Notes under the pieces: model-generated
Database searches by the model: none
What the model saw: only the letters and a program-made list of their open reading frames with translations
Told to the model about the DNA's origin: nothing
Source of the DNA: an uncultured Chloroflexia bacterium
GTDB lineage: Bacteria > Chloroflexota > Anaerolineae > Anaerolineales > UBA4823
Direction: 5' to 3'
Length of the DNA stretch: 64,000 bases
NCBI GenBank assembly: GCA_963822175.1
Contig: CAWGGJ010000003.1
Location: 666,287 to 730,286, forward strand
Position numbers and translations under genes: made by a program
Shown here: one piece after another, positions 1-64,000 of the stretch
Layout of the letters: each line of letters opens with the position of its first letter
How positions within the stretch are numbered: the stretch's first letter is position 1

Positions 1-8
1 CAGACCAA

Positions 9-446
9 ATGGAAACCATAATCGTTTTTCTATGGGGCACAAATGAGGAGGAGGTAATATGCTTCCTTCAAGAAACCTACACTTTTCAAAAAGGGCCACC
101 GTGGATTGACGAAATAGACGGAGATGCCTGTCTTTACATCGACTTCTATCAAGACTTATGTTCGGAATTTGATCCAAAAGAAATAGAGGAGATCGCATCA
201 TACTCTAGCCATCAGCCTTCGGTGGTCGTTAGCGCAGATGTCTCAGGTCGTCATATAGACAAACATCCTGAGCGCAATTTCGTCAGGACACTAATGACAC
301 GATTTAGGGCCGTAGCGCGGGATGATTACACAAATCATTTGTGGACGCTGGAAGAAATAAACTCGGGGTATCTCGTGGAAGGGCATACATTCTTTGATTA
401 CCAGGGGTGGTATGGTGATTTTAAGACTGGTTTGAGGGAACAGTAA
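9..446 (+). CDS. hypothetical small acidic protein
   Basis: ATG-initiated 145-aa ORF with no motif I recognise. It lies next to mobile-element debris. Confidence 0.35.
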   Translation: METIIVFLWGTNEEEVICFLQETYTFQKGPPWIDEIDGDACLYIDFYQDLCSEFDPKEIEEIASYSSHQPSVVVSADVSGRHIDKHPERNFVRTLMTRFRAVARDDYTNHLWTLEEINSGYLVEGHTFFDYQGWYGDFKTGLREQ

Positions 447-578
447 CACATCAACGGGTTAAAACTGGATCACGACCCATTCCAATCGTTCGTAAAAGTA
501 GACCCAAAATGGTATTGCAAAAAGTCATGAGGTCTTCTATGCTGAAGCTGCCAAGCGATCAGCGAAAGGAGAAACCTC

Positions 579-1016
579 ATGACTACCGAAGATTTTATCA
601 ACGAACTATTCTGCCGAATTGATGACGCGATGAAAGATATTACCAAACACGTCCAAGCGAACCTATATCCCAGCGAAATCGTGACGTTAGGTGTGTTGTT
701 TGCCCTGAAAGGTGTTGGCAATCGGGCCTTCTATCGCTGGCTAATCCGTGATTACAAGGCTCTGTTCCCAAAACTGCCAGAGCGTACCCGTTTGTTTCGC
801 CTGTTCGTGACCCACCAGGACTGGACAAACCGCTTCCTGGCTGAACCCAGCTTGTTGAGCGTAATCGACAGTTATGGGATCGAACTGATCCATCCCGTTC
901 GAGAAGGATGCTCGGAGCAACAGATTGGCCGGAAGGGGCTTTCCAACCGCCGCTGGATTGTGGGTGGCAAGCTGTGTTTCCTGCTCCTTTCGCTATATCA
1001 AAAACGACTTGTTTGA
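579..1016 (+). pseudogene. DDE transposase fragment, IS982/IS5-like, N-terminal part only
   Basis: LFCRIDD, YPSEIVTLGVLFALKG and VIDSYGIELIHPVREG resemble the N-terminal half of this transposase type. The ORF stops after 145 aa, where full-length enzymes continue. No terminal inverted repeats seen. Confidence 0.55.
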
Positions 1017-1071
1017 TAGACTAAAGCGCCTGACGCCAATCTTATCCAGCGGCGCGTAATGGCAAGGACTT

Positions 1072-1539
1072 TCATAGCTTTATAACTTGGGTAGCGGTAC
1101 GTCCAAATATTTGTTCACCGGTGCTTTCAAGACTTGCCTCTCCAGACCGGGCTTCTTGAACCTGCCTCAACCTTCTGACGAACTCATCTATGCTGCTTGG
1201 CAGAACCGGGATTGTGAATCTCACCGAAGCCTCCGAATAGCTTACGTCATCATCCTCTAGCTCGACGTCCACCGCAGCGTGACCTGCTCGATCTCGACAG
1301 AAGAACCTCAGCGCGCAGTATCCCCCTGCAAAGCCTTTCTCTTTCGTGCCGAATACGTAGCTGCGCTGATCTGTCAGGCTGGTTGGAAAGCCTGCAATCA
1401 CCTCAGCAAACTCCTTGAACTGTTCATCTCCCGAAAAGACACTAGTAGCACCAGAAAACCTGTCACTCGAAGCAAAAATCTCGATATATAGATAATCAGG
1501 ATCGGTGTCTACCACGACGATTTTCAAACAGTTGGTCAT
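1072..1539 (-). CDS. hypothetical protein
   Basis: 155-aa ATG ORF with no recognisable motifs. The overlapping plus-strand ORF looks like a shadow. Confidence 0.45.
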   Translation of the reverse strand: MTNCLKIVVVDTDPDYLYIEIFASSDRFSGATSVFSGDEQFKEFAEVIAGFPTSLTDQRSYVFGTKEKGFAGGYCALRFFCRDRAGHAAVDVELEDDDVSYSEASVRFTIPVLPSSIDEFVRRLRQVQEARSGEASLESTGEQIFGRTATQVIKL

Positions 1540-1798
1540 TGCGTCTCCAGGCTAACTATGCATAATATGGAATCATTCTTTAATTAATCCCCTTGCGGGG
1601 ATTATTCAGTTTTATTCTGAATAATATCTATATACAAAATTATATACCTTTTCCATTATGAGATATAAAAGTCCACAACTTAACCCCCTGTTAGGGGATA
1701 TTTGTGTAACCTTCGGAATGTCATTTCCCAGAGTAATTAATTATCACCAGGTGGCATATATAACCCCTGTCGACATAAAGGCCATAAATGACAAAATG

Positions 1799-2201
1799 TC
1801 AGTTATCAACTACCGGCATCAGATCCACTGGGATTGGAGTGAGAATATCATCCATCAGGTGAGCTGCCTCATCCTGCGTCCCCGGAATATAGTGAGCATA
1901 GGTGGTCATTAGGATCGCCAGGGAGTGACCCAGCATCCCAGCCACTATAATCGGTGGAATCCGCAGACTACGCATGATTGATGCAGCTGTATATAGTAGA
2001 GTAGGTTGGTTGAGGACGATGGTTTTCGGCTGAAACCCAACAACCACCGACGATGGGTTTCGTAGGCTCAACTGTTCTTTCTAATCGACCAGCTGCTGAG
2101 CACTTTTTGAGCACCATTTTATCTCTTCGCGCGCAGCAAAAAAATAAACTAATCGCACCATCAACATCCAGGCTGCTGATCTTTGTTTCTCGTGAAGTCA
2201 C
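1799..2201 (-). pseudogene. tyrosine recombinase / phage integrase remnant (frameshifted, N-terminus missing)
   Basis: The C-terminal catalytic-region pattern (GMLGHSLAILMTTYAHY) is in ORF 1799..2071. The preceding integrase-like segment (SLDVDGAISL..KMVLKKCSAAGR) is in a different frame, in ORF 1968..2201. Confidence 0.6.
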
Positions 2202-2365
2202 AAGTTGGCTCCATCTCGAATTAATTTACCGGGAGAATTTCCTCCTTATCACCTTGCCAGATATTCTATACAACTCAATGCACATCCTTGCAACCCGCAG
2301 CTTAATTTAACATCTCTCTAGCTCTAGTGAATATTTTAAATAATACCCTATATAATTACCTATAT

Positions 2366-2447
2366 AGGGGATGATTTATCCTCATGAATTATGTATAGTA
2401 AATAGGATAATCGATACATGAAGAAAAGGATAAAATCCAAAAGATTT
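2366..2447 (+). repeat. U repeat copy 1 (leader upstream of the ABC operon)
   Basis: About 73 percent ungapped identity by hand alignment to 4420..4500. It starts with GGGGATGATT, which is the 3' arm of an inverted repeat (2345..2368). Confidence 0.6.
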
Positions 2448-2555
2448 GCGATAACTTTCATGCATTGCCGGGCACCATGCAGTGATCAATGACCATAGTC
2501 TGTCACTCTTATCGGTAGAAAGAATAAATTTAGGTTGAATTGGAGGGAAAAAATT

Positions 2556-3488
2556 ATGGATAATATGGCAATTCGTACACAATCATTGACCCGTGATTTC
2601 GATAACCTGCGGGCTTTGGATGGGTTATCACTTGAAGTCCCAGCTGGGATTATCTTTGGTTTCCTGGGACCCAACGGAGCGGGTAAAACTACCACCATCC
2701 GACTGCTATTAGGCCTGCTCGAACCTACTTCAGGTCAAGCTGAGGTGCTTGGCTATGACACACTCACCCAATCCGACCAGATCCGTTCCCAGGTGGGTGC
2801 ACTGCTCGAAAATAATGGCATATACGAACAGATGAGCGCTGAGGACAATCTCGAGTTTTATGGCAGGGCTAATTTGATACCTGGAGCCGACCGGTCGCAG
2901 CGTATTCACCAGCTGTTGGATGATATGGGCTTATGGGAACGACGCAAAGACCTCGCCGGGAGTTGGAGCCGGGGTATGAAGCAAAGGCTGGCACTTGCCC
3001 GGTCTATCCTGCACCATCCACGCCTGGTCCTGTTGGATGAGCCTACCGCCGGATTGGATGTACAAGCAGCAGTGATTGTACGTGAGAGCCTGTCAGCTCT
3101 AGCGGAACGGGAAGGAATGACTATCTTCCTGACTACCCACAACATGGCCGAAGCAGAAAAGATATGCACAAAAATTGCAGTAATCCGAAAGGGACGGCTA
3201 ATTGCCTATGGCGCACCTGATGAGCTTCGGGCGAAAACGGGCAAGCCTCAGGTTGTCATCAGCGGGCAAGGGTTTTCTGAGCCCGTACTGAATATGATGA
3301 GGAAACGGCCTGAAGTGGAATCGGTTGAAATGCATAACAACCAGCTGGTTATCCAAATGCACAATACCCCGGATATCCCCATCCTGATTGGTTTGCTGGC
3401 AGCTGAAGGAGCCCAGGTGACTGAAGTGCACCAGGGAAAAGCCAGTCTGGAGGAAACCTACCTGCAATTGATGGAGGAAGAACGATGA
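2556..3488 (+). CDS. ABC transporter ATP-binding protein (ABC-2 exporter type)
   Basis: Walker A GPNGAGKTT, signature-like SRGMKQRLALA, Walker B LVLLDEP. ATG at 2556 follows GGAGGG (2542-2547). The track's TTG start at 2535 is less likely. Confidence 0.9.
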   Translation: MDNMAIRTQSLTRDFDNLRALDGLSLEVPAGIIFGFLGPNGAGKTTTIRLLLGLLEPTSGQAEVLGYDTLTQSDQIRSQVGALLENNGIYEQMSAEDNLEFYGRANLIPGADRSQRIHQLLDDMGLWERRKDLAGSWSRGMKQRLALARSILHHPRLVLLDEPTAGLDVQAAVIVRESLSALAEREGMTIFLTTHNMAEAEKICTKIAVIRKGRLIAYGAPDELRAKTGKPQVVISGQGFSEPVLNMMRKRPEVESVEMHNNQLVIQMHNTPDIPILIGLLAAEGAQVTEVHQGKASLEETYLQLMEEER

Positions 3489-4213
3489 ACACTGATATCA
3501 TGACAATCATATGGAAGGAAAGTAAGGGATTATTCAAGCAGGGCAAGGGTCGTTCCAAATCCATCCTGGTCCTTGCGACACCGGTTTTCATGTTTGGGAT
3601 CATCCTTCCGATCCAGTTTCGTGAAGAATGGCTGAGCATGGCCTGGTCACTGGTAATAGCATTGTTCACTCCATTGATTCTGATTGCGCCAACAATTTGT
3701 GAATCTTTTGCCGGCGAACGCGAGCGACACACATTGGAGACTTTGCTTGCCAGTCGCTTGCCAGATCGCAGCATTCTTTTTGGGAAAATGATCATCTCCA
3801 TTCTTTACGGCTTTGGAATGACGATCTTACTTCTTTTGATGAGCTTAGTGATTGTGAACATCTTGATGTGGAATGGAAAGTTTCAATTCTACACACTGAG
3901 TATTCTATTGGCTGATCTTGGGTTGGGTGCTTTATTCTCAGGTTTGATGGCAACGATGGGTATCCTGGTTTCACTTCGTTCGGCAACCGTGCAAAGCGCT
4001 CAGCAGATGCTGATGATGATCATCGTCATTCCAATATTTGGACTCCAGGCAATTGTCTTCTTGCTTCCCATGGAAAAAACCAGGGAATTCCTGGGGAGAT
4101 TCAATCTAAACCAGTTTCTGCTGATTTTCCTGGGGGTCTTGCTGCTGGCTGATGTGGGCTTACTCCTGGCGGCCATGTCCAGGTTCAAACGATCCCGGCT
4201 TATTCTGAATTAA
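3485..4213 (+). CDS. ABC-2 family transporter permease
   Basis: ATGA overlap with the ATPase stop. 242-aa polytopic hydrophobic protein. Confidence 0.8.
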   Translation: MNTDIMTIIWKESKGLFKQGKGRSKSILVLATPVFMFGIILPIQFREEWLSMAWSLVIALFTPLILIAPTICESFAGERERHTLETLLASRLPDRSILFGKMIISILYGFGMTILLLLMSLVIVNILMWNGKFQFYTLSILLADLGLGALFSGLMATMGILVSLRSATVQSAQQMLMMIIVIPIFGLQAIVFLLPMEKTREFLGRFNLNQFLLIFLGVLLLADVGLLLAAMSRFKRSRLILN

Positions 4214-4367
4214 TGGCAGTGGATGTAGAATGACACACTACTAAAGGATGGATGATTTTTTGTGCTCTATGTATCCTGGCAACGGTCAATAGAGAGATCC
4301 CATGGGGAGCATGATCGAATCAGTCATGTTTCTTCGAATCAGGCTGTTCAGGTTTCCTGGAAAATCG

Positions 4368-4391
4368 ATTCCCCCATATGGGAATTTTTTA
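4368..4391 (+). terminator. intrinsic terminator candidate after the ABC operon
   Basis: ATTCCC..GGGAAT stem followed by a T run. Confidence 0.5.
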
Positions 4392-4419
4392 TATCATCCC
4401 CTTTTTAATTCCCTGAAAA

Positions 4420-4500
4420 GGGGATGATTATTACTCTCAAATTATGTATCGTATATCGGTCAACCGGTACACGGAGAAAAGAATGAAATCAAGTCGATTC
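4420..4500 (+). repeat. U repeat copy 2
   Basis: Homologous to 2366..2447. Preceded by a 13-bp perfect inverted repeat (4393..4405 / 4416..4428). Confidence 0.6.
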
Positions 4501-4554
4501 ACCATCGTGGAATCTCGGCTTGTCGAAATTTAAACCTGTGAGGAGGAAAAGAAT

Positions 4555-4719
4555 ATGGATAAGAAAACTGGTGGAATCATAGCAACAATTGTGGCGGTGC
4601 TCTTATGTGGCTGCCCTGGACTATGCCTGGTCAAGTCTAGCATGGCCAATGACATTTTAACAGTAAACATAATTATTCAAAATATTCCAATGAGATTTCC
4701 TCATTACATAATCTCATAA
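4555..4719 (+). CDS. small ORF (54 aa), possibly a truncated small membrane protein
   Basis: GAGGAGG RBS, then ATG. It starts MDKKTGGIIATIVAVLLCGCPGLCL and then runs into AT-rich non-hydrophobic sequence. Too short for the ORF track. Confidence 0.35.
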   Translation: MDKKTGGIIATIVAVLLCGCPGLCLVKSSMANDILTVNIIIQNIPMRFPHYIIS

Positions 4720-4781
4720 TACTATATTGGAGGAGCAGTTATGATCTTGATTAGGTACTTATAATTGCTAAGTTATCAGTG

Positions 4782-7283
4782 TTATGGTTTATTCCCAAAG
4801 ATTTGCACCGTTTGGTCGTATCTCGTATTTACGATTATCAAAGAATTATCAGAATTAAAATGAACAAATGGGTTCATTCCAGAATAATTAATCTCAATCT
4901 GCGTAAGCATTTCCCTTGTGTGTGGATCCCATATTTGTAGATAATAATCTCTAAATTGCTGCGCTTCTTTATCCATTATCGGACTACTATCACTGTATAC
5001 ATACACCAATAATTGGCTGTCATCCGAGAACCCCAGGGTATGGCCAACAGTCGAAAACTCTTTTGGATCCGAGATCGGAATACAGCTGGAATTAAATTCA
5101 TCTGGATTAAAACTTTCCACGTTCGTTTCGCGTTGACACGCTTTCCAATAATGTCCGATAATGCCATTATCAAAACCTTTTAAGTCAAAGGAAATAATCT
5201 GCTCCCCATTCGGTGAGAGTTCAAAAAAATGGCCATAATAAGCATTGGATGCTGTAGCAAGCCCACATCCTGGTTGGGTCAAATTGTCAGCGCACACATC
5301 GATTTTCCAGCGAAAAACCGCTTTTGCAGACCCTTGATTCAATTCAAGGTTAGCCCATAAGTATTTTCCATCAGGTGTAAATAGGATCTTTTTTACTTGA
5401 TAGATATGACCACCACTAAAGTGGGAATAATCCAGTTTAATTTCTTGGTTATTTCGGAGATCCCATAGAGCGATTTCTCCTCTCCAAGCAAGATAATTCC
5501 TGAATACTGTGCTATCCATTCCTCCTATCGCTAGAAAATTTCCATCCGGTGAAAATTGGACAAAGTTCTTACTGTATTGACCTACTTTGATAGTATCACT
5601 CAAAGTTCCATCATTCACATTCCAGATTAAAACCCGTCCGTCAATTGTACCAATAGCAATTCTGTTTCCATCAGGCGTGAAGTTGATCTGGCTATCTATC
5701 CATCCAAGATCATTCTCATTTCCAATTCTTCCGAGTTGGGATAAGTTATCAAGGTTCCAAAGGTATATATATCCGTTAATATTACCTGCAAATACGTTGC
5801 TGGTTGGTGATAAATCATAATAACTGGCCATTGAGGTTGGAATTTCATTTGTAACTTGGTCATCATTGATATTAAAAACTTGCAAAGTGTGATATGGGGT
5901 TATTGAGTATGCTACACCTGTATCATACGCTGTTGTTGTTTGAAATGCGATGCTATCACTTCCAGGGGAAAAGGCGATCTGTTTTTCATGTTTGTATCGT
6001 GCTTGAAGAGAATTATCAGATTCAATATAGAATTTATGAATTAATTCGCCATCCTGAACACGCCAAAGGTAGCTTGGTAGTACATCCTGGCTATCTAGTA
6101 CTACAAATGGTAATACTAAAATATACTGGTTGTTAGGGGAAATATAGATATCAGCTAGACGGTCTACCTCATAATCAGCAGAAAATACATCAGAAATTGA
6201 CCAATCGGAAGTATGAACTACAGTTATAAGCTTTTTATCGGATAAAAACGAAAACAGACTCCCATCTGTTGAAAATTTCAATACATCAAATGATGTGGGT
6301 GACAAATAGAACCGCTTAACTTCCTTCATATCAGACACCTGATAGATGATAACTAATTCCAAGGTATTTACTGCCAGGTATTTACTATTGGGTGAAAAGA
6401 GGACGTTCCTCACCTGTGATCCAATATTAACGCTATATATTTCACTCCAATCTCTGCTACTGACTAATCGCAAGGTATTATTTTCAGCTTCTATAAAATA
6501 TTGGCTGTCTGGAGAAAAAGTGCAAGGTAGTTCGTATCCACCAGTAGAAGTACCTCTATCTTTTACTGTCACGTACTCATGAACTTTCAAACCTGAGTCA
6601 ACCCGATAAACACTTATTACTACATCCCCATAATGGAAAAAACCCTGCTTATATGCTCCAGGCCAACCCCAATGTCTTTCGGTGATGCAAAGAAAAGCAT
6701 TATCTGATGAAAAATCTCCGAGGATGTTATAGTTATTAGGGTCCAAATGGATGGTCTGGATTTGACTGTTTGATTCAATATCCCATATACGCACACTAGA
6801 AACACCTGGATCAACTCTGGCCATTACCTGATAATCGGGTGAGACAATAAAGTTATCTGATATTTGCCCCACTTCCTTGCATTCCAAGATATCTAGTGTG
6901 TTTGGGTTCAATGAACAGATGCGCTCTGAACTAAATAAATATAATGTTCTTCCATCCGGAGCATAATGAATGTCCATCACATTACCAAACCCAATCATTC
7001 CCAAACGTACCAGCTGGTTTATATTACTTTTAGTTATTGGCTCATGTGCTAGTTTTATAGGGGTCGGAGTTAACGTCGGAGATGGGATTGGAGTTGTCGT
7101 TGGGATTGATGTTATTGTCTGTGAAGGAATTGAAGTAGTAGTAGGTATTGGACTTACCGTTGGTTTAACTGTAGTTGTTGTAGAAAGCCAACTTTCAGCA
7201 GGTTGTACAGAATGATTTCCGTTGGTTGGGATACATCCAACCAATAGGAAAATAAGAAGCAGGAATATTTTTAGCTTTATCAT
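4782..7283 (-). CDS. secreted lipoprotein with beta-propeller-like (WD40/PD40-style) repeats
   Basis: Signal peptide with lipobox LLVGC, a Thr/Pro-rich linker, and repeated FSPDG / SPD motifs. AT-rich codon usage. Confidence 0.75.
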   Translation of the reverse strand: MIKLKIFLLLIFLLVGCIPTNGNHSVQPAESWLSTTTTVKPTVSPIPTTTSIPSQTITSIPTTTPIPSPTLTPTPIKLAHEPITKSNINQLVRLGMIGFGNVMDIHYAPDGRTLYLFSSERICSLNPNTLDILECKEVGQISDNFIVSPDYQVMARVDPGVSSVRIWDIESNSQIQTIHLDPNNYNILGDFSSDNAFLCITERHWGWPGAYKQGFFHYGDVVISVYRVDSGLKVHEYVTVKDRGTSTGGYELPCTFSPDSQYFIEAENNTLRLVSSRDWSEIYSVNIGSQVRNVLFSPNSKYLAVNTLELVIIYQVSDMKEVKRFYLSPTSFDVLKFSTDGSLFSFLSDKKLITVVHTSDWSISDVFSADYEVDRLADIYISPNNQYILVLPFVVLDSQDVLPSYLWRVQDGELIHKFYIESDNSLQARYKHEKQIAFSPGSDSIAFQTTTAYDTGVAYSITPYHTLQVFNINDDQVTNEIPTSMASYYDLSPTSNVFAGNINGYIYLWNLDNLSQLGRIGNENDLGWIDSQINFTPDGNRIAIGTIDGRVLIWNVNDGTLSDTIKVGQYSKNFVQFSPDGNFLAIGGMDSTVFRNYLAWRGEIALWDLRNNQEIKLDYSHFSGGHIYQVKKILFTPDGKYLWANLELNQGSAKAVFRWKIDVCADNLTQPGCGLATASNAYYGHFFELSPNGEQIISFDLKGFDNGIIGHYWKACQRETNVESFNPDEFNSSCIPISDPKEFSTVGHTLGFSDDSQLLVYVYSDSSPIMDKEAQQFRDYYLQIWDPHTREMLTQIEINYSGMNPFVHFNSDNSLIIVNTRYDQTVQIFGNKP

Positions 7284-7463
7284 GTAGAAATAGCTTTTAC
7301 CTTAAATCAAGATATCTGTAAGCTATACTTCTTGTCTGATGGCTGGATAGTTTGAAATTATATATATTGTTTCGATCGCAATTGTTATATTTTTACGCTA
7401 TATGAGCAATAACAGGATGACTTGATTTTATAGCTTTTGCACACGTAATTAAAAATAAATAAA

Positions 7464-8420
7464 TTATCTCCATGAAGGATAGAAATCATTAGATGGATTA
7501 TTAGTGATTTGAGTTGTTCCAGACCCGTCAATGTTCGTGATAAAAATATCCAAATTATTGTTCTGATATGAATTAAAAGCAATTTTAGAACTATCGGGAG
7601 ACCAGGACGGTGCATAATTTACATATTGATTGGTGATCTGTTTCATGTTTATGAATGCATCTCTTGATGGATTTAAGTAACCAATAAAAATGTCGGAATT
7701 TGGATATCTCTGAACTGCAAAAGCAATTTTATCTCCGTCATGTGACCAAGCCGGATCCTGAGCGTATAAATCCGCAACAAGTAATTTGACATTCGTACCA
7801 TCAGTATTCATTACGTATAGACCAGGAAATATTCCTTGATCAATATCAATACGCGCTGAATAAAATACGATTTGTACATTATCAGGAGACCAAGATGGTT
7901 GATCATCAGCCACCGTATTATTTGTTAATCTTGTGATACCACTACCGTCCGAGTTCATAATATATATTTCGGTATTTCCGTCCCGATCTGAGGAAAAGGC
8001 AATCTTTTGCCCGTTAGAAGACCATTTTGGATACCTTTCATTAGCTGTTGTGTTAGTCACGCGCAATAAATCTGAGCCATCAATATTCATGATATAGATT
8101 TGATAACTTCCATCACGCCGCGATGAAAAAGTTACCTTTTTAAGGTCTGGAGAAATATCAGGCCAAAAGTCATCGGAAGGATCATTCGTTAGTCGTACTG
8201 CGTTAGTACCATCATCTACCATAACGAAGATTTCATAATTCCCTTCTCGATTTGTAGCAAATGCTATCTTTCGTTCAGGATACTTGTTTAATACTAGAGG
8301 GAGGTACATATTAAGATTATTTTCGTTATTTGATTGGAAACCACTCTCTGCAAAACCATTTACGTTAAAAATAAATATACTTGAAATTATCAGAATAAAA
8401 CGTAAAGATGTGAGTTTCAT
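7464..8420 (-). CDS. PD40 / TolB-like beta-propeller repeat protein, secreted
   Basis: Signal peptide and six or more repeats of the pattern P.WSPDG..I.F.S.R.G...IY.MN.DGS. Carries YLPLVLNK just after the signal peptide (8283..8306). Confidence 0.85.
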   Translation of the reverse strand: MKLTSLRFILIISSIFIFNVNGFAESGFQSNNENNLNMYLPLVLNKYPERKIAFATNREGNYEIFVMVDDGTNAVRLTNDPSDDFWPDISPDLKKVTFSSRRDGSYQIYIMNIDGSDLLRVTNTTANERYPKWSSNGQKIAFSSDRDGNTEIYIMNSDGSGITRLTNNTVADDQPSWSPDNVQIVFYSARIDIDQGIFPGLYVMNTDGTNVKLLVADLYAQDPAWSHDGDKIAFAVQRYPNSDIFIGYLNPSRDAFINMKQITNQYVNYAPSWSPDSSKIAFNSYQNNNLDIFITNIDGSGTTQITNNPSNDFYPSWR

Positions 8421-8764
8421 AACCCCTCCAAGAATTGATTTTTTTCATTAGTTGAATATCCGAAAATAAACGTCGAATAAATTTCACCATCATCATCAAA
8501 TCATAAGATTAATAATTATGACAAATCTACCTTAACTTTAGCATAATATACTACATATTGAATCTCTTTTTCTGAACCATTTGAGAAAATCTGTTATTAG
8601 AAATATTTTTCAGAAAAAGTTGGGTAGTGATACAGAACTACGATATAGAAATTTAAAAAGGCTCATTAGAATTAATCAAACGATTTATCAATCAAATATG
8701 TATGATTGATACTCTTCTGTCTATATATATGGTTAAGGAGGTTTTATCTATTTAAATATGGAGT

Positions 8765-9023
8765 TTTTATCCGTGTTCATCTGCATCCATCTGTGGTAAC
8801 TGTTATTCTTTGGCGGCGTGCCCCCTCCAAGAGCAGTGGGGGGCAAGATGCAATCCCGCCCTTCAGCATCCGCTAACATGTTAATTAAATACAGATGGCG
8901 CAGCGATGCTACGCCACTACGAGGAAACCTACCCGGGGAGCAAAGCTGGTGATGCCCCATAACCACCGTATTGCCGCGTTCCAGGCCAACCATGCGCAGC
9001 AGCCCCGTGATGGGGTTGAGTTA
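8765..9023 (-). ncRNA. R repeat copy 1: candidate structured RNA, unclassified
   Basis: About 250-nt homology to 12474..12722. Several hairpins are present. Differences between copies are G-U compatible on the minus strand but A-C mismatches on the plus strand. Confidence 0.45.
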
Positions 9024-9116
9024 GATGCCATTATCGATGGTAATAATAAGCAAAAGTGAGCAATTTCCTTGATGAAACAGTATCTTTGTTCTACAATCTC
9101 GTAAAGGAGAAATAAC

Positions 9117-9710
9117 ATGAGAAAAGTTATTGTGCTTGAACATATCTCCCTCGATGGTGTCATACAAGCCCCAGGCGGGCCAGACGAAGATACCAGCGGT
9201 GGCTTTGCCTATGGCGGGTGGATCGCATCCTATTCCGACCCGGTCCTTGAAACTGCCCTGATCAGGCAGATGAACCTGCCATTCGACTTGTTGTTAGGGC
9301 GCAAAACCTTTGAAATATGGGCGCCGTACTGGCCGCACCATGCGGACGCCTGGCCTGGCGTCATCACGGCGACCAAGTACGTGGCCTCGAATACCATGAC
9401 GTCTGCAGAATGGCAGCCATCCGTATTTTTAAACGGGGATGTTGCAGAAAAAGTGACAAAAATCAAGCAACAGCCAGGGCCGGATTTGCACGTTTGGGGA
9501 AGTGGTAATCTCATCCAGACGCTCATCAAGCATGATTTGGTCGATGCATTCTGGCTAATGATATATCCGCTGACGTTAGGCGCTGGAAAGCGGTTGTTCG
9601 CTGATGGCACGATGCCGATGGCGTTCAGGGTAACAGAAAGCATTGCCACGCCGATTGGCGTCATGGTGGTGAATTACGAGCGCGCAGCTGCAATCACAAC
9701 CAGAAGTTGA
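9117..9710 (+). CDS. dihydrofolate reductase family protein (RibD C-terminal domain type)
   Basis: [46 protein letters not shown] pattern. AAGGAG RBS. Confidence 0.85.
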
Positions 9711-9794
9711 TAAATATCCCCAGTAGAATGTTGCAAAATAAAAAGCCAGCCAACAATGCTGGCGGCGGAGGGAGCGGACCGAAAGGAGACCACG

Positions 9795-10139
9795 ATGAGT
9801 AATGAACAGAAAGCACCTGAGACGAAAGGTGTCACGGTAAAACTGCTTGCAACGCTCGACCTCGGCCTGGAAATCGAGGGCATGGCAGGGCGGCAATTTC
9901 GAATGCGCATGGTGACCATCGAACCTGGAGGCGTCTTTGGCCCGATCCACGACCATATAGACAGGCCGGGCATGGTCTACATACTGCAAGGAACGATCAC
10001 TGACCATCGAAATGGAGTGGCTAAGGAGTACGGGCCTGGAGTGGGTTGGCCTGAGGACAAGAACACCTACCACTGGCTTGAGAATAGAGGAACGACGCCG
10101 GCGGTGGAGATCTCGGTCGATATAGTCAGGGAAAGCTGA
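9795..10139 (+). CDS. cupin domain protein
   Basis: Cupin-like PGG..GPIHDH...G.VYILQG core. ATG at 9795 follows AAAGGAG. Confidence 0.7.
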   Translation: MSNEQKAPETKGVTVKLLATLDLGLEIEGMAGRQFRMRMVTIEPGGVFGPIHDHIDRPGMVYILQGTITDHRNGVAKEYGPGVGWPEDKNTYHWLENRGTTPAVEISVDIVRES

Positions 10140-10556
10140 GGCCGGATGTCTGATCGGGTCACCACCTGACCACACGCTATAGTGGACCTGGCCATCGCGC
10201 TCCGATCACCATCCAACCGCCCTGTGAATCGGGTCGCTGAGCTTGGGGTGTTGAGTGGCAATGATATGAACGTAAAGATCAAACAGGGAAGTATCGATTC
10301 ACGAATATATTAATTACGGCTACCTGGTAAAGTGCGATGACTATTCGCGCTCGGTGTATGAGCTCTTTCTTTACACTGAGTCCTTTGGCCCTGAACAAGA
10401 GGTCGAGCATTCCCATGGTGTGTTGGGTTTCGCAAAACCAGCCTCGCTTACGCATCAATAAAAGAAAAACATACGCAAGCGCTCGCGAGGTTCCTCAACC
10501 CATTTTCACTCCACCGGTGGATTCGTCCAGCGGCAACAACCTGGCAAAAACCAACC

Positions 10557-12155
10557 TCAGGCGAGCATCATCCCTTCCACCGAGCTTTGCGCTTCGAGCT
10601 CGGGCAGCTTGACCATGCGGAACGAATTCAGGAAACCAATCAACCCAGCGAATAACGGCACCAGCAGGGCCACCTGCAGGGCGAGGTACCTGGCCTCGGT
10701 GTTGATGCGGATGATCTCGTCCTGCACCTCGGCAGGCTGGCCAGCAAGCTGCTGCTGGAGCTGGGTGTCGCTCATGATCTGGGCGTCTTCCTCCAATGCC
10801 ACTGCCACCTGCTCCTGCTGGGTAGGAGTGAGCACCGTACTCGATTTCGCCATGTTGTTGAAGGAAATGGAGAGAGCGGCCAGCATGATGGCACCGGCAA
10901 ATGCCAACCCAAAGGAAAGGCCGAACGAGCCGGAGGCCGAGTTGACACCGGCGGCTTCACTGATGCGCTCTTCGGAAATTGGTGATAACGTATAGTTATT
11001 CAGCTGTGAAACCAGCAGGCCCAGGCCACTTCCTGTAATTACCAGTGGGATCAAAAAACTCAAGCCGGAATCGGCGCGAGGGATAAGCGGGATCATTAAC
11101 AATACCCCCACAAACAGGACGCCAAACCCGATCCGGATGAGCTGGCTTGGTCGCCGCTTGCCGGCTCGGCGCCCTGCCAGGAGGGCGATGAAGAAAATAC
11201 TCAGCGAAAGAGGTGCGATGGAAAGACCAGTTTGCATGGCGGTGTACTCAAACACCATCTGGAAATAGATGGGCAGAGCGATCATCGTGCCACCCAGGGC
11301 AATATTTTGCAGCATCTGGCTGGTTACACCCAGCCGGAAATATTTGGATCTGAACAAGTCAGGGTCGATCAGGGTCGTTTTTCCCTGCTTTTTGGTGCGC
11401 ACCAGCCACCAGGCAAAAACGAGCATGGCGATCACACCGACAACCATCATTAACCCAACGTATGCGCCGCCCTCCTCCCAGAGGAGGATGCTCAGCACGA
11501 TGCCGCCCATGCCAAGAATGGAGAGGATCGACCCGACCACATCCACCTGCCTGGGGCCGGTGTAGGGGACATCTTTGACCATTTTGATGTTGGCCAGCAC
11601 GATCATGATGATGATGAATTCAAGCAGGAATCCGACCCGCCAGGAGAGAAATGTGGTGATAAAGCCGCCCAATAAGGGCCCAACCGCAGCGGCGATCCCG
11701 GTGGCAGCACCAACCAGGGCATAGGTTCGCTTTTGTTCCGCACCTTCAAAGTTGCCGTGGATGAGCGACTGCATGGCAGGCAGCAGCAACGATGCACCCA
11801 AACCGCCAATGATGGCCCAAAAAATGATGATGGGCATCAGGCTTTGGGTCAGGGTCATGGCCAACGCCCCAATGGCATAACCGACCAGGCCAAGAATGTA
11901 GGCACGTTTTCGACCGAATAGATCACCGACCTTGCTACCGATCAAAATGAACGCAGCGGATACGAGTGCTTCGAGGGCAATGGCACCCTGTATATCGCTC
12001 ACGGTTGTGCCAGTATCCTCGACGACCGCTGATATGGAAACATTCATCATGGAGGTATCGATCACGAGGACAAACATCGCCATTGCCAGCAGGATCGCCA
12101 GCTTGGAAGTGCGGTTTTTCTTCTTTGGGCTACCTGCTTCGGTTTCGGTGGACAT
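10557..12155 (-). CDS. MFS transporter, DHA2 (EmrB/QacA-like) drug:proton antiporter family
   Basis: 532-aa polytopic protein with MFS motifs (GSKVGDLFGRKR). Its length fits the 14-TMS class. Confidence 0.9.
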   Translation of the reverse strand: MSTETEAGSPKKKNRTSKLAILLAMAMFVLVIDTSMMNVSISAVVEDTGTTVSDIQGAIALEALVSAAFILIGSKVGDLFGRKRAYILGLVGYAIGALAMTLTQSLMPIIIFWAIIGGLGASLLLPAMQSLIHGNFEGAEQKRTYALVGAATGIAAAVGPLLGGFITTFLSWRVGFLLEFIIIMIVLANIKMVKDVPYTGPRQVDVVGSILSILGMGGIVLSILLWEEGGAYVGLMMVVGVIAMLVFAWWLVRTKKQGKTTLIDPDLFRSKYFRLGVTSQMLQNIALGGTMIALPIYFQMVFEYTAMQTGLSIAPLSLSIFFIALLAGRRAGKRRPSQLIRIGFGVLFVGVLLMIPLIPRADSGLSFLIPLVITGSGLGLLVSQLNNYTLSPISEERISEAAGVNSASGSFGLSFGLAFAGAIMLAALSISFNNMAKSSTVLTPTQQEQVAVALEEDAQIMSDTQLQQQLAGQPAEVQDEIIRINTEARYLALQVALLVPLFAGLIGFLNSFRMVKLPELEAQSSVEGMMLA

Positions 12156-12213
12156 AATTTATCTTCTCCGTTTTGTGAGTAGGGCGTTTATTAGAGCTAA
12201 AAAGGAATGACCA

Positions 12214-12242
12214 ATAATATATTAAATTACTCAGCGGGTCAA
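12214..12242 (-). promoter_or_regulatory. sigma-70-type promoter candidate for the MFS gene
   Basis: TTGACC, 17 nt, TATTAT on the minus strand, about 60 nt upstream of the ATG. Confidence 0.5.
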
Positions 12243-12473
12243 TATACGATTCTTATAAAAAACCTGGTGTTCCATGGAGAGGGCTGGTTTACTGCCAGCC
12301 CTCACAGGTGGGATTAATTCCCCATGCCGGTGGATAAAATCCAACGGATAATCATTGAAAAACCGCGAGCGGGTTTCGTGGATTCGGCAGCCGGTGGATT
12401 CATCCACCGGCGGAGAGGTGCCCGGTGGTGGTTCACGCCACGGTATACTGCTTTTGCTTTCTGGTGAAAATGC

Positions 12474-12722
12474 TTTTATCCGTGTATATCTGTGGTTACT
12501 GTTATTCTTTGGCGGCAGGCCCCCTCCAAGAGCAGTGGGGGGCAGGATACGATCCCGCCCTTCAGCATCCGCTAACACGTTAAATAAATACAGCTGGCGC
12601 AGCGATGCTGCGCCACTACGAGGAAACCTGCCAGGGTGCAAAGCTGGTGATGCCCCATAAACCACGGAGCTGCCGGGTCCCAGGACAACCACCCGTAGCA
12701 GCCCCGTGATGGGGTTAAGTTA
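12474..12722 (-). ncRNA. R repeat copy 2: candidate structured RNA, unclassified
   Basis: Homologous to 8765..9023. It starts at the stop codon of the small membrane gene 12720..12890. Confidence 0.45.
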
Positions 12723-12890
12723 TAAGCCTTTGACGATGGTAGCCAAAAGCATGAGGGCGGCAGCAATCAGGGCAAGCCAGAATGAATACGGAGAGAGTGC
12801 CGTGACAGTTTTGGTATAGCCGATCAGTGCAAGCACTGCCAGGGCGAGAGCGATGAACCAGGTAATATTCTTCGGTGGGGATAGTTTCAT
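12720..12890 (-). CDS. small two-helix membrane protein (56 aa)
   Basis: AGGAGG RBS, then ATG at 12890. Two hydrophobic helices. The upstream part of track ORF 12720..12992 is discarded. Confidence 0.6.
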   Translation of the reverse strand: MKLSPPKNITWFIALALAVLALIGYTKTVTALSPYSFWLALIAAALMLLATIVKGL

Positions 12891-13127
12891 CTTGTTCCTC
12901 CTTATACTGTAAATGGAATTTCGATTAATGCGGCTGAGCTCAGCGACCCAGGCATGCGCAACCTGGCAACCTCCCTGGCTACCAGGGAGCACCCTGAAAT
13001 CAGCTGCTTCGAGAGCAACGACGGCAGTTTTTACCCGAAGCCTGGCAAGCTGGGGCGAACCACGCCCCCAGCAGCCATGTGCTCAATAAGGATAACCCTG
13101 AAAGCGGGCGCAGGGTGTGGTATCAGA

Positions 13128-13334
13128 TCAGTCTTCGAGAATAAAGGTTACCTTCATCTGGACGCGATACTCGGTGATCTGTCCTTTATCATCGACAATG
13201 ACTTCCTGATTCTCGATCCATGCGCCCCTGACATTGTTCAGAGTTTTGTTGGCGCGAGCAATTCCCACCTTGATCGCATCATCGAAACTCTTGGTAGAAG
13301 ACGCTTTGATTTCAGTGACCCGTGCTACTGACAT
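13128..13334 (-). CDS. dodecin family flavin-binding protein
   Basis: 68 aa with the dodecin pattern (VARVTEI.ASS.KSFDDA...GIARA.KT..N...AWI......V.D.G.I.EYRV..KVTF). AAGGAG RBS. Confidence 0.85.
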   Translation of the reverse strand: MSVARVTEIKASSTKSFDDAIKVGIARANKTLNNVRGAWIENQEVIVDDKGQITEYRVQMKVTFILED

Positions 13335-13792
13335 TGGCGAACTCCTTTCTTTTGGTTGAGGTTAAGTTGGAAAAATTGTTGCTACGGAGATTTAGATCGC
13401 TTTTTATGGGAGATCAAGGTACAGGTTTTAGCGACTCCTGCACCTTGAAACAATGCCCATCTCCTGCATTGATTCCAGTATACATCAATTCACAGAATCA
13501 TCCAATCAAAAAAACACACAAATGAGAGAGTGATAGCTACCAATATATGGGATCACCGAGCAGGAAAGGCGTGAAAGTTGGGTTTCGTGGTTTCCGCAGG
13601 AATCAGATTCGTCCGACGGTGATGAAGATCGCCGTCCCCTCACTGCGCTCGGGGTACCAGGTCATACGCTACGCTGCTTCTCCCCAACACCAGGGGAGAT
13701 TCCGCGATGACAGATCATTCGTGGGTGGGGTGGTTTGTTCCCGGTGGTTCATTCGTAGGTGCTCAGGGTTGGAACAATGGGACCGGAGGATT

Positions 13793-13824
13793 AAAAGAGG
13801 CTGGCGCCAGGTCTCCCTGACGCC
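13793..13824 (-). terminator. terminator candidate downstream of the peroxidase gene
   Basis: 9-bp GC-rich stem with a GAGA loop, followed by AGCCUCUUUU on the minus strand. Confidence 0.4.
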
Positions 13825-13923
13825 ACACCACCTAAGTTGACACAATATCCCCACGCGCATGCCTCACCATTTCCAAATTCCTCCCTGAAACAGCAGGCAG
13901 GGGCAGTCGAATGCAGAGACAGT

Positions 13924-15165
13924 CTATCTTGTCAAGTTCACAGCCATCGTGGAATCGGTCAAGGTTTGCATGAACAGGACGATTAGGTTTTCCTCATCCA
14001 CGGTCAGGCCAAGGTCACCGAGCTCATCGGTATTGACTGTAGCGGGGTATTCCGGAGCTGGCCAACCCATTCCTTCGACGTCACGGGTATTATAGAAATG
14101 GGTGATATCGTAGATGGACTTAAAGTAGCCATTGTGCCCATAGGCTTTGATGGTATCGCCCTCACGCTTATCGACATTACGCAGGGTGGGAACTTTGAAC
14201 TTGCCATATTCCTGTTCATAGTCAGCATAACCTGCATTCTCCAGGAACTTCCCCAAGCCCAGATCGATGAAATCTGGATTGCCAACATAAACAGGATTCT
14301 CGGGATTCTTGGGGACACCCAGGTTGTCATAGGTGAAGTCGGTGAACAGAGGGTAACCGGCGGATCCTTCCTCCAGGGTATGACAGAGGGAGCATTTACC
14401 CTTGGTTTGGTCATTAAACAATGCCAGCCCGTAGACCTCGTCATCCGTTAGCCCGAAACCTGAATAATCCATCCAGTTATCAACCGTGATCAGCTTAATA
14501 TCCAGAGGTTCAGCCTTGACAAGGTCATAGAAGCCATCAAACCTGGAGTTGAATGGATTGACTTCATGTGACCGCTCGTAAGCGGCAATTGAGAATCCAA
14601 TCCGATCATAGACCAGTGAAACGCCTTCAGGTGTAGTGCAATCCAACGCACCCCATACCTGCCTGAAAAGCCTGGCATAGTTGGATTTGTATACCTTCCA
14701 GCATAATGTTGCGGCATCGGGCAAGGCCTGCTCTGCAGGGTTCAGGAATGGTCCCTTGGCCTGTTCCGCCAGTGGATCACCCAGCATCCACCCAGAGGCT
14801 CGCCCATCCCAGAACATGCCGCCCACCCATACCTCACCATCATAATAGAGGATCGGGCTTTCACCTGCATAGGCAGAAGCAGGTGGTTTACGATCACCGA
14901 AGGCACCGGGGATCGATCCCTCGTAGACCGCACCATTCTCATTAATTTTTCCATTGGGTCCGGTGAAGCCAAATTCTGCGGCATGGCAGGTGGCGCAGGA
15001 TTGGTTCCTGTTGATCGACAGGGCTTTATCCAGGAAGAGCCTTTTCCCCAGTCGCTCAATGAGACTGGTTGAATCAGCCTTGGCTTCAGCAGGTATCGTG
15101 ATCACCAGAACAACAGCGATCATTATGAAAAGTAACCCAGATATCAATATGACTTTTCTTAGCAT
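13924..15165 (-). CDS. di-haem cytochrome c peroxidase (CCP/MauG family)
   Basis: Two CxxCH motifs (CATCH, CSLCH), an N-terminal membrane/signal segment, and a GAGGAG RBS. Confidence 0.9.
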   Translation of the reverse strand: MLRKVILISGLLFIMIAVVLVITIPAEAKADSTSLIERLGKRLFLDKALSINRNQSCATCHAAEFGFTGPNGKINENGAVYEGSIPGAFGDRKPPASAYAGESPILYYDGEVWVGGMFWDGRASGWMLGDPLAEQAKGPFLNPAEQALPDAATLCWKVYKSNYARLFRQVWGALDCTTPEGVSLVYDRIGFSIAAYERSHEVNPFNSRFDGFYDLVKAEPLDIKLITVDNWMDYSGFGLTDDEVYGLALFNDQTKGKCSLCHTLEEGSAGYPLFTDFTYDNLGVPKNPENPVYVGNPDFIDLGLGKFLENAGYADYEQEYGKFKVPTLRNVDKREGDTIKAYGHNGYFKSIYDITHFYNTRDVEGMGWPAPEYPATVNTDELGDLGLTVDEENLIVLFMQTLTDSTMAVNLTR

Positions 15166-15318
15166 CTTATACTCTCCTCAGTAATTTTTATTAGATAAAT
15201 TTACCGTTAAATAAATATGACGGATACCCTCCTTTCTTCTTTATGCCTGGAATGTAGAGGTGTAATTAAATTTACAGGATCTACATTAAAGATCCTACCA
15301 TCACCCTGATATGTGAAA

Positions 15319-15347
15319 ATTATAACAAAATATTTTGTAGAAGTCAA
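15319..15347 (-). promoter_or_regulatory. sigma-70-type promoter candidate for the peroxidase gene
   Basis: TTGACT, 17 nt, TATAAT on the minus strand. Confidence 0.55.
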
Positions 15348-15495
15348 CTTGGTAATTTTTGTCAATTATTGGGCTTTCATGACGTAGAAAAGGAACCCCC
15401 AAGTGGATAACCCGAACCCGCCAGCGAGCTAATTCCCATGTAAGGGTTTTTTCTTCAGGCAGAGGTGCGAAGGGGATAGCTTGGCATCTCTGCCA

Positions 15496-15870
15496 TTAAA
15501 CAGCTTTACATTTTTCGATGATCTCACCCGCCAAGTCGTAACGGTTGACTGCAGCATCAGGTATATGCCGTTTGCCCAAGTTGAGTAGGTAGGGTTGAGC
15601 CTGCGAAACCCAACAATCAACAACGCCGGTCTCCTCGAAGAGATCGCTCTCCTCCGCATCTTCACCCGCTGCCTGCTCGAAACCAGCCTCCAGAATCCTT
15701 CCACCCTCGACCTGGCCGATACCCTCCGTCTGCTCTGCCGAGCCTCCTCCACCATCACCCGTATCATCCCCACCCAGTGTCTCCTTCCCGCGACCAACTC
15801 CTCCCTGCCGGAAGATCTGGAGGAAGCTATCCGTTGGGTCAATCTCAAGCTTGGCGAGAAAACTTGGCAT
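15496..15870 (-). CDS. hypothetical protein with a Gly/Asp/Glu-rich centre
   Basis: ATG preceded by GGGGAG. It competes with two other long ORFs at this locus. Chosen on the basis of its RBS and the least biased composition. Confidence 0.35.
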   Translation of the reverse strand: MPSFLAKLEIDPTDSFLQIFRQGGVGRGKETLGGDDTGDGGGGSAEQTEGIGQVEGGRILEAGFEQAAGEDAEESDLFEETGVVDCWVSQAQPYLLNLGKRHIPDAAVNRYDLAGEIIEKCKAV

Positions 15871-16155
15871 ATCCCACTCCCCTCTGTCGCTTCCAGTTCA
15901 AAAAAACCTCCCGGGAGAATCTGAATTGAATGCTTTTGTTTTTTTTCCAATTCAATGATTTCTTGGACCACAATGACAAAAATATGCACTTAGGCGGGTC
16001 ACGGCCTACCCATTCTGCTTTTGATTTTCAGGTAAAATACTTATCTCCGTGTATATGCGTGTATCTGGGGTAATCGTTTTTCCCCGACAGAGGGGTGCCC
16101 TTGCTAATCATAGAAGAGGGGTAAAATTAACCGGGCAGTTGTGAGGTGGAAGACG

Positions 16156-16374
16156 ATGGAAATTGATGGATCACTGGTCTGTATTGGGGTGACTTTGCTA
16201 CCGGTTTTATTCCTCGGCTATGTTTATATACGTAAATCAAAGAATAAATCCAGGCATCCAGCAAACATGGCTGAGGGGATTGCATCCGTTGGTGTATACC
16301 CGGAGTTGGAAAACAAGCCAAAGAAACCGTACAGTATGTCGGAAGAAATACGGAAATTGTGGAAGTACAACTGA
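16156..16374 (+). CDS. small membrane protein (72 aa)
   Basis: GAGGTGGAAG then ATG at 16156. One hydrophobic helix followed by a Lys-rich tail. Confidence 0.4.
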   Translation: MEIDGSLVCIGVTLLPVLFLGYVYIRKSKNKSRHPANMAEGIASVGVYPELENKPKKPYSMSEEIRKLWKYN

Positions 16375-16588
16375 TCTGTACATGCATTCAGGCATGTCAA
16401 AACCCGATGTTACACCCTCGATGACAAAATAATTTAGTTCACCTTCGTGATCCTTCGAGTTCTTTGTGTACTTTACCTGACCCGAGTGTTCCTGGAGGGT
16501 GTGTTGTCCTTATATTAAAATCTTTTAAATTGCCAATTGTCACAAAACAGGATATACTCCCCCGTACCCCACCCAGGAGCAGACCCCT

Positions 16589-17938
<1,350 letters not shown>

Positions 17939-17943
17939 CTCCC

Positions 17944-17971
17944 TTGACAGCCAGGGAATAATGTATATAAT
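17944..17971 (+). promoter_or_regulatory. sigma-70-type promoter upstream of the cysK leader
   Basis: TTGACA (17944-17949), 16 nt, TATAAT (17966-17971). Confidence 0.6.
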
Positions 17972-18012
17972 TATTATGAATTTTGTCATATATATTCTTG
18001 AACAGGATTAAT

Positions 18013-18051
18013 ATGTTTCGATATTGCATCTGTCTGAGGCGGGGTTTATAA
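18013..18051 (+). promoter_or_regulatory. candidate leader peptide MFRYCICLRRGL with two Cys codons
   Basis: AGGA lies 5 nt upstream of the ATG. The TGC and TGT codons sit just 5' of hairpin arm 18036-18042. The stop codon lies in the hairpin loop. Confidence 0.35.
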
Positions 18052-18102
18052 CCGCCTCTCCGTCAAAAAAATAACCCTTACCGGGCGACCAACGTTCTGA
18101 CG

Positions 18103-18164
18103 AAAAGGTGGTAACACCCCGCATGCGAAATTATTCTCGCGTGGCTGGAAACGCCACCTTTTTT
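18103..18164 (+). terminator. terminator-like element of the cysK leader
   Basis: AAAAGGTGG (18103-18111) pairs with CCACCTTTT (18154-18162) and encloses an inner hairpin. A T6 run follows. Confidence 0.45.
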
Positions 18165-18210
18165 GTTTATGTGTTGGTCGTATGCATTTAAAGAAAGGTA
18201 CCTTTTTACT

Positions 18211-19143
18211 ATGAAAATTGCAAATGACATTACCCAGCTGATCGGCAACACCCCCCTGGTGCGCCTGAACCGCCTGGCAGAAGGCGCAAAAGCGGAGGTG
18301 GTGGTCAAGCTGGAATCTTTCAACCCGGCGCACAGCGTGAAGGACCGCATCGGGTTCTCGATGATCGAGGCAGCGGAAAGAGCAGGCAGGATCAAGGCCG
18401 ACACGATCATCCTGGAGCCCACCAGCGGCAACACGGGCATCGCCCTGGCTATGGTGTGCGCAGCCCGAGGCTACAAGTGCATGCTGACCATGCCGGACAC
18501 AATGAGCAAGGAAAGGCGCATGTTGTTACGGGCGTACGGGGCTGAGCTAATCCTCACCCCGGGGAGCGAGGGCATGCCGGGAGCCATCCGCACAGCGGAA
18601 GAGATGGCAGCAGCAGACCCGCGTTACTTCATCCCACAACAGTTCACGAACCCGGCCAACCCCGAGGTCCATCGCCGCACCACTGCCGAGGAGATATGGC
18701 AGGACACCGAGGGGAAGGCTGACTTCCTGGTGGCTGGGGTGGGGACGGGTGGAACCATCACCGGTATTGGCGAGGTGATCAAGGCACGCAAGCCGAGCTT
18801 CAAGGTGGTGGCGGTCGAGCCGGACGGGTCGGCGGTGCTCTCGGGTGGTCAGAAGGGGCCGCACCAGATCCAGGGGATCGGGGCAGGCTTCATTCCCGGC
18901 GTATTGAACACCAGCATCTACGACGAGGTGATGCGGGTGACAGACGAGGACGCTTTCGAGACCGCCCGCCGCATGGCCAGGCAGGAAGGCCTGCTGGTGG
19001 GTATCTCATCGGGTGCGGCGGTGTGGGCGGCACTGCAGGTGGCTGGGCGGGCTGAAAATGCCGGCAAGCTGATCGTGGTGATCATCCCGTCGTTCGGCGA
19101 GCGCTACCTGAGCACACCGCTGTTCGCTGACCTGGCAGATTGA
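18211..19143 (+). CDS. cysK: cysteine synthase A (O-acetylserine sulfhydrylase)
   Basis: [12 protein letters not shown], the PLP-lysine motif SVKDR, and the GTGGT loop. Start taken at ATG 18211 (MKIANDITQ). Confidence 0.92.
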
Positions 19144-19199
19144 AGCTGAATCGGCCTGATAAGCTCTGACAAGATGACCGGTATTTTAATGGTTGAGAA

Positions 19200-19970
19200 A
19201 TGAGGTTGAAGATGGAGATTCACACTTACAGCAACACTGCCCAGCAAAACAGGGAGCATGCCGGGCTGCTGAGGACCATGCGCTGGGACGTCCAGGCGGC
19301 ACTCGAGCGCGACCCGGCGGCACAATCGGTGATGGAGGTTGTGCTGGGGTACCCGGGGCTGCATGCCCTGTGGGGGTACCGTATCGCCCACTGGCTGTGG
19401 CACCATAACCACAGGCTGACCGGACGCCTGTTCTCCCAATTCATGCGCAGCCTGACGGGGATCGAGATCCACCCGGGAGCCAGCATCGGGCAGGGGTTGT
19501 TCATCGACCATGGTATGGGGGTGGTGATCGGTGAGACGGCCGAGATCGGTGAGGACGTGACCCTGTACCACGGGGTGACCCTGGGCGGCACCAGCCTGGA
19601 GAAAGGCAAGCGCCATCCCACCCTGGGTGACCGGGTGGTGGTAGGCGCTGGGGCGAAGATCCTGGGGAACATCACCATCGGGGCAGATACCCGCATCGGG
19701 GCCAACGCGGTGGTGGTGAAGTCGGTGCCGGCCAACTCGGTGGTGGTGGGTGTGCCGGGGCAGAACATCGCCCGCAGCAAACCACATCACGCCTCCGACT
19801 CGCCTGACCTGGACCACACCGCCCTGCCGGACCTGGTGGGGGTATCGTTGATGGAGCTGATGCAACGCGTGGAAGCCCTGGAAGAGCAGGTGGACGGAGG
19901 GGAGGCGGAAAAACCGCACATCCATGCTCCTACCGACGGCAACTGGCATGGGGAAGACTTTTCGATCTAA
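19200..19970 (+). CDS. cysE: serine O-acetyltransferase
   Basis: ERDPA..., hexapeptide repeats and [18 protein letters not shown] 19212 is an alternative start. Confidence 0.9.
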
Positions 19971-20024
19971 AAAATCGGGTAGGATGGTTCCTGCCACGAT
20001 AGAAGTAACCTCACAGCCAGAAAA

Positions 20025-21197
20025 ATGGATTATACTCATCCCATGCTGCCCACACTATCGCATGAAGAAATCCTGCGCTACTCGCGGCACCTGCTGATCC
20101 CGGATGTTGGGCTGGAGGGCCAGCGCAAGCTCAAAGCTGCCAGTGTGCTCATCATCGGCACGGGTGGGTTGGGCTCACCGGTAGCGCTGTACCTGGCGGC
20201 AGCTGGTGTGGGTCACATCGGGTTGGTGGATTTTGACGTGGTCGACCGGACCAACCTGCAGCGCCAGGTGATCCACGGCACATCGACGGTGGGCAAGCTC
20301 AAGGTCGAGTCTGCCCGCAAGCGCATGCTGGATCTGAACCCAGACATCCAGGTGGACACCTACAACGAAGCGTTCACTTCAAGCAACGCCATCGAGATCG
20401 CCAAGCCATACGACCTGATCGTGGATGGGTCGGACAATTTTCCCACGCGCTATCTGACCAATGACCTGTGCGTGCTTACCGGGAAGCCCAACGTGTACGG
20501 CTCGGTGTACCGCTTTGAAGGCCAGGTGAGCGTGTTCGATGCGCGGGTGGGGCCGTGTTACCGCTGCCTGTTCCCCGACCCGCCTCCCCCAGGCCTGGTG
20601 CCCTCGTGCGCGGAGAGCGGCATCCTCGGCATTTTGCCCGGCACGATTGGCACACTGCAGGCCACCGAAGCGATCAAGCTGATCCTGGGCACTGGAGAAC
20701 CACTGATCGGGCGGCTGCTGCTGTACAACGCCCAGGACATGTCGTTCGAGTTCGTGCGGCTGCATAAGAATCCCAAGTGCAGGGTATGCGGGGAACATCC
20801 CACGGTCACCGCGCTGATCGATTATGACCAATTCTGTGGAGTGCCCGGTCATACAACAGAAAGCGGGTCGGCAGGGGAAGAATGGGATATCACCCCGAGC
20901 GAGCTGGCGGAACAGCTGAGAGCCGGGGTTGAGCTTGACCTGGTGGATGTCCGGGAGCCACACGAGCTGGAAATCTCGCGTATCGAAGGAGCCCGCGTTA
21001 TCCCGCTGGGACAGCTGGCTTCACGCACCAACGAACTTAAGCAGAACGATGATATCGTTTTGATATGTAAAGCAGGGGTCAGGTCCACCCGGGCGCTGCA
21101 CATCCTGCTTGGAGCGGGGTTCCAAAGGCTGCACAACCTTAAAGGGGGGATGAATGCCTGGGCCAAGGAAGTCGACCCGAGCCAGCCGATCTATTGA
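20025..21197 (+). CDS. ThiF/MoeB-family adenylyltransferase fused to a C-terminal rhodanese domain (MoeZ-like)
   Basis: GTGGLGSP Rossmann loop, CYRC and CRVC zinc-site cysteines, and rhodanese active-site loop CKAGVRS. Confidence 0.88.
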   Translation: MDYTHPMLPTLSHEEILRYSRHLLIPDVGLEGQRKLKAASVLIIGTGGLGSPVALYLAAAGVGHIGLVDFDVVDRTNLQRQVIHGTSTVGKLKVESARKRMLDLNPDIQVDTYNEAFTSSNAIEIAKPYDLIVDGSDNFPTRYLTNDLCVLTGKPNVYGSVYRFEGQVSVFDARVGPCYRCLFPDPPPPGLVPSCAESGILGILPGTIGTLQATEAIKLILGTGEPLIGRLLLYNAQDMSFEFVRLHKNPKCRVCGEHPTVTALIDYDQFCGVPGHTTESGSAGEEWDITPSELAEQLRAGVELDLVDVREPHELEISRIEGARVIPLGQLASRTNELKQNDDIVLICKAGVRSTRALHILLGAGFQRLHNLKGGMNAWAKEVDPSQPIY

Positions 21198-22078
21198 TGA
21201 CAGCCAAGACTTCCCACCCACTGACGATGCTGGTCTGCCTGGCGCACCCTGACGATGAAACTTTCGGCATGGGGGGTACGCTGGCGCTGTACACCCGCCG
21301 TGGCGTGCATGTGCACCTGGTGTGCGGAACACGGGGCGAAGTGGGTGAAATGACCCCCGAGCTGATGCAGGGATTCAGCTCCATCGGTGAGCGGCGCGAA
21401 TCGGAGCTACGCTGTGCAGCAGGCATCCTGGGAATCGAAGGAGTGTACTTCCTCGGATACCGCGATTCGGGCATGCCTGGCACAGTGGACAACCAGCATC
21501 CCAATGCCCTGACCGCCCAGCCCGTGGATGAGGTGGCAGCGAAGATTGTCCATTATATCCGCTGGCTTCAGCCGATGGTGGTGGTGACCCATGACCCCAT
21601 TGGTGGCTATAAACACCCGGATCACATCGCCATGCACCGCGCCACCTTACGTGCCTTCGAGCTGGCGGGCGACCCCAGCTACATCACCGACTTGCCGCCC
21701 CACCTGCCTGACAGGCTATATTACCAGACCATGCCCAAGACTCTGCTACGCTGGGCGGTGAGGCTGGCGCCGTTGCTGGGGATGGACCCGCACAAATTTG
21801 GCCACAACAAGGATATTGACCTGGCGTCCTTGGTGGCAGAGGGAGATTTCCCCACGCATGCCCACATCAACTGCCGCAGCGTGCTGGAGACCAGGGACGA
21901 AGCGACAGCCTGCCATACGAGCCAATTGGGAGGAGCGATCGGGCGCAAGGGACCGATGAGCTTCCTTAGGCGCTACTTTGGGGTGACCGAGACCTTTATG
22001 CGGGCTTACCCCGTGCCAGGGAAGGGATTACGGGAGAAGGATTTGTTCGAGGGGTTGGGAGAGAGTACAGTTCAGTAG
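21197..22078 (+). CDS. PIG-L/LmbE-family N-acetylglucosaminyl deacetylase
   Basis: AHPDDE and HPDH motifs. The ATG overlaps the upstream TGA (TGATG). Confidence 0.8.
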   Translation: MTAKTSHPLTMLVCLAHPDDETFGMGGTLALYTRRGVHVHLVCGTRGEVGEMTPELMQGFSSIGERRESELRCAAGILGIEGVYFLGYRDSGMPGTVDNQHPNALTAQPVDEVAAKIVHYIRWLQPMVVVTHDPIGGYKHPDHIAMHRATLRAFELAGDPSYITDLPPHLPDRLYYQTMPKTLLRWAVRLAPLLGMDPHKFGHNKDIDLASLVAEGDFPTHAHINCRSVLETRDEATACHTSQLGGAIGRKGPMSFLRRYFGVTETFMRAYPVPGKGLREKDLFEGLGESTVQ

Positions 22079-22113
22079 TCTGGCTTGGTTTCCGAATGCT
22101 GGGGGTTAATACA

Positions 22114-22923
22114 TTATACAGAGCACTTCTTGAGTGCGGTAAAAATTAATTCATGACTTTCTTGAGTGGCAGACGCATCGGTATAGTCGCCGCAAACGGA
22201 AATACAATGAAAACCAGCAACCCGCAGCATGAGGATTACCTCATTCTTCATGTATATGCTGCCGTGCATTGATGCTTGTTGGGTTGCAGCTAATTCACCC
22301 GAGACCCATTTTTCAATTCGTACTTCACAGACGTAAGTCTGCTCTAGCATATCAGTGCTAACCAGGCGATAAGACTCAACATATTCGCTGCCGTCTGCAG
22401 CAATGCAATGTTTGCCTTCTTCGGGCCAGGGCTCAGGTAATAAAATAGGCTTAGTGGGATTCCATTTATCCCACCACTCGGAGTTTGCATATTCAGCTTC
22501 AACATTAAATATCAACGCTCCCCCTTCATGTAAGTGTTCAAAGCAACACTTTAGCGTTGTTAGGGCTTTTTCACGCCCTCCAGCCAGATTGAAAGCATCC
22601 CATATATATATGGTCTGATATAGGCGGGGTATCAAAAAGCTGTGCATAGGCTGCTCGTATAAATGGGGCCGGAATCCATCTCGTAAAGCCTTGTCAATAC
22701 AGTGGCGTAACATATCACCAGAAATATCACAGCCTTCAACGTCTACGCCAGCGCGCAGGATTGGCAACAACAAGCGCCCTGTACCGCAGCCCAGGTCTAG
22801 AACAGGCTGCCCAAACCGTTCGATCGCGCGCAGTAAAAAAGGTACCTGGTAGGGCTCCGGAGTTAATACAGCAACCCGCTCAGCCATCAAACCATAGAAC
22901 CAATTTACAGGTTCATCACTCAT
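22114..22923 (-). CDS. class I SAM-dependent methyltransferase
   Basis: LDLGCGTGR motif I. Confidence 0.8.
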   Translation of the reverse strand: MSDEPVNWFYGLMAERVAVLTPEPYQVPFLLRAIERFGQPVLDLGCGTGRLLLPILRAGVDVEGCDISGDMLRHCIDKALRDGFRPHLYEQPMHSFLIPRLYQTIYIWDAFNLAGGREKALTTLKCCFEHLHEGGALIFNVEAEYANSEWWDKWNPTKPILLPEPWPEEGKHCIAADGSEYVESYRLVSTDMLEQTYVCEVRIEKWVSGELAATQQASMHGSIYMKNEVILMLRVAGFHCISVCGDYTDASATQESHELIFTALKKCSV

Positions 22924-22984
22924 TACTTATTCCTCGTGTTTTTTCCAGTTGGTGTAGACAATCAGGATGCTAGACGAAATGCTT

Positions 22985-24376
22985 TTATTGTGCCTTAACC
23001 ATCGCCCTCTCCAGTGCTTCACGGAGTGAGCGCACCTCCACCACTTCGATGCCCGCGGGCCAGGGTTCAGCTTTGTGCACGCGTTTGGGCACAATGGCAG
23101 TCTTGAAACCCAGCTTGGCGGCCTCACGCAAGCGGGCAGGCATCTGGCCAACCAGGCGCAGCTCACCGGAGAGACCCACTTCACCGATGAGGACCGTGTC
23201 GGCCTTGACCGGTACATCCCGCATCGAGGAGGCAATGGCGGCTGCCACTGCCAGGTCGGCAGCTGGTTCTTCAACCTGAATGCCCCCAACCACATTGACA
23301 AAAATGTCCTGGTCACCCAGGTGCAGCCCTAACCGCCGGGCCAACACAGCGCTAACCAGCAGCAGGCGGTTGAAGTCAATGCCATTGGGAGTTCGACGCG
23401 GGTTGCCAAATGCAGTCGGGCTGGAGAGCCCCTGCACCTCCACCAGGATGGGGCGCGTGCCCTCCATGGTGACAGCGATGGCGCTACCAGGGGTGTTGAC
23501 CATACGCTCGGCCAGGAATGCCTCGGAGGGGTTGGTGATCTCCACCATGCCGCGCTCGCGCATCTCGAAAACCCCCACCTCGGAGGTGGCGCCAAAGCGG
23601 TTCTTGACCGAGCGAAGGAGACGGTAGGATTGGAAGCGATCACCTTCCAGGTAAAGCACCGTATCGACGATATGCTCGAGCACGCGCGGGCCAGCAATTG
23701 CCCCTTCCTTGGTGACATGCCCGATGAGGAAGATGGCCATGCCAGAGCTCTTGGCCAGCTCACGCAGGCGGGAGGCGCATTCGCGCACCTGGGTGACACT
23801 GCCGGCACCGGACTCAAGCTCGGGCATATAGGTGGTCTGGATGGAATCCACAATCACCAGCGAAGGTTTCACTGCAGCGATGTGATCGAGGATGGCGCCA
23901 AGGTTGGTCTCTGTGACCAGCAACAATCCCCCGGGCATCTCACCCTGGTCCTCCTTGAGCAGGCGGTTGGCGCGCATCTTGATCTGGCGCTCCGATTCCT
24001 CACCCGACACGTAGAACACCGTTTCTGAACGCGCCATTTCAAGAGCCACCTGCAGGAGGAGGGTGGATTTCCCTATCCCCGGGTCGCCACCCACCAGGAC
24101 GATGGAACCCGGCACGATCCCGCCACCCAGGACGCGGGCGAACTCACCGATGGAAAGAGCCCAGCGTTCATCGACATCGCCTTCGATCTCAGACAATCGG
24201 CGGGGGGTGGAAGCACCGGTCAAGCCGCGCCCAGCTGAATGAACCGCCTTGGCGGGTGCCGCGATGATCTCCTCGACCATGCTGTTCCAGGCACCGCATT
24301 GCGGGCAGCGCCCCATGGGGCGGGCAGCTGTGCGCCCGCATTGCTGGCAAACGTATTGGGTGTGTGTTTTTGGCAT
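22985..24376 (-). CDS. radA: DNA repair protein RadA/Sms
   Basis: N-terminal CxxC..CxxC zinc finger, Walker A GDPGIGKST, KNRFG motif, and a Lon-like C-terminal domain. Confidence 0.93.
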   Translation of the reverse strand: MPKTHTQYVCQQCGRTAARPMGRCPQCGAWNSMVEEIIAAPAKAVHSAGRGLTGASTPRRLSEIEGDVDERWALSIGEFARVLGGGIVPGSIVLVGGDPGIGKSTLLLQVALEMARSETVFYVSGEESERQIKMRANRLLKEDQGEMPGGLLLVTETNLGAILDHIAAVKPSLVIVDSIQTTYMPELESGAGSVTQVRECASRLRELAKSSGMAIFLIGHVTKEGAIAGPRVLEHIVDTVLYLEGDRFQSYRLLRSVKNRFGATSEVGVFEMRERGMVEITNPSEAFLAERMVNTPGSAIAVTMEGTRPILVEVQGLSSPTAFGNPRRTPNGIDFNRLLLVSAVLARRLGLHLGDQDIFVNVVGGIQVEEPAADLAVAAAIASSMRDVPVKADTVLIGEVGLSGELRLVGQMPARLREAAKLGFKTAIVPKRVHKAEPWPAGIEVVEVRSLREALERAMVKAQ

Positions 24377-24475
24377 AGGAAGATTATATCAAGGACTGGT
24401 TTGTTGATCGAATAAGTAGATCAAATCGATGATGAGTATTTTTTTTATTTACGCATGGAGATAAGCGGATTCATC

Positions 24476-25219
24476 TTACTCAAACTTAACAAATATATCC
24501 CCAGAGTATTCAATCGATGAATTGCTTATTACAGTAAGCAAATACTCCGGATCATCGATCCACTCTTTCAATGCCAGCCTGGTAAAGTCGAAGGTGGGGG
24601 CATAATTTAATCTCATTTTTCCAAGCTCACCCAGAAGCCTCAGGCAAGATTCGGTATCATCCAGGAAACCGCGTGAATACTCAAAAGAAAGGCTCGGGAT
24701 AGCAGTGCTTAACCCTTTAAATACATTTAACTCATAGCCTTCAACATCGACCTTACAAAAAACAGGCTTGCCGTATTCTCGAATCAGGTCATCCATGGTT
24801 GTCACAGGCACTATTTTTGATCCTGTCCATTTTCGGTTTTTAAATGGTCCATGCTGGATAAATTTTTCAGAAAAGCTTGCCGTAGCACTATTGTTGGTAT
24901 CGATGAACAAAACGCGTTCACCTTTTTCTTCAGCCACACCCATCTCAACGATCAAAATATCATGATTATTTTTAAACCTGCGTTTTAATCTCTGAATACA
25001 AAATGGTTGGGGTTCGATACATATAACCCTGGCTCCGAGTGCCAGATAACAGGCAGCATAATAACCGGTATGGGCACCGATATCGAAAACCAGACTGCCT
25101 GGATGGATAAATTGAGAATGCAGCTCTCTCAAGGAATCTTTTTTCGTGAATTCATATATATCTCGCAGAGGCCTCCTGATGGCAGACGGAATTTGTTGAA
25201 TTAATCGATCGGCTAACAT
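24476..25219 (-). CDS. FkbM-family methyltransferase
   Basis: VFDIGAHTGYY motif. ATG at 25219 follows GAGG. More AT-rich than its neighbours. Confidence 0.8.
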   Translation of the reverse strand: MLADRLIQQIPSAIRRPLRDIYEFTKKDSLRELHSQFIHPGSLVFDIGAHTGYYAACYLALGARVICIEPQPFCIQRLKRRFKNNHDILIVEMGVAEEKGERVLFIDTNNSATASFSEKFIQHGPFKNRKWTGSKIVPVTTMDDLIREYGKPVFCKVDVEGYELNVFKGLSTAIPSLSFEYSRGFLDDTESCLRLLGELGKMRLNYAPTFDFTRLALKEWIDDPEYLLTVISNSSIEYSGDIFVKFE

Positions 25220-25384
25220 ATGAACCTCTGACAAGCAAACCCTATCCGCATTATTTATTTTAACCAAGATTTTACTAAGATGTCAACCGATGCATACTCC
25301 AGGTGGATAACGATGCTAAATAACCCATATTCACTGCATAGGCTGGGGTTTGTCCTTCTTGTTCCCGATTTTTTAATCTCCAAG

Positions 25385-25510
25385 TCACCTGTCTCTCAAT
25401 TTATCCAGCTGCTGCTGTGCTTGCTGGCAGATGTTGGAGTTATCACCACACAGATCCAAGACGCGGAGCATATCTACGACAGCTTTTCCCGTGTAATGCT
25501 GCACATACAT
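25385..25510 (-). CDS. 41-aa ORF paralogous to the C-terminus of the upstream TPR protein
   Basis: TAAATG junction with the TPR gene stop. AVVDMLRVLDLCGDNSNICQQAQQQLDKL resembles AISDMNKVLEVCGDEADLCQNAQEILQEL. Confidence 0.3.
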   Translation of the reverse strand: MYVQHYTGKAVVDMLRVLDLCGDNSNICQQAQQQLDKLRDR

Positions 25511-26491
25511 TTAGTTCCCTCCCAGCTCCTGTAATATCTCCTGGGCATTCTGACATAAATCAGCCTCATCACCGCATACTTCCAGGACCTTGTTCATATC
25601 CGAGATTGCCATTTCTGTTGCACCCTGGTTCGCATAGGATAGTCCCCGGTTATAGTATGCAGGTCCATTCCCGGGAATGATCCTGATCACTTCCGTCCAA
25701 TCCCAGATCGCCTGATCGAAATGTTCGAGCTTGAAATGAATTAGGGCGCGATGGAAATGTGCATCGGGCTCGTCTGGATTCAATGCGATCGCTTTATCAA
25801 AATCATCCAGCGCACGACTGAGATCCCCGGTGTCAAAGTAGGCTAACCCCCGGTTGTAATAAGCTTCGGTATAAGAAGGGTTAATCTGTATCCCCTTTTC
25901 ATAATCGCTGAAGGCACGCTCGTAGTCCCTCTGTTCTGCATATAAATTCCCCCGGTTGCAATATGCTTCCACCAGCTCAGGGTTTATCTCCAGCGCACGT
26001 CCATAATCACTGAGCGCCTGTTCCATGTTGCCCTTGTGGAAATAAATGATGCCTCGGTTGTTATATGCCATGGCGAACTCAGGATCAAGCCGGATGGCAA
26101 AATCGTATTCTGCCAAGGCGAGATCGGGCGATCCCTTATGGGCATATTCGATCCCGGCATTGTAGAAATACCCGGCAGCGCTCGTCTTTACTGATGGGAT
26201 AATATATTTAACCCCCATTGCAGCTGCCATGATCAATCCTGCCAGCAAGATTGTGACAATAAACATGACCAGGACTTTGTGTTGAGCAGACCAACGAGGT
26301 CGGCGGGTTTCAGGTGTGCCGGCGTTCACCGTGTCTTGAAACGCACTGGCTGGCAATGTACCCATACGCGATGAAGCTTCCAGGGTGTTTTCCCCTGGCA
26401 GCAAACTATCATCCGTCGTGGATGGTTCGGGGTTGTGAGAATTCGGTTCCTGCTCCATTTTCATTTCCTCCTCAATGCTCTTCCAGCACAA
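25511..26491 (-). CDS. tetratricopeptide repeat protein with an N-terminal membrane anchor
   Basis: About seven tandem 34-aa TPR units (A..YNRG..Y......A..D...A...NP) and one TM helix. Confidence 0.85.
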   Translation of the reverse strand: MCWKSIEEEMKMEQEPNSHNPEPSTTDDSLLPGENTLEASSRMGTLPASAFQDTVNAGTPETRRPRWSAQHKVLVMFIVTILLAGLIMAAAMGVKYIIPSVKTSAAGYFYNAGIEYAHKGSPDLALAEYDFAIRLDPEFAMAYNNRGIIYFHKGNMEQALSDYGRALEINPELVEAYCNRGNLYAEQRDYERAFSDYEKGIQINPSYTEAYYNRGLAYFDTGDLSRALDDFDKAIALNPDEPDAHFHRALIHFKLEHFDQAIWDWTEVIRIIPGNGPAYYNRGLSYANQGATEMAISDMNKVLEVCGDEADLCQNAQEILQELGGN

Positions 26492-26517
26492 TACTCTACT
26501 GCTTTGAACAGCCAGCC

Positions 26518-28941
26518 TTACCCGCCCGGTTTTGCCGTTACGATGATGCCTTCATCTCCGTCTACATTGGAGCGCTCAACGCTAATTTGAAAACCGCCGA
26601 AGGTCGGGGACAGGTCGGTGACAGGCTTACCCTTGATGACATCCATCCAATCCGCATTTTGCCAGGCGATCACTTTTGCCAGCTCCTGCATGTCGCGGCT
26701 GATAGCTCCGACAAAATACAAAATATGTGAATCCGCATCCTCATCAGAACAGCCCACGATGGTACTGCTGCCGCCCAGGAACTCCTGGCCGGTTCCCAGC
26801 AGGGTGAGTTTTACCTGGCAGTCACCATCCTGGAAGGTGCCCATTAACCCCGGTTGCCCATCGACCGTGGTTTCCGAAAAGGTATATCCATAATTTTCAA
26901 AATCCTCAACCAGGTAGTCCATGGTGACATTGCCCGGGTACCATGGATCAACCTCCAGCGAGGTTTCTTCATGCCGAATCTCAGCCAGTACCTGCTCCGT
27001 GATGGGATTTTCGCCAGCTTTGAGCGCAGTCACCCACTCCTGGTGCTGGGTTATTTCGTCACCATAATATGTGTCCTTTATATTCAGGGCGTCTTCAAAG
27101 TCGCCTGCCGCTTCGGGATATTTCCCCAGCAACGCATACACCAATCCACGGCTATCCAGGATATAACCGGCGGGGTCATTTTCAACTGCTTCCTCACAGT
27201 AAGGCAGGGCTTCCTCCGGGCGGTTCATCAACCCCAAATCCCAGCACAGGCTATTGAGCGAATCCGCCTGGCGGTAGCCCAGGTCGAGAATGCGGTGTAG
27301 ATTATCCACCGCCAGGTCGTACTTCCCAAGTTGTTCATAATCTGCATGCTGCAGGTCATAAACCTGCTGTAGCTGGTCAGGCGTCAGGCTGTATTCCAAC
27401 ATGGCGTCGTAAAGCAACGCCTCAAACAAATAATATCCAGACCAGTTGAAGTCCTCACCCCGGCTCATCAGCTGGTCAAAAGCCTCACTGGTCATCACGA
27501 GCATTCCATCCACGAAATCACCCGCTGGTGGATTAATCGTTGCAGCCGGTTCAGGCGTGGATGCGGGGGCCGGGGCAGGCGTTTGGGCCATGCCGGCAGG
27601 CGCAAATGTACATGAACCCAGGAGTTCATCCAATTTTTCCTCCACCCGGTTGATCAGCTCTACCTGGGTCAGGTTCTCCCAGGTGGATTTTTCCTCCTGG
27701 TGAATAACGGTGTAAATCGCATCCCTGTTTGCATACACCAGGTAGCCGCGCAACACATCCAGCTGGACCGATCCGGAACCCGAATCTTCGGAGATGAAGG
27801 AAGCCTTGGGCAGCTCTACGACCACCTTCAGCACACCTTGCGAGGCGTCTCCGGGTAGCTCGACCCACTCCTGCTTCACGATATTGAGGTCAGGGTGTTG
27901 CTGTTGCAGGGTGGGCAGGATGGTGCCCTGGAATAAATCGTCCACCGCCGGTCTGGTTTCCTCGCTGCTCGCCACTGGTGCATCCAGCGGGTATTTTTCG
28001 ACCGCCTGGCCGATGTCAAAATCATTGGTAAACACCACTGCCACATGGTCGGGGAAGATGAAGTCATACAGCAGGTCGCCATCGATTCCCTCAAAAGCCA
28101 GGTTGCAGGTGAATGAATTATCCGGGGAGGTATACCCATTTTCATACGAGTAGGTGCCGAGCGTGGAGGCCAAACCCCACCAGTTGGAGCGGTGGGCACG
28201 CTGCATCAGGAAGATATCCGTCGTGGCGTCAGTATCCATCACTTCCCCGCTGGTCGTGCCAAAATCAGCAAATTCAGCTTTTAAGCTTTCTGTAGAAGAC
28301 AAATCCACGTTTTCCTGTGCTACGAGCCAATCACGCAGCACCTCCAGCTGGGGCTGTAAATAATCACGCGTGGTGGTGATTTCCTGGCCCAGCGCCTTGG
28401 CGTCTGACTCACCTCGCCACCAGCGCTTGCATGCCTGTGAGAGCTCGATCGTCGCCTGGTTGATTTCTGCTTTATATGGGTAATTGGTCCCTGCATCATA
28501 AGGATTATTGCCGTAGTCTAATGAAGATTTGAGGTACCTGAGAATGTGGTGCAGGAGCTGGATGCGGTTATTGGCCTGGTCCCGATCAATCGCCCTCTGC
28601 TCGAGCAGCTCGGTGGAATTTATGAGCTCCTCAGCCACGGTGTCAAGGATATAGAGATACTGGTATGAGCCGATGAGCTCGTCAAGCGTGCCGGCAGGTG
28701 TGGGCAAGGGCGTAGGCGTCGCCGTAGCCGTGGGCGTAAAGGTGGGTGCAGATGTCTGCGTAGGCGTGGGGCTGGGGGTCAATGTGGCAGTGGACGTGGG
28801 CCTCAGCGCAGTCTGCGTTTTATTGATATCGGCGGCAGATTGCGAGGCGGTGGCATCCAGCTCAGCCGCGGATGGTCCGCAGGCAGCCAGGACAGCTGTA
28901 AATAATAAAGGTAACAGAGAAAGGCCGAACTTCATTTTCAT
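26518..28941 (-). CDS. large secreted lipoprotein, hypothetical (contains a TPR-like segment)
   Basis: MKMKFGLSLLPLLFTAVLAAC lipobox, a Thr/Pro-rich linker, and GAGGAG RBS before ATG 28941. Confidence 0.7.
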   Translation of the reverse strand: MKMKFGLSLLPLLFTAVLAACGPSAAELDATASQSAADINKTQTALRPTSTATLTPSPTPTQTSAPTFTPTATATPTPLPTPAGTLDELIGSYQYLYILDTVAEELINSTELLEQRAIDRDQANNRIQLLHHILRYLKSSLDYGNNPYDAGTNYPYKAEINQATIELSQACKRWWRGESDAKALGQEITTTRDYLQPQLEVLRDWLVAQENVDLSSTESLKAEFADFGTTSGEVMDTDATTDIFLMQRAHRSNWWGLASTLGTYSYENGYTSPDNSFTCNLAFEGIDGDLLYDFIFPDHVAVVFTNDFDIGQAVEKYPLDAPVASSEETRPAVDDLFQGTILPTLQQQHPDLNIVKQEWVELPGDASQGVLKVVVELPKASFISEDSGSGSVQLDVLRGYLVYANRDAIYTVIHQEEKSTWENLTQVELINRVEEKLDELLGSCTFAPAGMAQTPAPAPASTPEPAATINPPAGDFVDGMLVMTSEAFDQLMSRGEDFNWSGYYLFEALLYDAMLEYSLTPDQLQQVYDLQHADYEQLGKYDLAVDNLHRILDLGYRQADSLNSLCWDLGLMNRPEEALPYCEEAVENDPAGYILDSRGLVYALLGKYPEAAGDFEDALNIKDTYYGDEITQHQEWVTALKAGENPITEQVLAEIRHEETSLEVDPWYPGNVTMDYLVEDFENYGYTFSETTVDGQPGLMGTFQDGDCQVKLTLLGTGQEFLGGSSTIVGCSDEDADSHILYFVGAISRDMQELAKVIAWQNADWMDVIKGKPVTDLSPTFGGFQISVERSNVDGDEGIIVTAKPGG

Positions 28942-29086
28942 GGTAGGTTCTCCTCTTGATAAAGAGTATGCCAAAATGAAACTGCCAATACCAGTAGATT
29001 AACTGCCAAAAGACGCCAACTTTAAATCAAGCAGAGGTATTTGGATTCCAGTCCGAATACCTCTGGAATGTGCAATGATCAATAGC

Positions 29087-30937
29087 TCAGGAAATAGACG
29101 CTTCCAATTCCCCCAGGGTACGTGCCAACGAACGAATTGCCCCACGGCGTGTGCGGTTAAAAGTCCCTTCCGAGATGTACAGCTTCTGCATGATATCGCG
29201 GTTGGAAGTCTCCTCCACGTAGGCCTCCTGCAGGATGAGGTAGGGATGCCATTCACTGGGGATTACCGTGGCAGGCTTTTTAGAATCTGGTTTGAGCTTC
29301 TCAATGCTCTCGAGCAGGATGGCATGCACTGCTTTGCCGCGCTCAAGATGAGTGTTCTTACCCGGTGGGAGATAGGATTGCACCAGCTTCATCCCAGCCA
29401 GTGGGTTATCTGCCAGCATGGAATAATCATTCAAGTGCCTGAGCGCTTCCTCAACATACTCGACTGATACGGAGGAGGGCATTTTCTTTACAGAAATTGT
29501 ATCAGTCTCCATCAGCCTGGTTATCTGAGCCAGGTATTGGGTATAGCGTTGTGATATCAGGATCGTCTCACTAATTTCGTCCGCAAATTCCAGTATCTGG
29601 TCAACATCCTCAGGAGCATAATGGATACCATTCATGGGTTGACCCAGCAATAACACCCCCATCTGGTCCACCTCGCCAAAGAGCGGCACCATCAGGGAAG
29701 CTTCATCCAGGGGTGGCGGCAGATGATCGTGCTCCAGGTTCAGGGTATCATCTGTGATCAATTTTGAAATTTCAAATTTATCGAGCGATGAAGTGAACTG
29801 GCAGGAAGCTACTTTCCGGCAGGTTTTATTCTCAATAACCAGGAGCACGCCATATGAGGCTTCCACCGCATTACAAAGAGTCTCCATGGGGTTGATCAAG
29901 CTTGCCTCAAGTGCTCCATTGGTACCCACGTTACGCCAAAGCTGCCTCAATTGAAGGCGGAGCTGTTGCGTTTCGCGGGTATAGAAAAACCGGTCGATGA
30001 GCCGATAGATGCCAGCCATGGAAAAATGTGTGATCACTGCCAAGGCAGGGAACACAGCCAGGATCGCCATGGGTGCATTGTACATCTTGATTAAAGCCAG
30101 GCTGAGTGGGATGTAAATTATAAGCACGATCGCCAGCATGAGCAAATTGTAGAGAAAGTCTTTCTTTATCGTACGTCCTTCCATTAACGCGCTATAGCGT
30201 GCCACGCTCCAGCCGATGATGCCCACAGATATTCCCGCTAATGAGGAGGTGACCAGGATAGGGATGGTCACCATGAAGTATGAAGCTGCGATGGACACAA
30301 ATCCACCCAGACCCGCCACCAGGGAAACCCCGGCTAACAACATGAGCTGTTTTCCAGCAATGCTCACGGGGGCACGGCGAGCTGCATAAACCAGGTTCCC
30401 CACACTGGTGAAGGTGATAATCACCAATGCAACTGCAAAGACTGGGTACCACGGCCCTGCATGCAGGCTGTTCAGAAAAAGTACGTTACCGCCCGTTTCT
30501 GTAAATAATATTTGTGCCTTCGCCTGTACAATCGTGGCGATGATGGCGACCAGGTACACCAGCACGATCCTCACCCAGCGCCATGTGGTGATTTTCTGTG
30601 GTAACAACAAGACAGTAACATGGTGCCACAATGCAAAAGCAGGGATGATCGACCATCCCTGCAGCCAATTGTTGTTAGTCCCCGCCAGCGTCTCCTGTGG
30701 CCAAAATGGAAAAAACCACTGCAACCAGGTCACATTGAGTGTGATAGCCGGGGGTGGATTGATTGCCAACAACACATTCAGGAACATGGCTCCCATGAAC
30801 CACAGCATCAGGGCAGTCAGCCAGGCAACGAGGTACCGTGGGCTGCGTGAAATCAGGTATAGCCCGAGCCAGATTGCCAATACCAGCGAGAGTAGATTAA
30901 TTGCAACAGTCGCGGCATATAAAAGGTACAAGTTCAC
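29087..30937 (-). CDS. polytopic membrane protein with a cytoplasmic sensor-like region and a C-terminal HTH (sigma-70 region 4-like)
   Basis: About 8 N-terminal TM helices. The C-terminus SNRDIMQKLYISEGTFNRTRRGAIRSLARTL looks like an HTH. Confidence 0.6.
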   Translation of the reverse strand: MNLYLLYAATVAINLLSLVLAIWLGLYLISRSPRYLVAWLTALMLWFMGAMFLNVLLAINPPPAITLNVTWLQWFFPFWPQETLAGTNNNWLQGWSIIPAFALWHHVTVLLLPQKITTWRWVRIVLVYLVAIIATIVQAKAQILFTETGGNVLFLNSLHAGPWYPVFAVALVIITFTSVGNLVYAARRAPVSIAGKQLMLLAGVSLVAGLGGFVSIAASYFMVTIPILVTSSLAGISVGIIGWSVARYSALMEGRTIKKDFLYNLLMLAIVLIIYIPLSLALIKMYNAPMAILAVFPALAVITHFSMAGIYRLIDRFFYTRETQQLRLQLRQLWRNVGTNGALEASLINPMETLCNAVEASYGVLLVIENKTCRKVASCQFTSSLDKFEISKLITDDTLNLEHDHLPPPLDEASLMVPLFGEVDQMGVLLLGQPMNGIHYAPEDVDQILEFADEISETILISQRYTQYLAQITRLMETDTISVKKMPSSVSVEYVEEALRHLNDYSMLADNPLAGMKLVQSYLPPGKNTHLERGKAVHAILLESIEKLKPDSKKPATVIPSEWHPYLILQEAYVEETSNRDIMQKLYISEGTFNRTRRGAIRSLARTLGELEASIS

Positions 30938-31256
30938 CCCTTCCCCTAATTAAAACACACTAGTGGCAGCCTATGTTATCGGTAAAAGTTGATGGGCATC
31001 CCATTCCATCACCAAAGTGGTAAAAATTGTCGATTTATTTGATTATCATTAGCGGATTGACAGATAAATTATACAACAATTTCAATGGAGGGCTGCTCAT
31101 TTTTTGATATTTTATTCACAATCGGATAAAACAGCCATTAACAAGCCTGTAAGGAGGAATACCGTTGACGGATCGCACCAACCGGATGGAATTGCTGGGT
31201 TTCGGGAGGAAGATCAATCCTCCCTCAACCCAACCTTGTATCTAGGATGAAATAAC

Positions 31257-31283
31257 AAAAAAACCGGGACCTCACGGTCCCGG
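31257..31283 (-). terminator. intrinsic terminator of clpC
   Basis: CCGGGACC-GUGA-GGUCCCGG followed by U7 on the minus strand. Confidence 0.75.
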
Positions 31284-31304
31284 CTAGGGATTATTTTAGT
31301 TCGT

Positions 31305-33803
31305 TTATGCCCCTTCAGCTGCAGGTTCTACCTCAGCTTCACGGCGCAGCACCACCTCATCCTCGCGGAAATCAACGATGATGATATCTCCGTCCGTGAA
31401 TGTGCCTGACAACAAGGCGTCCGACAGGACATCCTCCACCTTCTGCTGAATAACACGTTTGAGGGGACGGGCACCCATTTCAGGGTCATAGCCCAGCTCA
31501 GCCAGCTTATCCAGGGCAAGGGGGGTGGCAATCAGGGAGATATCGTGGTCTTTCAAGCGGTCAGCCACCTTATCCAACTCCAGCTTGACGATCTCCTGGA
31601 TATCTTCCTTGCTCAAGGCGCGGAAGACGATCACCGAATCAAGCCGGTTGATGAACTCGGGGCGGAAGACCCTTTTTAGAGAGTCCATCAGTTTTTTGCG
31701 CATTTCATCATAGGCGAGTTTCTCTTCGGTATCTTCGTCCTGTTTGAGAGAGAAACCCAGGGAGGTTTGCCGCTTGATCATATCGGCACCAATATTGGAG
31801 GTCATCACCACGATGGCGTTGCGGAAGTCCACCTTGCGCCCGCGGGCATCAGAGAGGTGCCCCTCTTCCATGATCTGCAGCAGCATGTTATGCGCTTCAG
31901 GGTGGGCCTTCTCCACCTCATCAAAGACGACGATCGAATAGGGTCGCCTGCGCAGCGCTTCAGTAAGCTGTCCGGCCTCATCATATCCTACGTAGCCAGG
32001 AGGTGCGCCTACCAACCGGCTGACGGTATGGCGCTCCATGAACTCCGACATATCCAGCTGGATGAGGGCGTCCTCACTGCCGAACATGAAGCGCGCCAGG
32101 GCTTTGGTCAGCTCCGTCTTGCCCACACCGGTGGGTCCCAGGAACATAAATGAGCCGATCGGGCGACGTGGGTCTTTCAGGCCAGCACGGGCACGGCGAA
32201 CCGCCTTGGAGATGGCCTGAATGGCTTCCTCCTGCCCGATGATGTGCTTCTCCAGGTCACTTTCCATCTGCAATAAGCGCTCCGATTCAGCCTGGGCGAT
32301 CTGCATGACCGGCACGCCGGTCCACATAGCTACCACTTCGGCAATGTCTTCCGAGGTGACCGTGGGACTGGTGGCACGATCCCAGCCGGTGCGCAGATAA
32401 TCTAACTGGCGTTCAAGCTCATCCATACGCTCCTGGACATCCTGGGCATCATCGGCGCGACCGTCTTCAAGGGCAAGGGCATGGTCCCTGCGCAAGCCCT
32501 TCAATTGGGTCATCAGATCTTTGGCTGTCTTGGCAGCCGGGCTCTTATACATGCGTACACGGGAGGAAGATTCATCGATCAGATCGATGGCCTTATCCGG
32601 CAGGAAGCGCTCGGTGACGTAGCGGGCGGAAAGGTGGGCGGCAGCATCCAGGGCTTCATCTGAAATGGTGAGGCGGTGATGCTCTTCATATGCTGTACGC
32701 ACCCCGCGCAGGATATCGATGGTCTCATCAATGGTAGGCTCATCCACCATGATGGGCTGGAAACGGCGCTCCAGGGCAGCATCACTTTCAATATACTTGC
32801 GGTACTCATCCATGGTGGTGGCGCCAATGACCTGCAGCTCGCCGCGTGACAGGGCAGGTTTAAGGATGTTGGCAGCATCCACCGATGAGCCAGCTGCACC
32901 TGCCCCGACGAGCATATGCACCTCATCGATGAACAGGATGGCACCTGAGGATTTCAGCTCGTCGATGACGCGTTTGAGACGCTCCTCGAACTGCCCGCGG
33001 TACATGGTGCCGGCGACCAGCGATCCCACATCCAGCTGCATGACACGCTTGTTCATCAGGGGAGCCGGGACATCATTATCCACGATGCGTTGGGCCAATC
33101 CTTCCACGATGGCAGTCTTGCCCACACCGGGCTCACCGATCAGGGCCGGGTTGTTCTTATTGCGACGGGCGAGGATCTGGATCACCCTTTCGATTTCCAT
33201 CTGCCGGCCGATCACCGGGTCAAGCTTGCTTTCTTCAGCAAGGCTGGTCAGGTCTGTGGCAAGCTGATCGACCATGGGTGTTTTTGCCTTGCTGCCTTCC
33301 TTCGAAGCCTGCTCGGTGGCACCCACCGCGGATCGATGGGCGGGTGTTTCAGCGGATGTTGAGCTGCTTTCATCCAAAACCCTGCGGGTCTGTCGCCGGA
33401 TCTGCTCAGCTGAGACGCCCATTTTCCGCAGCACATCCAAAGCCACCCCTTCACCAAGCTGCACCAGCCCGAGCAACAGGTGCTCGGTACCAATGTAGTG
33501 GTGCCCCATCTTACGGGCTTCCTCGACGGCATTTTCCAGGGCGCGCTGAACACCTGGCGAAAGGTCCAATTTTGCCGCAGTTGACTGCCCGGTACCAGTA
33601 ATACGGATGATCACTTCCTCCATCCGGGTAGCATCCAAACCAAGCTCGCGCAGCACCCTGCCAGCCACCCCACCTTCTTCTTTCATCAAGCCCAATAACA
33701 GATGCTCGGTGCCAATATAACTCTGGCGCATTCGCTCTGCTTCCTGGTGTGCCAGGCTGAGTACCCGCCTTGCTCGCTGTGTGAAACGTTCCATTCCAGC
33801 CAT
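31305..33803 (-). CDS. clpC: ATP-dependent Clp protease ATP-binding subunit ClpC
   Basis: N-terminal Clp repeats, two AAA+ modules ([16 protein letters not shown]), and a middle UVR-like region. Confidence 0.93.
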
Positions 33804-34092
33804 AACAATTACCTCACTGATTCTTCGATCAGGATATTTTTTATCCGATTGGAGATTTTACCAGAGTTTGCACCCCGCAAATGTATATATTATGTTAACG
33901 TCATCTAAGGATGGAATAAGTAATTATAGAGCTGAATGGCGATGCAATGACCCATGCATAGTAAAATTGGCGGTGATTAGACCGCCAATTTATTAGTTTC
34001 TGTCAGATCCTTACGGTTATTATAATATCCGGACGTGTCCTCTTAGCTGGCAACAGCCGTGGGTTCTTGCTCCAACTGCGTCGGGTGAAAAC

Positions 34093-35961
34093 TCAATAGT
34101 TGATCTTGCGTGGCAAGACCTTGGCTTGCTCAACCCAATCCTGCACCTGGCTGAGCACGGGCAGCTTGCGAACAAGCTTCTTTTCCTCGTTCACCGACTC
34201 CAACTTGGCAAACAGGTTATCCGGATTACGGGTGGATAACTCCACCACCGTGTCCACACCTGCCATCTCAAGCAGCTCAGCGTACTCGGAGCCGACGCCC
34301 TTGACGCGGAACAGATCGACCTGGTTTACCCACTTCAAAACCAGGGTATGGCTGATCCCGGAGGATTCAGCGATCTCTTGCCTGCCCTTGGGGTCAGCGC
34401 CCTTCTCCAGCAGGTCATCCAGGGTATTGATCCCGATCTCATTCAGCTTGGCAGCATAAACCGGGCCAACGCCTTCAATATACTCCAGGTTGGATCTGGA
34501 TTTCTCGATCTCCTGCGGAGCAGCGGGTTCAGCAGCAGCTTCTAGATCAACAATCTCTACTTTGAGGGACTCTGCAGATTCCACTGCCGGAGCTGGTTCT
34601 TCTACCACTACCTGGGCTGGTTCAACAACAGTCAACTCTTCAGCTGGTTCTTCTGCCACTGCCGGGGCTGGTTCTTCAACCGCCAGCTCTTCAGATGGTT
34701 CTTCTTCCTCTTCTGAAGTGTCTTCATGAACCAGGGTAACTCCCGGTTGACCGGAAAGCATCATCTCATAATCCATGTTGGCATAGGCCATCGAATCCAC
34801 TTTACGCAAAGATAGACCAATGCGCCTTCGTTCGGCATCCACTTTGATCACACGCAGCGTGACAACATCGCCCTCTTTGACCACTTCCTTGGGGTGGTTG
34901 ATGCGCTGGTCGCTTAGCTCAGAGATATGGATCAGACCTTCCAAATCTTCGTCCAGGCGAGCAAACGCCCCAAACTTGGTGAGATGAGTAATGGTGCCTT
35001 CCACAAGCTGGCCTTCCTTGAGGCTCGATGCTTTCACCAACCAGGGATCAGATTGCAGCTGGCGGATGGATAACCCAATGCGCTTGCGCTCCTGGTCCAC
35101 TGCGATCACCTTGACTTTTACTTCCTGTCCTACCTTTAACACCTCAGCAGGGTGCTCAATTCGCTCCCAGCTGATCTCGGAAAGATGTACCAATCCATCT
35201 GCCCCGTCGATGTTTACAAAGGCACCAAATTCCGCCAGGCTGGTGACTCGACCGGTCTTCACCGCGCCCTCCTGAAGCTCATCCAGGAGACGGTCCTTGA
35301 TGGTCTCACGGGTTTCCTGCAAGGCTGAGCGCTCAGAGAGGATCAAGCGATGGCGGGTGTGATCCACTTCAATGACCACCACCTTGATCGGCTCACCGAC
35401 CATCTTGCTCCAGCGTACATCGACTGATTCTTCACCTTCGGAGCGGCGCATCACGCTTACCTGTGAGGCTGGAACAAAGCCCCGCAGCATGCCGATGGGA
35501 ACGATAAGACCGCCCTTGTTATATCCGATCACTTTTGCATCAACTGCCGCACCGGATGCCTTTAAATTTTCAGCATCCAGCCAATCAGTTTCTTCGCGGG
35601 CGCGCATGTACGAGAGAATCAAATTACCACTGGGATCTTCCGGGTTGAGCACGTATACGGGTATCTCCTGGCCAACCTGGAAACCCTCCAATACCTCTGG
35701 TGGAATGGCTTCCTTTTCCTTCCCAGAAATCACTCCCTCTGATTTTGTCCCAACACTTACCAGGATTTCGTTATCCATGATGCTGGCAATGACCCCAGTG
35801 CGGATCTCGCCCTGCTTGGGAAAATCTATGTTTAAACCTTCTTCCTGCAGAAGCTTCTCCATTGACCCCGTGGCTGAGCTTGGACGTTCTTCTGGGTTTT
35901 TGGCGTTTATCTGTCCTTCTTGTGCTTCCTCCTGCCCGAGAGGGGCATTTGTCTGATCCAT
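34093..35961 (-). CDS. rpsA: 30S ribosomal protein S1 with a C-terminal acidic linker and a DUF4332-like helix-hairpin-helix extension
   Basis: Four S1 (OB) domains. These are followed by a Glu/Pro/Ala-rich linker and then IEGVGPVYAAKL...VKGVGSEYAELLEMAGV repeats. Confidence 0.9.
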   Translation of the reverse strand: MDQTNAPLGQEEAQEGQINAKNPEERPSSATGSMEKLLQEEGLNIDFPKQGEIRTGVIASIMDNEILVSVGTKSEGVISGKEKEAIPPEVLEGFQVGQEIPVYVLNPEDPSGNLILSYMRAREETDWLDAENLKASGAAVDAKVIGYNKGGLIVPIGMLRGFVPASQVSVMRRSEGEESVDVRWSKMVGEPIKVVVIEVDHTRHRLILSERSALQETRETIKDRLLDELQEGAVKTGRVTSLAEFGAFVNIDGADGLVHLSEISWERIEHPAEVLKVGQEVKVKVIAVDQERKRIGLSIRQLQSDPWLVKASSLKEGQLVEGTITHLTKFGAFARLDEDLEGLIHISELSDQRINHPKEVVKEGDVVTLRVIKVDAERRRIGLSLRKVDSMAYANMDYEMMLSGQPGVTLVHEDTSEEEEEPSEELAVEEPAPAVAEEPAEELTVVEPAQVVVEEPAPAVESAESLKVEIVDLEAAAEPAAPQEIEKSRSNLEYIEGVGPVYAAKLNEIGINTLDDLLEKGADPKGRQEIAESSGISHTLVLKWVNQVDLFRVKGVGSEYAELLEMAGVDTVVELSTRNPDNLFAKLESVNEEKKLVRKLPVLSQVQDWVEQAKVLPRKINY

Positions 35962-36088
35962 ATGTTTACTCCGGTTAAATTGAAATTCGAACTACCATTA
36001 TACACTAGTTTTTTTGTAGATTTCCACCTGAGCAAAGTTGACTAAACCACCTTGACGAAAGTCCAAAACTCGGCAACAATAGGCCATC

Positions 36089-36550
36089 ATGGACAGCTCA
36101 AACCCACCCGGGACATCCTCCCTGCGGCCAGCTACCCAGGCCGATGCCAGCACCATCAGGCAGATCATCCACGAAGCCGGGATCAACCCCATGGCCCTGG
36201 ATTGGCATCGTTTTACATTGGCGACAGACCCGGCGGGCAGAGCGATCGGCTGCGGGCAGATCAAGCCTCACAGAGATGGAACTTTCGAGCTGGCATCCAT
36301 CGCCGTAGTGCCTGAATGGCGCGGCAAGGGGATCGCCCGACAGATCATTGAACACCTGATCGAGCAGCATCCCGGCAGGCTCTACCTGACCTGCCAATCT
36401 CCGCTAGGTCCGCTGTATGAGAAGTTTGGTTTCCAACCTATCCAGCCAGGCGAAATGACCCCCTATTTCAAGCGCCTCAGCCGAATCGTCAGGTTGGTGA
36501 CAAGGCTATTTCATATGCATGAAAGCATGCTAGTGATGAGGAGAAATTAA
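36089..36550 (+). CDS. GNAT family N-acetyltransferase
   Basis: Acetyl-CoA binding pattern (V.PEWRGKGIARQII). Confidence 0.8.
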   Translation: MDSSNPPGTSSLRPATQADASTIRQIIHEAGINPMALDWHRFTLATDPAGRAIGCGQIKPHRDGTFELASIAVVPEWRGKGIARQIIEHLIEQHPGRLYLTCQSPLGPLYEKFGFQPIQPGEMTPYFKRLSRIVRLVTRLFHMHESMLVMRRN

Positions 36551-38178
36551 TCCTGACCGGGAAGTTTGCCAGAGACCTGGTTTCCTTTTGGGGGAATTTT
36601 GCTCATGGCATATTCCGCCAGGGCAGTGATGGTCAGGCTGGGGTTGACTCCCGGGTTACCCGGCATGACCGAACCATCCACAACATACAAACCGGGATAA
36701 TTATGCACCTGAAAATCCAGGTCGATCACACCTTCATCTGCATTGCGGCCTAATGGCACACCTCCCATCAGGTGGGCTGTGATGGGGAAGTTAAACAAGC
36801 TGTCCATGAGGGACGCGGCAGGGATCCCATTCATTTTTTGAGCAAATTTACGCGTAATGGTATTACTTATGGAGGGTGACCTGGGCAGCTGCCCACCCTC
36901 CCGGGTATAAAACATCATCCCTTTGCGGAACAGGGTGAATATATTGCGACCCATTCGCATGCGTAGAGCCTCCTCCACGGGCTGCATCATTAACAGGATG
37001 GTGGTGTAACGCGCCCAGCGTGAGAAGAACCTGGCATAGAGGAAATCAACTGGGTGGCGGATGCCTTCCCAGAGGGATTGCAAGATGCGGACGGCACTAC
37101 TGCCACCATCGACCAGAGGGGCAGTAATATTGCGGAGCAAGGATGAGCCATCCGAAAAACGAACCGGTTCTATATTCGTCACCCCATCCACACAAATAAT
37201 GGATGTGATGGAGACACCCTTTGAATAATCTATATTCTTCTCCCGGCTGGACGCCCCTTGTAGGTTTTCGCTGTTGGTGCGCACATTATCACCGAGGCGG
37301 CTGGATATGCGCGGCAGTGACCTGGATCGCTGGCGACAACGAAACAGCAGATCCAGGGTCGCAAGAGCCCCTGCAGCGACAATAACATTGCGAGCACGGA
37401 CGACGCTGCGCGGATGAATTAACCAGGAAGTAGTCTTTCGATATTCCACTTCGTAACGGGCACCATCCTCGCTCTGCATGGGTAAAGGACGGATATCCTT
37501 TACGCTGGCTTCAGGTAGAACCTGTACACCCAGCTTTTGGGCAAAGTACAGGTAATTTTTAGGCAGGGTGTTTTTGGCGTTATAGCGGCAGCCAACCATG
37601 CAGCCACCGCAGAAATTACAGCCCATTCGTTCCGGCCCGGCACCATTGAAATATGGATCCGGGACGGTTTCATTCTCTGCTCCGAAAAATACACCTACCT
37701 CAGTGGGGTGGAATGTGTCGGCTGCCTTGTGCTCCTCCGCAATTTCCCGCAGGATCTCATCAGCCTTCCCCAGGCGAGGGTTGGTTGTAACCCCCAGCAT
37801 ATGCTTGGCAGTATCGTAGTGTGGACGAAGCACTGACTTCCAATCTGCCAGGAGATGCCAGCTGGGTGCCTCAAAGAGACGGTCATCTGGCTCCAACAGA
37901 ACATTGGCATACATCAAACTACCCCCACCAACCCCACTCCCCCGCAGGGCCATGGCCCCATTTAAAAATATAATTTCCCAGGTGCCGAAGCAATGCAAAA
38001 AGGGAACCCAAAGCGAGCGCGGGAGGTTCCAATTTGTCTTTGGGAAATCACTGTCGTTAAAATTTTTTCCCCGCTCAAGGACCAGGACAGAATACCCTTT
38101 TTCAGCAAGGCGCATGGCAGAAACACTGCCTCCAAAACCGGAGCCAACGATGACAAAATCATATACCGTGGTACTCAT
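36547..38178 (-). CDS. GMC-family FAD-dependent oxidoreductase (cholesterol-oxidase-like)
   Basis: FVIVGSGFGGS dinucleotide fold and a GMC-type C-terminal region. ATG 38178 has GGAGA 10 nt upstream. Confidence 0.85.
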   Translation of the reverse strand: MSTTVYDFVIVGSGFGGSVSAMRLAEKGYSVLVLERGKNFNDSDFPKTNWNLPRSLWVPFLHCFGTWEIIFLNGAMALRGSGVGGGSLMYANVLLEPDDRLFEAPSWHLLADWKSVLRPHYDTAKHMLGVTTNPRLGKADEILREIAEEHKAADTFHPTEVGVFFGAENETVPDPYFNGAGPERMGCNFCGGCMVGCRYNAKNTLPKNYLYFAQKLGVQVLPEASVKDIRPLPMQSEDGARYEVEYRKTTSWLIHPRSVVRARNVIVAAGALATLDLLFRCRQRSRSLPRISSRLGDNVRTNSENLQGASSREKNIDYSKGVSITSIICVDGVTNIEPVRFSDGSSLLRNITAPLVDGGSSAVRILQSLWEGIRHPVDFLYARFFSRWARYTTILLMMQPVEEALRMRMGRNIFTLFRKGMMFYTREGGQLPRSPSISNTITRKFAQKMNGIPAASLMDSLFNFPITAHLMGGVPLGRNADEGVIDLDFQVHNYPGLYVVDGSVMPGNPGVNPSLTITALAEYAMSKIPPKGNQVSGKLPGQD

Positions 38179-38243
38179 GGTTATCATTCTCCCCGTAAAA
38201 ATATGTCCGGAATATTAATTCCCGCCACTCCCCACCTGGAGTG

Positions 38244-39089
38244 TTAATATTGATAGAAGCCTCTGCCCGATTTCCTGCCCAGGTACCCGGCGTCCACCAT
38301 CTTGCGCAACAACGGGCATGGGCGGTACTTATCATCCCCCAGGTCACGCTGCAGTACTTCCATGACGAACAGGACCACATCCAACCCGATCAGGTCGGCC
38401 AGTGCCAGCGGGCCCATGGGATGGTTCATCCCCAATTTCATCACGGTGTCAATCGCCTCGGGTGTGCCAATGCCTTCCTGCAATGCAAAAATGGCCTCGT
38501 TGACCATCGGGCAGAGGATGCGGTTGGAGATAAAGCCCGGCGAATCGTTGGCTTCCACCGGCTCCTTGCCCATCTTACGGCATACGTCCATCGTAATGCT
38601 GGTTGTCTCAGCGGAGGTGGCCAGGCCACGGATCACTTCCACCAGCTTCATTAACGGCACCGGGTTCATGAAGTGCATCCCGATCACATTCTCCGCATGG
38701 TGCGTGACTGCAGCGATCTTGGTGATGCTGATGGAGGAGGTGTTGGTCGCCAGGATCGCCCCAGGCCTGGCAAGCTGATCCAGGTCACGGAAGAGCTTGA
38801 GCTTCAGCTCGGGGTTTTCTGAGGCAGCTTCAATCACCAGGTCAGCAGATGCAACCGCTTCCAGGGTCGCTTCGGTCTTTATTTTCAGGGCAGCGTTTCT
38901 CTGCTCTTCGCTGATCAGCCCTTTTCCCACCAGCTTTTCAGTAGATTTAGCAATCGTCGCTTGGGCCCGTTCCACCTGCCCAGGGAGGACGTCCATGATG
39001 GTCACCTGGTAACCGGTGGTGGCTGCCACCTGGGCAATACCGTTCCCCATTGTCCCCGCCCCCACCACGAAAATCGAGCGAATGTCCAT
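38244..39089 (-). CDS. hbd: 3-hydroxybutyryl-CoA dehydrogenase
   Basis: [13 protein letters not shown] fold and 3-hydroxyacyl-CoA dehydrogenase core motifs. Confidence 0.9.
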
Positions 39090-39327
39090 ACACTCCTCCT
39101 TAGTTTACTGCAATCATACTTTGAATCAGCATGCTAAATTAATGAGCTTGATGAAGATCGCTTAAACAATGTATGCCTCTCAACGACGGTTTGATAAATT
39201 ATTATCAGGCTGTAGGGGCGCAATATATTGTGCCCCTACATAACAAATGGTTCGCTAAATGGAATCTCTCAACCAGTGATACAGATGGCTCATCATAGCA
39301 ACTGTGATCGTCCTAATGAAATCAAAC

Positions 39328-40533
39328 TTACTCCACCTCGATGGCCATGGCGACGGCTTCGGAGCCGCCCAGGCATAACGAAGCAACTCCCTTGTGCAAA
39401 CCTCGGTCCTTGAGGGCGTAGATGAGGGTGGCTAACAAGCGGGCTCCACTGGCACCGATCGGGTGGCCGAGGGCAATGGCACCACCGTTCACGTTGACCT
39501 TGTCCCAATCCCAACCCTGGTCGGCCAGCTCGTAACCATTGGCAAGTGCCTGGGCGGCAAAGGCTTCATTGAGCTCGACCAGATCCACATCCGACAATTT
39601 CCAACCGACCTGTTTCAAAACCACCGGGATGGCCTTGGCAGGGGCGGCAAATAGATATTTCGGTTCCAGGGCAACATTCCCATATCCCAGGATATGAGCC
39701 AGGGGCTTCACACCCATCTGCTCGGCTTTGAGGCGGCTGGCAACGACCACTGCGGCTGCCCCATCATTCAAACCGGGGGCATTGCCCGCAGTCACTTTGC
39801 CATCCTTCTGGAATGCCGGGCGGAGGTTGGTCAGGCTTTCCAGGGAGGTATCGCGACGGGGTGTTTCGTCGGTATCCACCACGGTCACCTGCCCTTTACG
39901 ACCTTTTACCTCAACAGGCACAATCTCCTGCTTGAATTTTCCACCATCCATGGCAGCGATGGCTTTCATCTGACTCTGATAAGCAAACAGGTCCATGGCT
40001 TCACGGGTGACATTGTATTCCCGGGCAATGAACTCGGCTGCATCTCCCATGCCCCAATTCTCGAGCGAACACCACAGGCCATCCTTTAGCAAGGCGTCGG
40101 TGAGCTGCGCGTGCCCGAAGCGCAAGCTCCCGGTTCGTCCATCCACCAGGAACGGTGCCCGGCTCATGCTCTCCATACCCCCGGCAACAAACAACTCCCC
40201 ATCCCCTGCGCGGATCGCCTGGGCTGCCAGCATGACGGCTTTTAATGCCGAGCCGCATACCTTGTTGATGGTAAATGCCCCCACGGAGACGGGCATCCCG
40301 GCATGAATGGCTGCCTGCCGGGCGGGGTTTTGCCCCAATCCTGCAGAGACGACATTCCCCATGATCACTTCATTGATATCAGCAGGGTTGGGTACACCTG
40401 CCCTTTCCACCGCCGCCTTCACCACCCATGCCCCCAGGTCCACAGCGGTCAGGCTGTTGAAACCGCCCTGAAAACTCCCCGAAGGTGTGCGCACAGCACT
40501 CAAGATGACTGCCTGTGTATTCTTATCGCTCAT
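39328..40533 (-). CDS. acetyl-CoA C-acetyltransferase (thiolase II)
   Basis: Active-site [10 protein letters not shown] and C-terminal [19 protein letters not shown]. Confidence 0.92.
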
Positions 40534-40633
40534 GATCTTTTCTCCTGGAAATTTCGTATTTGGATGATGTTGAATGTGAATAAATTCAGCCGTGCCTCAC
40601 CTGCGACGGGTCATGCATGTCAATTTACCCGGG

Positions 40634-41143
40634 CTACCAGGCTTCCTTCACCCGGTGATATGTTTCCTCCAAAAGCTCTGGCAAAACACGCGTTTGTGAT
40701 ATGGATGACATGAAGTTGGTATCTCCAACCCAACGGGGCACGATGTGCATATGTACATGATCCAGAATCCCCGCTCCGGCTGCATTGCCAATATTCATGC
40801 CTAAATTGAACCCCTGAGGTTTATATAAGATCTCCAATACCTTTAGTGCCCTGGCGCTCAGGTCCATGATGTCTAAACGAGAGCCAGCTTCCAATAATTC
40901 CAGGGATGACTTGTGCTCGAAGGGAACCACCATCAGGTGACCGCTGGTGTAGGGGAAGCGGTTCAACATCACAAACGCGTGCGGCCCGCGGAACACGATC
41001 AGGTTTCCCAGGCCGTCCGCCTGTTTCAAGCCGTTACAAAAAATACAACCGTCGTCCGATTTGGGAGACAAGATATATTCCATCCGCCAGGGAGACCAAA
41101 GATAATCCATTGTACAGGATAATTGTAGCAAAGAATCAGCCAT
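40634..41143 (-). CDS. HIT family protein
   Basis: Histidine triad HVHMHIVPR. The start is uncertain: ATG 41143 or ATG 41110 (MDYLWSPWRMEYI). Confidence 0.8.
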   Translation of the reverse strand: MADSLLQLSCTMDYLWSPWRMEYILSPKSDDGCIFCNGLKQADGLGNLIVFRGPHAFVMLNRFPYTSGHLMVVPFEHKSSLELLEAGSRLDIMDLSARALKVLEILYKPQGFNLGMNIGNAAGAGILDHVHMHIVPRWVGDTNFMSSISQTRVLPELLEETYHRVKEAW

Positions 41144-41189
41144 TGAGGAATGGTTGACATCTCAAAATAATACGGGTATCCTCATACGG

Positions 41190-42413
41190 ATGTCCCAAAT
41201 GCCCCTGTTCTCTCCCAATGCCCCGGCCTTCTGGACGGTGACAGACCTGACACGTTACCTGCGCGAGCTGTTTGAAACAGACGAATTGCTGCAGGATGTG
41301 TGGGTGCAGGGGGAGGTGTCGAATTTTTCGCGCCCTGCATCGGGTCACCTGTATTTCACCCTGAAGGATAGCTCCGCTTCCTTGCGCTGCGTAATGTGGC
41401 GCAACGCAGCCATGCGGCAAAGTTACCTCCCCCGTGATGGTGATGCCATCGAAGTCCATGGTGCCCTCAGCGTTTACGAGGCAGGCGGGCAGTACCAGCT
41501 GTATGCAGATATCTTCCGCCCGGCAGGCGAAGGTGCGCTATACCAGGAATTCCTGCGCCTGAAAGCCCTGCTGGAAGCTGAAGGGCTGTTCGACCCAGAA
41601 CGCAAGCGACCCATCCCAATAAGACCTAACCGGTTGGGGATCGTTACCTCTCCCACGGGGGCAGCGTTGCAGGATATGCTCAATACCCTGCGCAGGCGCT
41701 ATCCGCTGGTGGAGGTGGTGCTGGCGCCAACCCCAGTGCAGGGTGAAGAAGCCCCACTGGGAATCATTACTGCATTGCGAGATATTGTTAATATTGCCCA
41801 CCCCGAGGTGATCATCCTGGCGCGCGGGGGTGGATCGATCGAGGACCTGTGGGCCTTCAACGATGAAGGTGTGGCACGGGCTATCGCCGCCTCACCCGTC
41901 CCTGTCATCACCGGTATCGGGCATGAGACCGATTTCACCATTGCCGATTTTGTGGCAGACTTGCGCGCACCCACCCCTACTGCCGCGGCGGAGCTCGCCA
42001 CCCCCAACCAGGCTGACCTGCGCCTGGATCTTGCAGAGCTGAATGGGCAGCTAAATTCCCTGTTGCAAACCGCCCACAGTGAACTTCGTTGGTCACTTAA
42101 GGAGGTACAGAACCGCCTGGAGCGGAATTCACCTCTTGCGCGGGTCAATTCCAACATGCAACGAGTTGATGAGCTGGATCATCGCCTCACGGCATCCATC
42201 CAGCACCGCTTACAGCTCGACCAAACTCACCTGACGGGGTTGAGCCAACGTATGGTTGCGCTGAGCCCAATGGCAGTGCTGGAAAGGGGGTATGCCATCG
42301 TCACCAACCGTGGTGGTCAATCCATCTCCAAGGTGAGCCAGGTGGGCAAGGGGGAGGCATTGAGTGTGCAGGTCAGCGACGGGGATTTTAATGTCCATGT
42401 GGATGAAATATGA
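41190..42413 (+). CDS. xseA: exodeoxyribonuclease VII large subunit
   Basis: N-terminal OB fold (VWVQGEVSNF) and GRGGGSIEDLWAFNDE. The start is ambiguous: TTG 41154, ATG 41190 or ATG 41199. Confidence 0.88.
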   Translation: MSQMPLFSPNAPAFWTVTDLTRYLRELFETDELLQDVWVQGEVSNFSRPASGHLYFTLKDSSASLRCVMWRNAAMRQSYLPRDGDAIEVHGALSVYEAGGQYQLYADIFRPAGEGALYQEFLRLKALLEAEGLFDPERKRPIPIRPNRLGIVTSPTGAALQDMLNTLRRRYPLVEVVLAPTPVQGEEAPLGIITALRDIVNIAHPEVIILARGGGSIEDLWAFNDEGVARAIAASPVPVITGIGHETDFTIADFVADLRAPTPTAAAELATPNQADLRLDLAELNGQLNSLLQTAHSELRWSLKEVQNRLERNSPLARVNSNMQRVDELDHRLTASIQHRLQLDQTHLTGLSQRMVALSPMAVLERGYAIVTNRGGQSISKVSQVGKGEALSVQVSDGDFNVHVDEI

Positions 42414-42497
42414 TCAACATTCACTACTGGAAATGATATCCAAACAAGAATCATGAGGATCTGGTTATTGAAATAAGTAATAAATGGATTGAACCCT

Positions 42498-42878
42498 ATG
42501 ATAAACATCAACATCAAAAAAGATTGCGGTAATTCTCCAAAGAATCTGTTTCTGCAAAGGATGACGAGTGCTTTTGCCGAGGGTGACGTTGATACTATCC
42601 TTGAAGTTGTCGCAGAGGATTTTTGTTGGAACAAAATTGGTGAAAAGCGTATTCAAGGAAAAACTAACTTAATCAAAGAGCTAGATCACTACAGCCCTAC
42701 AAAAGTGGAAGAACTGACCATTCTGCATGCACTGACACACGGTAAAGCAGGTGCTGTGGACGGCATGATAAAATTCTCTGATGGAAAGATGGCTGCCTTT
42801 TGCGATGTGTATGAATTCACCAGCGCCAAAGGTGTAAGCATAAAGGAAATCACCTCTTTTATGATTGAATTGAAATGA
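42498..42878 (+). CDS. NTF2/SnoaL-like small protein
   Basis: About 126 aa with an alpha+beta cone-like pattern. AT-rich and weakly supported. Confidence 0.5.
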   Translation: MININIKKDCGNSPKNLFLQRMTSAFAEGDVDTILEVVAEDFCWNKIGEKRIQGKTNLIKELDHYSPTKVEELTILHALTHGKAGAVDGMIKFSDGKMAAFCDVYEFTSAKGVSIKEITSFMIELK

Positions 42879-42966
42879 AATTGATGGATCAATCCTCATC
42901 CGGGATGAGTAAGCGGTGGATAAATAATGATAGAGATAGAATTATCGTGCAACAAAGGAGTGAGTC

Positions 42967-43221
42967 ATGTCTCCAGCAAAATCAAAAGCAACACCAGATC
43001 AACCAGAGGTGGAAGGATTATCCTACGAGCAGGCACTGACAGAATTGGAAATGATCGTCAGCTCGCTGGAGGTCAACAAGCTCTCGCTTGAAGATAGCCT
43101 GGCACTTTTTGAACGCGGCCAGGTGCTGACCAAACACTGCATCGAGTTATTGGATAAAGCCGAGCTGCGCATTAAAAAGTTATCCGCTGATGGCCTCGTG
43201 GATGTAATCGTTGAAGATTAG
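42967..43221 (+). CDS. xseB: exodeoxyribonuclease VII small subunit
   Basis: LSYEQALTELE.IV..LE...L.LE.SL.LFERG pattern. AAGGAG RBS. Confidence 0.88.
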   Translation: MSPAKSKATPDQPEVEGLSYEQALTELEMIVSSLEVNKLSLEDSLALFERGQVLTKHCIELLDKAELRIKKLSADGLVDVIVED

Positions 43222-43230
43222 GGATATTTT

Positions 43231-43677
43231 ATGTCTGTCTTTCACAATGGTGTATTAATTGGGGGGCTGATCGCCTGGGCGATAGCCCAGACGGTTAAGG
43301 TGCCGATAGAATTCCTGCAGACCCACCGCTGGAACTGGGCGCTATTAGTCCAGGCTGGAGGCATGCCCAGCTCCCATGCTGCCCTGCTGGTAGCGGTCAC
43401 CCATGGGATCGGGCTCTTTGCCGGTTATGATTCACCGTTATTTGCCCTGGCATTTGCCATGTGCATGATCGTCATTTATGATGCCACCGGCATCCGGCGG
43501 CAGGCTGGAATACATGCCGAGATGATCAATGCCATGATCAACGACATGGCTGCTGGAAATCCATTAAAGGGAGAGCAGCTGCGGGAAGTGCTCGGTCATA
43601 CCCCACTGGAGGTGTTGGGTGGTATCCTGCTCGGTGTGATCGTCGCTCAGCTCACCTGGATGGCCTGGGTAAAGTAG
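43231..43677 (+). CDS. divergent PAP2 family membrane protein (DUF212/YuiD-like)
   Basis: GGMPSSHAA motif in a small polytopic protein. Confidence 0.8.
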   Translation: MSVFHNGVLIGGLIAWAIAQTVKVPIEFLQTHRWNWALLVQAGGMPSSHAALLVAVTHGIGLFAGYDSPLFALAFAMCMIVIYDATGIRRQAGIHAEMINAMINDMAAGNPLKGEQLREVLGHTPLEVLGGILLGVIVAQLTWMAWVK

Positions 43678-44680
43678 GCTCTTTGCTTTGTTTTAATACC
43701 TGCTGGCGCTCAAAATCGATCACCCGTTTCAGCGTGTCGTCCAGGGTGAAGTGAGGTTCATAGCCGATCAGCTGGTGGACCTTGGTTAGATCCGGCACCC
43801 GCCGGCGCATATCCTCGAAACCCGGGGCGTAGGCCTCCTCGTAGGGCACATAAATAATTTTGGACTGACTGCCCGTGGCCTGGATCACTCTTTCTGCCAG
43901 CTGGCGGATGGTCACTTCCTCCGTCGACCCCACATTGAACACCTGGCCGACTGCCGCAGGGTTCGTCGATAATTTGACCATTGCACCGACGATATCCGCC
44001 ACGTCGGCAAAACAGCGCGACTGCTCACCATCGCCATAGATGGTGATGGGCTCATTTGCCAATGCCTGGCGCACAAAGCGCGGCACCACCATGCCATAGC
44101 GACCCGTCTGGCGTGGACCGACGGTATTGAAGAAGCGCATCACCACCACCGGTAAACCGAACTGGTGGTAATATGCCAGCCCGAGGAATTCATCAATCGC
44201 CTTTGAGGTGGCGTAAGCCCAGCGGCTGTGGCTGGTGGGACCCATCACGCAATCATCCTCTTCATTAAACGGGACTTTAAGTCCCTTGCCATACACCTCG
44301 GAGGTGGAGGCCAGCATCACCTTGCAGCGGTAGCGGTTGGCTGTCGTCAGCACCGCTTCGGTGCCCATGATGTTGGTGGCAATCGTGTTCACCGGGTCTT
44401 CCACGATCAGCTTCACCCCCACGACAGCCGCCAGGTGGATGATAATATCTGCCTCACTGGTGAGGCGGTCCAACACCTGGCTGTTGGTGATGGTCTCACG
44501 CACAAACTGGAAGCCCGGCATGGGTAATAAATGGGCGATGTTCTCCAGGCTTCCTGTAGATAGATCGTCAATCGCAACCACCTGGTGGCCACTATGCACC
44601 AGTGATTCGCATAAATGGCTGCCAATGAACCCGGCCCCACCAGTCACCAAAATTTTTTCTTTCAGAATTTTCTCTTTCAT
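43652..44680 (-). CDS. NAD-dependent epimerase/dehydratase (SDR family, nucleotide-sugar type)
   Basis: TGGAGFIGSH and YATSK (YxxxK). ATG 44680 follows GGAGG. Confidence 0.88.
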   Translation of the reverse strand: MKEKILKEKILVTGGAGFIGSHLCESLVHSGHQVVAIDDLSTGSLENIAHLLPMPGFQFVRETITNSQVLDRLTSEADIIIHLAAVVGVKLIVEDPVNTIATNIMGTEAVLTTANRYRCKVMLASTSEVYGKGLKVPFNEEDDCVMGPTSHSRWAYATSKAIDEFLGLAYYHQFGLPVVVMRFFNTVGPRQTGRYGMVVPRFVRQALANEPITIYGDGEQSRCFADVADIVGAMVKLSTNPAAVGQVFNVGSTEEVTIRQLAERVIQATGSQSKIIYVPYEEAYAPGFEDMRRRVPDLTKVHQLIGYEPHFTLDDTLKRVIDFERQQVLKQSKEPTLPRPSR

Positions 44681-44807
44681 ATCATCCTCCAAGGTATGTT
44701 CTTATACAGATCCGACAGGTTGGGTTGAGGTATCCATGGAAAAGACAGCAAGCAACGTAAAATTATGCAACTTCATTGTCAGGTCTGATTTCCACGATAA
44801 GGTCTAC

Positions 44808-47244
44808 TCAGTGCTTAGCGCATTGTGACTGGGTAAATGTTTGGCTGGTGTTGCCGTCCAGATCGGAAACCATAAATCCCACCAGGTAATCTCCTGCAGG
44901 GGCATAAACGGCAGACCAGGTGAAGACGGTATCACTGCCGAAGGTGAACGTGTCGCCAGGCACTTCAACCACCTGGGTGACATTGCCGCTGGTATCCAAA
45001 TCCATCCATTTTTGCAGGATGGTGAAGGTATCTCCAGTCGGAAGGGGTGATCTCTGCGGGAGCACCGGCATCATCCGTCCCCTGGTAACCATATACCTGG
45101 GTCAGCTTGCCATCCATAAAGAGCAGCTGGGCAAATCTTTGCTCGCCTAAATCAGCAAAGGTATAGGTCCCATTGAGAGCATAAACAGCTTCTTCTGCTG
45201 TGGCACCATAGGTAGTGGGAGTGAATAATGCCAGCGTAGAAGATGTTCCATCTGAAACAGAAAACAGAGAGCCATCCCAGGTGAAGTTGATCTTGAACGA
45301 TTCACTATCCGGCCAGACCGGGTAATATATGCCGTTTAATTCGCGCGTTTCGGAGCTTTCTAGGTAATCCATATCCGCAACAAAGATCGAATTTGAGTTT
45401 GGATCATACAGCCCAATAAACAGGTACACATAGCCAATGTTCTCTCCACTGATGCTGGTGCTCAATTTTACCGATTCTCCAACAGAAAGCGAATCGCTCG
45501 AAGCTGTGATTCCTGATAATGTGATCGTCCCGGCCCCCGGTGCGCGGGAGTTAATCCCTGTGGTTGGGGCAACGGCTTCAGCGGCATCCGCAGTGAAGGA
45601 ACGGTCATTGTAGTGATACGCCAGGAAATCATCCCATAATGAAGAAGTAACAAAACGTTCGGCAAGGATATTGTAGGATTGCGGACCGGTATAAGGTGAA
45701 TTGTATGTGGTGGAGTTGGGGAAATAGATGGCAACCCCGGTGGAACCAGGCTTGCCCGTGCCATGTTTTTCGGCCACGATAACATTATTCATCGCCGTCA
45801 TGACCGCATCCGCGGCCTGGGTAACCTCATTACTATTTACCTCCCGGGAGACAAGCTGCACAAAGTGACCCAGGTCAATGTAGGATGGACCAGATTGCTT
45901 GCCAAATACACTGGTGTAGGATTGGGCATAGTTTCTTGCAGAAGCAATGATCGATTGGTCCTCGCTCTGTAATAGATAAGCAAAATTGTTGAATTGTGCC
46001 ATCAAGTCCGGTAGTGCATCCAGGTCCACTGCGGTGAGGGTTACACTGCGCCCAATTTGCTCTGCCAGCTGCCCGGCACTCACACTGTTGGTACTAAAAA
46101 AACTACCCATGGGTGAGCCCTGCCTGAGGAACTCCGCCCTGGCCTGGTCATCCACAATGCGCGAGTCCTGGTTTATATAAGTATCCACAACTTCTGAGGC
46201 CAGCTGTTGTGTGCTCATATCCGGGTTATCCACCAGCGCTTGCAGGAAAGCGGCATATGCCCATCCCAGGGATGGCTCAACTTCTTCCGAAGCTAGGGCT
46301 ATGTGAGCATGTGGCTGTAATGCTGCATACACTTCCATCTGGCTCATCAGGCAGGCATCCATGCCGATGATATCCAGCTTTTCCACCCCGGTCTGGCTGC
46401 TGATTTCCGAAAGCGCCTGGTCGATCTCAGATAGGAAAAGGAAATCCTCACCCAGGCCGGTGGCCAATGGGGCAGGACTGCTATCCCTGCCTCCCGGTGC
46501 CGGGTCGCTCCACCCACCCGGCCAACCCATGCCGTGGTCAGACAGCACCAGGGCATAGCGATCGGCAGGGTAATTTTGCATCGCCCAGGTGACAAAATCC
46601 ACCAGAGTATTTCCATCAGCCATATTCACTTCACCCAGGTCATCCAGCAGCTGCGAGTTGATGCGGTCGAGATCCTCATCCTGTGTCACCAGGTAGCGGC
46701 GGACAGATGTCCAGTCACCATCGCCCTGGTAGGCACCCCGGTAGCGATCCAGCTGCGCTACAATGGTCACCCGGTCGGTCGATCCAGCTCGCTCGGCTTC
46801 GTTCAGGTCGACAAAAATATCCTGCTCCAATACCTGGTCATCTGCATCGTCGTACAGCATGATCAACCATTTTTGACCTGACTGACCTGTGACGGGTACC
46901 CGGGTTGGGCGTGGCGTGTTGGTAGGACCGCTTTCCACCAGCGGACTGCTTTCGGTCGGTGGTTCGTAGAGTGGGGCAGATGTGTCCCCTTCACTCCCAC
47001 CGCCCCCACCCAGCAGGACATATAGAATGATGACGATGACGACGATCACCCCGCCACACCCACCCAGCTTACCTTTGGTGGGAATATTCATTCCGCCCCC
47101 CAGGCTGGGTCGATATGAGCCACCCCCGCTTCCGCCGGTTCCCCCAGTGCTGCTCGAGGGAGGCCTGCTTGGGGCTTCAGCGCGCTCAGTGGGTTTATCT
47201 GCCTTGCGGCGCCGTTGGACATCAATTTCAGGTTCGTTGCTCAT
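44808..47244 (-). CDS. membrane-anchored clostripain-like (peptidase C11, clan CD) protein, split by one frameshift near 45044-45047
   Basis: His/Cys dyad context LSDHGMGW and IIGMDACLM, one N-terminal TM helix, and GGAAGGAG RBS before ATG 47244. The C-terminal ~85 aa continue in another frame (ORF 44808..45092) across a G4/C4 run. Confidence 0.75.
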
Positions 47245-47386
47245 AGCGCATCTCCTTCCGGAGGTCATTGGTGATTATAGGATTGTAATACAATATTTTA
47301 TCCGATGATAAATGAAACATCACCCATTTTTCCCTCATCCATTTTAGTGGAGTCCATTTACTTAAAGCATTGTGATCAGATGGCTA

Positions 47387-47414
47387 TTGTAATTGTGAAT
47401 AATGGCGCGATAAT
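47387..47414 (+). promoter_or_regulatory. promoter candidate of beta-helix copy A
   Basis: TTGTAA, 16 nt, GATAAT. The same arrangement is conserved upstream of copies B and C. Confidence 0.45.
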
Positions 47415-47533
47415 AGGTATCAGCATCCGTATGTCCCACTATTTTGACTGAGGGAGATAGATATTCGGAAATATTAGAACCAGCCAAAGTGGAATTATCA
47501 TTTAATTGCGAGCATGAAGTGAGGAGGGTTACC

Positions 47534-50500
47534 ATGAGGAAAAAAGCTGCTTTCATAGTCCTTATTTTTATTCTTAGTCTTGGGTTGACACTTGCCTGGT
47601 TGTTAGGTGCACAGGCTTCTCCGGGTGTTGCCGCTTCTCCCTCTGCAGATCTGCACGTCTGCCTATCGGGCTGTTCATATGAAAACGTGCAGGATGCGGT
47701 GGATGCTAGCCATCGATGGGGATATCATCAAAGTGGCTGAGGGCACCTATACCGGTGTGAGTGCCCGCGAAGGGATCACCCAGATGGTCTACATCAGCGA
47801 GTCGATCACCATCCAGGGCGGCTACACCACGAGTGACTGGGAAACCCCAGAACCGGAGGTCAACATCACCACGCTGGATGCCAGGGGCAAGGGCGCGTGC
47901 TGTATATAGTGGGCATCTTTACTTCAAGCATCGCGGACTGCATATCACAGGTGGTAATGCCACAGGTCTTGAGCCTAACCAGAACGGTGGTGGGATTTAT
48001 ATGGATGCAAGTTGGAACTGGGACGAAGAACCAGCTCATTTACAGATAATCATATCTATGGAAACATAGCCAGCAAGGCGGTGGGGTCAATGATGACAGT
48101 TATGGCTCAGTGTATAGTGGAAACACCTTCAGCTCGAATTCTGCAGATGAGGGGTGGTGGGATGGCTACTAGATACTCTTCCCAATAAAGAACAACGTTT
48201 TGAGGAGAACAGCGCTTCTTCGGGTGGTGGACTGGCAGTACTGTATGGAAGTGTCATTCTGCAAGGCAATACTTTCACTGGTAATAGTGCTGGAAATTCA
48301 GGCGGTGGGTTGTTCAGCTACAATAGTGAATTGGTTTCTGACGCAGATAGTTTCAAATCAAATAGCGCACAATATGGTGGTGGATTGGCCATTTAAAACC
48401 CGATTGGCAGAGCTGGCAATATGTCAAAGTGGTCAATACCCTTGTTACAAACAACCAGGCTAGCGTAGAGGGAACGGGCATCTACATCTCCGGCATCTTG
48501 CTCCATTTGTGGCATACCACTCTGGCAAGTAATACCGGTGGGGATGGCAGCGGGCTCGCCATCGGTAACTACAATCCCGGGTCTGAAGCGTACATATCCA
48601 ATGTGGACCTACGCAATACGATTGTAGCGAGCCAAACCATCGGCTTGAACGTCAGCGACGGCAGCTCGGTAGCGTTGATAGCATCTTGTGGTACAGACCC
48701 CATCACCGTTACGAGGTACCTGCGGCAGAAGTGTCACTGGTCAACCAGCTTACCGGCGACCCAGATTTCAGCGACCCCGACAACGGCAATTTCCATATCG
48801 GCCCAGCTTCAGCTGCACGTGACACCGGGATGGTGAGTGGGTACCACCGACCTTGATGGATTCGTGCGTCCTATGGGGTTCGGTTATGACCTGGGTGCCT
48901 ATGAACATGCAGATGCTGCCTCAGCCTGCTTAAACGCCTTCGCTGAGCGGTGCCAATGTGGGCGCGAGCTAACTTATCAAATTGTTCTCACCAGCACCGG
49001 TGTGGGAGACATATCAATGTCGTGTTCACCGACACACTGGACAGCCCTGCCCGCGTCATATCAGTTGATCATGAAGGGAACTGCATCATCGAAGACCAGG
49101 TGGGGTGGTAGGGTCGTCTGTGAACCCGGTAACCTGAACATCGGTGATGTGATCAATGTCCTGGTTACAGTTGAAATTGACGCCAGTACGCCCTCAGACA
49201 GGCGCTGACCAACACGGTTACCGCGCGGTCAGACAAGGCTGGCACAGTACCCAGTCGATCATGTATGCCCAGGACTGTCACGTGCGTATCGGCGATAGCC
49301 CATCCGAATACACCTCTACCAGGCTGCTGTTGATGCGGCTTACCCTTTTGCTTGATCAAGGTGGCAGGCACCTGCGTCGGAGTGTTTGGACCAGAGGATA
49401 TCCGTCAACAGGTTTACCTGGATAAGAGCTGACCATCCAGGGAGGATATAACACCAGCAACTGGACCACGCCTGAACCTGAGACTCAACATCACCACTCT
49501 GGACGCTCTGCGGCCTGGGTCGTGTGTTCTATATCCTGGGTGATAGCGGCCTCAACACAATCACCATTGATGGCTTTGACATCACCGGAGGGAATGCTTA
49601 TGGGCAGATCGGAGACCACGATCCAAATGGGAGAAATGGAAGCTCAGGTGGAGGAATTTATATCTACGGTGGGAATGAACAGATCACGCTATCCAACAAC
49701 CACATCTATAACAACACAGCCAACGGCGGTGGGGGTTTGACCACCAGCTTCTGCAGTGGAACCCAACTCATCAATGACACCTTCACTGGTAACTACGCTG
49801 GGAGTGGAGGTGGTGGGTATTACCTGCATGCTGGTGGTGCTAATCTGACAGATGTGATCTTCGACTCAAATATTACCGCTGGTAACGGCGGAGGGATCGA
49901 TGTGATTGCTGGTAATGCCAATATCGTACGCGGAGCATTTATCAATAATCAAGCTGGTGGAATTGGTGGTGCAATGCGAGCTGAAATGGGCTGGTCTATC
50001 AACGAGTAAGTTATCTACTCCAATACAGCTAAGTATGGTGGCGGGATCGGAATATCTGATTTCACGAATTGGTCCACGTACACCAGCATCATCAACACAG
50101 AGATTGCTGGTAATTCAGCCAGCCAGGAGGGCTCGGGGGTATTCATCCCTTCGGGTCAAGTTTACATCTGCTTCATACTACCATAGCACGCAACACGGAC
50201 GGGGATGGGAGTGGTGTGACCTTGGTTGGTATGACTGGATGTCGCCAGGTGTCTCAACTTTGCTGATGACGGATACCATCCTTGCCAACCAAGAGGTGGG
50301 TATCAAGGTGCAGTGATGCCAGCACGGTCACGGTAAACAGCGTGCTCTGGTTTGCCAATACAGATGAACGTCTGGCAATCGGATGATGCCACGGTGTATC
50401 TGTCGAACGAACATACGGGCGACCCGCTCTTCCTCAACCCAGATTTCGGTGACTATCACATCGGCGAAACCTCTGCTGCCGGGATATGGGTGTGCCGAGT

Positions 50501-50615
50501 GGAGTGACGCTGGGATATAGACGGTGAGCGCCGCCCAATGGGTCCAGCCTGGGACCTGGGTGCAGACGAGTATTTTCTGAACTCGATCTTTCTGCCATTG
50601 ACCATACGTCATTAA
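47534..50615 (+). pseudogene. beta-helix/DUF11 surface protein paralog A, decayed (many frame changes)
   Basis: Homology to copies B and C is spread over at least 9 ORF fragments in all three frames. The RBS, signal peptide and C-terminal tail (IFLPLTIRH) are still recognisable. Confidence 0.8.
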
Positions 50616-50657
50616 TAACCTGGTAGTTTATAGCTGGTCTAACAGTTGATATAAAAC

Positions 50658-50687
50658 AACGCCTCGCTGATGCGAGGCGTTTGTTTT
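50658..50687 (+). terminator. intrinsic terminator after copy A
   Basis: AACGCCTCGC-TGAT-GCGAGGCGTT followed by TGTTTT. Confidence 0.75.
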
Positions 50688-50815
50688 ACTTGACACGATG
50701 GAATTATTCCCAAATTACTAACTGTTTCCTCCCCGTATCTGTGGTAAAATTTACACCTTTCTTAGGCGGACAGGATTTCCAATAAAAATCATTGATCCAT
50801 TGTGGTGTTGTGGAG

Positions 50816-50843
50816 TTGTAATTGTGAATAATGGCGCGATAAT
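50816..50843 (+). promoter_or_regulatory. promoter candidate of beta-helix copy B
   Basis: TTGTAA, 16 nt, GATAAT. Confidence 0.45.
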
Positions 50844-50960
50844 AGGTTCAGCATCCGTACATCCCACTGTTTTGACTGGGGTAGATAGATATTCGAAAAA
50901 ACATAATCAGCCAACGTGAAATCATCATTCAATCGCTAGTATGAAGTGAGGAGGGTTACC

Positions 50961-53900
50961 ATGAGGAATAAAGCTGCTTTCATAGTCATTATTTTTATTC
51001 TTAGCGGTGGGTTGACCTTTGCCTGGTTGTTAGGTGCCCAGGCTTCTCCGGGTGTTGCCGCTTCTCCCACTGCAGAGCTGCACGTCTGCCCATCGGCCTG
51101 CCCATATGAAAATGTGCAGGATGCGGTGGATGCTGCTACCGATGGGGACATCGTCAAAGTGGCTGAGGGCACCTATACCGGCGTGAGTGCCCGCGAAGGG
51201 ATCACCCAGATGGTCTACCTGAGCAAGACCATAACCATCCAGGGCGGCTACACCACCAGTGACTGGGTTACACCTAATCCGGAGGTCAATATCACCACGC
51301 TGGATGCCCAGGGGCAGGGGCGCGTGCTGTATATCGAAGGGGGTTATTGGGGTACTCCCACCATTGCTGGTCTTCATATCACCGGTGGTGACGCCCTCGA
51401 ACAAGCGAATGACCAAAATGGCGGTGGGGTGTACTGTTCACGGGGATACGGGATCACGCTTTCAAACAACCACATCTTCGAAAATACTGCCCAGGAGGGC
51501 GGTGGGGTCTATATGGATAGAGGCCATAACGCCACTTTTAATGGGAATACCATTAGCTCAAATACTGCCGAGGCGAATGGCGGAGGGATCGCATTTTTAC
51601 AAGGAGGAATATTATTAACTGAAAATGCCATCACCGCTAACACAGCTGGCCAGGGAGGCGGGCTGGTAACGCGATATAGCAATGTTACCCTCAATGGGAA
51701 CACCTGCAGCTTCAATATTGCTTATACTGAGGGTGGTTGTATGTTTGTGTTCAATAGCACGCTGGAACTCGATGCTAATGTCATTAATTCGAACATTGCT
51801 GAACGAGGTGGTGGGATGGCAAGTTTTGGTTCCCAGGAATCAGCAGGTTAACACACTTGTGGCCGACAACCTGGCCAGCCTGGAGGGATCTGGGATGTAT
51901 ATCTCAGGCTCCTCAATCCATCTTTGGCACACCACCCTGGTGCGCGACCTCGGGAGCCCGGTCAGCGGGATCGCAATCGGTAGCTGGAACCCCTGGTCAG
52001 GGTCAGACTCCTCGACGGTAGCTTTGACCAACACGATACTGGTGAGCCAAAACGTGGGGATGGACGTCACGGATGGCAGCCTGGTCGATGTAGACAACAT
52101 TCTTTGGTATAACACCCCCATCACTATATCGCAGGTGCTTTCGGCAGTGGTGATGGTAGAGAACCAGATCACAGGCGACCCAGACTTCATGGATCCAAGC
52201 AGTGGAGACTACCATATCGGTGTAGCTTCTGCCGCGCACGACGTCGGAATAGAGGCTGGGGTAACGACTGATATCGACAGCCAGGTGCGGCCAATGGGTT
52301 TCGGTTATGATCTTGGCGCGGATGAATTCGGCGAGGCTGCTTTAAGCCTGATTTTAGGTCCTTCCCTGGTGGGGGTAAACGTGGGGTCGGAATTGACCTA
52401 TCAGATCGTGCTGACCAGCAGTGGGACAATGAATACCAGCGGGGTGGTACTAACTGACACACTCGATACCATGCAACGGGCGATTGGGGTTGAGGCACCC
52501 GGTGGGAACTGCACGATCGAGGACCCGGGGTGGGGAGGCAGGGTGGTGTGCGCTCCTGGCACACTTTATCCCAACGAAGTCGTCACCATCTTGCTCACCG
52601 CCCAGGTGTCTGGCTCGGTTCCCTTGGGACAGGCAATGAGTAACCAGGTTGTGGCTAGTGCTAATGAGACGATCAACCGCACCAAACAGGTAACGGTGTA
52701 TGCCCAGGATTGCCATGTGCGCATTGGGAATGAGGTGACAGAATATTCTTCCGTCCAATACGCAGTGGACGCAGCCTATCCCACTGCACTGATCAAGGTG
52801 GCTGGCACCTGCATGGGTGTGTACGGCTCTGAGGGCTGGCAGCAACAAGGTTATCTGGATCAGAGCCTGACCATCCAGGGCGGCTATACCACCACCAACT
52901 GGACCACGCCGGATCCAGAGCTTAATATCACCACGCTGGATGCGCGCGGGCACGGGCGAGTGTTTTTCATCACTGAAACTGATGATATCGTCATCGATGG
53001 TTTGTATATCACTGGTGGGGATGCAAGCGAGCAACTTGGCGGTGAACATGGTCAGGGCGCAGGAGGAGGGCTGCTATGCTGGATTGCGCAAATTTCACTG
53101 ACCAACAACCACATCTTTGAAAACACCTCTGGAGGTATGTACACGGGTTTCTGCAACGGGGATATCATTGGGAACACATTCAGCGAAAATATTGGCACCG
53201 GATTATATTTGCATGCCAGTGGGCCTGTGTATGTTATTGAAAATATCTTCGACTCGAACAGCGGTACAGATGGAGGTGGAATGTGGGTGGATAATACCGG
53301 CGCTTACCTCTACAGGAATATCTTCACCCATAACACCGCTGTTAATGGTGGTGGGCTGTTCCTGTACTTGAGTGGGCCGATGAACGAGGATGGGTCACCC
53401 GCGACTAAGTCACTTCTCAACGAGAACATCATCGTTTCAAATACAGCTGAACGTGGCGGTGGACTGGTAATCACAAATGACGGAAGTGGGACTGGCACCT
53501 TAACTAACACAGTTATCGTCGATAACCAGGCTAGTATCGAGGGTGCTGGGATATATATTAATCAAGCTCTCAATGTCAAATTGTTGCAGACCACTCTTGC
53601 CCGCAATCGCGGCGGGGATGGCAGTGGCGTGTGTATTGGTGAATCACCCATAGGAGGTCAACAGCCATGGCACTCTACCGTGGTCATGACCAACACCATC
53701 CTGGCCTTTCAGGATATAGGAATCCGGGTGACTGAAGCGAGTACCCTCACTGTAAATGGTGTACTATGGTTTGCCAATACAGATGATGTCTGGCAATCGA
53801 ACGATGCCACGGTGTACCTGTCAAACGAACATACTGGCGATCCGCTCTTCCTCAACCCCGATTTCGGTGACTATCACATTGGCGAACCTCTGCCGCCCGG

Positions 53901-54032
53901 GATATGGGTGTGCCGAGTGGAGTATCGTTGGACATAGACGGCGAGCGTCGTCCGATGGGTCCAGCCTGGGACCTGGGTGCAGACGAGTACTTCCTGAACT
54001 CGCTCTTTCTGCCATTGACCCTGCGGAATTAA
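50961..54032 (+). pseudogene. beta-helix/DUF11 surface protein paralog B, two frameshifts (near 51845 and 53885)
   Basis: ORFs 50946..51851 and 51682..53937, plus a third-frame tail ending LFLPLTLRN at 54032, together reconstruct one ~1020-aa homolog of copy C. Confidence 0.75.
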
Positions 54033-54073
54033 TAAAACTAGATATTTATCTGAGGTCTTCCAGTTGGTAAAAA

Positions 54074-54108
54074 ACATACGCCTCGCATGATGCGAGGCGT
54101 ATGTTTTA
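54074..54108 (+). terminator. intrinsic terminator after copy B
   Basis: 14-bp perfect stem ACATACGCCTCGCA / TGCGAGGCGTATGT followed by a T run. Confidence 0.8.
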
Positions 54109-54237
54109 CTCGACACGATGGATTAATTCCCAAATTACTAACTTTTTTTCCCTGATTTGTGGTATTAAAATTGATGCCTTTCTGAGGCAAACAGGATCGC
54201 TTATAGAAAATTATTGATATGTTTGTCTAGTTTAGAG

Positions 54238-54265
54238 TTGCATTTATAAATATTAGCGCGATAAT
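54238..54265 (+). promoter_or_regulatory. promoter candidate of beta-helix copy C
   Basis: TTGCAT, 16 nt, GATAAT. Confidence 0.45.
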
Positions 54266-54381
54266 TGGATAAGTATCCGTACACTCCACTTTTCTGACCA
54301 GGGGAGGCAGAGATAAGCAGAGCAGGAACAGCCAAAGTGGAATCATCATTCAATTGCTATCATGAAGCGAGGAGGGTTACC

Positions 54382-57300
54382 ATGAGGAAAAAAGTTACTT
54401 TCATAGTCCTTATTTTTATTCTTAGCGGTGGGTTGACGCTTACCTGGTTGTTGGGTGCACAGGCTTCTCCGGGTGTTGCCGCTTCTCCCACTGCAGAGCT
54501 GCATGTCTGCCCATCCGGCTGCCCATATGAAAACGTGCAGGATGCGGTGGACGCAGCCAATGAGGGAGATATCATCAAAGTGGCGGAGGGCACCTATACC
54601 AGCGTGAGTGCCCGTGAAGGAGTCACCCAGACGGTCTACCTGAGCAAGACGCTCACCATCCAGGGTGGCTACACCACCAGTGACTGGGAGACCCCAGAAC
54701 CGGAGGTCAACATCACCACGCTGGATGCTCAGGGGCAGGGGCGGGTGATCACAATCAAGGGCGAAATTGCATCCACCATTGCTGGACTGCACATCACCGG
54801 TGGCAATGCCCTGGTGATGGATGATAACCATAATGATGGGGGCGGCATTTATACCCAACTGAATATGTTACCTGCTGGCACTGTCCTGACGCTGAAGGAC
54901 AACCATATCTACGGGAACACCGCCTGGAGTGGCGGGGGAGCTTATCTTGACGGTCATGGTGATTACCTGCTGGAGGGCAACACCTTCGAAACCAATACTG
55001 CCAGCGATCGCGGCGGTGGGGCGGTGGTCTTCAACCAGTTTGCTACCCTGAACAACAACAATTTCGATCACAACAGCTGCGGCAGCATGGGTGGTGGGCT
55101 GGCAATCCTGTATGCCGACGCCATCCTGCAAAGCAACAGCTTTACCGAAAACGAGGCGGGGGAGGCCGGCGGTGGGTTGTTTGTGTACAACAGCTCCTTC
55201 GAGGCGGAGGGAGATTGGATCGTAAAGAACAGTAGCGGGCGCGGCGGCGGGTTGGCTGTTTTTGGTGAAATGAACCGCCATACCTGGCGGGATAACTGGA
55301 TGGTCAATGTAGTCGTCGCCTACAATGAAGCCACCACAGAGGGCTCCGGCATATACGTCGGCGGCTGCCCGTTGCACCTGTGGCACGCCACCCTGGTAAA
55401 TAACATCGGCGGAGGTGACAGTGGCATCCTGATCGGCGACTGGAATCCCTGGGACATCCCCACCACTTCCGAGGTCGAGCTGCTCAACACGATCGTGACC
55501 ACGCAGACCACCGGCATTGCGGTGGGAGACGGTAGCTCAGTGGCGGTCGACAGTATCCTGTGGTATGCGGATGCCATCACGCTCACCGAAGTGCCCGAAG
55601 CGGACGTCTCGATTGTCAACCAGTTCACCGGCGACCCAGCCTTTGCTGACCCACCCGCGGCAGACTTTCACCTCAATCCCACTTCAGCAGCACGCGACGT
55701 AGGGATGGTGAGCGGGGTAGCCAGTGATATTGACGGATGGGTGAGACCGATGGGTTTCGGCTTTGACCTGGGTGCTTTCGAACACCACGACGCAGCCATC
55801 AGCCTGTCTGCAATACCGCACCTGAGCGGCGCTAATATTGGGGAGGAGCTCACTTATCAAGTTGTGCTAACCAGCAGTGGTGCGGGAGACAACGTCAACG
55901 TGATCCTGACCGACACGCTGGATGCATGGCAGCGCCCTCTAACAGTTGATTCGCCAGATGGGAACTGCAGCATCGAAAATCCGGATTGGGGCGGCACAGT
56001 GGTCTGCGAACCCGGCAACCTGAACATCGGTGATGTGATCGATATCCAGGTGACAGTCGAAGTCGACGCTGCAGCATCACTGGGTGACGAGCTGATCAAC
56101 ACCGTGACCGCGCATGCAGACAAGGCTGCTAACACCGTCCAATCGGTGGTGTATGCGCAGGATTGCCACGTGCGCATCGGCAACAGCCCCACCGAGTATA
56201 CTTCGGTGCAGGAGGCAGTGGAGGCGGCCTATCCATACGCGCTGGTGAAGGTGGCAGGCACCTGCATGGGCGTCTATGGGCCGCAAGGAGCACGCCAGCA
56301 GGTCTTGCTCGAGCAGACACTGACCCTGCAAGGTGGCTATACCACCGCCAACTGGACCACGCCCGACTCTGAGACCAACATCACCACGCTGGACGCACGC
56401 GGATTGGGGCGTGTGCTGTTCATCAACACCCAAACGCCAGGTGGAACGTTGATCGACGGTCTGCACATCACCGGCGGGAACGGTGCTTACCAGGTGGGTG
56501 GGCATTCACCGTTCGAACACTTTGGAAGCCGCGGCGGTGGGGTGTATGTGTATGGCTCTGACCCCACGTTTTCGAACGATCACATCTACGGCAACATCAC
56601 TCCTGAGGAAGGCGGAGGCATGGCGACCAGCTTCTGCAACTGTACGGTCCGTAACACCACCTTTTCCGGCAATACGACGCTGACGGTGGGAGGTGGATTG
56701 TCAGCCCATGCCGGTGCCGCTGAAGTGTATGACAGCCTTTTCGAAGGGAACAGCGCAGAGACCGGTGGCGGATTCGGTTCAGCTGCAGCGGGGGGTGGTC
56801 GTTTCTTCCGCACCACCTTCATCAATAATCATGCCACTGGTTACGGCGGCGGTTTAGCACTTGAAACGGCAGCCTGGCTGAATGAGACAGTGATCCTGAA
56901 CAATACGGCAGAGCGCGGGGCGGGGATTGCCTTTTTCGAAGGGATCAGCCCATTTAGCCCCTATGCCGTTCTGACCAACACTGTCATAGCCGACAACCAG
57001 GCGACGTTGGAAGGCGCGGGGGTTTTCATCCCTTCGGGAGGGGCGGTGAAAATGCTGCACACCACCCTGGCACGCAATATTGGTGGGGATAGCAGCGGTG
57101 TGACCCTGAGCTGGTACGACTGGATGTCGCCTGGAACTTCGACTCTACTGATGACGGATACCATCCTGGCATATCAAGACGTGGGAATCAAGGTGAGTGA
57201 TGCCAGCACGATCACGGTAAATGGGGTATTGTGGTTTGCCAATACAGATGATGTCTGGCAATCGAACGATGCCACGGTGTACCTGTCAAACGAACATACT

Positions 57301-57498
57301 GGCGATCCGCTCTTCCTCAACCCGGATAACGGTGACTATCACATAGGCGAGACATCTGCTGCACGGGATATGGGTGTGCCGAGTGGCGTGACGTGGGATA
57401 TAGATGGCGAGCGCCGTCCAATGGGTCCAGCCTGGGACCTGGGTGCAGACGAGTATTTCCTGAACTCGATCTTTCTGCCATTGACCCTGCGGAATTAA
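54382..57498 (+). CDS. secreted right-handed parallel beta-helix (PbH1-type) repeat protein with a central DUF11-like domain, paralog C (intact)
   Basis: GAGGAGGG RBS and signal peptide. Two homologous modules are present (cap C..C.YE.VQ.AV.AA, then L.IQGGYTT..W, then GGG-containing helix turns, then GDP.F..P..GDYH...SAARD.G......DIDG..RP.G...DLGA.E). They are separated by a DUF11-like fold (LTYQVVLTSSG...C). Confidence 0.85.
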   Translation: MRKKVTFIVLIFILSGGLTLTWLLGAQASPGVAASPTAELHVCPSGCPYENVQDAVDAANEGDIIKVAEGTYTSVSAREGVTQTVYLSKTLTIQGGYTTSDWETPEPEVNITTLDAQGQGRVITIKGEIASTIAGLHITGGNALVMDDNHNDGGGIYTQLNMLPAGTVLTLKDNHIYGNTAWSGGGAYLDGHGDYLLEGNTFETNTASDRGGGAVVFNQFATLNNNNFDHNSCGSMGGGLAILYADAILQSNSFTENEAGEAGGGLFVYNSSFEAEGDWIVKNSSGRGGGLAVFGEMNRHTWRDNWMVNVVVAYNEATTEGSGIYVGGCPLHLWHATLVNNIGGGDSGILIGDWNPWDIPTTSEVELLNTIVTTQTTGIAVGDGSSVAVDSILWYADAITLTEVPEADVSIVNQFTGDPAFADPPAADFHLNPTSAARDVGMVSGVASDIDGWVRPMGFGFDLGAFEHHDAAISLSAIPHLSGANIGEELTYQVVLTSSGAGDNVNVILTDTLDAWQRPLTVDSPDGNCSIENPDWGGTVVCEPGNLNIGDVIDIQVTVEVDAAASLGDELINTVTAHADKAANTVQSVVYAQDCHVRIGNSPTEYTSVQEAVEAAYPYALVKVAGTCMGVYGPQGARQQVLLEQTLTLQGGYTTANWTTPDSETNITTLDARGLGRVLFINTQTPGGTLIDGLHITGGNGAYQVGGHSPFEHFGSRGGGVYVYGSDPTFSNDHIYGNITPEEGGGMATSFCNCTVRNTTFSGNTTLTVGGGLSAHAGAAEVYDSLFEGNSAETGGGFGSAAAGGGRFFRTTFINNHATGYGGGLALETAAWLNETVILNNTAERGAGIAFFEGISPFSPYAVLTNTVIADNQATLEGAGVFIPSGGAVKMLHTTLARNIGGDSSGVTLSWYDWMSPGTSTLLMTDTILAYQDVGIKVSDASTITVNGVLWFANTDDVWQSNDATVYLSNEHTGDPLFLNPDNGDYHIGETSAARDMGVPSGVTWDIDGERRPMGPAWDLGADEYFLNSIFLPLTLRN

Positions 57499-57824
57499 GA
57501 TCACATCCTAGAAAGTAGGCTATACATCACACAATTATGAATGAAACGATGATATTTTAATCAATAAATAGGTTTTACAGACCATAGACGAACAACTTCT
57601 ACAATACCTGTTGTGTGGTTTATGGGTTGCATCAATAGACGTAAAGGTGGCACCTGATAACTACTTGGAGATGGCAAGGCAATTTCAATGTAATTCCAAT
57701 ACTTGGTGACTCCCAACAGGTGAACTCGGGTGTGTTGCGAATTTATCCCAGGGGAGATTAATGCTTCTAAAGTGCTGGAGATTTGATTTTCCAGGTAGAT
57801 AAATAACTTAGAAAGGAAGCAGAC

Positions 57825-59387
57825 ATGCAAACACGAAGATGGATACTAATACTTTTCGCTTTGGTAGCAGGATTAGTTTTAACAGCGGCTTTTCTTGCTA
57901 TTCTGGCGCGTCCCGTCTCAGCAGATGCAACCATTCTTTATGCTAAACCAGGCGGGGCAATCTCTGGATCGTGCGATAGCTGGGATGACGCCTGTGACTT
58001 GCAGTTCGCTCTCACCTCGGCCATCTCAGGCACCGAAATCTGGGTGGCGCATGGAGTGTACACACCCGGGATGGATATAGAGTCAACCTTCCAACTTAAA
58101 ATCGATGTTGCCCTTTATGGCGGCTTTGCCATGACTGAGACGCTACGCGACCAACGTAACTGGCAGCTCAACCTCACTGTGCTGAGCGGTGACATCGATG
58201 GCAACGATACCACCGACCCCAACGGCGTGGTGACGGATACGAATAATATCCATGGCAACAACGCCTTTCATGTTCTGGACGGCAGCGGGACCAACGCCAC
58301 TGCCATCCTGGACGGATTTACCGCCACAGCTGGAAATGCAATCGGAACTATCGGCTATTACGACGCCCTAGGCGGTGGGATGATTATTACACCATCCGGT
58401 AGTCCTACCGTTCAGAATATCAGTTTTATTGGCAACCATGCCAACGGTTATGGCGGAGGATTTTATAATGAAGGTAACCTGGTACTCTCCCATGTTGTTT
58501 TTATTAATAACACATGCAATAATGGGGGTGGGGGCATATTAACTTACGGGAGTCCCGTCCTCACCGATGTGGATTTCATCGGGAATCAGGCAGTTATCGG
58601 CGGAGGACTTAACATCCAGGGGAGTTACAATACCGTGACCATCAACCAGGCCAGATTTATCGGGAATCGCGCGTTTAGCAATACGTATTACACATATGGC
58701 GGGGGAATGTATGAAAATCAGGGAGAGGGCAGCAGCCTGAACCTGACAAATGCGATATTTAGTGGAAATATATCGACCTGGTACGGCGGTGGAATGGTAA
58801 TTTCTGTGGGTGATGTACAGATGACCAATGTTCTCTTCTACGGCAATTGGGCTGGCGATTCCGGAGGCGGGATGTCGATTTATCAAACCGCTCCTGAGAT
58901 GACGAATGTTACCTTCAGCGGTAACTGGTCAAATTATGGTGGGGGGATCTATATCGATGCACTTAACGGCTTCCCACTCAACCTAGCGAACAGCATCTTT
59001 TGGGGGAATTCCGGACCATATGGAAGTCAATTCGACAAACAAATCTGGATTCATGCTGGACTGGTGAACGCCTCGTACAGCGACATTCAAGGTGGATATA
59101 CCGGCGAAGGCAATATAAACGTTGACCCACAATTCACTTTTCCCATCACCGCCACCGTTGCACCCACCACCACCGGTGATTATCACTTACAGATCATCTC
59201 TCCCGCCATCGATGCTGGTGATAACCGAGCTATTGCTGTCACCACCGACCTGGACGGCAAAATGCGTAAAATGGATATAGCCAGTGTGCCCGATACGGGC
59301 TTCGGCACACCACCGATTGTGGATATGGGTCCTTACGAAGATGGCTTGGTTGTCAGGTTCTTCTTGCCCGTCATTTCAAAGGAATGA
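57825..59387 (+). CDS. secreted beta-helix repeat protein D
   Basis: Signal peptide, repeated N..GGG..(N/I) turns, and C-terminal TDLDG..R......DMGPYE followed by the tail FFLPVISKE. Confidence 0.8.
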   Translation: MQTRRWILILFALVAGLVLTAAFLAILARPVSADATILYAKPGGAISGSCDSWDDACDLQFALTSAISGTEIWVAHGVYTPGMDIESTFQLKIDVALYGGFAMTETLRDQRNWQLNLTVLSGDIDGNDTTDPNGVVTDTNNIHGNNAFHVLDGSGTNATAILDGFTATAGNAIGTIGYYDALGGGMIITPSGSPTVQNISFIGNHANGYGGGFYNEGNLVLSHVVFINNTCNNGGGGILTYGSPVLTDVDFIGNQAVIGGGLNIQGSYNTVTINQARFIGNRAFSNTYYTYGGGMYENQGEGSSLNLTNAIFSGNISTWYGGGMVISVGDVQMTNVLFYGNWAGDSGGGMSIYQTAPEMTNVTFSGNWSNYGGGIYIDALNGFPLNLANSIFWGNSGPYGSQFDKQIWIHAGLVNASYSDIQGGYTGEGNINVDPQFTFPITATVAPTTTGDYHLQIISPAIDAGDNRAIAVTTDLDGKMRKMDIASVPDTGFGTPPIVDMGPYEDGLVVRFFLPVISKE

Positions 59388-59532
59388 AGATCCCGACAGT
59401 GACAATGCAAGAAGGGACTAGTAAGCGCAGGAATTTCCTATCTTGCAGGCCTTGCAACCAGCTATATTAGGATGCTATATCCCGGGTAAGCATGCCTGCT
59501 GATTAATTAGGGTAGTTCATAATACCAAAATC

Positions 59533-59561
59533 GAAGGGTGAGTCTTCTGACTCGCCCTTTT
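59533..59561 (+). terminator. intrinsic terminator after gene D
   Basis: 11-bp stem AAGGGTGAGTC / GACTCGCCCTT with a 4-nt loop, followed by a T run. Confidence 0.8.
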
Positions 59562-59741
59562 TGATGATTCGATAGGATGCAAACCCATGCTCTTGATTTT
59601 ACAAACCCTGGCTACCCCCTCGTTACTGTTTCTATGAATAAACAATATTAAGGGAATTTACCAACTCAACAAGAGAAAACTTAAAATATTGCGGATTTCA
59701 CATAAACCCCTTGTATTTATTTACCCACTACAGACAGACAC

Positions 59742-61271
59742 TCATTTTATCATCACCGGAAGCCAGAAATTCACCAGGATCACATACTCAAATGATCCAA
59801 TGTCATTTGCAGCACCTTGCGGACGGGGCATACCGCGCTGATCCACAGTCACCGGATGACCATCGGGATCCGTGGAAGATGCAGCATCGATCGCCGGACT
59901 ACCTGCTAATAATGCATGCGTTGGGGTATATCCGCCATGATATCCCAGTGGTCCGAGCATGGGGTTTTCCCCATAAATGTTGCCGGTCTGATCGCCTGTG
60001 ATGGTGCAACCGCTTGTATTTTGGATCAGATTGTAACCATAGGAACTGAATGTTCCAAAGCAATCCGGTCCGTTCGGGCCATCACCACCCGCCAGCAAGG
60101 TATTTTTCAAAATCACCAACGTGCCGAAATTATAGATTCCACCGCCGCCTGCTCCGCCGGCTGAGTTGCCACTTAAGCTGACGTTAGTCAGCGTCAAAGT
60201 GGACTCGCTGGAGTTGTACAACCCTCCGCCCCGGTTGCCGGCAGTGTTACCACTGAAGGTGACATTCAACAGCGTGGAAGTACCAAGATTAATCATCCCA
60301 GCGCCTTGGTCATTGGCAGAGTTACCGCTGAAGGTGACGTTGGTTAGCGTGGATGTCCCAGGATATTCGGTGATCATTCCTCCACCACTGAGATTGATGG
60401 CGGAGTTATCCATGAAGTTAACGTTCATCAGCGTGGCAATATTAGTGTTCGTCATCCCTCCACCATGGTACTTGGCGGAGTTACTGAGGAAGGTGACATT
60501 CGTCAGTGTGGCTGTGCCAGGGATACCGTTGAACATCCCACCGTTTTTAGGAGCGGAGTTGCCAACGAAAACGACATCCGTCAACATGGCAATACCAGCA
60601 TTATGCATCCCGCCACCGTTTCCATCATATGAGGAAGGTGTGGCAAAGTTCCCGTTGAAGACGACGTTCGTGAGCGTGGCGGTGCCAGTGTTATAAATTC
60701 CACCGCCGTAAACATCCGTGGAATTCGTGTTGAAAATAACGTTTGCCAGGGTTGCGTTGCCATAATGATTGTACAACCCACCGCCACCATGCTGGGCAAA
60801 ACTACCACTAAAAGTGACATTCATCAGCAAAGTTGTACCAGAGTTATACATCCCGCCGCCTGAATTAATAACACCAGTGGCAAAACCATTGGCAATGGTC
60901 AGACCTATAAAAGCCGTGCTTCCAGCCGTTACACGGAAAATTTGAGAAGCATGGTTACCATCGACTGTCAGGCTATCCGGTCCGGGACCATTGATGGTCA
61001 GATTTTTATCAATAAATAACGGACCCAGATTTAAGACGATCGTCCCACTAACACTGAAGTTAATCGTATCCCCAACATCTGCAACCTGGATCGCATCTCG
61101 CAGCGAGCAATCACCATCGCTGCAGCTGCCGTCGTTTTCATCGGCAAGGGTATTAACGGTCAGCGTGGCTGCCAGGGTTTGTTTCGGTGACAGCCCACCA
61201 CTGATCATCATTACACAAAGGAGGAGGACGAGAAATATTCTTGATTGGCTGATATTTCGATTGGTGGACAT
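59742..61271 (-). CDS. secreted beta-helix repeat protein E (CSLRDAI-type N-terminus, resembling what NCBI names choice-of-anchor Q)
   Basis: Signal peptide, DGDCSLRDAI motif, about 14 GGG-containing turns, and VDQRG.PRP.G...DIGSFE followed by the tail NFWLPVMIK. Confidence 0.8.
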   Translation of the reverse strand: MSTNRNISQSRIFLVLLLCVMMISGGLSPKQTLAATLTVNTLADENDGSCSDGDCSLRDAIQVADVGDTINFSVSGTIVLNLGPLFIDKNLTINGPGPDSLTVDGNHASQIFRVTAGSTAFIGLTIANGFATGVINSGGGMYNSGTTLLMNVTFSGSFAQHGGGGLYNHYGNATLANVIFNTNSTDVYGGGIYNTGTATLTNVVFNGNFATPSSYDGNGGGMHNAGIAMLTDVVFVGNSAPKNGGMFNGIPGTATLTNVTFLSNSAKYHGGGMTNTNIATLMNVNFMDNSAINLSGGGMITEYPGTSTLTNVTFSGNSANDQGAGMINLGTSTLLNVTFSGNTAGNRGGGLYNSSESTLTLTNVSLSGNSAGGAGGGGIYNFGTLVILKNTLLAGGDGPNGPDCFGTFSSYGYNLIQNTSGCTITGDQTGNIYGENPMLGPLGYHGGYTPTHALLAGSPAIDAASSTDPDGHPVTVDQRGMPRPQGAANDIGSFEYVILVNFWLPVMIK

Positions 61272-61857
61272 AAAATAATCCCTCCTGGTGTGGATTTATA
61301 TTTACTTGCAGTCCCGAATAGTTATAAATATGATCACTCGCCCACTTACCTGATCACCTTTAATTTCCCTGTACCTCCAACCCCCATGTTTTATTCATAA
61401 AATGCGCTCATTCAATATACATCTTTTTTTGTGAAATGCAAGCATAATTCTTGCTTTTTTAATTAACCCTGAATTCAGATTACTGGTAGAGCAGTCGTTT
61501 GGTATTAATTCAAGCTACCATCCTTCCTCTTTCCCGTTTCTGGTCTTTGATATAGGCTTAATTGCAACATTTGCACTCGATATGTCTACAGGGATATACT
61601 GCCTGCAGTAAATTAATTTGCGGGTATGGGGATGATAGATTAACCACAGTTGCCTGCTCTCACTTCGATAGGACGGAGCACTCAGATGGTTGTTATCTCC
61701 TCCCAGCACATCACCTAACACGACCCATGTTATTTCCCTATGATTTATCGCTAACCTTTCCAGTTAATACCTATACTAAGTGACTAATCACGAATTGCTG
61801 ATCTCTGATACCAAAACATGAGAAATCTTAAAAAATCACAATAACCGCACAAACACC

Positions 61858-61885
61858 TTGTAAAATAGAACATTTGTACTATAAT
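61858..61885 (+). promoter_or_regulatory. sigma-70-type promoter candidate
   Basis: TTGTAA, 16 nt, TATAAT, about 100 nt upstream of the ORF at 61988. Confidence 0.55.
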
Positions 61886-61987
61886 GCAAATATGATCAGC
61901 TCATTCATCCACAAATCTAACAGATTCTCTTCCAAATCTTATTCGTTTCGATTCGTTTTTTATTAAAACGACTACTTTTTTACATAC

Positions 61988-62491
61988 ATGTCCCAACCTC
62001 GCCTCCCACCTCGTGGGATCTTCATCCCCACCCATATGATCTTTAACACCCAGCTGCCCCCGGCTGTGCTGGTCACCTGGATCAAGCTGCGCTGCCTAGC
62101 CTGGGATGGATGGGTTACGCCGCCCTTTAGCATACCTGAGCTTGCCTCCCTCATCGGCATTCACCCGAACAGATTACACAAGCACCTGTCCCATCTTCAA
62201 GAAATATCCGCCCTGGCATGGCGCATAACAAAGGCAGGAAAGCTTATCCTGTCCTTCCCCGAAGAGCCTGCTGCCAGGATAGTGAACCAGCCCTCAGCAT
62301 CCATTCTCCCGGGTGCAACGATTCCTTATCCCCAGGACCGAGATACCCTTGCTAGCCCGTCTTACTTTCCGCCGCAAATCCTTGGTTATCTTTCCTATCC
62401 GGAAGAACCTGAAGGATTCTCAACCCTGGAAGTATGTGAAGATTTGAAGCTTGAGCGAGTGAATGAAGTGGCTGATTTTGAGCATTGCTGA
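61988..62491 (+). CDS. hypothetical protein, possible winged-helix DNA-binding protein
   Basis: 167-aa ATG ORF. The segment FSIPELASLIGIHPNRLHKHLSHLQE looks HTH-like. No family recognised. Confidence 0.5.
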   Translation: MSQPRLPPRGIFIPTHMIFNTQLPPAVLVTWIKLRCLAWDGWVTPPFSIPELASLIGIHPNRLHKHLSHLQEISALAWRITKAGKLILSFPEEPAARIVNQPSASILPGATIPYPQDRDTLASPSYFPPQILGYLSYPEEPEGFSTLEVCEDLKLERVNEVADFEHC

Positions 62492-62594
62492 GCTGATCTG
62501 TACCAATGATAGATACACTATCTAATAATAAATGCGGCGATCATGATCATCCATGACCGCCGCCAGGAGTAGCCTGGTTTAATTCCCAGCCTTT

Positions 62595-63215
62595 CTACCC
62601 AGAAGCCTGACTCCTTGACTGTAATAACTGGATCAGGGTGAGCAGCAGTATCGGATTCACCTCGCTGGTCTGCATGGTTGTGGCAGGTTGGCTGGCTGCG
62701 GGTGTGCCTTGTGCGACCATTCCAGCATTGATTTCACTCATGACACTATCCCCCCCACCTGGCATGCCACCCGGACCCTCCATAGGGGCAGCCTGACTTT
62801 GCCCGGAGGCGTTGGGAGTGCTGGCTGAGGCAGGCACACTTGCACCCGCTTCCATGGATTGCATCATGGCGCTAACCTGCTCTTCAGTGAGACCCATTGC
62901 ATCCATCTCCCTGACCTGGTCGGTGGTCATGGTTTCCTGGATCTGTTTCACCAACGCATCCAGCTCCACCTGGGAGGTGGTGTCACTGTTGCTCAAGGAT
63001 TGATAAGCCTGCCACAGGGTAAGCAGCACACCTGCCTGTGGGGCAGTCACTGCCTGAGCAGTGCCCTCCAGTTTAAGCGTGCCAGCTGCCAGCTCAACCG
63101 CAAGAGATAAACCGCTGCTGGTTATGACAGACACTGTGGGCGTACTGCTGCACCCTGCCAGCACGGTGGCAATGATCGTAATTAGGGTGCAAATGTTAAT
63201 GAGTTTTGACTTCAT
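62595..63215 (-). CDS. secreted lipoprotein with LTxxQ-like motifs (CpxP/Spy-style) and a Met-rich tail
   Basis: Lipobox LAGC. MTTDQVREM and LTEEQVSAM repeats. Confidence 0.6.
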   Translation of the reverse strand: MKSKLINICTLITIIATVLAGCSSTPTVSVITSSGLSLAVELAAGTLKLEGTAQAVTAPQAGVLLTLWQAYQSLSNSDTTSQVELDALVKQIQETMTTDQVREMDAMGLTEEQVSAMMQSMEAGASVPASASTPNASGQSQAAPMEGPGGMPGGGDSVMSEINAGMVAQGTPAASQPATTMQTSEVNPILLLTLIQLLQSRSQASG

Positions 63216-63236
63216 TTTATCGTCCTTTCTTCGGTT

Positions 63237-64000
63237 CTATGTACATTCACCAAAATCGCAACGGTTGTTATTATTGCTATCTGTATAACGCCGGCATTGC
63301 CCAGGGAACGAACAGTGCCTGCCACACTGGATGCTGCAACTATCACTCGATGAGAACCAACCGGATGAAGATTGGGGAACACCCGACTGGTTGATATAGT
63401 AACTTGAGGAATTGCTTGTTTCATCCTGGATGGTCGTGCTGCCTTCTCCGCCCTGCAATGCTGCCAGGCTCCTGGTGGCACTCAGCATGGCAATTAACGA
63501 TGCACCTCCCGCTACCCCAAACACCTTCAAAAAATCCCGCCGGTCCATGGAGTGCCTGTCGACTGGAACCGGCTGCAGCTGGGGTGATTTTGCAAGCGTG
63601 GGGACGGATGGTATTACAATTGCCCTGGTTGTTTTGGATATCCACCGCCAGTGGAGCGCCAGTTTGACCATGAGCGCCAGCAGGGTTGTTATGGATGCAA
63701 TAATGTGAATGGTGAGCCAGCTGGTGTAGTTGTTGAGGGGTACTCCCAGCCAGGTGGAAATGACCAGCCCGGTGAGGATGATCAGGGCAAAACCTGCCAG
63801 CAACAAGCCATCAACAATGTACTTGAGTAACACGTTTCCCGATACATTGTTGAACAAACGCTTGCTCACTGCATCCACCCAATCGAGTGGATCAGCAGGT
63901 GATAAAGTGCCAGCAAGCCGCCAAAGGCACCGATCCACTGGTGTAGCTCGATGCCAGTAAAACTCAGGAAAAATGCCAGCAGGAATCCTGTAAACAACAA
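63237..64000 (-). CDS. DUF4405-like membrane protein with a twin-arginine-like segment and a Cys-rich C-terminus (partial at window edge, one frameshift near 63878-63880)
   Basis: HQWIGAFGGLLALYHLLIHS (frame of 63866..64000) and LALHWRW (frame of 63237..63938) are typical of DUF4405 helices. RRDFLKVFGVAGGASL is TAT-like. The C-terminus is CSIQCGRHCSFPGQCRRYTDSNNNNRCDFGEC. Confidence 0.6.
   Translation of the reverse strand, partial: VVYRIPAGIFPEFYWHRATPVDRCLWRLAGTLSPADPLDWVDAVSKRLFNNVSGNVLLKYIVDGLLLAGFALIILTGLVISTWLGVPLNNYTSWLTIHIIASITTLLALMVKLALHWRWISKTTRAIVIPSVPTLAKSPQLQPVPVDRHSMDRRDFLKVFGVAGGASLIAMLSATRSLAALQGGEGSTTIQDETSNSSSYYINQSGVPQSSSGWFSSSDSCSIQCGRHCSFPGQCRRYTDSNNNNRCDFGECT

Follow-up and report, generated by a model that had tools for sequence, protein, structure and literature searches.

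The window, the whole 64-kb stretch of DNA analysed here, carries two copies of an element, R, in direct orientation, in the neighbourhood of genes for a 56-aa membrane protein, a dodecin, an MFS protein, a RibD_C protein, a cupin and PD40 proteins. Comparison of each copy with the window by blastn aligned positions 8789-9042 (copy 1) with 12488-12741 (copy 2) at 87.8% identity over 255 nt (E 1.2e-87), in agreement with the homology and common orientation that a first-pass annotation of this DNA had reported. The annotation had set the right-hand ends at 9023 and 12722, where homology is indeed found but does not stop: it continues to ~9042/12741 and, more weakly, to ~9065/12765, into the 3' end of a small gene. 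The 11-nt indel noted previously was recovered as a difference of 10-11 nt near the left end (TCATCTGCATC in copy 1), and a hypervariable segment occupies ~8965-8998 in copy 1 and ~12663-12697 in copy 2.

R had been introduced as a repeat family, a description that did not hold: the window contains two full copies (blastn), and a third, partial relative at 15993-16085 (74% over 70 nt, E 4e-6) matches the ~70-nt left module (LM) only. LM, an unstranded feature, spans 12420-12500 in copy 2, is shared with copy 1 only from ~12474 onwards as well as with the third copy, and showed no detectable relative outside this strain. The third LM copy sits upstream of a homologue of a 72-aa gene (16156-16374, plus strand), so that the gene order here differs from that of loci L016 and L018. 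A separate hairpin-pair module adjoins R at 12340-12420 and recurs in other Anaerolineales loci, and perfect hairpins are not abundant in the window (~20 in 64 kb).

R is non-coding. The 28 substitutions between the copies fall 10/10/8 by position modulo three, giving no codon periodicity, and neither the 153-aa ORF over copy 2 nor the 12 frame translations of both R cores had a match among 5.8 billion proteins; the ORFs crossing R likewise had no Pfam match. The earlier impression that no protein is encoded across R was thus borne out. A cmscan of the whole window against Rfam 15 at gathering thresholds, the check that had been suggested, returned 0 hits. With permissive thresholds over 8300-13200 only noise at E 0.5-7, far under the thresholds, was returned and no HEARO, and among 20 related loci nothing was found over the conserved part of R described below as element A. 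Outside the window, R beyond element A matched a single metagenome contig of the same strain. Exact-pattern scans of viral contigs with two conserved R blocks and blastn of R against plasmids and phages detected nothing, and one 18-mer probe from the core gave 14 hits among GTDB representatives, all of them bare 18-24-nt chance matches in unrelated phyla. The source species is thus probably either absent from the GTDB representatives or represented there without the core block.

As first noted, the start of copy 2 falls on the stop codon (12720-12722) of a gene for a small membrane protein, and its end lies ~230 nt before the promoter-like site of the MFS gene (12242-12214). The small gene (12720-12890, minus strand) encodes a 56-aa protein with two helices, MKLSPPKNITWF...ATIVKGL, for which at least 249 homologues with 75-98% identity were found in metagenomes, some of them in named Anaerolineales; judged by these matches it is an uncharacterised, very conserved small membrane protein of Anaerolineales. 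The dodecin gene usually precedes it, as it does here. A 922-nt public metagenome contig is 100% identical over the dodecin gene, the 56-aa gene and the first 200 nt of R, demonstrating that the junction of gene and copy 2 is not an assembly artefact. R was then compared with 57 further loci carrying the 56-aa gene. In 38 of the 57, blastn matched only the first ~70 nt of R, directly after the stop codon, and for the rest of R blastn and nhmmer matched nothing but the identical-strain contig.

The widely conserved part of R is a hairpin, element A, which in copy 2 spans 12647-12722 on the minus strand and comprises the stop codon and a 21-bp interrupted hairpin beginning 6-7 nt past it (80.3 bits with the model below; MFE z -4.2). 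The hairpin consists of a helix P1 (CCCCAU/AUGGGG), a helix P2 (CACGGGGCUG/CAGCUCCGUG), a 2-nt bulge, a helix P3 of five pairs and a conserved 14-nt apical loop, UUUAUGGCCUGGAA. A covariance model, R1, was built from 36 sequences and used to search 207 kb, finding A in 39 related loci and in both copies of R with scores of 37-105 bits, always right after the stop codon of the gene; the only other matches were weak and mirrored these hairpins on the opposite strand. The variable segment of the first-pass annotation exists, but it is the distal part of this family-wide hairpin, intact in copy 2 and degraded in copy 1 (z -4.2 and -0.9), rather than a different stem-loop in each copy.

RNAalifold returned no structure for the 36-sequence alignment of A, and for the pair counts the structure was supplied by hand and its pairs were then counted on the alignment. 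Across 41 sequences, 83.5% of cells were paired, compared with 37-50% when partners were slid, and the covariation score was 0.148 against 0.04-0.06 for slid partners. Double-sided change affects 11 of the 21 pairs; shuffles gave 5.9±1.5 (0/500 as high). A is a conserved structured RNA whose pairs are kept by compensatory change, with covariation support that is moderate because most pairs are simply conserved. Wobbles within A favour neither strand (~31 G·U against ~27 A·C, two dominant positions set aside). The sub-terminal hairpin CCCCAUCACGGGG (CCCC/GGGG), which had been read as the mark of a mobile-element end, was 72.7% paired against 72.6% in shuffles, with no covariation, and its bases belong to helices P1 and P2 of A. 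A hairpin P4 (GUUCC/GGAAC) that follows A in relatives was not supported (73.5% paired against 72.1% in shuffles). Most relatives carry a downstream box (AAAGUUCCAACC...AGCGGAAC; UUCCAACC box) complementary to the apical loop of A; pairing of loop and box into a pseudoknot reached 82.8% against 81.0±0.9, a value matched in 23/500 shuffles, and is a weak lead. A literature search found no description of motif A, and A is a candidate new, gene-associated 3'-UTR motif of Anaerolineales.

Beyond A, copy 2 continues on the minus strand with a linker, B1 (12616-12646, CAUCACCAGCUUUGCACCCUGGCAGGUUUCCUCGUAG), which probably descends, in shortened form, from the ancestral 3' UTR. By ordinary local alignment, the core showed no significant match to the downstream regions of relatives. 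A long-gap alignment model gave a significant collinear match for the linker part alone: with a 57-nt deletion permitted, B1 runs collinear to the 3' UTR in L021/L075 (26.2 against 14.5±2.4, 0-1/300 shuffles as high). The linker is followed by hairpin 2 and its tail (12581-12615, minus strand), UGGCGCAGC-AUC-GCUGCGCCA then GCUGUAUUUAUUUAA, which probably form a rather weak intrinsic terminator for the transcript of the 56-aa gene. In copy 1, linker, hairpin 2 (8895-8917) and U-rich tail occupy 8881-8948 on the minus strand, and the hairpin is likewise terminator-like, with a U·G wobble.

A consensus scan classed hairpin 2 as terminator-like in both copies and on the minus strand only. Its stem has 9-10 bp, of which 6-7 are G-C pairs, with a 3-nt loop and at least five U in 8 nt within 2 nt of the stem, so that both copies are predicted terminators. 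The U-tract is interrupted (GCUGUAUUUAUUU), making it a weak terminator at best. Hairpin 2 lies at +107 to +128 past the stop codon, clean intrinsic terminators are found at +115 to +148 in six relatives (L041, L048, L056, L059, L060 and L066), and a near-identical hairpin 2 is present in L025 in the same orientation. The order of hairpin A, linker and terminator suggests that in its first ~140 nt R retains the family's 3' UTR in shortened form.

The remainder of the core, B2, holds hairpins 1 and 3. In copy 2 it spans 12501-12580 on the minus strand, with hairpin 1 at 12541-12559 and hairpin 3 at 12519-12543; in copy 1, B2 and a truncated LM occupy 8765-8880 on the same strand, with hairpin 3 at 8820-8844, hairpin 1 at 8842-8860 and homology ending at ~8765. 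All three stems are present as originally described, and hairpin 3 is invariant. Hairpins 1 and 3 have 3 nt in common (12541-12543 and 8842-8844), so they cannot both form fully and compete. The ~110 nt holding these two hairpins had no homologue in the 57 related loci, in GTDB representatives (probed with one 18-mer), in the viral, plasmid and phage sets or among 5.8 billion proteins. Derivation of B2 from the convergent 72-aa gene, which faces the 56-aa gene in relatives, was rejected, the similarity being no higher than that of shuffles.

The first-pass annotation had argued that substitutions in these hairpins preserve pairing only on the minus strand. The wobbles are as it stated: in hairpin 1, copy 1 carries two G·U pairs and copy 2 one, which read as A·C on the plus strand, and hairpin 2 has one U·G in copy 1. 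The claim built on them was not sustained, as it comes down to two transitions and one shared wobble. Within hairpins 1-3 there are zero double-sided changes and 2 wobble-compatible transitions between two sister copies only. Since any stem transition yields a wobble when read on one strand and a mismatch when read on the other, three out of three on one strand corresponds to p ~0.25 (two-sided), and such a set of 2-3 wobble-compatible substitutions carries almost no statistical weight. RNAalifold on the two copies gave -74.5 kcal/mol for the minus and -71.4 kcal/mol for the plus strand. The MFE of the core alone, compared with dinucleotide shuffles, gave z -3.1 (minus) and -1.5 (plus) for copy 2; for copy 1 it was no better than shuffles (z -0.5 and +0.55). 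The functional strand is most likely the minus strand, a call that follows from gene context and not from the substitution pattern. The proposal of a structured minus-strand RNA therefore stands for the strand and for the first ~75 nt, which form a conserved hairpin in 41 sequences, but not for a ~250-nt family, as the core is without homologue.

Copy 1 was described as having no gene immediately upstream. It does lack an intact gene, but a remnant of the final codons of a 56-aa gene copy is found at 9024-9065 on the minus strand, reading ...LLLIITIDNGI-stop against ...LMLLATIVKGL-stop. Collinear local alignment of these ~42 nt beyond 9023 scored 28 against 16.6±2.7 (2/500 shuffles as high), and the relic is truncated by the RibD_C promoter-like site (9069-9097, plus strand). 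Element A of copy 1 (8949-9023, minus strand) is degraded, scoring 60 bits with R1 against 80 for copy 2 (MFE z -0.9); the score is lower in only 5 of the 40 other hits, most of which lie at 70-105, and its P2 helix has lost three of ten pairs, now G·G, G·A and C·A. The left edge of copy 1 (~8765) lies on the border of a low-GC block, where GC falls to 0.26-0.33. No notable flanking repeats were seen around copy 1 and no tRNA was found in the window, on which grounds insertion of a tRNA-linked island at copy 1 was rejected. We read copy 1, from these features, as a probable decaying segmental duplicate.

Identity between the copies is uneven, at 56-67% in the gene relic, 83% in A and 92% in the core, B. 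Uniform neutral decay would not yield such a profile, and some constraint or gene conversion acting on B is possible. Part of the excess change in A comes from pairs broken in copy 1, and another part from compensatory changes in copy 2, such as a C-G pair flipped to G-C in P3. Both copies have in common derived states that are absent from the closest relatives, namely UGGUUG in the loop and all of B, indicating that the duplication is recent and strain-specific.

We consider that R is the 3' untranslated and downstream region of the 56-aa gene, doubled in this strain by duplication of a short segment, with copy 2 probably working and copy 1 probably decaying, and not a dispersed RNA or mobile family; we put the probability of this reading at about 0.68. 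It is favoured over a new mobile or guide-RNA family because only ~70 nt are widely conserved, the rest is confined to the strain and one copy resembles a relic. The duplicated segment would comprise the last codons of the gene, its 3' UTR, ~110 nt past the UTR and part of LM. On the minus strand, copy 2 (12474-12741) would be transcribed to form the tail of the 56-aa gene mRNA, in the order element A, short linker, and hairpin 2 with its U-rich tail, where transcription most likely ends. A may serve 3'-end stability, processing or protein binding. Copy 1 (8765-9065) would have lost the gene and now lie between the low-GC block and the promoter of an unrelated gene, its A hairpin decaying. Transcription, strand, 3' end, termination at hairpin 2 and function of A are all predicted here from the sequence; hairpins 1 and 3 would have no role of their own, the core most likely being the gene's terminator and a spacer.

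Several alternatives were weighed against this reading. In one, A is an undescribed functional RNA motif tied to the 56-aa gene (a ~70-nt hairpin with apical loop ...AUGGCCUGGAAC...), acting as a cis-regulatory switch, a protein-binding element or a 3'-UTR-derived sRNA, and the core with hairpins 1-3 would then replace the box region functionally in this strain; we regard this as possible but doubtful. It is unlikely that the ~180-nt core (hairpins 2, 1 and 3) is instead an independent functional sRNA of the minus strand, produced by 3'-UTR processing or from its own promoter and under selection in both copies. Such an sRNA would fit a core that is 92% identical between the copies where the flanking homologous parts reach 56-83%, stem substitutions that are wobble-compatible on the minus strand, the strand difference in z for copy 2 (-3.1 against -1.5) and the missing Rfam match. 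However, the two sister copies derive from one recent duplication, for which 8% divergence may be the neutral baseline, and the wobble argument amounts to p ~0.25. The core of copy 1 has z -0.5 and its substitutions break the long outer helix of the copy 2 MFE fold, no homologue was found in any set searched, and the overlap of hairpins 1 and 3 also speaks against it.

The copies could also be the functionless mark of a DNA-level event, either Campbell-type integration at R, through homologous recombination, of a circle carrying the RibD_C, cupin and MFS genes or repeated recombination at LM, which we likewise consider improbable. The ~280-nt direct repeats do surround a 3.4-kb three-gene block (9043-12473), and each of the three direct LM copies lies by a gene-order change relative to L016/L018 or by a GC break. 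Yet the GC of the flanked block is like that of the surrounding genome, no recombinase gene lies nearby, and no orthologous empty site was retrieved, exact-protein look-ups with the MFS, RibD_C, cupin and PD40 proteins for orthologous loci with or without R having given no record; such an event would in any case be compatible with the role proposed for copy 2. A plus-strand transcript from LM, running antisense into the 3' UTR of the 56-aa gene as in a type-I-toxin-like or antisense pair, is very improbable. The third LM copy lies upstream of a plus-strand gene, the 56-aa product is small and hydrophobic and a convergent gene faces its gene in relatives, but 12100-13000 contains no promoter-like site on the plus strand, the G·U pairs of the minus strand become A·C mismatches in the plus-strand stems, and the 56-aa gene, syntenic with the dodecin gene and very conserved, is unlike typical type I toxins. 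We see hardly any chance that R is a miniature non-autonomous mobile element of IS200/IS605 (PATE) or MITE type, perhaps with a guide-RNA-like scaffold, that inserted twice independently, as the first-pass annotation had offered as an alternative. Two direct copies 3.7 kb apart, GC-rich hairpins close to one end, and the break points of rearrangement or composition at copy 1 and at the third, partial copy could be read in this way. Against it, what would be the right 'end' is a conserved hairpin from the 3' UTR of a host gene, which 39 related loci carry without the rest of R; homology fades gradually into coding sequence; the sub-terminal hairpin lacks covariation; and no copy was found in viral, plasmid and phage sets or, by one 18-mer, in GTDB representatives. 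Terminal inverted repeats and target duplications were not seen in the sequence or alignment, short of a systematic search around copy 2.

Gene content was examined by comparing ~45 ORFs across the 64 kb with Pfam, which revealed housekeeping or surface proteins and no transposase, TnpB, IscB, IS110 or integrase. The TnpB/IscB/IS110-type genes, which the first-pass annotation had suggested looking for next to other copies, are thus absent from the scanned ORFs. With no nuclease or recombinase gene adjoining R, a TnpB/IscB omega-RNA or IS110 bridge-RNA scaffold was rejected; an IS200/IS605 element or PATE was rejected for want of tnpA or tnpB among these ORFs and because the ends are graded, not sharp, and a MITE because there are two copies only and no terminal inverted repeats in sequence or alignment. 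The copies are not the template and variable repeats of a DGR, as their differences are not adenine-specific and no reverse transcriptase was found. A retron or an integron attC site was likewise rejected, no reverse transcriptase or integrase being found and size and context being wrong.

Stem-loops of bacterial 3' UTRs, intrinsic terminators and 3'-UTR-derived small RNAs such as CpxQ and SroC form a known class, and the suggestion in the first-pass annotation of a 3'-UTR-derived RNA appears essentially right, R starting at the stop codon of a conserved gene. Like members of this class, R begins there on the same strand and has a long stable hairpin followed by a GC-rich stem and U-rich tail, at the distance where relatives have clean terminators. 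Unlike a simple stabilising hairpin, A is far more conserved in sequence, its 14-nt apical loop included, and unlike sRNAs of the CpxQ and SroC type, R has no evidence of processing or of a trans-acting seed, and its terminator is weak in this strain. With REP/BIME elements R has in common short GC-rich hairpins in intergenic DNA, but it has two copies of ~250 nt, is tied to one gene and has no RAYT/TnpA-like gene found with it. It resembles IS200/IS605 ends, PATEs and TnpB/IscB omega-RNA in having hairpins by one end and ~150-250 nt of structured non-coding sequence, but its end hairpin lies within a host 3'-UTR element, tnpA, tnpB and iscB are lacking and no HEARO was detected. A is similar to RNA motifs from comparative screens (PMC5737381; Rfam 15) in being gene-associated and lineage-restricted with some covariation, but unlike curated screen motifs it is matched by no Rfam 15 family in the window or in 20 related loci.

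These results suggest that a segmental duplication of a gene's 3' UTR, present in two copies, can pass for a convincing repeat family whose wobble pairs are strand-specific. As a by-product, the analysis yields a candidate lineage-specific 3'-UTR motif, A, with 41 examples, next to an uncharacterised conserved small membrane protein. Though it would change no general concept, A, if it is more than a stabilising hairpin, would offer a handle on the regulation of this unstudied small protein.

Element A is the interrupted hairpin of about 75 nt that directly follows the stop codon of the gene for the conserved 56-aa two-helix membrane protein. In L024 (4169–4275) the hairpin is partly duplicated internally. 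L035 carries two tandem 56-aa gene paralogues (519–686 and about 1090–1261), with element A present after the first only. In L022, a contig of complete-genome size, a simple but strong hairpin of the terminator type (4171–4240) comes after the 56-aa gene, and element A is missing; the element is therefore not universal in the family.

In most relatives, a conserved box, AAAGUUCCAACC...AGCGGAACACAC, lies 3' of hairpin A, about +95 to +125 past the stop of the 56-aa gene (for example, at about 793–825 in L048). Its GUUCCA is complementary to UGGAAC in the apical loop of the hairpin, and in L054 and L069 both sides of this pairing are altered, from G-C to A-U. Analysis of the loop–box pairing gave 82.8% paired, compared with 81.0 ± 0.9% after shuffling, and 23 of 500 shuffles reached as high a value. 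These data hint weakly at a pseudoknot between the apical loop and the box. The two copies of R, the duplicated non-coding repeat of the window, have no such box.

At window positions 12340–12420, a hairpin-pair module consists of GCCGGTGGATTCATCCACCGGC followed by AAACCCGCTCGCGGTTT. The module recurs across several Anaerolineales loci, with single copies in L018 (708–760), L024 (4371–4439) and L062 (1–41), and two copies each in L037 (497–550 and 1471–1524) and L071 (1320–1368 and 1493–1551). It resembles the dispersed intergenic elements of REP-like type and is distinct from R. Elsewhere, a perfect 17-bp hairpin, AAAACATACGCCTCGCA-TGA-TGCGAGGCGTATGTTTT (54071–54107), sits between two large surface-protein genes and is probably a bidirectional terminator. 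A weak nadA-riboswitch-like match on the minus strand (9401–9449; E 0.98) falls within the RibD_C coding region, and was taken as a chance match at 19.1 bits against a gathering score of 37.5.

The stretch to the left of R copy 1 (4400–8765) is low in GC, at 0.26–0.40 versus 0.5–0.6 elsewhere. It contains two minus-strand beta-propeller genes, one WD40-like (4782–7283, 833 aa) and one PD40 (7464–8420), and its right border at 8765 coincides exactly with the left end of this R copy. The block looks like acquired DNA; no tRNA and no flanking repeats were found for it.

A third copy of the left module, the sequence that overlaps the left end of R, occurs on its own at 15993–16085, upstream of a 72-aa gene (MEIDG...KLWKYN, 16156–16374). 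Between this copy and a di-haem peroxidase gene lies a minus-strand ORF of 124 aa (15496–15870), acidic, Gly-rich and of low complexity, with no Pfam or NCBIfam match. In the relatives L016, L018 and L020, the 72-aa and 56-aa genes are convergent, and the window strain has therefore undergone a local rearrangement with left-module copies at its bounds.

Follow-up and report, generated by a model that had tools for sequence, protein, structure and literature searches.

A candidate cysteine-responsive, ribosome-mediated attenuator upstream of cysK-cysE in Anaerolineae (Chloroflexota)

The DNA analyzed here (the window, 64,000 nucleotides from an uncultured Anaerolineae bacterium) carries a cysK gene followed by cysE, preceded by a promoter and by a leader with a 12-codon open reading frame (ORF) and a series of complementary segments (Table 1). 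The promoter, the ORF with its ribosome-binding site and its TGC and TGT codons, and three alternative pairings (1:2, 2:3 with 11 of 13 positions paired, and 3:4 followed by six U) had been described in an initial annotation of this locus, and all were found where it had placed them. The promoter boxes TTGACA (17944-17949) and TATAAT (17966-17971), described there as near-consensus, are separated by a spacer of 16 nt, and transcription probably starts at about 17978, some 7 nt past the -10 box. Two promoter-like sites were seen in the 3.5 kb scanned, compared to 1.1 expected, and 30 of 45 relatives likewise have a TTGACA-16/17-TAnnnT promoter 5' of the leader.

Table 1. Features of the cysK-cysE leader region and the basis of each assignment (window positions)
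Feature	Position	Strand	Basis
Sigma-70-type promoter TTGACA/TATAAT	17944..17971	+	12/12 consensus match
Shine-Dalgarno AGGA of the leader ORF, 5 nt from ATG	18004..18007	+	read from sequence
Leader ORF MFRYCICLRRGL*, 12 codons + TAA	18013..18051	+	sequence; frame conserved in relatives
Sensor codons TGC-ATC-TGT (Cys-x-Cys)	18025..18033	+	TGC-NNN-TGT invariant in 45 leaders
Segment 1 GAGGCGGGGU; pairs with segment 2, or with X via GCGGGGU (18039-18045)	18036..18045	+	folding; GGCGG core invariant
Segment 2 ACCGCCUCUCCGUCA, from the last stop-codon base; pairs with segment 1 or 3	18051..18065	+	permutation tests
Outer helix, 5' arm CGACCAAC	18086..18093	+	minimum-free-energy fold; compensatory changes
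Segment 3 UGACGAAAAGGUGGU; antiterminator with segment 2, terminator with segment 4	18098..18112	+	folding, co-variation
Segment X ACCCCGC; pairs with segment 1, lengthens the antiterminator	18116..18122	+	RNAalifold, compensatory changes
Terminator apical hairpin CAUGCGA ... UCGCGUG	18122..18143	+	folding
Segment 4 GCCACC + U-tract UUUUUUGUUU, predicted attenuator terminator	18153..18168	+	folding
Outer helix, 3' arm GUUGGUCG	18173..18180	+	folding, compensatory changes
cysK (cysteine synthase A), presumed first regulated gene	18211..19143	+	TIGR01139, 478 bits (cut-off 351); PALP domain
cysE (serine O-acetyltransferase), second gene of the operon	19200..19970	+	TIGR01172, 250 bits (cut-off 211)

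The same leader is present at 45 cysK loci of Anaerolineae and in 88 non-identical metagenome instances, giving more than 130 non-identical examples overall. One cultured carrier is Levilinea saccharolytica KIBI-1 (locus L068, NZ_LGCM01000019.1). It was found only before genes of cysteine and sulfur metabolism, namely cysK (66), a cysM-like gene followed by a JAB/Mec gene (19), a rhodanese sulfurtransferase gene (5) and a gene for a CBS-type enzyme with PALP and CBS domains (4). A search of both strands of the window with an nhmmer profile of our MAFFT alignment of the leaders (A1) and with a relaxed pattern found no copy besides the one at 18023-18180.

The sensor codons occupy 18025-18027 (TGC) and 18031-18033 (TGT), outside every helix, and the TAA stop codon (18049-18051) falls within the loop of hairpin 1:2. 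They number only two and are not adjacent, which was counted against reading the leader as an attenuator. Conservation of these codons before orthologous cysK genes had been named in the initial annotation as a check, and the mini-ORF, both Cys codons and their frame are indeed kept. A short complete ORF, defined by an ATG, no intervening stop and a stop codon 4-9 codons past UGU, is present in the Cys frame of 40 of the 45 leaders, compared to one and none in the other two frames, and a GGAG/AGGA-type motif precedes the in-frame ATG in most relatives. In each leader, the C-x-C motif ends exactly one codon 5' of segment 1, and a stop codon falls between segments 1 and 2. UGU is always equally far from the GGCGG core, while the N-terminus varies in length. 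Both the codon between the two Cys codons and the codon after the second vary, as does the first base of the codon after that (AGG, GGG, CGG or TGG, encoding R, G or W), indicating that the peptide tail is conserved as RNA. Third positions are fixed in the canonical subfamily, always TGC and then TGT, a pattern that amino acid identity alone does not explain. Divergent Chloroflexota leaders instead carry three to four Cys codons in the arrangements CMCIC, CMCICLC, CACSCLC, CACTC or CCC, with mixed use of TGC and TGT; the CCC run occurs in a single divergent relative (L050), compared to C-x-C throughout the canonical family. Canonical terminators lie 3' of the Cys-rich ORF in the divergent leaders that were checked (L050, L062 and L073).

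The conserved C-x-C motif could be read as part of a functional micropeptide, perhaps metal- or redox-active, that the ORF encodes and that is co-expressed with cysK, the hairpins around it being ordinary structure. This seems to us implausible in the extreme, as the peptide has only 11-16 residues across relatives with a non-conserved N-terminus, and the ORF is surrounded by mutually exclusive, co-varying helices with a terminator before the structural gene.

Folding of the leader RNA defined the helices involved. In the 1:2 pairing, GAGGCGG (18036-18042) binds CCGCCUC (18052-18058) with an energy of -13.0 kcal/mol. For 2:3, CCGCCUCUCCGUC (18052-18064) is matched to GACGAAAAGGUGG (18099-18111), and the 11 pairs, counted by hand, include one G-U. 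In the 3:4 pairing, which is part of the minimum-free-energy fold, AAAAGGUGG (18103-18111) binds CCACCUUUU (18154-18162), followed by U6-G-U3. The resulting terminator hairpin (18107-18158) has an energy of -20.8 kcal/mol, and its U-tract is 43 nt 5' of the cysK ATG. Although these pairings of the four-segment scheme proposed in the initial annotation stand, its segment count does not, since two further helices give five segments plus an outer clamp. The first joins part of segment 1 to segment X (core CCCCGC, 18117-18122), and the second is an outer helix whose complementary arms enclose the terminator. The apical hairpin sequence CCCCGCAUGCGAAA is conserved in the closest relatives. The fold of the 238-nt leader has a z-score of -4.5 relative to dinucleotide shuffles, none of 200 being as stable. 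Terminator and antiterminator folds are nearly iso-energetic in the window, about 2 kcal/mol apart: the antiterminator fold has an energy of -53.0 on RNA stopping just 5' of the U-tract and the terminator fold -55.1 with the U-tract included. A 5-bp hairpin beside the U-tract survives antitermination in the window fold.

Evidence that these helices are maintained in relatives was drawn from two approaches. When the reference fold was projected on alignment A1, pair counts for the middle helices were poor, since the subgroups have loops of different length. Column counts were thus replaced for 1:2, 2:3 and 3:4 by permutation tests on duplex energy that compare cognate (same-species) with non-cognate segments; only 1:X and the outer helix, whose alignment is clean, were still assessed by column. 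Automatic trimming of the leaders by largest folded domain was dropped as too noisy. In the genome set, each of the three pairings that the initial annotation had proposed to check for conservation was better within species than between species (1:2, z = -2.7; 2:3, z = -7.1; 3:4, z = -13.3), as was 1:X (z = -6.6), and controls were not significant. The metagenome replicate gave z = -12.7 for 2:3 and z = -21.4 for 3:4. Of the permutation tests on that set only these two were used, the 1:2 test and the 1:3 control being distorted by a few empty segments. The search pattern of the set (reverse-complement) fixed TGC/TGT, GGCGGGG and CCCCGCA, and it is therefore uninformative on 1:X and on the third positions of the Cys codons.

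The two helices absent from the initial annotation also co-vary. Helix 1:X is the sole helix that RNAalifold retains on the MAFFT alignment; it is paired in 22 of 22 sequences at four of its six positions and has compensatory changes at two, and in one relative (L002) its arms are GCGGAGCC and GGCUCCGC. In the outer helix, seven of eight pairs have compensatory changes among the 22 sequences. Taken together, the two helices have double changes in 9 of 15 pairs, a value reached by none of 500 shuffles. Judged from these sequences, the presence of a conserved, co-varying element in many species is decisive against a chance arrangement.

A search with cmscan against 4227 Rfam families, which the initial annotation had suggested as a way to exclude T-box and SAM leaders, found nothing relevant in 17600-18600 even at E <= 10, and nothing reached the gathering score across the whole window. 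The T-box, SAM and other Rfam leader classes were rejected, as only noise was returned (cyano_het_sRNA, sR7 and AS-pc02, with E above 7). A leader this highly structured could nonetheless work the same switch by binding a ligand, a tRNA or a protein, as a riboswitch, T-box or TRAP/PyrR-like RNA, with the ORF incidental and untranslated. The invariant nucleotides of the leader RNA (UGC, UGU, GGCGG and CCGCA) would fit such an RNA, and the fixed third positions of the Cys codons resemble conservation at the level of RNA rather than of codons. We regard this possibility as very unlikely. Invariant bases other than the Cys codons all lie within helices 1:X and 1:2, leaving no aptamer-like junction core; the preference for one frame, the Shine-Dalgarno motif and the variable length of the N-terminus point to a translated ORF; and divergent relatives retain several Cys codons rather than the nucleotide sequence.

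The leader is, in our view, likely to control cysK-cysE as a trp/his-type transcription attenuator that is ribosome-mediated and responds to cysteine. In such a device the position of the ribosome would select the fold, the hairpin would terminate transcription, and the signal would be charged tRNA(Cys). A ribosome would translate the leader ORF as RNA polymerase moves along the 200-nt leader. With ample Cys-tRNA(Cys), this ribosome would reach the UAA between segments 1 and 2 and cover both with its footprint. Segment 3 could then pair with segment 4, and transcription would end at the hairpin and U-tract (18107-18168), before cysK. With Cys-tRNA(Cys) in short supply, the ribosome would stall with UGC or UGU in its A site. 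Its leading edge would then extend at most to the end of segment 1, leaving segment 2 free to pair with segment 3 as it emerges, and the exposed part of segment 1 could pair with X. The long antiterminator formed in this way would replace the -21 kcal/mol terminator hairpin by a local hairpin of -6.5 kcal/mol at most, and polymerase would proceed into cysK.

The initial annotation had assigned the terminator to a ribosome at the stop codon and the antiterminator to a ribosome at the Cys codons, and equilibrium folding with the ribosome footprint masked, on RNA ending at the U-tract, agreed with this assignment for the window and for most but not all relatives. In the window, the probability of the terminator was 0.00 without a ribosome, 0.00 and 0.02 with a ribosome at the first and second Cys codons, respectively, and 0.90 with a ribosome at the stop codon. 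In the genome set (37 sequences), a ribosome at the stop codon favored the terminator in 30, compared to 12 and 15 for a ribosome at the first and second Cys codons, and the corresponding numbers in the metagenome set (81 sequences) were 72, 33 and 36. All comparisons of ribosome positions gave a Wilcoxon p <= 1e-6. At equilibrium, about one third of the sequences favor the terminator even with the ribosome at the Cys codons, and in a few, such as L001 and the second copy in L024, the terminator persists in the stalled state; all of this folding is at equilibrium, and the real decision is kinetic. A looser measure, which counts segment 4 as paired with anything, discriminated the ribosome states much less well. 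With a stalled ribosome, segment 4 stays largely paired by this measure, either in hairpins of -2 to -6.5 kcal/mol or through long-range closures, and inspection indicated that these residual pairs are not terminator stems.

The stop-codon ribosome, as the state predicted to terminate, would also suit a TnaC-like arrest peptide. Such a peptide would detect free cysteine or a related metabolite from within the exit tunnel and hold the ribosome at the stop codon to enforce termination, and the C-terminal sequence C-x-C-x-(R/G/W)-R-G-x-stop is conserved with constant spacing to that codon. However, the conserved tail codons are exactly those that make up segment 1, and they vary where pairing permits (R, G or W), so RNA pairing suffices to account for their conservation, and the tails of divergent relatives are unrelated. 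An arrest peptide is, in our judgment, highly improbable.

The ORF might also sense Cys-tRNA with a different output, such as termination by Rho, an effect of the long hairpin on mRNA stability or processing, or translational coupling. Validated mycobacterial Cys short ORFs act on translation (bioRxiv 10.1101/834739). A strongly co-varying outer helix is superfluous for a simple terminator, and the full-length RNA refolds into a long hairpin regardless. Among the relatives, one subgroup has its only T-run after the outer helix and no U-tract on the inner stem, making the competition between antiterminator and terminator less direct there. In contrast, the window and most relatives have a G+C-rich stem with an immediate T-run, following either the inner helix or the outer one, the terminators of divergent relatives are of textbook form, and the cysK ribosome-binding site lies outside all conserved helices, 30 to more than 200 nt from the element in relatives. 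We consider another output unlikely.

Within the attenuation model, we tentatively suggest that segment X may invert the classical default. With X available to segment 1 as a partner, a leader that is not translated would adopt the antiterminator fold, and termination could then depend on translation, needing a ribosome parked at the leader stop codon. If so, there would be no "super-attenuation", and the operon would be on when Cys-tRNA is scarce or when ribosomes are too depleted to load. The fixed UGC-N3-UGU and a second terminator nested behind the outer helix would in that case serve to tune this five-segment design.

Ribosome-mediated attenuation is a textbook mechanism, but most documented cases come from Proteobacteria, Actinobacteria and a small number of Firmicutes, and cysteine is a late and sparse addition to it. 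To our knowledge, almost no gene regulation has been characterized in Chloroflexota. We found no published Cys leader from Chloroflexi or Anaerolineae in the literature. The initial annotation was aware of no established Cys leader family at all, which proved incorrect: leaders with Cys codons have been published for Actinobacteria (PMC1262725; bioRxiv 10.1101/834739) and for cysS of Rhodobacterales (PMC8632094), and the concept of a Cys leader is thus not new. The Chloroflexota leader, as far as sequence comparison can define it, is a new family of a known kind. It adds to this phylum a well-populated leader family supported by co-variation and with a coherent cysteine and sulfur regulon. It also gives a rule for annotating such leaders in Anaerolineae genomes and metagenomes, where they are unannotated, as well as a seed for a covariance model absent from Rfam, and offers a natural five-segment variant in which the role of an extended antiterminator could be tested.

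The leader resembles several known systems and differs from each. Cys-specific T-box leaders of Firmicutes read the charging of tRNA(Cys) and switch a terminator before cysK, cysE or cysS. A T-box binds uncharged tRNA directly, without translation, whereas the Chloroflexota leader has no T-box match at E <= 10. The classical leader-peptide transcription attenuators are trpL, hisL, leuL, thrL, pheL and ilvL of Escherichia coli. Like them, the Chloroflexota leader has a short ORF rich in codons for the amino acid of the pathway, alternative 1:2, 2:3 and 3:4 pairings and an intrinsic terminator before the first structural gene, with ribosome position as the proposed sensor. Unlike them, it uses cysteine, and its two sensor codons, one codon apart, lie just 5' of segment 1 rather than inside it, with the stop codon between segments 1 and 2. 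It further differs in its fifth segment: pairing of X with segment 1 gives an antiterminator of the form 1+2 : 3+X, and this is the ribosome-free equilibrium fold until segment 4 appears. The outer helix enclosing the terminator is another difference.

Closer in the amino acid sensed is the mycobacterial "Cys ribulon" of polycysteine, leaderless short ORFs (Canestrari et al. 2020, bioRxiv 10.1101/834739; predicted earlier, PMC1262725), in which consecutive Cys codons act to unmask a downstream ribosome-binding site without a terminator (bioRxiv 10.1101/834739). Shared with it are the stalling of ribosomes at Cys codons of a short ORF upstream of cysteine and sulfur genes, as proposed here, and the presence of several loci per genome, including rhodanese-type sulfurtransferase and cysteine synthase genes. 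In contrast, the mRNA studied here is not leaderless, as 41 nt separate the end of the -10 box from the ATG and the ORF has a Shine-Dalgarno motif; its Cys codons form C-x-C rather than a consecutive run; and a terminator/antiterminator switch is predicted, whose conserved helices stop 30 to more than 200 nt short of the cysK ribosome-binding site. A predicted ribosome-mediated attenuator, uORFC-8-2, precedes cysS in Rhodobacterales (Brewer et al. 2021, PMC8632094) and likewise has two conserved Cys codons and a terminator stem with a U-run. Its Cys codons, however, are tandem (positions 14-15) and inside the first stem, compared to one codon apart and 5' of the first stem here, and it has only two stems and belongs to Alphaproteobacteria, whereas the Chloroflexota leader precedes biosynthesis genes. 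Judged against the published description, which sets the two apart, they have no sequence resemblance. If the prediction for Chloroflexota holds, cysteine is sensed by stalled ribosomes in at least three distant phyla, through architectures without evident kinship in sequence or structure.

The DNA ahead of cysK and cysE very likely encodes a cysteine-responsive, ribosome-mediated transcription attenuator, judging from comparison of related leaders and modeled RNA folding. The initial annotation had proposed such an element, of the trp/his type with a two-cysteine leader peptide, and the promoter, leader ORF, Cys codons and pairings 1:2, 2:3 and 3:4 that it described are all present within window positions 17700-18500 (see the table). 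Its attenuator interpretation is supported by conservation of an ORF in the Cys frame (40/45 leaders), by co-variation and by folding with the ribosome footprint masked. The leader folds far more stably than its shuffled copies (z = -4.5). A match to a T-box or SAM leader class would have pointed elsewhere, and Rfam 15 gave no match in the leader region even at E <= 10, and none at gathering score across the whole window. In the proposed mechanism, charged tRNA(Cys) would be the signal, the ribosome would stall at the Cys codons and the terminator hairpin would end transcription.

Features of the cysK leader and the genes behind it (window positions)
Feature	Position	Strand	Remarks
Sigma-70-type promoter	TTGACA 17944-17949; TATAAT 17966-17971	+	16-nt spacer; 12/12 match
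Shine-Dalgarno AGGA	18004-18007	+	read from window sequence
Leader ORF, 12 codons, MFRYCICLRRGL	ATG 18013; TAA 18049-18051	+	read from window sequence
Cys codons	TGC 18025; TGT 18031	+	read from window sequence
Pairing 1:2	GAGGCGG 18036-18042 with CCGCCUC 18052-18058	+	stop codon in loop
Pairing 2:3	CCGCCUCUCCGUC 18052-18064 with GACGAAAAGGUGG 18099-18111	+	11/13 positions
Pairing 3:4	AAAAGGUGG 18103-18111 with CCACCUUUU 18154-18162	+	U-tract next
Segment X, (A)CCCCGC	18116-18122	+	just 3' of segment 3; complementary to GCGGGG(U) of segment 1
Outer helix	CGACCAAC 18086-18093 with GUUGGUCG 18173-18180	+	encloses whole terminator
cysK	18211-19143		directly behind leader; TIGR01139, 478 bits
cysE	19200-19970		after cysK; TIGR01172, 250 bits
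MoeZ/MoeB-like ThiF-rhodanese protein and overlapping MshB/BshB-like PIG-L deacetylase	20025-22078		same strand as cysK-cysE

A CysK protein search of species-representative genomes yielded 80 loci, the closest of which (70-85% identity) belong to Anaerolineae/Chloroflexota metagenome-assembled genomes, placing the window in this group. A leader-DNA search placed the leader immediately upstream of cysK in most of these closest loci, and a pattern scan of the CysK loci recovered 45 leader instances, none in a locus recorded under another phylum. All 45 share the pattern ...TGC NNN TGT NNN NGG CGG GGN ... stop, so the Cys codons are conserved in the cysK leaders of relatives, as the initial annotation would have it. 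A complete short ORF (ATG 2-12 codons upstream, no stop between, stop 4-9 codons past TGT) is present in the Cys frame in 40/45 leaders, compared to 1/45 and 0/45 in the two shifted frames. The N-terminal end differs among leaders in both length and sequence, 8 different codons occur between the Cys codons and 14 directly after TGT, and TAA, TAG and TGA all serve as stops. Because the second codon after TGT (AGG, GGG, CGG or TGG) can specify R, G or W, the tail written “RRG” is kept as RNA (NGGCGGGG of segment 1) and not as peptide. Both Cys codons lie outside every predicted helix. Canonical leaders invariably use TGC for the first of these codons and TGT for the second, though neighbouring codons vary freely; one relative, L015, has a doubled Cys unit (TGC ATG TGT CGG TGC TCC TGT), and divergent relatives have TGC and TGT in other orders.

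Chloroflexota cysK leaders that diverge further encode CMCIC, CMCICLC, CACSCLC, CACTC or CCC with TGC and TGT mixed, and in the loci checked (L050, L062 and L073) the divergent Cys leader is followed by a textbook stem and T-run terminator. The constant feature of this wider group is cysteine codons rather than a nucleotide motif. These three loci have unrelated Cys-rich leader ORFs (AACCCQ..., NCACSCLC... and ICACTCL...), suggesting that Chloroflexota have several Cys-attenuator architectures.

The four-segment scheme of the initial annotation holds as far as it goes: a MAFFT alignment of 22 leaders and individual folds recovered all four segments, plus segment X and the outer helix. Pairing 1:X is the sole consensus helix retained by RNAalifold from that alignment, forms in essentially every one of the 22 sequences and has compensatory changes at two positions; in one relative (L002), segment 1 and X read GCGGAGCC/GGCUCCGC. 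Since 1:X and 2:3 are nested, the two would combine into a single long antiterminator that carries the stop codon in an internal loop. The outer helix has compensatory changes in 7/8 pairs; many relatives carry a second T-run after it, which in one subgroup is the sole T-run. Because loop lengths differ among subgroups, we tested co-variation by permutation, comparing the energies of duplexes between partner segments from one species to those of duplexes with partners from other species. In the genome set (n = 41), each pairing of the initial scheme was significant (1:2, z = -2.7, p = 0.005; 2:3, z = -7.1; 3:4, z = -13.3), as was 1:X (z = -6.6; p <= 2e-4 for the latter three), and two control pairings were not. 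The metagenome results (88 non-identical instances) rest on 2:3 (z = -12.7) and 3:4 (z = -21.4), the 1:2 test and 1:3 control having been left out as invalid; the one evaluable control pairing was not significant.

To represent the RNA present at the decision, we folded leaders ending where the U-tract begins, with a 27-nt ribosome footprint (from 15 nt before the first A-site base to 11 nt after it) forced single-stranded. For the window leader, segment 4 paired with segment 3 at a probability of 0.00 in ribosome-free RNA, and of 0.00, 0.02 and 0.90 when the A-site held UGC, UGU and UAA, respectively, the last giving a terminator hairpin of -20.8 kcal/mol adjoining the U-tract. The stalled states left only a local 5-bp hairpin, GUGGC(UGGAAAC)GCCAC (18141-18157, -6.5 kcal/mol), which ends one base before the U-tract and is the site picked by a simple terminator scan. 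As this hairpin can form with segment 3 sequestered, antitermination in the window leader may be leaky. Across relatives, a ribosome at the stop favoured the terminator in 30/37 sequences of the genome set and 72/81 of the metagenome set, compared to 12-15/37 and 33-36/81 for a ribosome at a Cys codon (Wilcoxon p <= 1e-6). When the window transcript is folded at successive lengths, hairpin 1:2 stays until X emerges (~18120), the minimum-free-energy fold then becomes 1:X plus 2:3, and 1:2 plus 3:4 return after segment 4 and the U-tract have been transcribed, with the outer helix finally locking the long hairpin. The antiterminator and terminator folds are ~2 kcal/mol apart, and this modeled behaviour is what would be expected of a kinetic switch governed by ribosome position. 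Against this reading, about one third of the sequences still prefer the terminator in stalled states at equilibrium, a looser measure leaves segment 4 often weakly paired in those states, the subgroup with only the outer T-run requires less direct competition between folds, and the fixed TGC-then-TGT order of the canonical leaders goes beyond what amino-acid identity would explain. Four alternatives, namely an untranslated riboswitch or protein-binding RNA, an output other than termination, an arrest peptide and a functional micropeptide, are improbable even when taken together.

The genes behind the window leader suggest an operon joining cysteine synthesis, sulfur-carrier activation and a low-molecular-weight thiol pathway. 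The window has one leader copy; three relatives (L007, L024 and L031) have a second, ahead of a cysM-like PALP enzyme and then a JAB (Mec-type) gene. A metagenome scan with a pattern running from the Cys codons through segment 1 to X matched at least 120 contigs. Among the matches listed, 66 have cysK as the first gene behind the leader, 19 a cysM-like gene, 5 a gene for a two-domain rhodanese sulfurtransferase and 4 one for a PALP+CBS (cystathionine-beta-synthase-type) enzyme; the others are truncated contigs, ORFs called in the wrong frame or chance matches in high-G+C DNA. The element is found solely ahead of cysteine and sulfur assimilation genes among the matches listed, which fits a cysteine signal. 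On one metagenome contig (L122, Ga0209536_100920804), an ORF behind the leader, at 393-918 on the leader-oriented strand, opens MKIANDI like CysK and continues with a different sequence, fumarase/aspartase-like by eye; this is probably a chimeric assembly.

Variation was also observed ahead of the leader ORF. A TTGACA-16/17-TAnnnT promoter is kept in 30/45 leaders. A subgroup without the TTGACA-16-TATAAT promoter (L010, L011, L013, L014, L016-L019, L021-L023, L029, L038 and L039) has its T-run after the outer helix, not after the inner stem, and most members have a GGTAAGA(W)AAT-like motif ~45 nt ahead of the leader ORF. Between promoter and ORF, just 3' of the -10 box, the window has an AT-rich inverted repeat (17975-17992, TATGAATTTTGTCATA), and comparable repeats occupy this interval in L003 (~2655-2680, ATATTTATGACAATAGTCATAAATAT) and L055 (upstream of 823, ATGACAAAATTAGTCAT). 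These could be operators for a dimeric repressor, a second control layer, or else 5' RNA hairpins. A hairpin at 17938-17959, ACTCCCT(TGACAGCC)AGGGAAT, includes the cysK -35 box, begins on the final stop-codon base of a lysine-2,3-aminomutase-like gene (16589-17938) and is terminator-like on the minus strand in a terminator scan.

The proposed mechanism is classical, and the Chloroflexota element has every sequence-testable defining feature of the trp, his, leu, thr and pheA leader-peptide attenuators. Cysteine versions of leader-peptide attenuation are already published, so the concept is not new. Cys-rich leader peptides without terminators were predicted ahead of actinobacterial cys operons (Seliverstov et al. 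2005, PMC1262725), leaderless polycysteine short ORFs unmask a downstream ribosome-binding site in Mycobacterium smegmatis (Canestrari et al. 2020, bioRxiv 10.1101/834739), and the uORFC-8-2 motif ahead of Rhodobacterales cysS combines a terminator with tandem Cys codons (Brewer et al. 2021, PMC8632094). We found no report of a Chloroflexi or Anaerolineae Cys leader and, as there is also no Rfam match, we regard the element as a new family of a known mechanism. This family has many members and clean support from comparison, is apparently unreported, comes from a phylum that has been little studied and provides a variant of attenuator logic that can be tested. Unlike the mycobacterial ORFs, the Chloroflexota leader is not leaderless and has neither a Cys run nor ribosome-binding-site sequestration; unlike uORFC-8-2, it is not ahead of cysS and its Cys codons are not within the first stem; and it is in a different phylum from both. 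Its architecture is distinguished by a C-x-C sensor just before segment 1, a stop codon that separates segment 1 from segment 2, a fifth segment (X) and the clamp formed by the outer helix.

Follow-up and report, generated by a model that had tools for sequence, protein, structure and literature searches.

Three copies of a gene encoding a large beta-helix protein stand head to tail in the DNA of an uncultured Anaerolineales bacterium (Chloroflexota). The locus raises the question whether the interrupted copies are silent donors from which an expressed neighbor is varied, as the first-pass annotation proposed, or whether the array has been shaped in another way.

Organization of the Array and Its Neighboring Genes

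The window, by which we mean the whole stretch of 64,000 nucleotides that was analyzed, contains the following features in and around the array.

44829..47268, minus strand: divergent gene encoding a membrane-anchored C11 (clostripain-like) peptidase (PF03415, E=5e-37)
47387..50815, plus strand: unit A, delimited by repeat family and three-way alignment; promoter-like box 47387-47414, leader ~47421-47533, A-type pseudogene 47534-50615, terminator hairpin 50652-50689, then spacer
50816..54237, plus strand: unit B; promoter-like box as in A, 50816-50843, B-type gene 50961-54032, terminator hairpin 54071-54107, then spacer
54238..57498, plus strand: unit C; variant promoter-like box 54238-54265, leader, intact C-type gene 54382-57498
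57825..59387, plus strand: smaller beta-helix (PMP-repeat) protein with a choice-of-anchor Q domain and the C-terminal tail FFLPVISKE
59742..61271, minus strand: second PMP-repeat, choice-of-anchor Q protein (81.5 bits), ending in FWLPVMIK

The three tandem units of 3.42 kb described at first pass were recovered with both the start codons (47534, 50961, and 54382) and the two ATG-to-ATG distances (3427 and 3421 nt) reproduced. The GCGCGATAAT box, a leader of ~113 nt, a GGAGG ribosome-binding site, the ATG and a signal peptide are present in every unit, in agreement with the earlier description, the box being promoter-like. Over 32 nt, A and B agree completely in this upstream box (TTGTAA-N16-GATAAT; 47387-47418 = 50816-50847), of which C has a variant. 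A terminator had been reported after A and B only, and hairpins were indeed located at 50652-50689 (-23.6 kcal/mol) and 54071-54107 (-27.7 kcal/mol), with no homologue found downstream of C. Identity between the units is 85-94% over ~500 nt at the start and ~330 nt at the end and only 42-71% in the center, which agrees with the conserved ends and strongly diverged middle noted before. A structured leader RNA is not supported, since RNAalifold, applied to 14 leaders, predicted no more than a 5-bp helix (-2.1 kcal/mol) without compensatory change. Scans of the window for tRNAs and, at the gathering threshold, for Rfam families returned no matches.

The C11 peptidase has a transmembrane segment at about residues 70-90, its gene carries a single-base frameshift near 45036, and syntenic copies in three related loci (L006, L007, and L055) are 76% identical. 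A PADLOC search for defense systems with copy C, the C11 gene and the two PMP-repeat neighbors gave no matches.

Domain Architecture of the Encoded Proteins

Copy C is translated from an uninterrupted frame into 1038 amino acids, the length given at first pass, and aligns with itself (residues 39-475 with 592-1038, 37% identity, E=6e-78). This self-alignment, the domain matches and an AF2 model together confirm the proposal that each protein is an internal duplication flanking a DUF11-like domain. The NF041518 model (choice_anch_Q, curated cut-off 25 bits) reached 48.2 bits, matching at residues ~425-467 and again in the C-terminal copy. The DUF11 domain PF01345 scored 24.3 bits, slightly below its cut-off of 24.6, and homologues bear this annotation. 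In the AF2 model of C (overall pLDDT 73), residues 473-599 form a beta-sandwich, and this Ig-like domain superposes in Foldseek on the CLIPPER domain 9ifr (TMt 0.72, E=4e-6). Long runs of short strands at residues 40-416 and 620-975 are modeled as two right-handed beta-helices with pLDDT mostly between 80 and 95. Sequence matches to DUF1565, chondroitinase B and NosD were weak, and Foldseek also returned tailspike beta-helices. The whole-model search was dominated by the Ig-like domain and pointed to no enzymatic function.

The predicted plan of the proteins consists of two right-handed beta-helix modules on either side of a DUF11/CLIPPER Ig-like domain, a choice-of-anchor Q domain closing each module. 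Judged by the domain matches and the model, the array proteins fit a secreted family with these components, and as far as domains and model indicate, the genes encode Sec-secreted proteins that are probably located at the cell surface. With two choice-of-anchor Q segments and a CLIPPER-like Ig domain, they belong by domain to NF041518 and PF01345 (PDB 9ifr); these are domain families rather than a described system and are silent on tandem arrays and concerted evolution. A literature search for this protein family in Chloroflexota found none and returned only the DUF11 grappling-hook filaments of Litorilinea.

Central Types Shared With Related Loci

Arrays of the same kind lie between epimerase or C11 genes and an HTH gene in L006, L007, L008, L054, L055, and L010. 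The comparison loci come mostly from uncultured, different metagenomic populations, and frameshifts also occur in some that were assembled from long reads; the search of genome contigs gave one related MAG. A scan of metagenome contigs with the family alignment gave mostly distant, short contigs and added little. Comparison of arrays in relatives, a check proposed at first pass, showed that composition varies among the loci: A-B-C in the window, B-A-D in L006, D-A-? in L008, and A'-C in L010 and L054, with or without a 3.2-kb unit.

At least four types (A, B, C, and D) can be distinguished in the central ~780 codons, and each is represented by orthologues elsewhere (bootstrap 94-100%). Types A, B, and C make up the array in the window, and type D is found in relatives. 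In a neighbor-joining tree of 12 sequences (200 bootstraps), the window copies wA, wB, and wC are separated into an A-type {wA, L8b, r2, L10a}, a B-type {wB, r1} and a C-type {wC, L54c}, each with 100% bootstrap. The center of A is 85-95% identical in nucleotides to L008 8717-11824, and wA and L8b share 86% of their amino acids. The center of B groups with r1 and L4b (100% bootstrap), and that of C with L054 16453-19566 (100% bootstrap, 86% amino acid identity). The copy r3, considered as an orthologue of wC, was dropped from that role; the 12-sequence tree places it with L8a in a fourth type. The dN/dS values of the centers are 0.08-0.33, indicating purifying selection. From these trees and rates, the central types appear to be older than the divergence of several related lineages and to evolve under purifying selection.

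Homogenization of the Ends

The ends of the units follow a different pattern, which defines three tracts.

47387..47890 (A), 50816-51317 (B), 54238-54738 (C), plus strand: 5' homogenized tract with upstream DNA, leader, signal peptide and N-terminal cap
50283..50615 (A), ~53703-54032 (B), ~57130-57498 (C), plus strand: 3' homogenized tract with the last beta-helix turns, the second choice-of-anchor Q domain and the C-terminal tail
53767..53858 (B) = 57232..57323 (C), plus strand: exact 92-nt identical block that extends to neither side

In coding terms, homogenization covers ~110 codons at the start of the gene, together with upstream DNA, and ~120 codons at its end. The N-end tree groups {wA, wB, wC} with 99% bootstrap, and the C-end tree groups {r1, r2, r3} with 98% and {wA, wB, wC, L10a} with 93%. 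Along copy C, the nearest neighbor is a paralogue from the window up to residue ~105-120 and again from ~900-916; from residue ~102 to ~880 it is L54c in every 40-codon window, collinear at 82-96% nucleotide identity and with no patches from A or B. Sliding identities show the same pattern, and exact matches of at least 35 nt between units occur only in the ends. At the 5' end, dS is 0.22-0.34 within the window versus 0.67-1.03 between genomes, and at the 3' end it is 0.40-0.66 within the window; the centers of the window copies differ by dS >1.7 or are saturated, and dS at the ends is about tenfold lower. The upstream DNA is 73-84% identical within the window versus 56-66% between genomes.

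A positive signal was obtained with the recombination testing proposed at first pass (PHI p=0.001), and mosaic triplet tests were significant at p<=0.0002. Among the window copies alone the mosaic signal is weak, with only one of six triplet tests significant; the case for conversion rests on the metagenomic relatives. The 92-nt block shared by B and C was found as annotated. In the 3' block, the longest run without a B/C difference is 93 columns long, and permutations averaged 35 (p=0.00025); the 92-nt block reads as a younger B/C conversion tract nested in the 3' tract. Similarity between A and C starts ~20 codons further upstream than that of B, and the motif WYDWMSPG had been cited as present in A and C only. 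It is indeed absent from B-type proteins, but it is common in the family, and because its presence follows type it is not evidence for conversion between A and C.

Likeness of the ends might also arise without conversion, if strong purifying selection preserved the promoter, signal peptide and anchoring domain and left the centers free to diverge. The ends do encode elements that need shared machinery (transcription, Sec, a possible sorting step), and their dN/dS is low (0.13-0.38). However, synonymous sites and noncoding spacers are homogenized as well, with dS of 0.2-0.7 at the ends against saturation in the center and 101 of 143 scored upstream columns identical across A, B, and C, and the ends are grouped by genome, not by type, with 98-99% bootstrap. 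Selection alone cannot explain the ends, because those of wA and L8b (dS 0.9-1.3) are more diverged than their centers (0.26-0.48), and we regard this explanation as extremely improbable. The conflict between trees, the dS values, the PHI and triplet tests and the nested B/C tract strongly support gene conversion among the copies, as the first-pass annotation had suggested. Conversion acts to homogenize the ends and not to diversify the middle.

Our preferred reading, with a probability of about 0.8, is that the locus is an old array of paralogues with orthologous centers under purifying selection, the ends of which have been overwritten by intrachromosomal gene conversion, and in which A and B are most likely remnants. 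Three old paralogous genes would lie in tandem in the Anaerolineales chromosome, and neighboring copies would have repeatedly overwritten each other at the 5' end (upstream DNA, promoter-like box, leader, signal peptide and N-cap) and at the 3' end (~120 terminal codons, among them those of the second choice-of-anchor Q domain and of the short C-terminal tail). Conversion of the ends only would explain why these are alike within the genome and the centers resemble orthologues elsewhere. RecA-dependent homologous recombination needs near-identical pairing, so conversion tracts would halt where identity collapses. The conserved ends would also permit gain, loss and reordering of units through unequal recombination, which would explain the differing sets and orders of types at the same chromosomal site. 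The locus offers a clear and quantified example of concerted evolution restricted to segments, in a phylum with almost unstudied cell-surface biology: promoter, leader, signal peptide and anchoring end are homogenized, and the putative ligand-facing beta-helix cores persist as stable types. It represents a structurally polymorphic surface-protein site at a fixed chromosomal position.

Integrity of Copies A and B

Copy A had been described as changing frame at least 8 times. Frameshift-aware protein-to-DNA alignment with a zero-frameshift control corrects this to 28-29 frame changes, measured against the orthologues r2 and L8b, plus one in-frame TAA at 50007. Plain DNA alignment was rejected because it overcounts frameshifts (even the intact wC, when aligned with r3, acquires many spurious indels that compensate one another). 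The alignment of A contains 42 indels, all of 1-2 nt. A test for their clustering in divergent segments gave rho of 0.2-0.6 with p from 0.04 to 0.7, the longest indel-free stretch being 647 nt (p=0.04), and did not separate consensus error from real decay. For copy B two single-base corrections had been proposed; two lesions were found, and the second is a 1-nt deletion (53885), but the first, near 51834-51842, is a deletion of 11 nt relative to r1 and of 8 nt relative to L4b.

These lesions could be artefacts of assembly or consensus. In its strong form, this explanation supposes a mis-assembled or duplicated repeat, against which stand the mutual identity of the three centers of only 42-71% and the presence of an orthologue of each center in other genomes. 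In its weak form, the array is real and most frameshifts in A and the 1-nt lesion in B are long-read consensus errors, in which case more of the copies would be functional than the sequence suggests. The indels of A are biased towards deletions (34 versus 8 insertions), in 20 of these deletions a run of 2-4 bases is shortened, and the comparison of wC with L54c, at equal identity, has no indels. After frame repair, A is 86% identical to the intact orthologue L8b, with dN/dS of 0.18 and a single stop. Single-base frameshifts occur in two of the 11 checkable flanking genes (the C11 gene and the last gene of the window), similar single frameshifts are found in related long-read loci, and structural differences at this locus between co-occurring strains could reduce the local quality of the consensus. 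On the other side, the error density in unit A would need to be ~45 times that of the flanks, and the TAA at 50007 arose from TCG by a CG-to-AA double substitution. The branch to wA carries 132 changes versus 90 to L8b (p=0.005), with an excess of nonsynonymous ones (71 versus 33, p=0.014). The first lesion of B spans 8-11 nt, and a truncated copy is also present in L055, an Illumina-assembled relative.

We consider an artefactual origin unlikely on the whole. Since all indels in A are of 1-2 nt and two flanking genes are frameshifted, part of the decay of A may be consensus error, as may the second lesion of B; the nonsense codon and nonsynonymous excess of A and the 8-11-nt deletion in B look genuine. 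The graded decay noted at first pass holds for the sequence as assembled, with the reservation that some of the indel load of A may come from assembly. Copies A and B are most likely non-functional remnants, not programmed donors. In practice, a copy rich in frameshifts within a metagenome-assembled repeat array has to be confirmed at the level of reads before it is labeled a decaying cassette.

Comparison With Silent-Donor Systems

According to the proposal that the array is a surface-protein variation system, C is expressed and A and B are silent or decaying donors, whose segments are transferred to C so that the exposed protein varies. The donors of pilE/pilS (Neisseria), vlsE/vls (Borrelia) and msp2 (Anaplasma) are promoter- and start-less and are copied segmentally into one expression site. 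The array resembles these systems in its clustered copies, conserved flanks, divergent middle, clearly active gene conversion, and defective copies adjoining the only intact one. A frameshifted family copy besides the intact C-type gene in L054, a truncated copy beside an intact one in L055, and an internal DUF11 tract converted between r2 and r3 in the relative also speak for the proposal. In contrast to the known systems, however, every unit here is a complete gene, A and B retaining their own promoter-like box, ribosome-binding site, ATG and signal peptide, and conversion is confined to the conserved ends. No segmental transfer is seen in the center of C, which tracks L54c throughout and shares no exact runs of at least 35 nt with A or B. 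Instead of diversifying selection or rapid turnover, the central types are stable across genomes, with 86% amino acid identity to orthologues and dN/dS of 0.08-0.33. L008 bears two intact copies, and no recombinase, invertase or reverse transcriptase is encoded near the array. The silent-donor interpretation is therefore not supported, and we judge it very unlikely.

Relation to Other Surface-Protein Families

The closest parallel to an array with converted ends is found in Helicobacter pylori. In PMC3960876, babA/babB(/babC) and homA/homB are described as outer-membrane paralogues in concerted evolution by gene conversion, with within-genome similarity in one segment and orthologous similarity in another (summarizing Pride and Blaser, 2002). 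There the conversion is thought to be intragenomic and of RecA type, and the paralogue at each locus varies among strains. The array likewise consists of paralogous surface-protein genes with ends similar within the genome, orthologous centers and homogenized silent and noncoding sites; which paralogue occupies which locus varies among strains in both, and intragenomic RecA-type conversion is presumed. Unlike babA/babB, which are dispersed genes for Hop-family beta-barrels in a host-adapted pathogen, the array copies are tandem, encode beta-helix/DUF11 proteins and belong to a free-living Chloroflexota; both ends as well as promoter and leader DNA are homogenized, and no chimeric center or phase-variable repeat was found. 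The pattern represents a familiar route of surface-protein family evolution, matching the Helicobacter outer-membrane paralogues, and no new mechanism.

Chlamydia Pmp and beta-helix adhesin families are also multi-copy, partly tandem and predicted to be parallel beta-helix surface proteins, with frameshifted members being common. Pmp-type repeats (PF02415) are matched in the two genes neighboring the array, whereas A, B, and C gave no PF02415 match, and no autotransporter barrel domain was found in these three or the two neighbors. The host is presumably a monoderm, and at the anchoring end a short tail comes after a choice-of-anchor Q domain.

In another reading, the conserved ends are recombination handles for cassette exchange at the population level, and the tail [FYW][FLY]LP[LVM]xx[KR] is an undescribed Chloroflexota sorting tag, perhaps processed by the C11 peptidase. 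At least four beta-helix types would then be swapped in and out at one Anaerolineales site, and the tag, which follows the choice-of-anchor Q domain, might be a substrate of the adjacent C11 peptidase, a clan CD protease; we hold this combination to be rather improbable. The array proteins end in ...FLPLTLRN, with no residues beyond this motif, and lack an LPXTG sortase signal (motif, hydrophobic helix and basic tail), and the NCBIfam sorting-domain models gave no matches to them. The C-terminal tail is a possible undescribed tag, and the tails of both PMP-repeat neighbors are of the same kind as those of the array proteins.

Three tandem units with conserved ends and diverged centers

A repeat search of the window identified three units (A, B and C), all arranged head-to-tail, with start-to-start distances of 3427 and 3421 nt. 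The tandem array described in the first-pass annotation was thus confirmed, with its numbers corrected. The window represents ordinary chromosome, with ClpC-like, RadA-like, ribosomal protein S1, thiolase and xseA genes, among others, and no recombinase, invertase or reverse transcriptase is encoded within it. The S1 protein has its best named relatives in Anaerolineales MAGs (identity up to 81%).

Features of the array and its neighbors
44829-47268, minus strand: membrane-anchored C11 (clostripain-like) peptidase gene, upstream of the array and divergent
47405-47533, 50834-50960 and 54256-54381: box and leader regions of A, B and C
47534, 50961 and 54382: ATG codons of A, B and C
50586-50612, 54003-54029 and 57469-57495: C-terminal tail sites of A, B and C
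50652-50689: hairpin and T-run after A, -23.6 kcal/mol
54071-54107: hairpin and T-run after B, -27.7 kcal/mol
Downstream of the array: two smaller PMP-repeat beta-helix genes, each with a choice-of-anchor Q domain
59358-59384, and 59745-59768 on the minus strand: tail sites of the neighboring PMP-like genes

In a three-way MAFFT alignment, the ~500 nt at the start of the units (~147 nt of noncoding DNA included) are 85-93% identical and the final ~330 nt of coding sequence 82-94% identical, with an identity of only 42-71% in the ~2.4-kb center. The 32-nt sequence TTGTAATTGTGAATAATGGCGCGATAATAGGT is identical in units A and B, has a promoter-like score, and is present as a variant in unit C. 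No counterpart of the hairpin and T-run that follow A and B was found downstream of unit C.

Elsewhere in the window, the segment 4001-8000 has a GC content of 0.36-0.39 compared to about 0.50-0.60 in the remainder; its genes code for a WD40 beta-propeller protein of 833 aa and for a protein with PD40 repeats. This segment may be a horizontally acquired island.

Copy C encodes a predicted surface protein

The ORF of copy C is intact (1038 aa) and, read directly, its N-terminus is a typical Sec signal peptide (MRKK, a hydrophobic core and AQA|S). Domain searches matched choice-of-anchor Q (NF041518) twice (48 bits; cut-off 25) as well as DUF5123, with a borderline match to DUF11/CLIPPER (PF01345, Ig-like), weak matches to beta-helix families and no convincing match to catalytic families. 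In the AlphaFold2 model (mean pLDDT 73), residues ~40-416 and ~620-975 each form a long beta-helix module, with a beta-sandwich (473-599) between them. Foldseek matched the sandwich to a fibrillar adhesin, specifically to its CLIPPER domain (9ifr, TM 0.72), and placed the beta-helices close to phage tailspikes. The two halves of the protein share 37% identity across 449 residues (E=6e-78), and therefore the internal duplication that had been proposed from the sequence is real. Its domain content suggests that copy C is a surface adhesin-like or glycan-binding protein.

Ends and centers of the array genes differ in history

The family has numerous members in Chloroflexota metagenomes, and many matches are ~1030 aa long with the same architecture.

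Loci related to the array
L006 (MAG CAVZEP01): C11 gene (76% aa identity), three units (genes r1, r2 and r3) and HTH gene (52%); fully syntenic
L008 (metagenome contig; genes L8a and L8b): xseA, xseB, DUF212, epimerase, two intact units and the start of a third
L054 (metagenome contig; gene L54c): L008-like flanks, further beta-helix genes, an A-like unit that is frameshifted, a 3.2-kb insert and an intact C-type gene
L010 (same sample as L054; gene L10a): 88-93% identical to L054, without the 3.2-kb insert
L055 (short-read assembly): C11, a truncated B-type remnant and one intact gene
L001 and L053 (other contigs): single genes at other sites
L004 (other contig; gene L4b): gene pair

The frames of copies A and B, r1 and r3 were repaired by frameshift-aware protein-to-DNA alignment, and a codon alignment of 12 genes was used for neighbor-joining trees with 200 bootstraps, in which the center was defined as residues 135-900 of copy C. 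In the center tree, genes from different genomes group into four types, each at 100%: A-type (wA, the gene of unit A, with L8b, r2 and L10a), B-type (wB and r1, with L4b joining), C-type (wC and L54c) and D-type (r3 and L8a). The ends (the first ~110 and last ~120 codons) group by genome, with wA, wB and wC together at 99% in the N-end tree and r1, r2 and r3 together at 98% in the C-end tree, where wA, wB, wC and L10a form a group at 93%. Nearest neighbors in a 40-codon sliding window switch at residues ~105-120 and ~900-916, and the noncoding upstream DNA likewise shows the within-genome pattern. Among the window copies dS is 0.22-0.34 at the N-end and 0.40-0.66 at the C-end, compared to >1.7 or saturated for the centers. 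The ends and centers of the array genes thus differ in history. The most informative pair is wA and L8b, which are close orthologues: the centers are 85-95% identical (dS 0.26-0.48) and divergence at the ends is much greater (dS 0.9-1.3), indicating that the ends were replaced after the lineages split.

Recombination tests, which the first-pass annotation had suggested along with its claim of gene conversion among the copies, gave p=0.001 for PHI, the permutation floor of our own implementation, and p<=0.0002 for the triplets describing wA as an L8b center with wB ends and wC as an L54c center with wB ends. With the three window copies only, the mosaic signal was weak (one of six triplets significant). 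The conversion claim was correct, but the window alone is insufficient to establish it; tree conflict, dS and the tests with relatives support and sharpen it, showing that conversion homogenizes the ends without generating diversity. A 92-nt block of exact identity between B and C within the 3' tract is far above the expected length (p=0.00025) and marks a younger conversion tract nested inside it.

In the DUF11 region of r2 and r3, L006 positions ~11500-11950 and ~14970-15420 are 87-95% identical (dS 0.47), with ~60% identity on either side. This segment is an internal conversion tract, and conversion is therefore not always limited to the ends.

The array had also been likened to systems in which silent cassettes supply variation to an expressed gene. 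Such a system is expected to have donors without promoters, an expressed gene whose variable part is a patchwork, and fast or diversifying evolution of that part. In the array, however, all units have a complete 5' end, and the center of copy C tracks its orthologue at each step of the sliding comparison and has no exact runs of >=35 nt in common with A or B. Moreover, dN/dS of the centers is 0.08-0.33, and the centers are as conserved between genomes (86% aa identity) as the S1 protein of the same contig pair (79%). The silent-cassette analogy is therefore not supported. The array adds a new case, from a phylum that has been little studied, to an evolutionary pattern already known, for which the closest described precedent is babA/babB and homA/homB of H. 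pylori, whose 3' segments are reported to be under concerted evolution (PMC3960876).

The composition of the array varies among related populations

The order of types is A-B-C in the window, B-A-D in L006, D-A followed by an unassigned unit in L008, and A'-C, with or without an extra unit, in L010 and L054. Which types occur, and in what order, thus varies among related populations. Unequal recombination via the conserved ends probably accounts for these differing sets and orders.

L054 and L010, of which the arrays are 88-93% identical, differ by a unit-sized 3.2-kb segment (L054 13102-16307 compared to L010 5806-6009) that carries PKD/CLIPPER ORFs; the array is thus structurally polymorphic between populations that co-occur. 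L004 (750-5462) encodes a 1570-aa family member with three beta-helix modules rather than two. The registers in which it aligns to family residues 1-1025 and 49-1038 overlap, a pattern that recombination out of register between the two internally duplicated halves would be expected to leave.

Upstream of the family genes, at least six genomes share a -10-like GCGCGATAAT box and, within a ~113-nt leader, several conserved blocks (for example CCACT...TGAC..GGGGAGGCAG...AGTGGAAT); outside the window, these lie in the upstream regions of L006, L001, L008, L054, L010 and L055. The leader gave no match in Rfam, and RNAalifold yielded one 5-bp helix only, in which covariation was absent.

Copy A is probably a young pseudogene

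Alignment of copy A to its intact orthologues required 29 (r2) or 28 (L8b) frame corrections, and one in-frame TAA is present at 50007; intact wC aligned to the r2 protein required none. Copy B required two, for a deletion in a loop near 51838 (11 nt compared to r1, 8 nt compared to L4b) and a 1-nt deletion at 53885.

The chance that a sizeable share of the small indels in copy A are consensus errors is about even, as several features of the copy resemble such error more than natural decay. All 42 indels in the alignment with L8b are 1-2 nt in size, deletions outnumber insertions (34 to 8), and 20 of the 34 deletions shorten runs of 2-4 bases. After repair, copy A is 86% identical to L8b with a dN/dS of 0.18 and a single stop, and wC and L54c, likewise 86% identical, show no indels. 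Frameshifts are also found in the C11 gene (an extra T near 45036) and in the last gene of the window (near 63885), and the other nine flanking genes that could be checked are intact. This suggests that sporadic single-base indels, of the kind seen in long-read assemblies, occur as a background. The indel density of unit A is nevertheless some 45-fold that of the flanks, which argues against such errors. The TAA results from a double substitution (CG to AA) within sequence that is otherwise conserved. In a relative-rate test with r2 as outgroup, the wA branch carries 132 changes and the L8b branch 90, an excess that is wholly nonsynonymous (71 compared to 33; p=0.005 and p=0.014); other outgroups gave the same direction, more weakly. 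Because of this stop, the nonsynonymous excess and the multi-nucleotide deletion in copy B, copy A is probably a real, young pseudogene.

The last 69 codons of the C11 gene (45035-44829) are in another frame and 88% identical to the relative, which is due to a consensus error or to a frameshift that arose very recently. In the right-edge gene (63243-64000, minus strand), query residues 19-56 align to the L054 homologue in frame -1 and 58-271 in frame -3; this break is the second of the sporadic frameshifts seen outside the array.

A conserved C-terminal tail

The motif [FYW][FLY]LP[LVM]xx[KR], followed by 0-2 residues, forms the C-terminal end of all five beta-helix genes of the locus and of 18/18 homologues read. 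It lies directly after the choice-of-anchor Q domain, which in the array family is the second such domain. No NCBIfam or Pfam model covers the tail, a literature search found no description of it, and an LPXTG-type signal was ruled out, as no hydrophobic helix follows the motif. The tail may be an undescribed sorting or anchoring tag of Chloroflexota.

Follow-up and report, generated by a model that had tools for sequence, protein, structure and literature searches.

C-terminal sorting signals and the YLP-box

The nearest described counterpart of the protein tails considered here is the YLP-box, which can be written in full as ([RK])-[VILF]-[YFW]-L-P-[LVIM]-[VIT]-x-[RK], followed by 0-8 residues. 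NCBIfam release 20 lists two models, NF050076 (sort_motif_YLP; 11 positions, curated cut-off 15 bits) and NF053834 (ultrashort_CTERM; 10 positions, cut-off 10 bits), both titled "YLP-box putative sorting motif-containing protein". A search of the literature on the YLP-box found no experimental or published account. The better-characterized C-terminal signals follow other designs. The IPTL-CTERM and PEP-CTERM signals of the exosortase / archaeosortase systems consist of a signature motif, a transmembrane helix, and an Arg cluster. The T9SS C-terminal domain is likewise a C-terminal sorting element, but it is folded, spans ∼70-100 aa, and is found only in Bacteroidota-type diderm cells. The CAAX box, associated with Rce1 / CPBP-type membrane proteases, amounts to a few residues at the very C-terminal end that serve as a signal for sorting or processing.

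The YLP tail resembles each of these signals in part. Like the LPXTG signal of the sortases, it is C-terminal, contains an LP dipeptide, and occurs on surface proteins that are probably exported by Sec, but it lacks the T-G, the ∼20-residue hydrophobic segment, and the Arg/Lys cluster, and totals 8-10 residues in place of the 30-40 of LPXTG. Relative to IPTL-CTERM / PEP-CTERM, it follows a miniature plan (YLP, three hydrophobic residues, and one basic residue) that cannot span a membrane. The likeness to the CAAX box is one of analogy only, as the YLP tail has no Cys and no lipidation logic, and CAAX acts in the cytosol, whereas YLP would act outside the cell. Because it has neither a transmembrane segment nor an Arg cluster, the YLP-box is unlike every sorting signal of known mechanism.

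Five tails in the window

The DNA analysed, hereafter the window, is a stretch of 64,000 nucleotides in which five genes, A to E, end in such a tail (Table 1). Translation of A-E recovers all five tails at the coordinates given in the original prediction. Gene A ends in ..EYFLNSIFLPLTIRH (LPLTIR, 50592..50609), B in ..NSLFLPLTLRN (core 54009..54026), C in ..NSIFLPLTLRN (core 57475..57492), D in ..VRFFLPVISKE (core 59364..59381), and E in ..VNFWLPVMIK (core 59745..59762, minus strand), each followed by a stop, with 0 or 1 residue after the basic residue. The window tails were considered as LPXTG signals and rejected, as LPLTLRN, LPVISKE, and LPVMIK run directly into the stop with no TG and no transmembrane segment. 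They were also rejected as PEP-CTERM / IPTL-CTERM signals, since just three hydrophobic residues and one basic residue come after LP; models of these families were absent among the matches of the window tails in a profile search at E<=10.

Table 1. Location of the tails, their genes, and associated features in the window
Feature	Coordinates	Strand	Basis
MYLPLVLNK past the signal peptide of the PD40 protein	8283..8309	-	10.5 bits, noise range
C11 (clostripain-type) peptidase, membrane-anchored, one frameshift	44808..47268	-	PF03415 E=5e-37; two overlapping ORFs
Gene A, disrupted paralogue of C	47534..50615	+	fragmented ORFs; tail translated
Tail of A, NSIFLPLTIR+H	50580..50612	+	translation
Gene B, paralogue with 2 frameshifts	50961..54032	+	ORFs and comparison with paralogues
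Tail of B, NSLFLPLTLR+N	53997..54029	+	translation; out of frame with gene body
Gene C, intact beta-helix protein	54382..57498	+	ORF list, NCBIfam, Pfam
Tail of C, NSIFLPLTLR+N, YLP-box variant	57463..57495	+	scoring matrix 22.1 bits
Gene D, intact 520-aa beta-helix protein	57825..59387	+	ORF list, NCBIfam, Pfam
Tail of D, VRFFLPVISK+E, YLP-box variant	59352..59384	+	scoring matrix 14.0 bits
Gene E, intact 509-aa CSLREA / Chlam_PMP beta-helix protein	59742..61271	-	ORF list, NCBIfam, Pfam
Choice-of-anchor Q domain of E, aa 436-496	59784..59966	-	NF041518 81.5 bits, cut-off 25
Tail of E, VNFWLPVMIK, YLP-box variant, FWLP subtype	59745..59774	-	scoring matrix 11.8 bits

All five tails exist, but the expectation of five tailed beta-helix proteins holds for the intact genes C, D, and E only. 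Gene A, when compared with C, shows ∼29 frameshift events along with 2 in-frame stops, and frameshifts near 51835 and 53886 leave the tail of B out of frame with its body. The ORF of C opens at GTG 54337, with ATG 54382 as the likely start. Its product begins with a stretch resembling a signal peptide and further contains DUF11, two choice-of-anchor Q matches, and, at the end, a YLP-type tail; the profile matches are to NF041518 in NCBIfam and to DUF11 and DUF5123 in Pfam. The D protein combines a signal-peptide-like N-terminus with Chlam_PMP repeats. Choice-of-anchor Q membership, taken as an NF041518 score of at least 25 bits just ahead of a C-terminal anchor, is found for E (81.5 bits, directly ahead of its tail) and C (48.2 bits), while the match in D (aa 450-505) is sub-threshold at 23.3 bits. 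The N-termini of the window proteins look like Sec signal peptides by eye. The closest named homologues of these proteins come from Anaerolineae / Chloroflexota metagenome-assembled genomes.

The shared tail is real, and the tails lie far beyond chance. A custom-made scoring matrix of 10 positions was built from 31 independent tails found outside the window, with true tails scoring 11.2-27.1 bits on leave-one-out and internal positions of control proteins reaching 10 bits or more at a rate of 4.5e-5. When all six frames of the window (∼128,000 positions) are scanned, the best four matches are those of A-D (22.1, 21.7, 21.2, and 14.0 bits); the E tail, at 11.8 bits, is level with two noise matches. 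The E tail is kept C-terminally as [FLV]WLPxxx[KR] in 10 orthologues at 51-59% identity (among P0002-P0012). Orthologues of D (71-81% identical) retain ..LVV[KR]FFLP[ILV]I[TR][KN][EQ] despite an additional DUF11 domain ahead of the tail. Over their final ∼225 nt, A, B, and C share 93% DNA identity, so their tails amount to a single observation, or one evolutionary event; the independent observations number three, namely A/B/C, D, and E. The earlier statement that the tails are not conserved as DNA is correct for C, D, and E, whose tail codons differ.

The tail had been put forward as possibly undescribed, a view superseded by the two NCBIfam models. These match the canonical tails of the homologues of the window proteins at 12-18 bits and stop exactly on the basic residue. 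The tails of C, D, and E give no match to either model even at E<=10, although HMMER filters may mask weak scores, and a single T->V change in the C tail yields 14.3 bits with NF053834 against the cut-off of 10. As neither model detects the window tails, their YLP-box membership rests on the scoring matrix and on orthologue conservation: they fit the consensus [VILF]-[YFW]-L-P-[LVIM]-[VIT]-x-[RK], with A-C at 21-22 bits. The core [VIL]-[YF]-L-P-L-[VI]-x-[RK], the near-terminal position, the phylum, and the carriers, which are large, apparently exported proteins including choice-of-anchor Q proteins, are common to both. The window tails differ in having F or W where the model has Y, in placing T (A-C), S (D), or M (E) within the hydrophobic triplet, and in the one trailing residue of A-D. 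Every variant residue (F, W, T, S, and M) is also found in natural homologue tails. Judged by this comparison, the window tails are a divergent form of the YLP-box, a motif already curated as a putative sorting signal.

The original prediction also linked the tails to a string in the PD40 protein. MYLPLVLNK is present there, but its K lies at +5, its score falls in the noise range, and it has no NCBIfam model match. Anything like it occurs in 1 of 120 PD40 homologues, and it sits in a low-GC segment (36-39% GC). The YLP-like string of this protein is probably coincidental.

Distribution of the motif in Chloroflexota

Comparative evidence shows that the motif exists, that it lies near the C-terminus, is restricted to one phylum, and does not depend on family or fold, and that it is associated with apparently exported proteins and interchangeable with known anchors. 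Among E homologues, 29 of 119 have the pattern [VIL]-[YFW]-L-P-[LVI]-[VI]-x-[RK] plus 0-8 residues at the C-terminus; among D homologues, 79 of 116 do. The residues trailing the homologue motif number 0 (33 proteins), 1 (18), 2 (12), 3 (10), and up to 8; where there is one, N is the commonest, as in B and C. When genomes are scanned for YLPLVLR directly before a stop codon, Chloroflexota account for 76 of the 120 loci, and the motif closes an ORF of at least 100 aa in 61/76 of these against 2/44 outside the phylum, where the remainder are either short ORFs or, in sigma factors, TGG read-through. Conservation extends beyond the search pattern, with V/I/L at -1 in 53/58 and R/K at -2 in 24/58 tails, and synonymous codons vary (66 distinct 24-mers among 75).

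Enrichment at C-termini holds in the non-seed neighbouring genes, where 13 further boxes lie within 6 aa of the C-terminus, 4 are internal, and none is N-terminal. Approximately 3% of the sampled neighbouring genes bear a YLP tail, and a few internal copies of the box occur (L049_2, L060_0, L073_3, and P0015). Carrier proteins have a median length of 690 aa and come from many families with no relation to one another. In line with the expected correlation with signal peptides, an N-terminal hydrophobic segment is present in 78% of carriers and 34% of other genes, as assessed by eye and a hydrophobicity heuristic. Long Thr/Pro-rich linkers precede 5/58 tails, and D orthologues hold on to the tail with or without the additional DUF11 domain.

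At the place that the YLP tail takes in the window proteins, other homologues have an IPTL-CTERM, T9SS, SLH, or dockerin end or an LPXTG-sortase fusion. IPTL-CTERM (TIGR04174) directly follows the choice-of-anchor Q domain in P0095 and P0120 (28.2 and 26.1 bits), the T9SS C-terminal tail (TIGR04183) is found in P0105 (27.8 bits), and the LPXTG signal (TIGR01167) occupies the tail position in P0019, P0025, P0030, and P0118. The interchangeable anchors were foreseen correctly, but they had been attributed to an N-terminal domain type, and the domain in question is the C-terminal choice-of-anchor Q (NF041518).

Possible roles of the tail

The proposal that the tail is an anchor or sorting tag gains support from its replacement of IPTL-CTERM, T9SS, SLH, dockerin, and LPXTG ends, its C-terminal enrichment, and its occurrence with unrelated domains. 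The homologue tails, the genome scan, the varied exported carriers, the swapped anchors, and the AlphaFold2 model together favor sorting or retention. On balance, the five tails are probably diverged YLP-boxes of the Chloroflexota type, read by an envelope factor that retains exported proteins. The N-terminal signal peptide would direct such a protein to Sec for export, and the beta-helix would fold outside the membrane while the unstructured, hydrophobic, basic-capped C-terminal peptide stays exposed. A putative envelope factor, either a sorting enzyme or a receptor, would recognise this peptide and hold the protein at the envelope of Chloroflexota, which is multilayered and non-lipid. The YLP tail would thereby take the role of the LPXTG, IPTL-CTERM/PEP-CTERM, T9SS, and SLH ends of homologous choice-of-anchor Q proteins. 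Recognition of the tail and retention of the protein are what we infer. Counting against this reading are the design of the tail, unlike that of any signal of known mechanism, the absence of a conserved partner gene from the 76 loci of 8 kb, the few internal copies, and the failure of both NCBIfam models to detect the window tails.

The tail could instead be purely structural, closing the beta-helix / choice-of-anchor Q fold as its final strand or as a cap; in favour of this, it consistently lies 5-13 residues past the D.G..E domain end in this beta-helix family. The AlphaFold2 model of E is confident in the helix (mean pLDDT 91.5), but residues 501-509 have a mean pLDDT of 48 and no secondary structure, so the E tail is predicted to be unstructured. 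An identical type of tail also follows Thr/Pro-rich linkers and DUF11, glycosidase-like, and peptidase-like modules, and occurs on tiny 96-aa proteins, which makes a purely structural role so improbable that it can nearly be dismissed. Codon variation, unrelated carriers, and the AlphaFold2 model support the earlier view that selection acts on the peptide, and also its being a module outside the fold. A very improbable mechanism, suggested by the original prediction, has the neighbouring C11 peptidase, an Arg/Lys-specific enzyme, cutting the tail or carrying out transpeptidation at its fixed basic residue. The C11 gene adjoins the array, and the divergent C11-D orthologue pair is preserved in L121 and L122 even with other genes inserted nearby; yet the adjacency is kept only in these two closely related genomes and, as they are syntenic throughout, may be simple inheritance. 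A C11 homologue lies within 8 kb of 1 of the 76 Chloroflexota YLP loci and in 0/3 more distant homologue loci (L123-L125), and the gene is frameshifted in the window and split in L122 into two called genes of 555 and 271 aa. Furthermore, 27/29 E-type and 33/79 D-type tails end on the basic residue itself, so that cleavage after it would take nothing off.

Two further explanations dispense with a sorting enzyme or with anchoring. Known tail-specific proteases prefer non-polar C-terminal residues over R/K, which argues against the tail being a quality-control or degradation tag for such a protease. This idea, together with a signal for passage through or release from an outer layer, would make the tail the mark of a non-anchoring step. 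Its near-terminal position on exported proteins and the diderm-like layers in tomograms of some Chloroflexota (PMC13319060) are compatible with such a step, but homologues alternate the tail with anchoring ends (LPXTG, IPTL-CTERM, and SLH) and not with secretion signals alone, and we regard it as distinctly improbable. Rather unlikely, though credible, is a non-enzymatic sticky end, a Pro-kinked, basic-capped hydrophobic heptapeptide acting without dedicated sorting machinery by direct insertion into the membrane interface, sheath, or proteinaceous outer layer, or by zipping onto other tails. It is consistent with the lack of any conserved partner gene in the 76 Chloroflexota YLP loci of 8 kb, the tolerance of 0-8 trailing residues and many substitutions, the predicted disorder of the E tail, and the multilayered Chloroflexota envelope without BAM or LPS genes (PMC13319060). 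However, L and P hardly vary and the position in front of them is strongly biased towards aromatic residues, so the YLP-box is more specific than generic hydrophobicity demands; seven hydrophobic residues would also partition weakly into a membrane, by estimate only.

Returning to the envelope factor, we tentatively raise the possibility that the reader of the YLP-box is a new kind of sorting machinery that needs no membrane-spanning segment. An equally tentative example would be a wall- or outer-layer transpeptidase or receptor that fixes a large set of exported proteins to the outer, non-lipid layers surrounding filamentous Chloroflexota. If so, the conserved divergent C11 and D genes could additionally be a dedicated protease-substrate pair, and the FLP and FWLP tails of the window would mean that the set of substrates is wider than the curated HMMs capture.

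Beta-helix genes and their tails

Five genes encoding right-handed beta-helix proteins (A–E) lie between 47.5 and 61.3 kb of the window. A, B and C are paralogues of one another, D contains Chlam_PMP repeats, and E combines an N-terminal CSLREA domain and Chlam_PMP repeats with a clearly recognizable choice-of-anchor Q domain (NF041518, 81.5 bits, residues 436–496 of 509). On translation, all five tails read exactly as originally noted. C, D and E are the only intact genes of the five. In gene A, frameshift-aware alignment to protein C reveals ∼29 single-base frameshift events plus two in-frame stops; gene B has two frameshifts, because of which its tail is out of frame with its body. With one more frameshift in the gene of the adjoining clostripain-type peptidase, C11, these events form a cluster that reflects either pseudogene decay in this region or errors left in an unpolished assembly. 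For comparison, the 150-aa ORF listing of window positions 1–43000 contains intact ORFs of at least 800 aa, two of which are given in the table.

The last ∼225 nt of A, B and C are 93% identical, as compared with just 64–74% DNA identity in the middles of the genes. The three tails are therefore not independent, and the independent observations are A/B/C, D and E. The original statement that the tails are not conserved at the DNA level holds for C, D and E, the tail codons of which differ, but not for the 3′ ends of A, B and C. The three paralogues are mosaics with both ends 83–89% identical in DNA, namely ∼560 nt at the 5′ end (upstream region and signal peptide) and ∼350–490 nt at the 3′ end, a pattern that points to gene conversion, or to both ends being under stronger constraint.

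The tails were scored with a 10-position matrix built from 31 tails from elsewhere, leaving out the window tails and the close orthologues of E. Tails A–C score 21–22 bits, D 14.0 and E 11.8, against a leave-one-out range of 11.2–27.1 bits for the training tails; scores of 10 or more occur at 4.5e-5 per internal position. When the whole window is scanned in six frames, A–D are the four top sites and E is level with two noise hits. The tail of E, [FLV]WLPxxx[KR], is kept at the C-terminus of ten orthologues with an overall identity of just 51–59%.

Coordinates of features in the window and at loci of other genomes (L-numbers)
Feature	Sequence	Position	Detail
Low-GC segment	Window	4001–8420	36–39% GC vs ∼50% elsewhere
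WD40 lipoprotein-like gene	Window	4782–7283	833 aa
PD40 gene	Window	7464–8420	
Intact ORF, ≥800 aa	Window	26518–28974	
Hydrophobic protein	Window	29087–30937	Minus strand, 616 aa
Intact ORF, ≥800 aa	Window	31305–33803	
Frameshift cluster	Window	44808–54032	C11, A and B
A/B/C mosaics	Window	47400–57600	
Frameshifts in B	Window	near 51835 and 53886	
C11–D gene order	L121	7322–12193	HIT, XseA, XseB, DUF212, epimerase, C11, D orthologue
C11–D gene order	L122	6292–11554	Same order
Small secreted protein	L068	1957–2248	
ORF with internal box	L049	2174–7247	Box at aa 940
ORF with internal box	L073	4180–7411	Box at aa 528
ORF with internal box	L060		Box at aa 509

The YLP-box in curated models and genomes

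The tails had been proposed as an undescribed signal; NCBIfam already curates the motif. At a lax threshold, short C-terminal segments match two NCBIfam entries that share the name "YLP-box putative sorting motif-containing protein": NF050076.1 (sort_motif_YLP), with 11 positions and a 15-bit cut-off, and NF053834.1 (ultrashort_CTERM), with 10 positions and a 10-bit cut-off. Scores of 12–18 bits are reached by canonical tails, among them ..VYLPLVLR, ..FVYLPLVMK and ..NRIFLPMITR, in alignments that end at the basic residue. Neither the window tails nor the FWLP orthologues of E match either model, and a single T→V change in the tail of C gives 14.3 bits on NF053834. The window tails are thus sub-threshold variants of a known motif and constitute a new, divergent member of the curated YLP-box. 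A full-text literature search returned no description of the motif or of experiments on it, and an envelope study of the phylum (PMC13319060) makes no mention of it; as far as could be found, the motif is documented in NCBIfam only.

Of the homologues, 29 out of 119 for E and 79 out of 116 for D have the motif as their C-terminal ending. Among the tails of the D set, the basic residue is followed by zero (33 proteins), one (18), two (12), three (10) or up to eight residues; a single trailing residue is most commonly N, as in A–C, and Pro is frequently the last residue of an extension. Both sets commonly have F at the aromatic position, W being common among the E homologues only, and T, S and M are found inside the triplet.

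A genome scan for YLPLVLR with a stop codon directly after it, with one genome per species, returned at least 120 loci. Among the 120 matches listed, 76 are from Chloroflexota (Anaerolineae, Thermoflexia, Chloroflexia, Caldilineae, Ardenticatenia and Herpetosiphonaceae), and the motif closes an ORF of 100 aa or more in 61 of these 76 loci vs 2 of the 44 others; the remaining non-Chloroflexota matches listed are short ORFs or TGG read-through, such as the sigma-factor segment YDRYLPLVLRW. Positions left free by the search pattern are conserved, with V/I/L at −1 in 53 of 58 loci and R/K at −2 in 24 of 58. A repeat or terminator acting at the DNA level is rejected, as synonymous sites are free to vary: 66 distinct 24-mers occur among 75 tails from the scan, and selection therefore acts on the peptide, as had been claimed. 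The predicted enrichment at C-termini is borne out in the neighbouring non-seed ORFs of Chloroflexota loci, which contain 13 further boxes within six residues of the C-terminus vs four internal and no N-terminal ones. Roughly 3% of neighbouring genes carry a box.

A 4.5 kb contig binned with candidate division WOR-3 (metagenome-assembled genome, L116) encodes two YLP-type tails, ..IYLPLVLR and ..QQYLPVILRSG, the latter closing a 1301-aa ORF, owing either to mis-binning or to occurrence of the motif outside the phylum. A family of small secreted proteins (∼95–125 aa; L068, with similar ORFs in L021 and L036) comprises a signal peptide, a GGxYxLxGGxW segment and a YLPLVLR tail.

Exchange with known anchors and independence of fold

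The strongest argument for a sorting or retention element is that known anchors replace the tail directly after the choice-of-anchor Q domain. Homologues carry at this site IPTL-CTERM (TIGR04174, 28.2 and 26.1 bits), a T9SS tail (27.8 bits), SLH or dockerin domains, or a true LP[EDNS]TG fused to a sortase domain. The shared tail is real, and the proposed sorting tag is a reasonable reading of it. Reading the LP of the tail itself as a sortase signal is rejected, as the sortase-fused homologues use the true LP[EDNS]TG. In four beta-helix/choice-of-anchor Q homologues (P0019, P0025, P0030 and P0118), LP[EDNS]TG lies immediately ahead of sortase domain PF04203 within one polypeptide, and no transmembrane segment intervenes. 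The last 60 residues of another protein, P0015, contain the box KIYLPLVKK (NF053834, 14.3 bits) followed by a classical hydrophobic segment and basic tail; the box is here combined with a membrane-anchor-type ending and does not replace it. A further recurrent C-terminus among E homologues, [KQ]RFYR plus 4–7 residues and a final Pro (e.g. KRFYRLSFP), is present in P0032, P0039, P0053, P0060, P0074, P0086, P0094, P0096, P0101, P0108 and P0116, one of which is from Verrucomicrobiota. The two such tails tested, from P0086 and P0053, are unmatched in NCBIfam, and this ending may be the last strand of a C-terminal domain or another short signal.

Tail carriers belong to many unrelated families with a median length of 690 aa. 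An N-terminal hydrophobic segment is present in 78% of carriers vs 34% of other genes, further transmembrane segments are rare, and long Thr/Pro-rich linkers precede the tail in 5 of 58. Close orthologues of D (71–81% identity) contain an extra DUF11 domain, yet end in the same ..LVV[KR]FFLP.. tail. AlphaFold2 predicts a confident beta-helix for E (mean pLDDT 91.5), with an average pLDDT of 48 for residues 501–509 and no secondary structure after approximately residue 495. The YLP tail is independent of the fold and has no predicted structure. It is a peptide at or near the C-terminus of apparently exported proteins, restricted to one phylum and interchangeable with known anchors.

Internal full-consensus boxes lie at module junctions in L049, L073 and L060, each followed by a Gly/Ser/Pro/Thr-rich segment, and could be processing sites in polyproteins. 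At least one of these rare boxes, in L049_2, marks a gene-fusion junction: the second half of L049_2 exists in L009_3 as a stand-alone gene that has a signal peptide itself.

Candidate partners and proposed envelope retention

The adjoining C11 gene, frameshifted and encoding a membrane-anchored clostripain-family peptidase (PF03415, E=5e-37), had been proposed to process the tails. Two related genomes, L121 and L122, are syntenic throughout the neighborhood and keep the divergent pair of C11 and a D orthologue. A–C and E are absent from both, so the A–C array and E are lineage-specific additions between C11/D and the downstream genes. The C11 orthologue of L122 is also split into two ORFs. 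Outside these two genomes, YLP genes have a C11 homologue nearby in 1 of 76 loci, and the three more distant homologue loci have none. C11 is therefore not a general partner of the motif, and a specific relation to D is possible. Gene clustering around the 76 YLP loci yields generic regulators only (histidine kinase, OmpR-type and SARP/TPR regulators), with no candidate sorting enzyme, and Pfam identifies no sortase, exosortase, rhomboid or CPBP-type enzyme among the membrane and unknown proteins of the window. One 616-aa protein of the window has no Pfam match at E≤0.001, and its N-terminal half reads as hydrophobic and apparently multi-pass.

The PD40 gene had been considered to share the motif core, as MYLPLVLNK after its signal peptide. 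Its K is at +5, its score is in the noise range and NCBIfam does not match it; a similar, weak case occurs in 1 of 120 PD40 homologues, and the resemblance is treated as coincidental. An N-terminal version of the motif is likewise rejected, with no such case in Chloroflexota-locus ORFs of at least 100 aa. The low-GC segment harboring PD40 and a WD40 lipoprotein-like gene may stem from horizontal transfer.

Sludge, sediments and mats are rich in filamentous Chloroflexota, whose multilayered envelope is unusual. A putative envelope factor would recognize the tail left exposed after Sec export and would retain the tailed protein on this envelope. BAM and LPS genes are absent from Chloroflexota, and the outer layers are proteinaceous or polysaccharide (PMC13319060). 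Compared with a classical three-part signal, the YLP tail is a miniature that is unable to span a membrane, with the signature YLP followed by three hydrophobic residues and then one basic residue. A free carboxylate at the basic residue is not required, since zero to eight residues may follow it.

The concept is not new with this window, as curators had already flagged the motif. Common F/W, T/S/M and trailing-residue variants escape the curated HMMs, and YLP-box proteins are consequently under-annotated. At stake is how filamentous Chloroflexota keep large adhesin-like and hydrolytic proteins at the surface, and a signal of 8–10 residues without a transmembrane helix would differ in its working from every characterized C-terminal sorting system.
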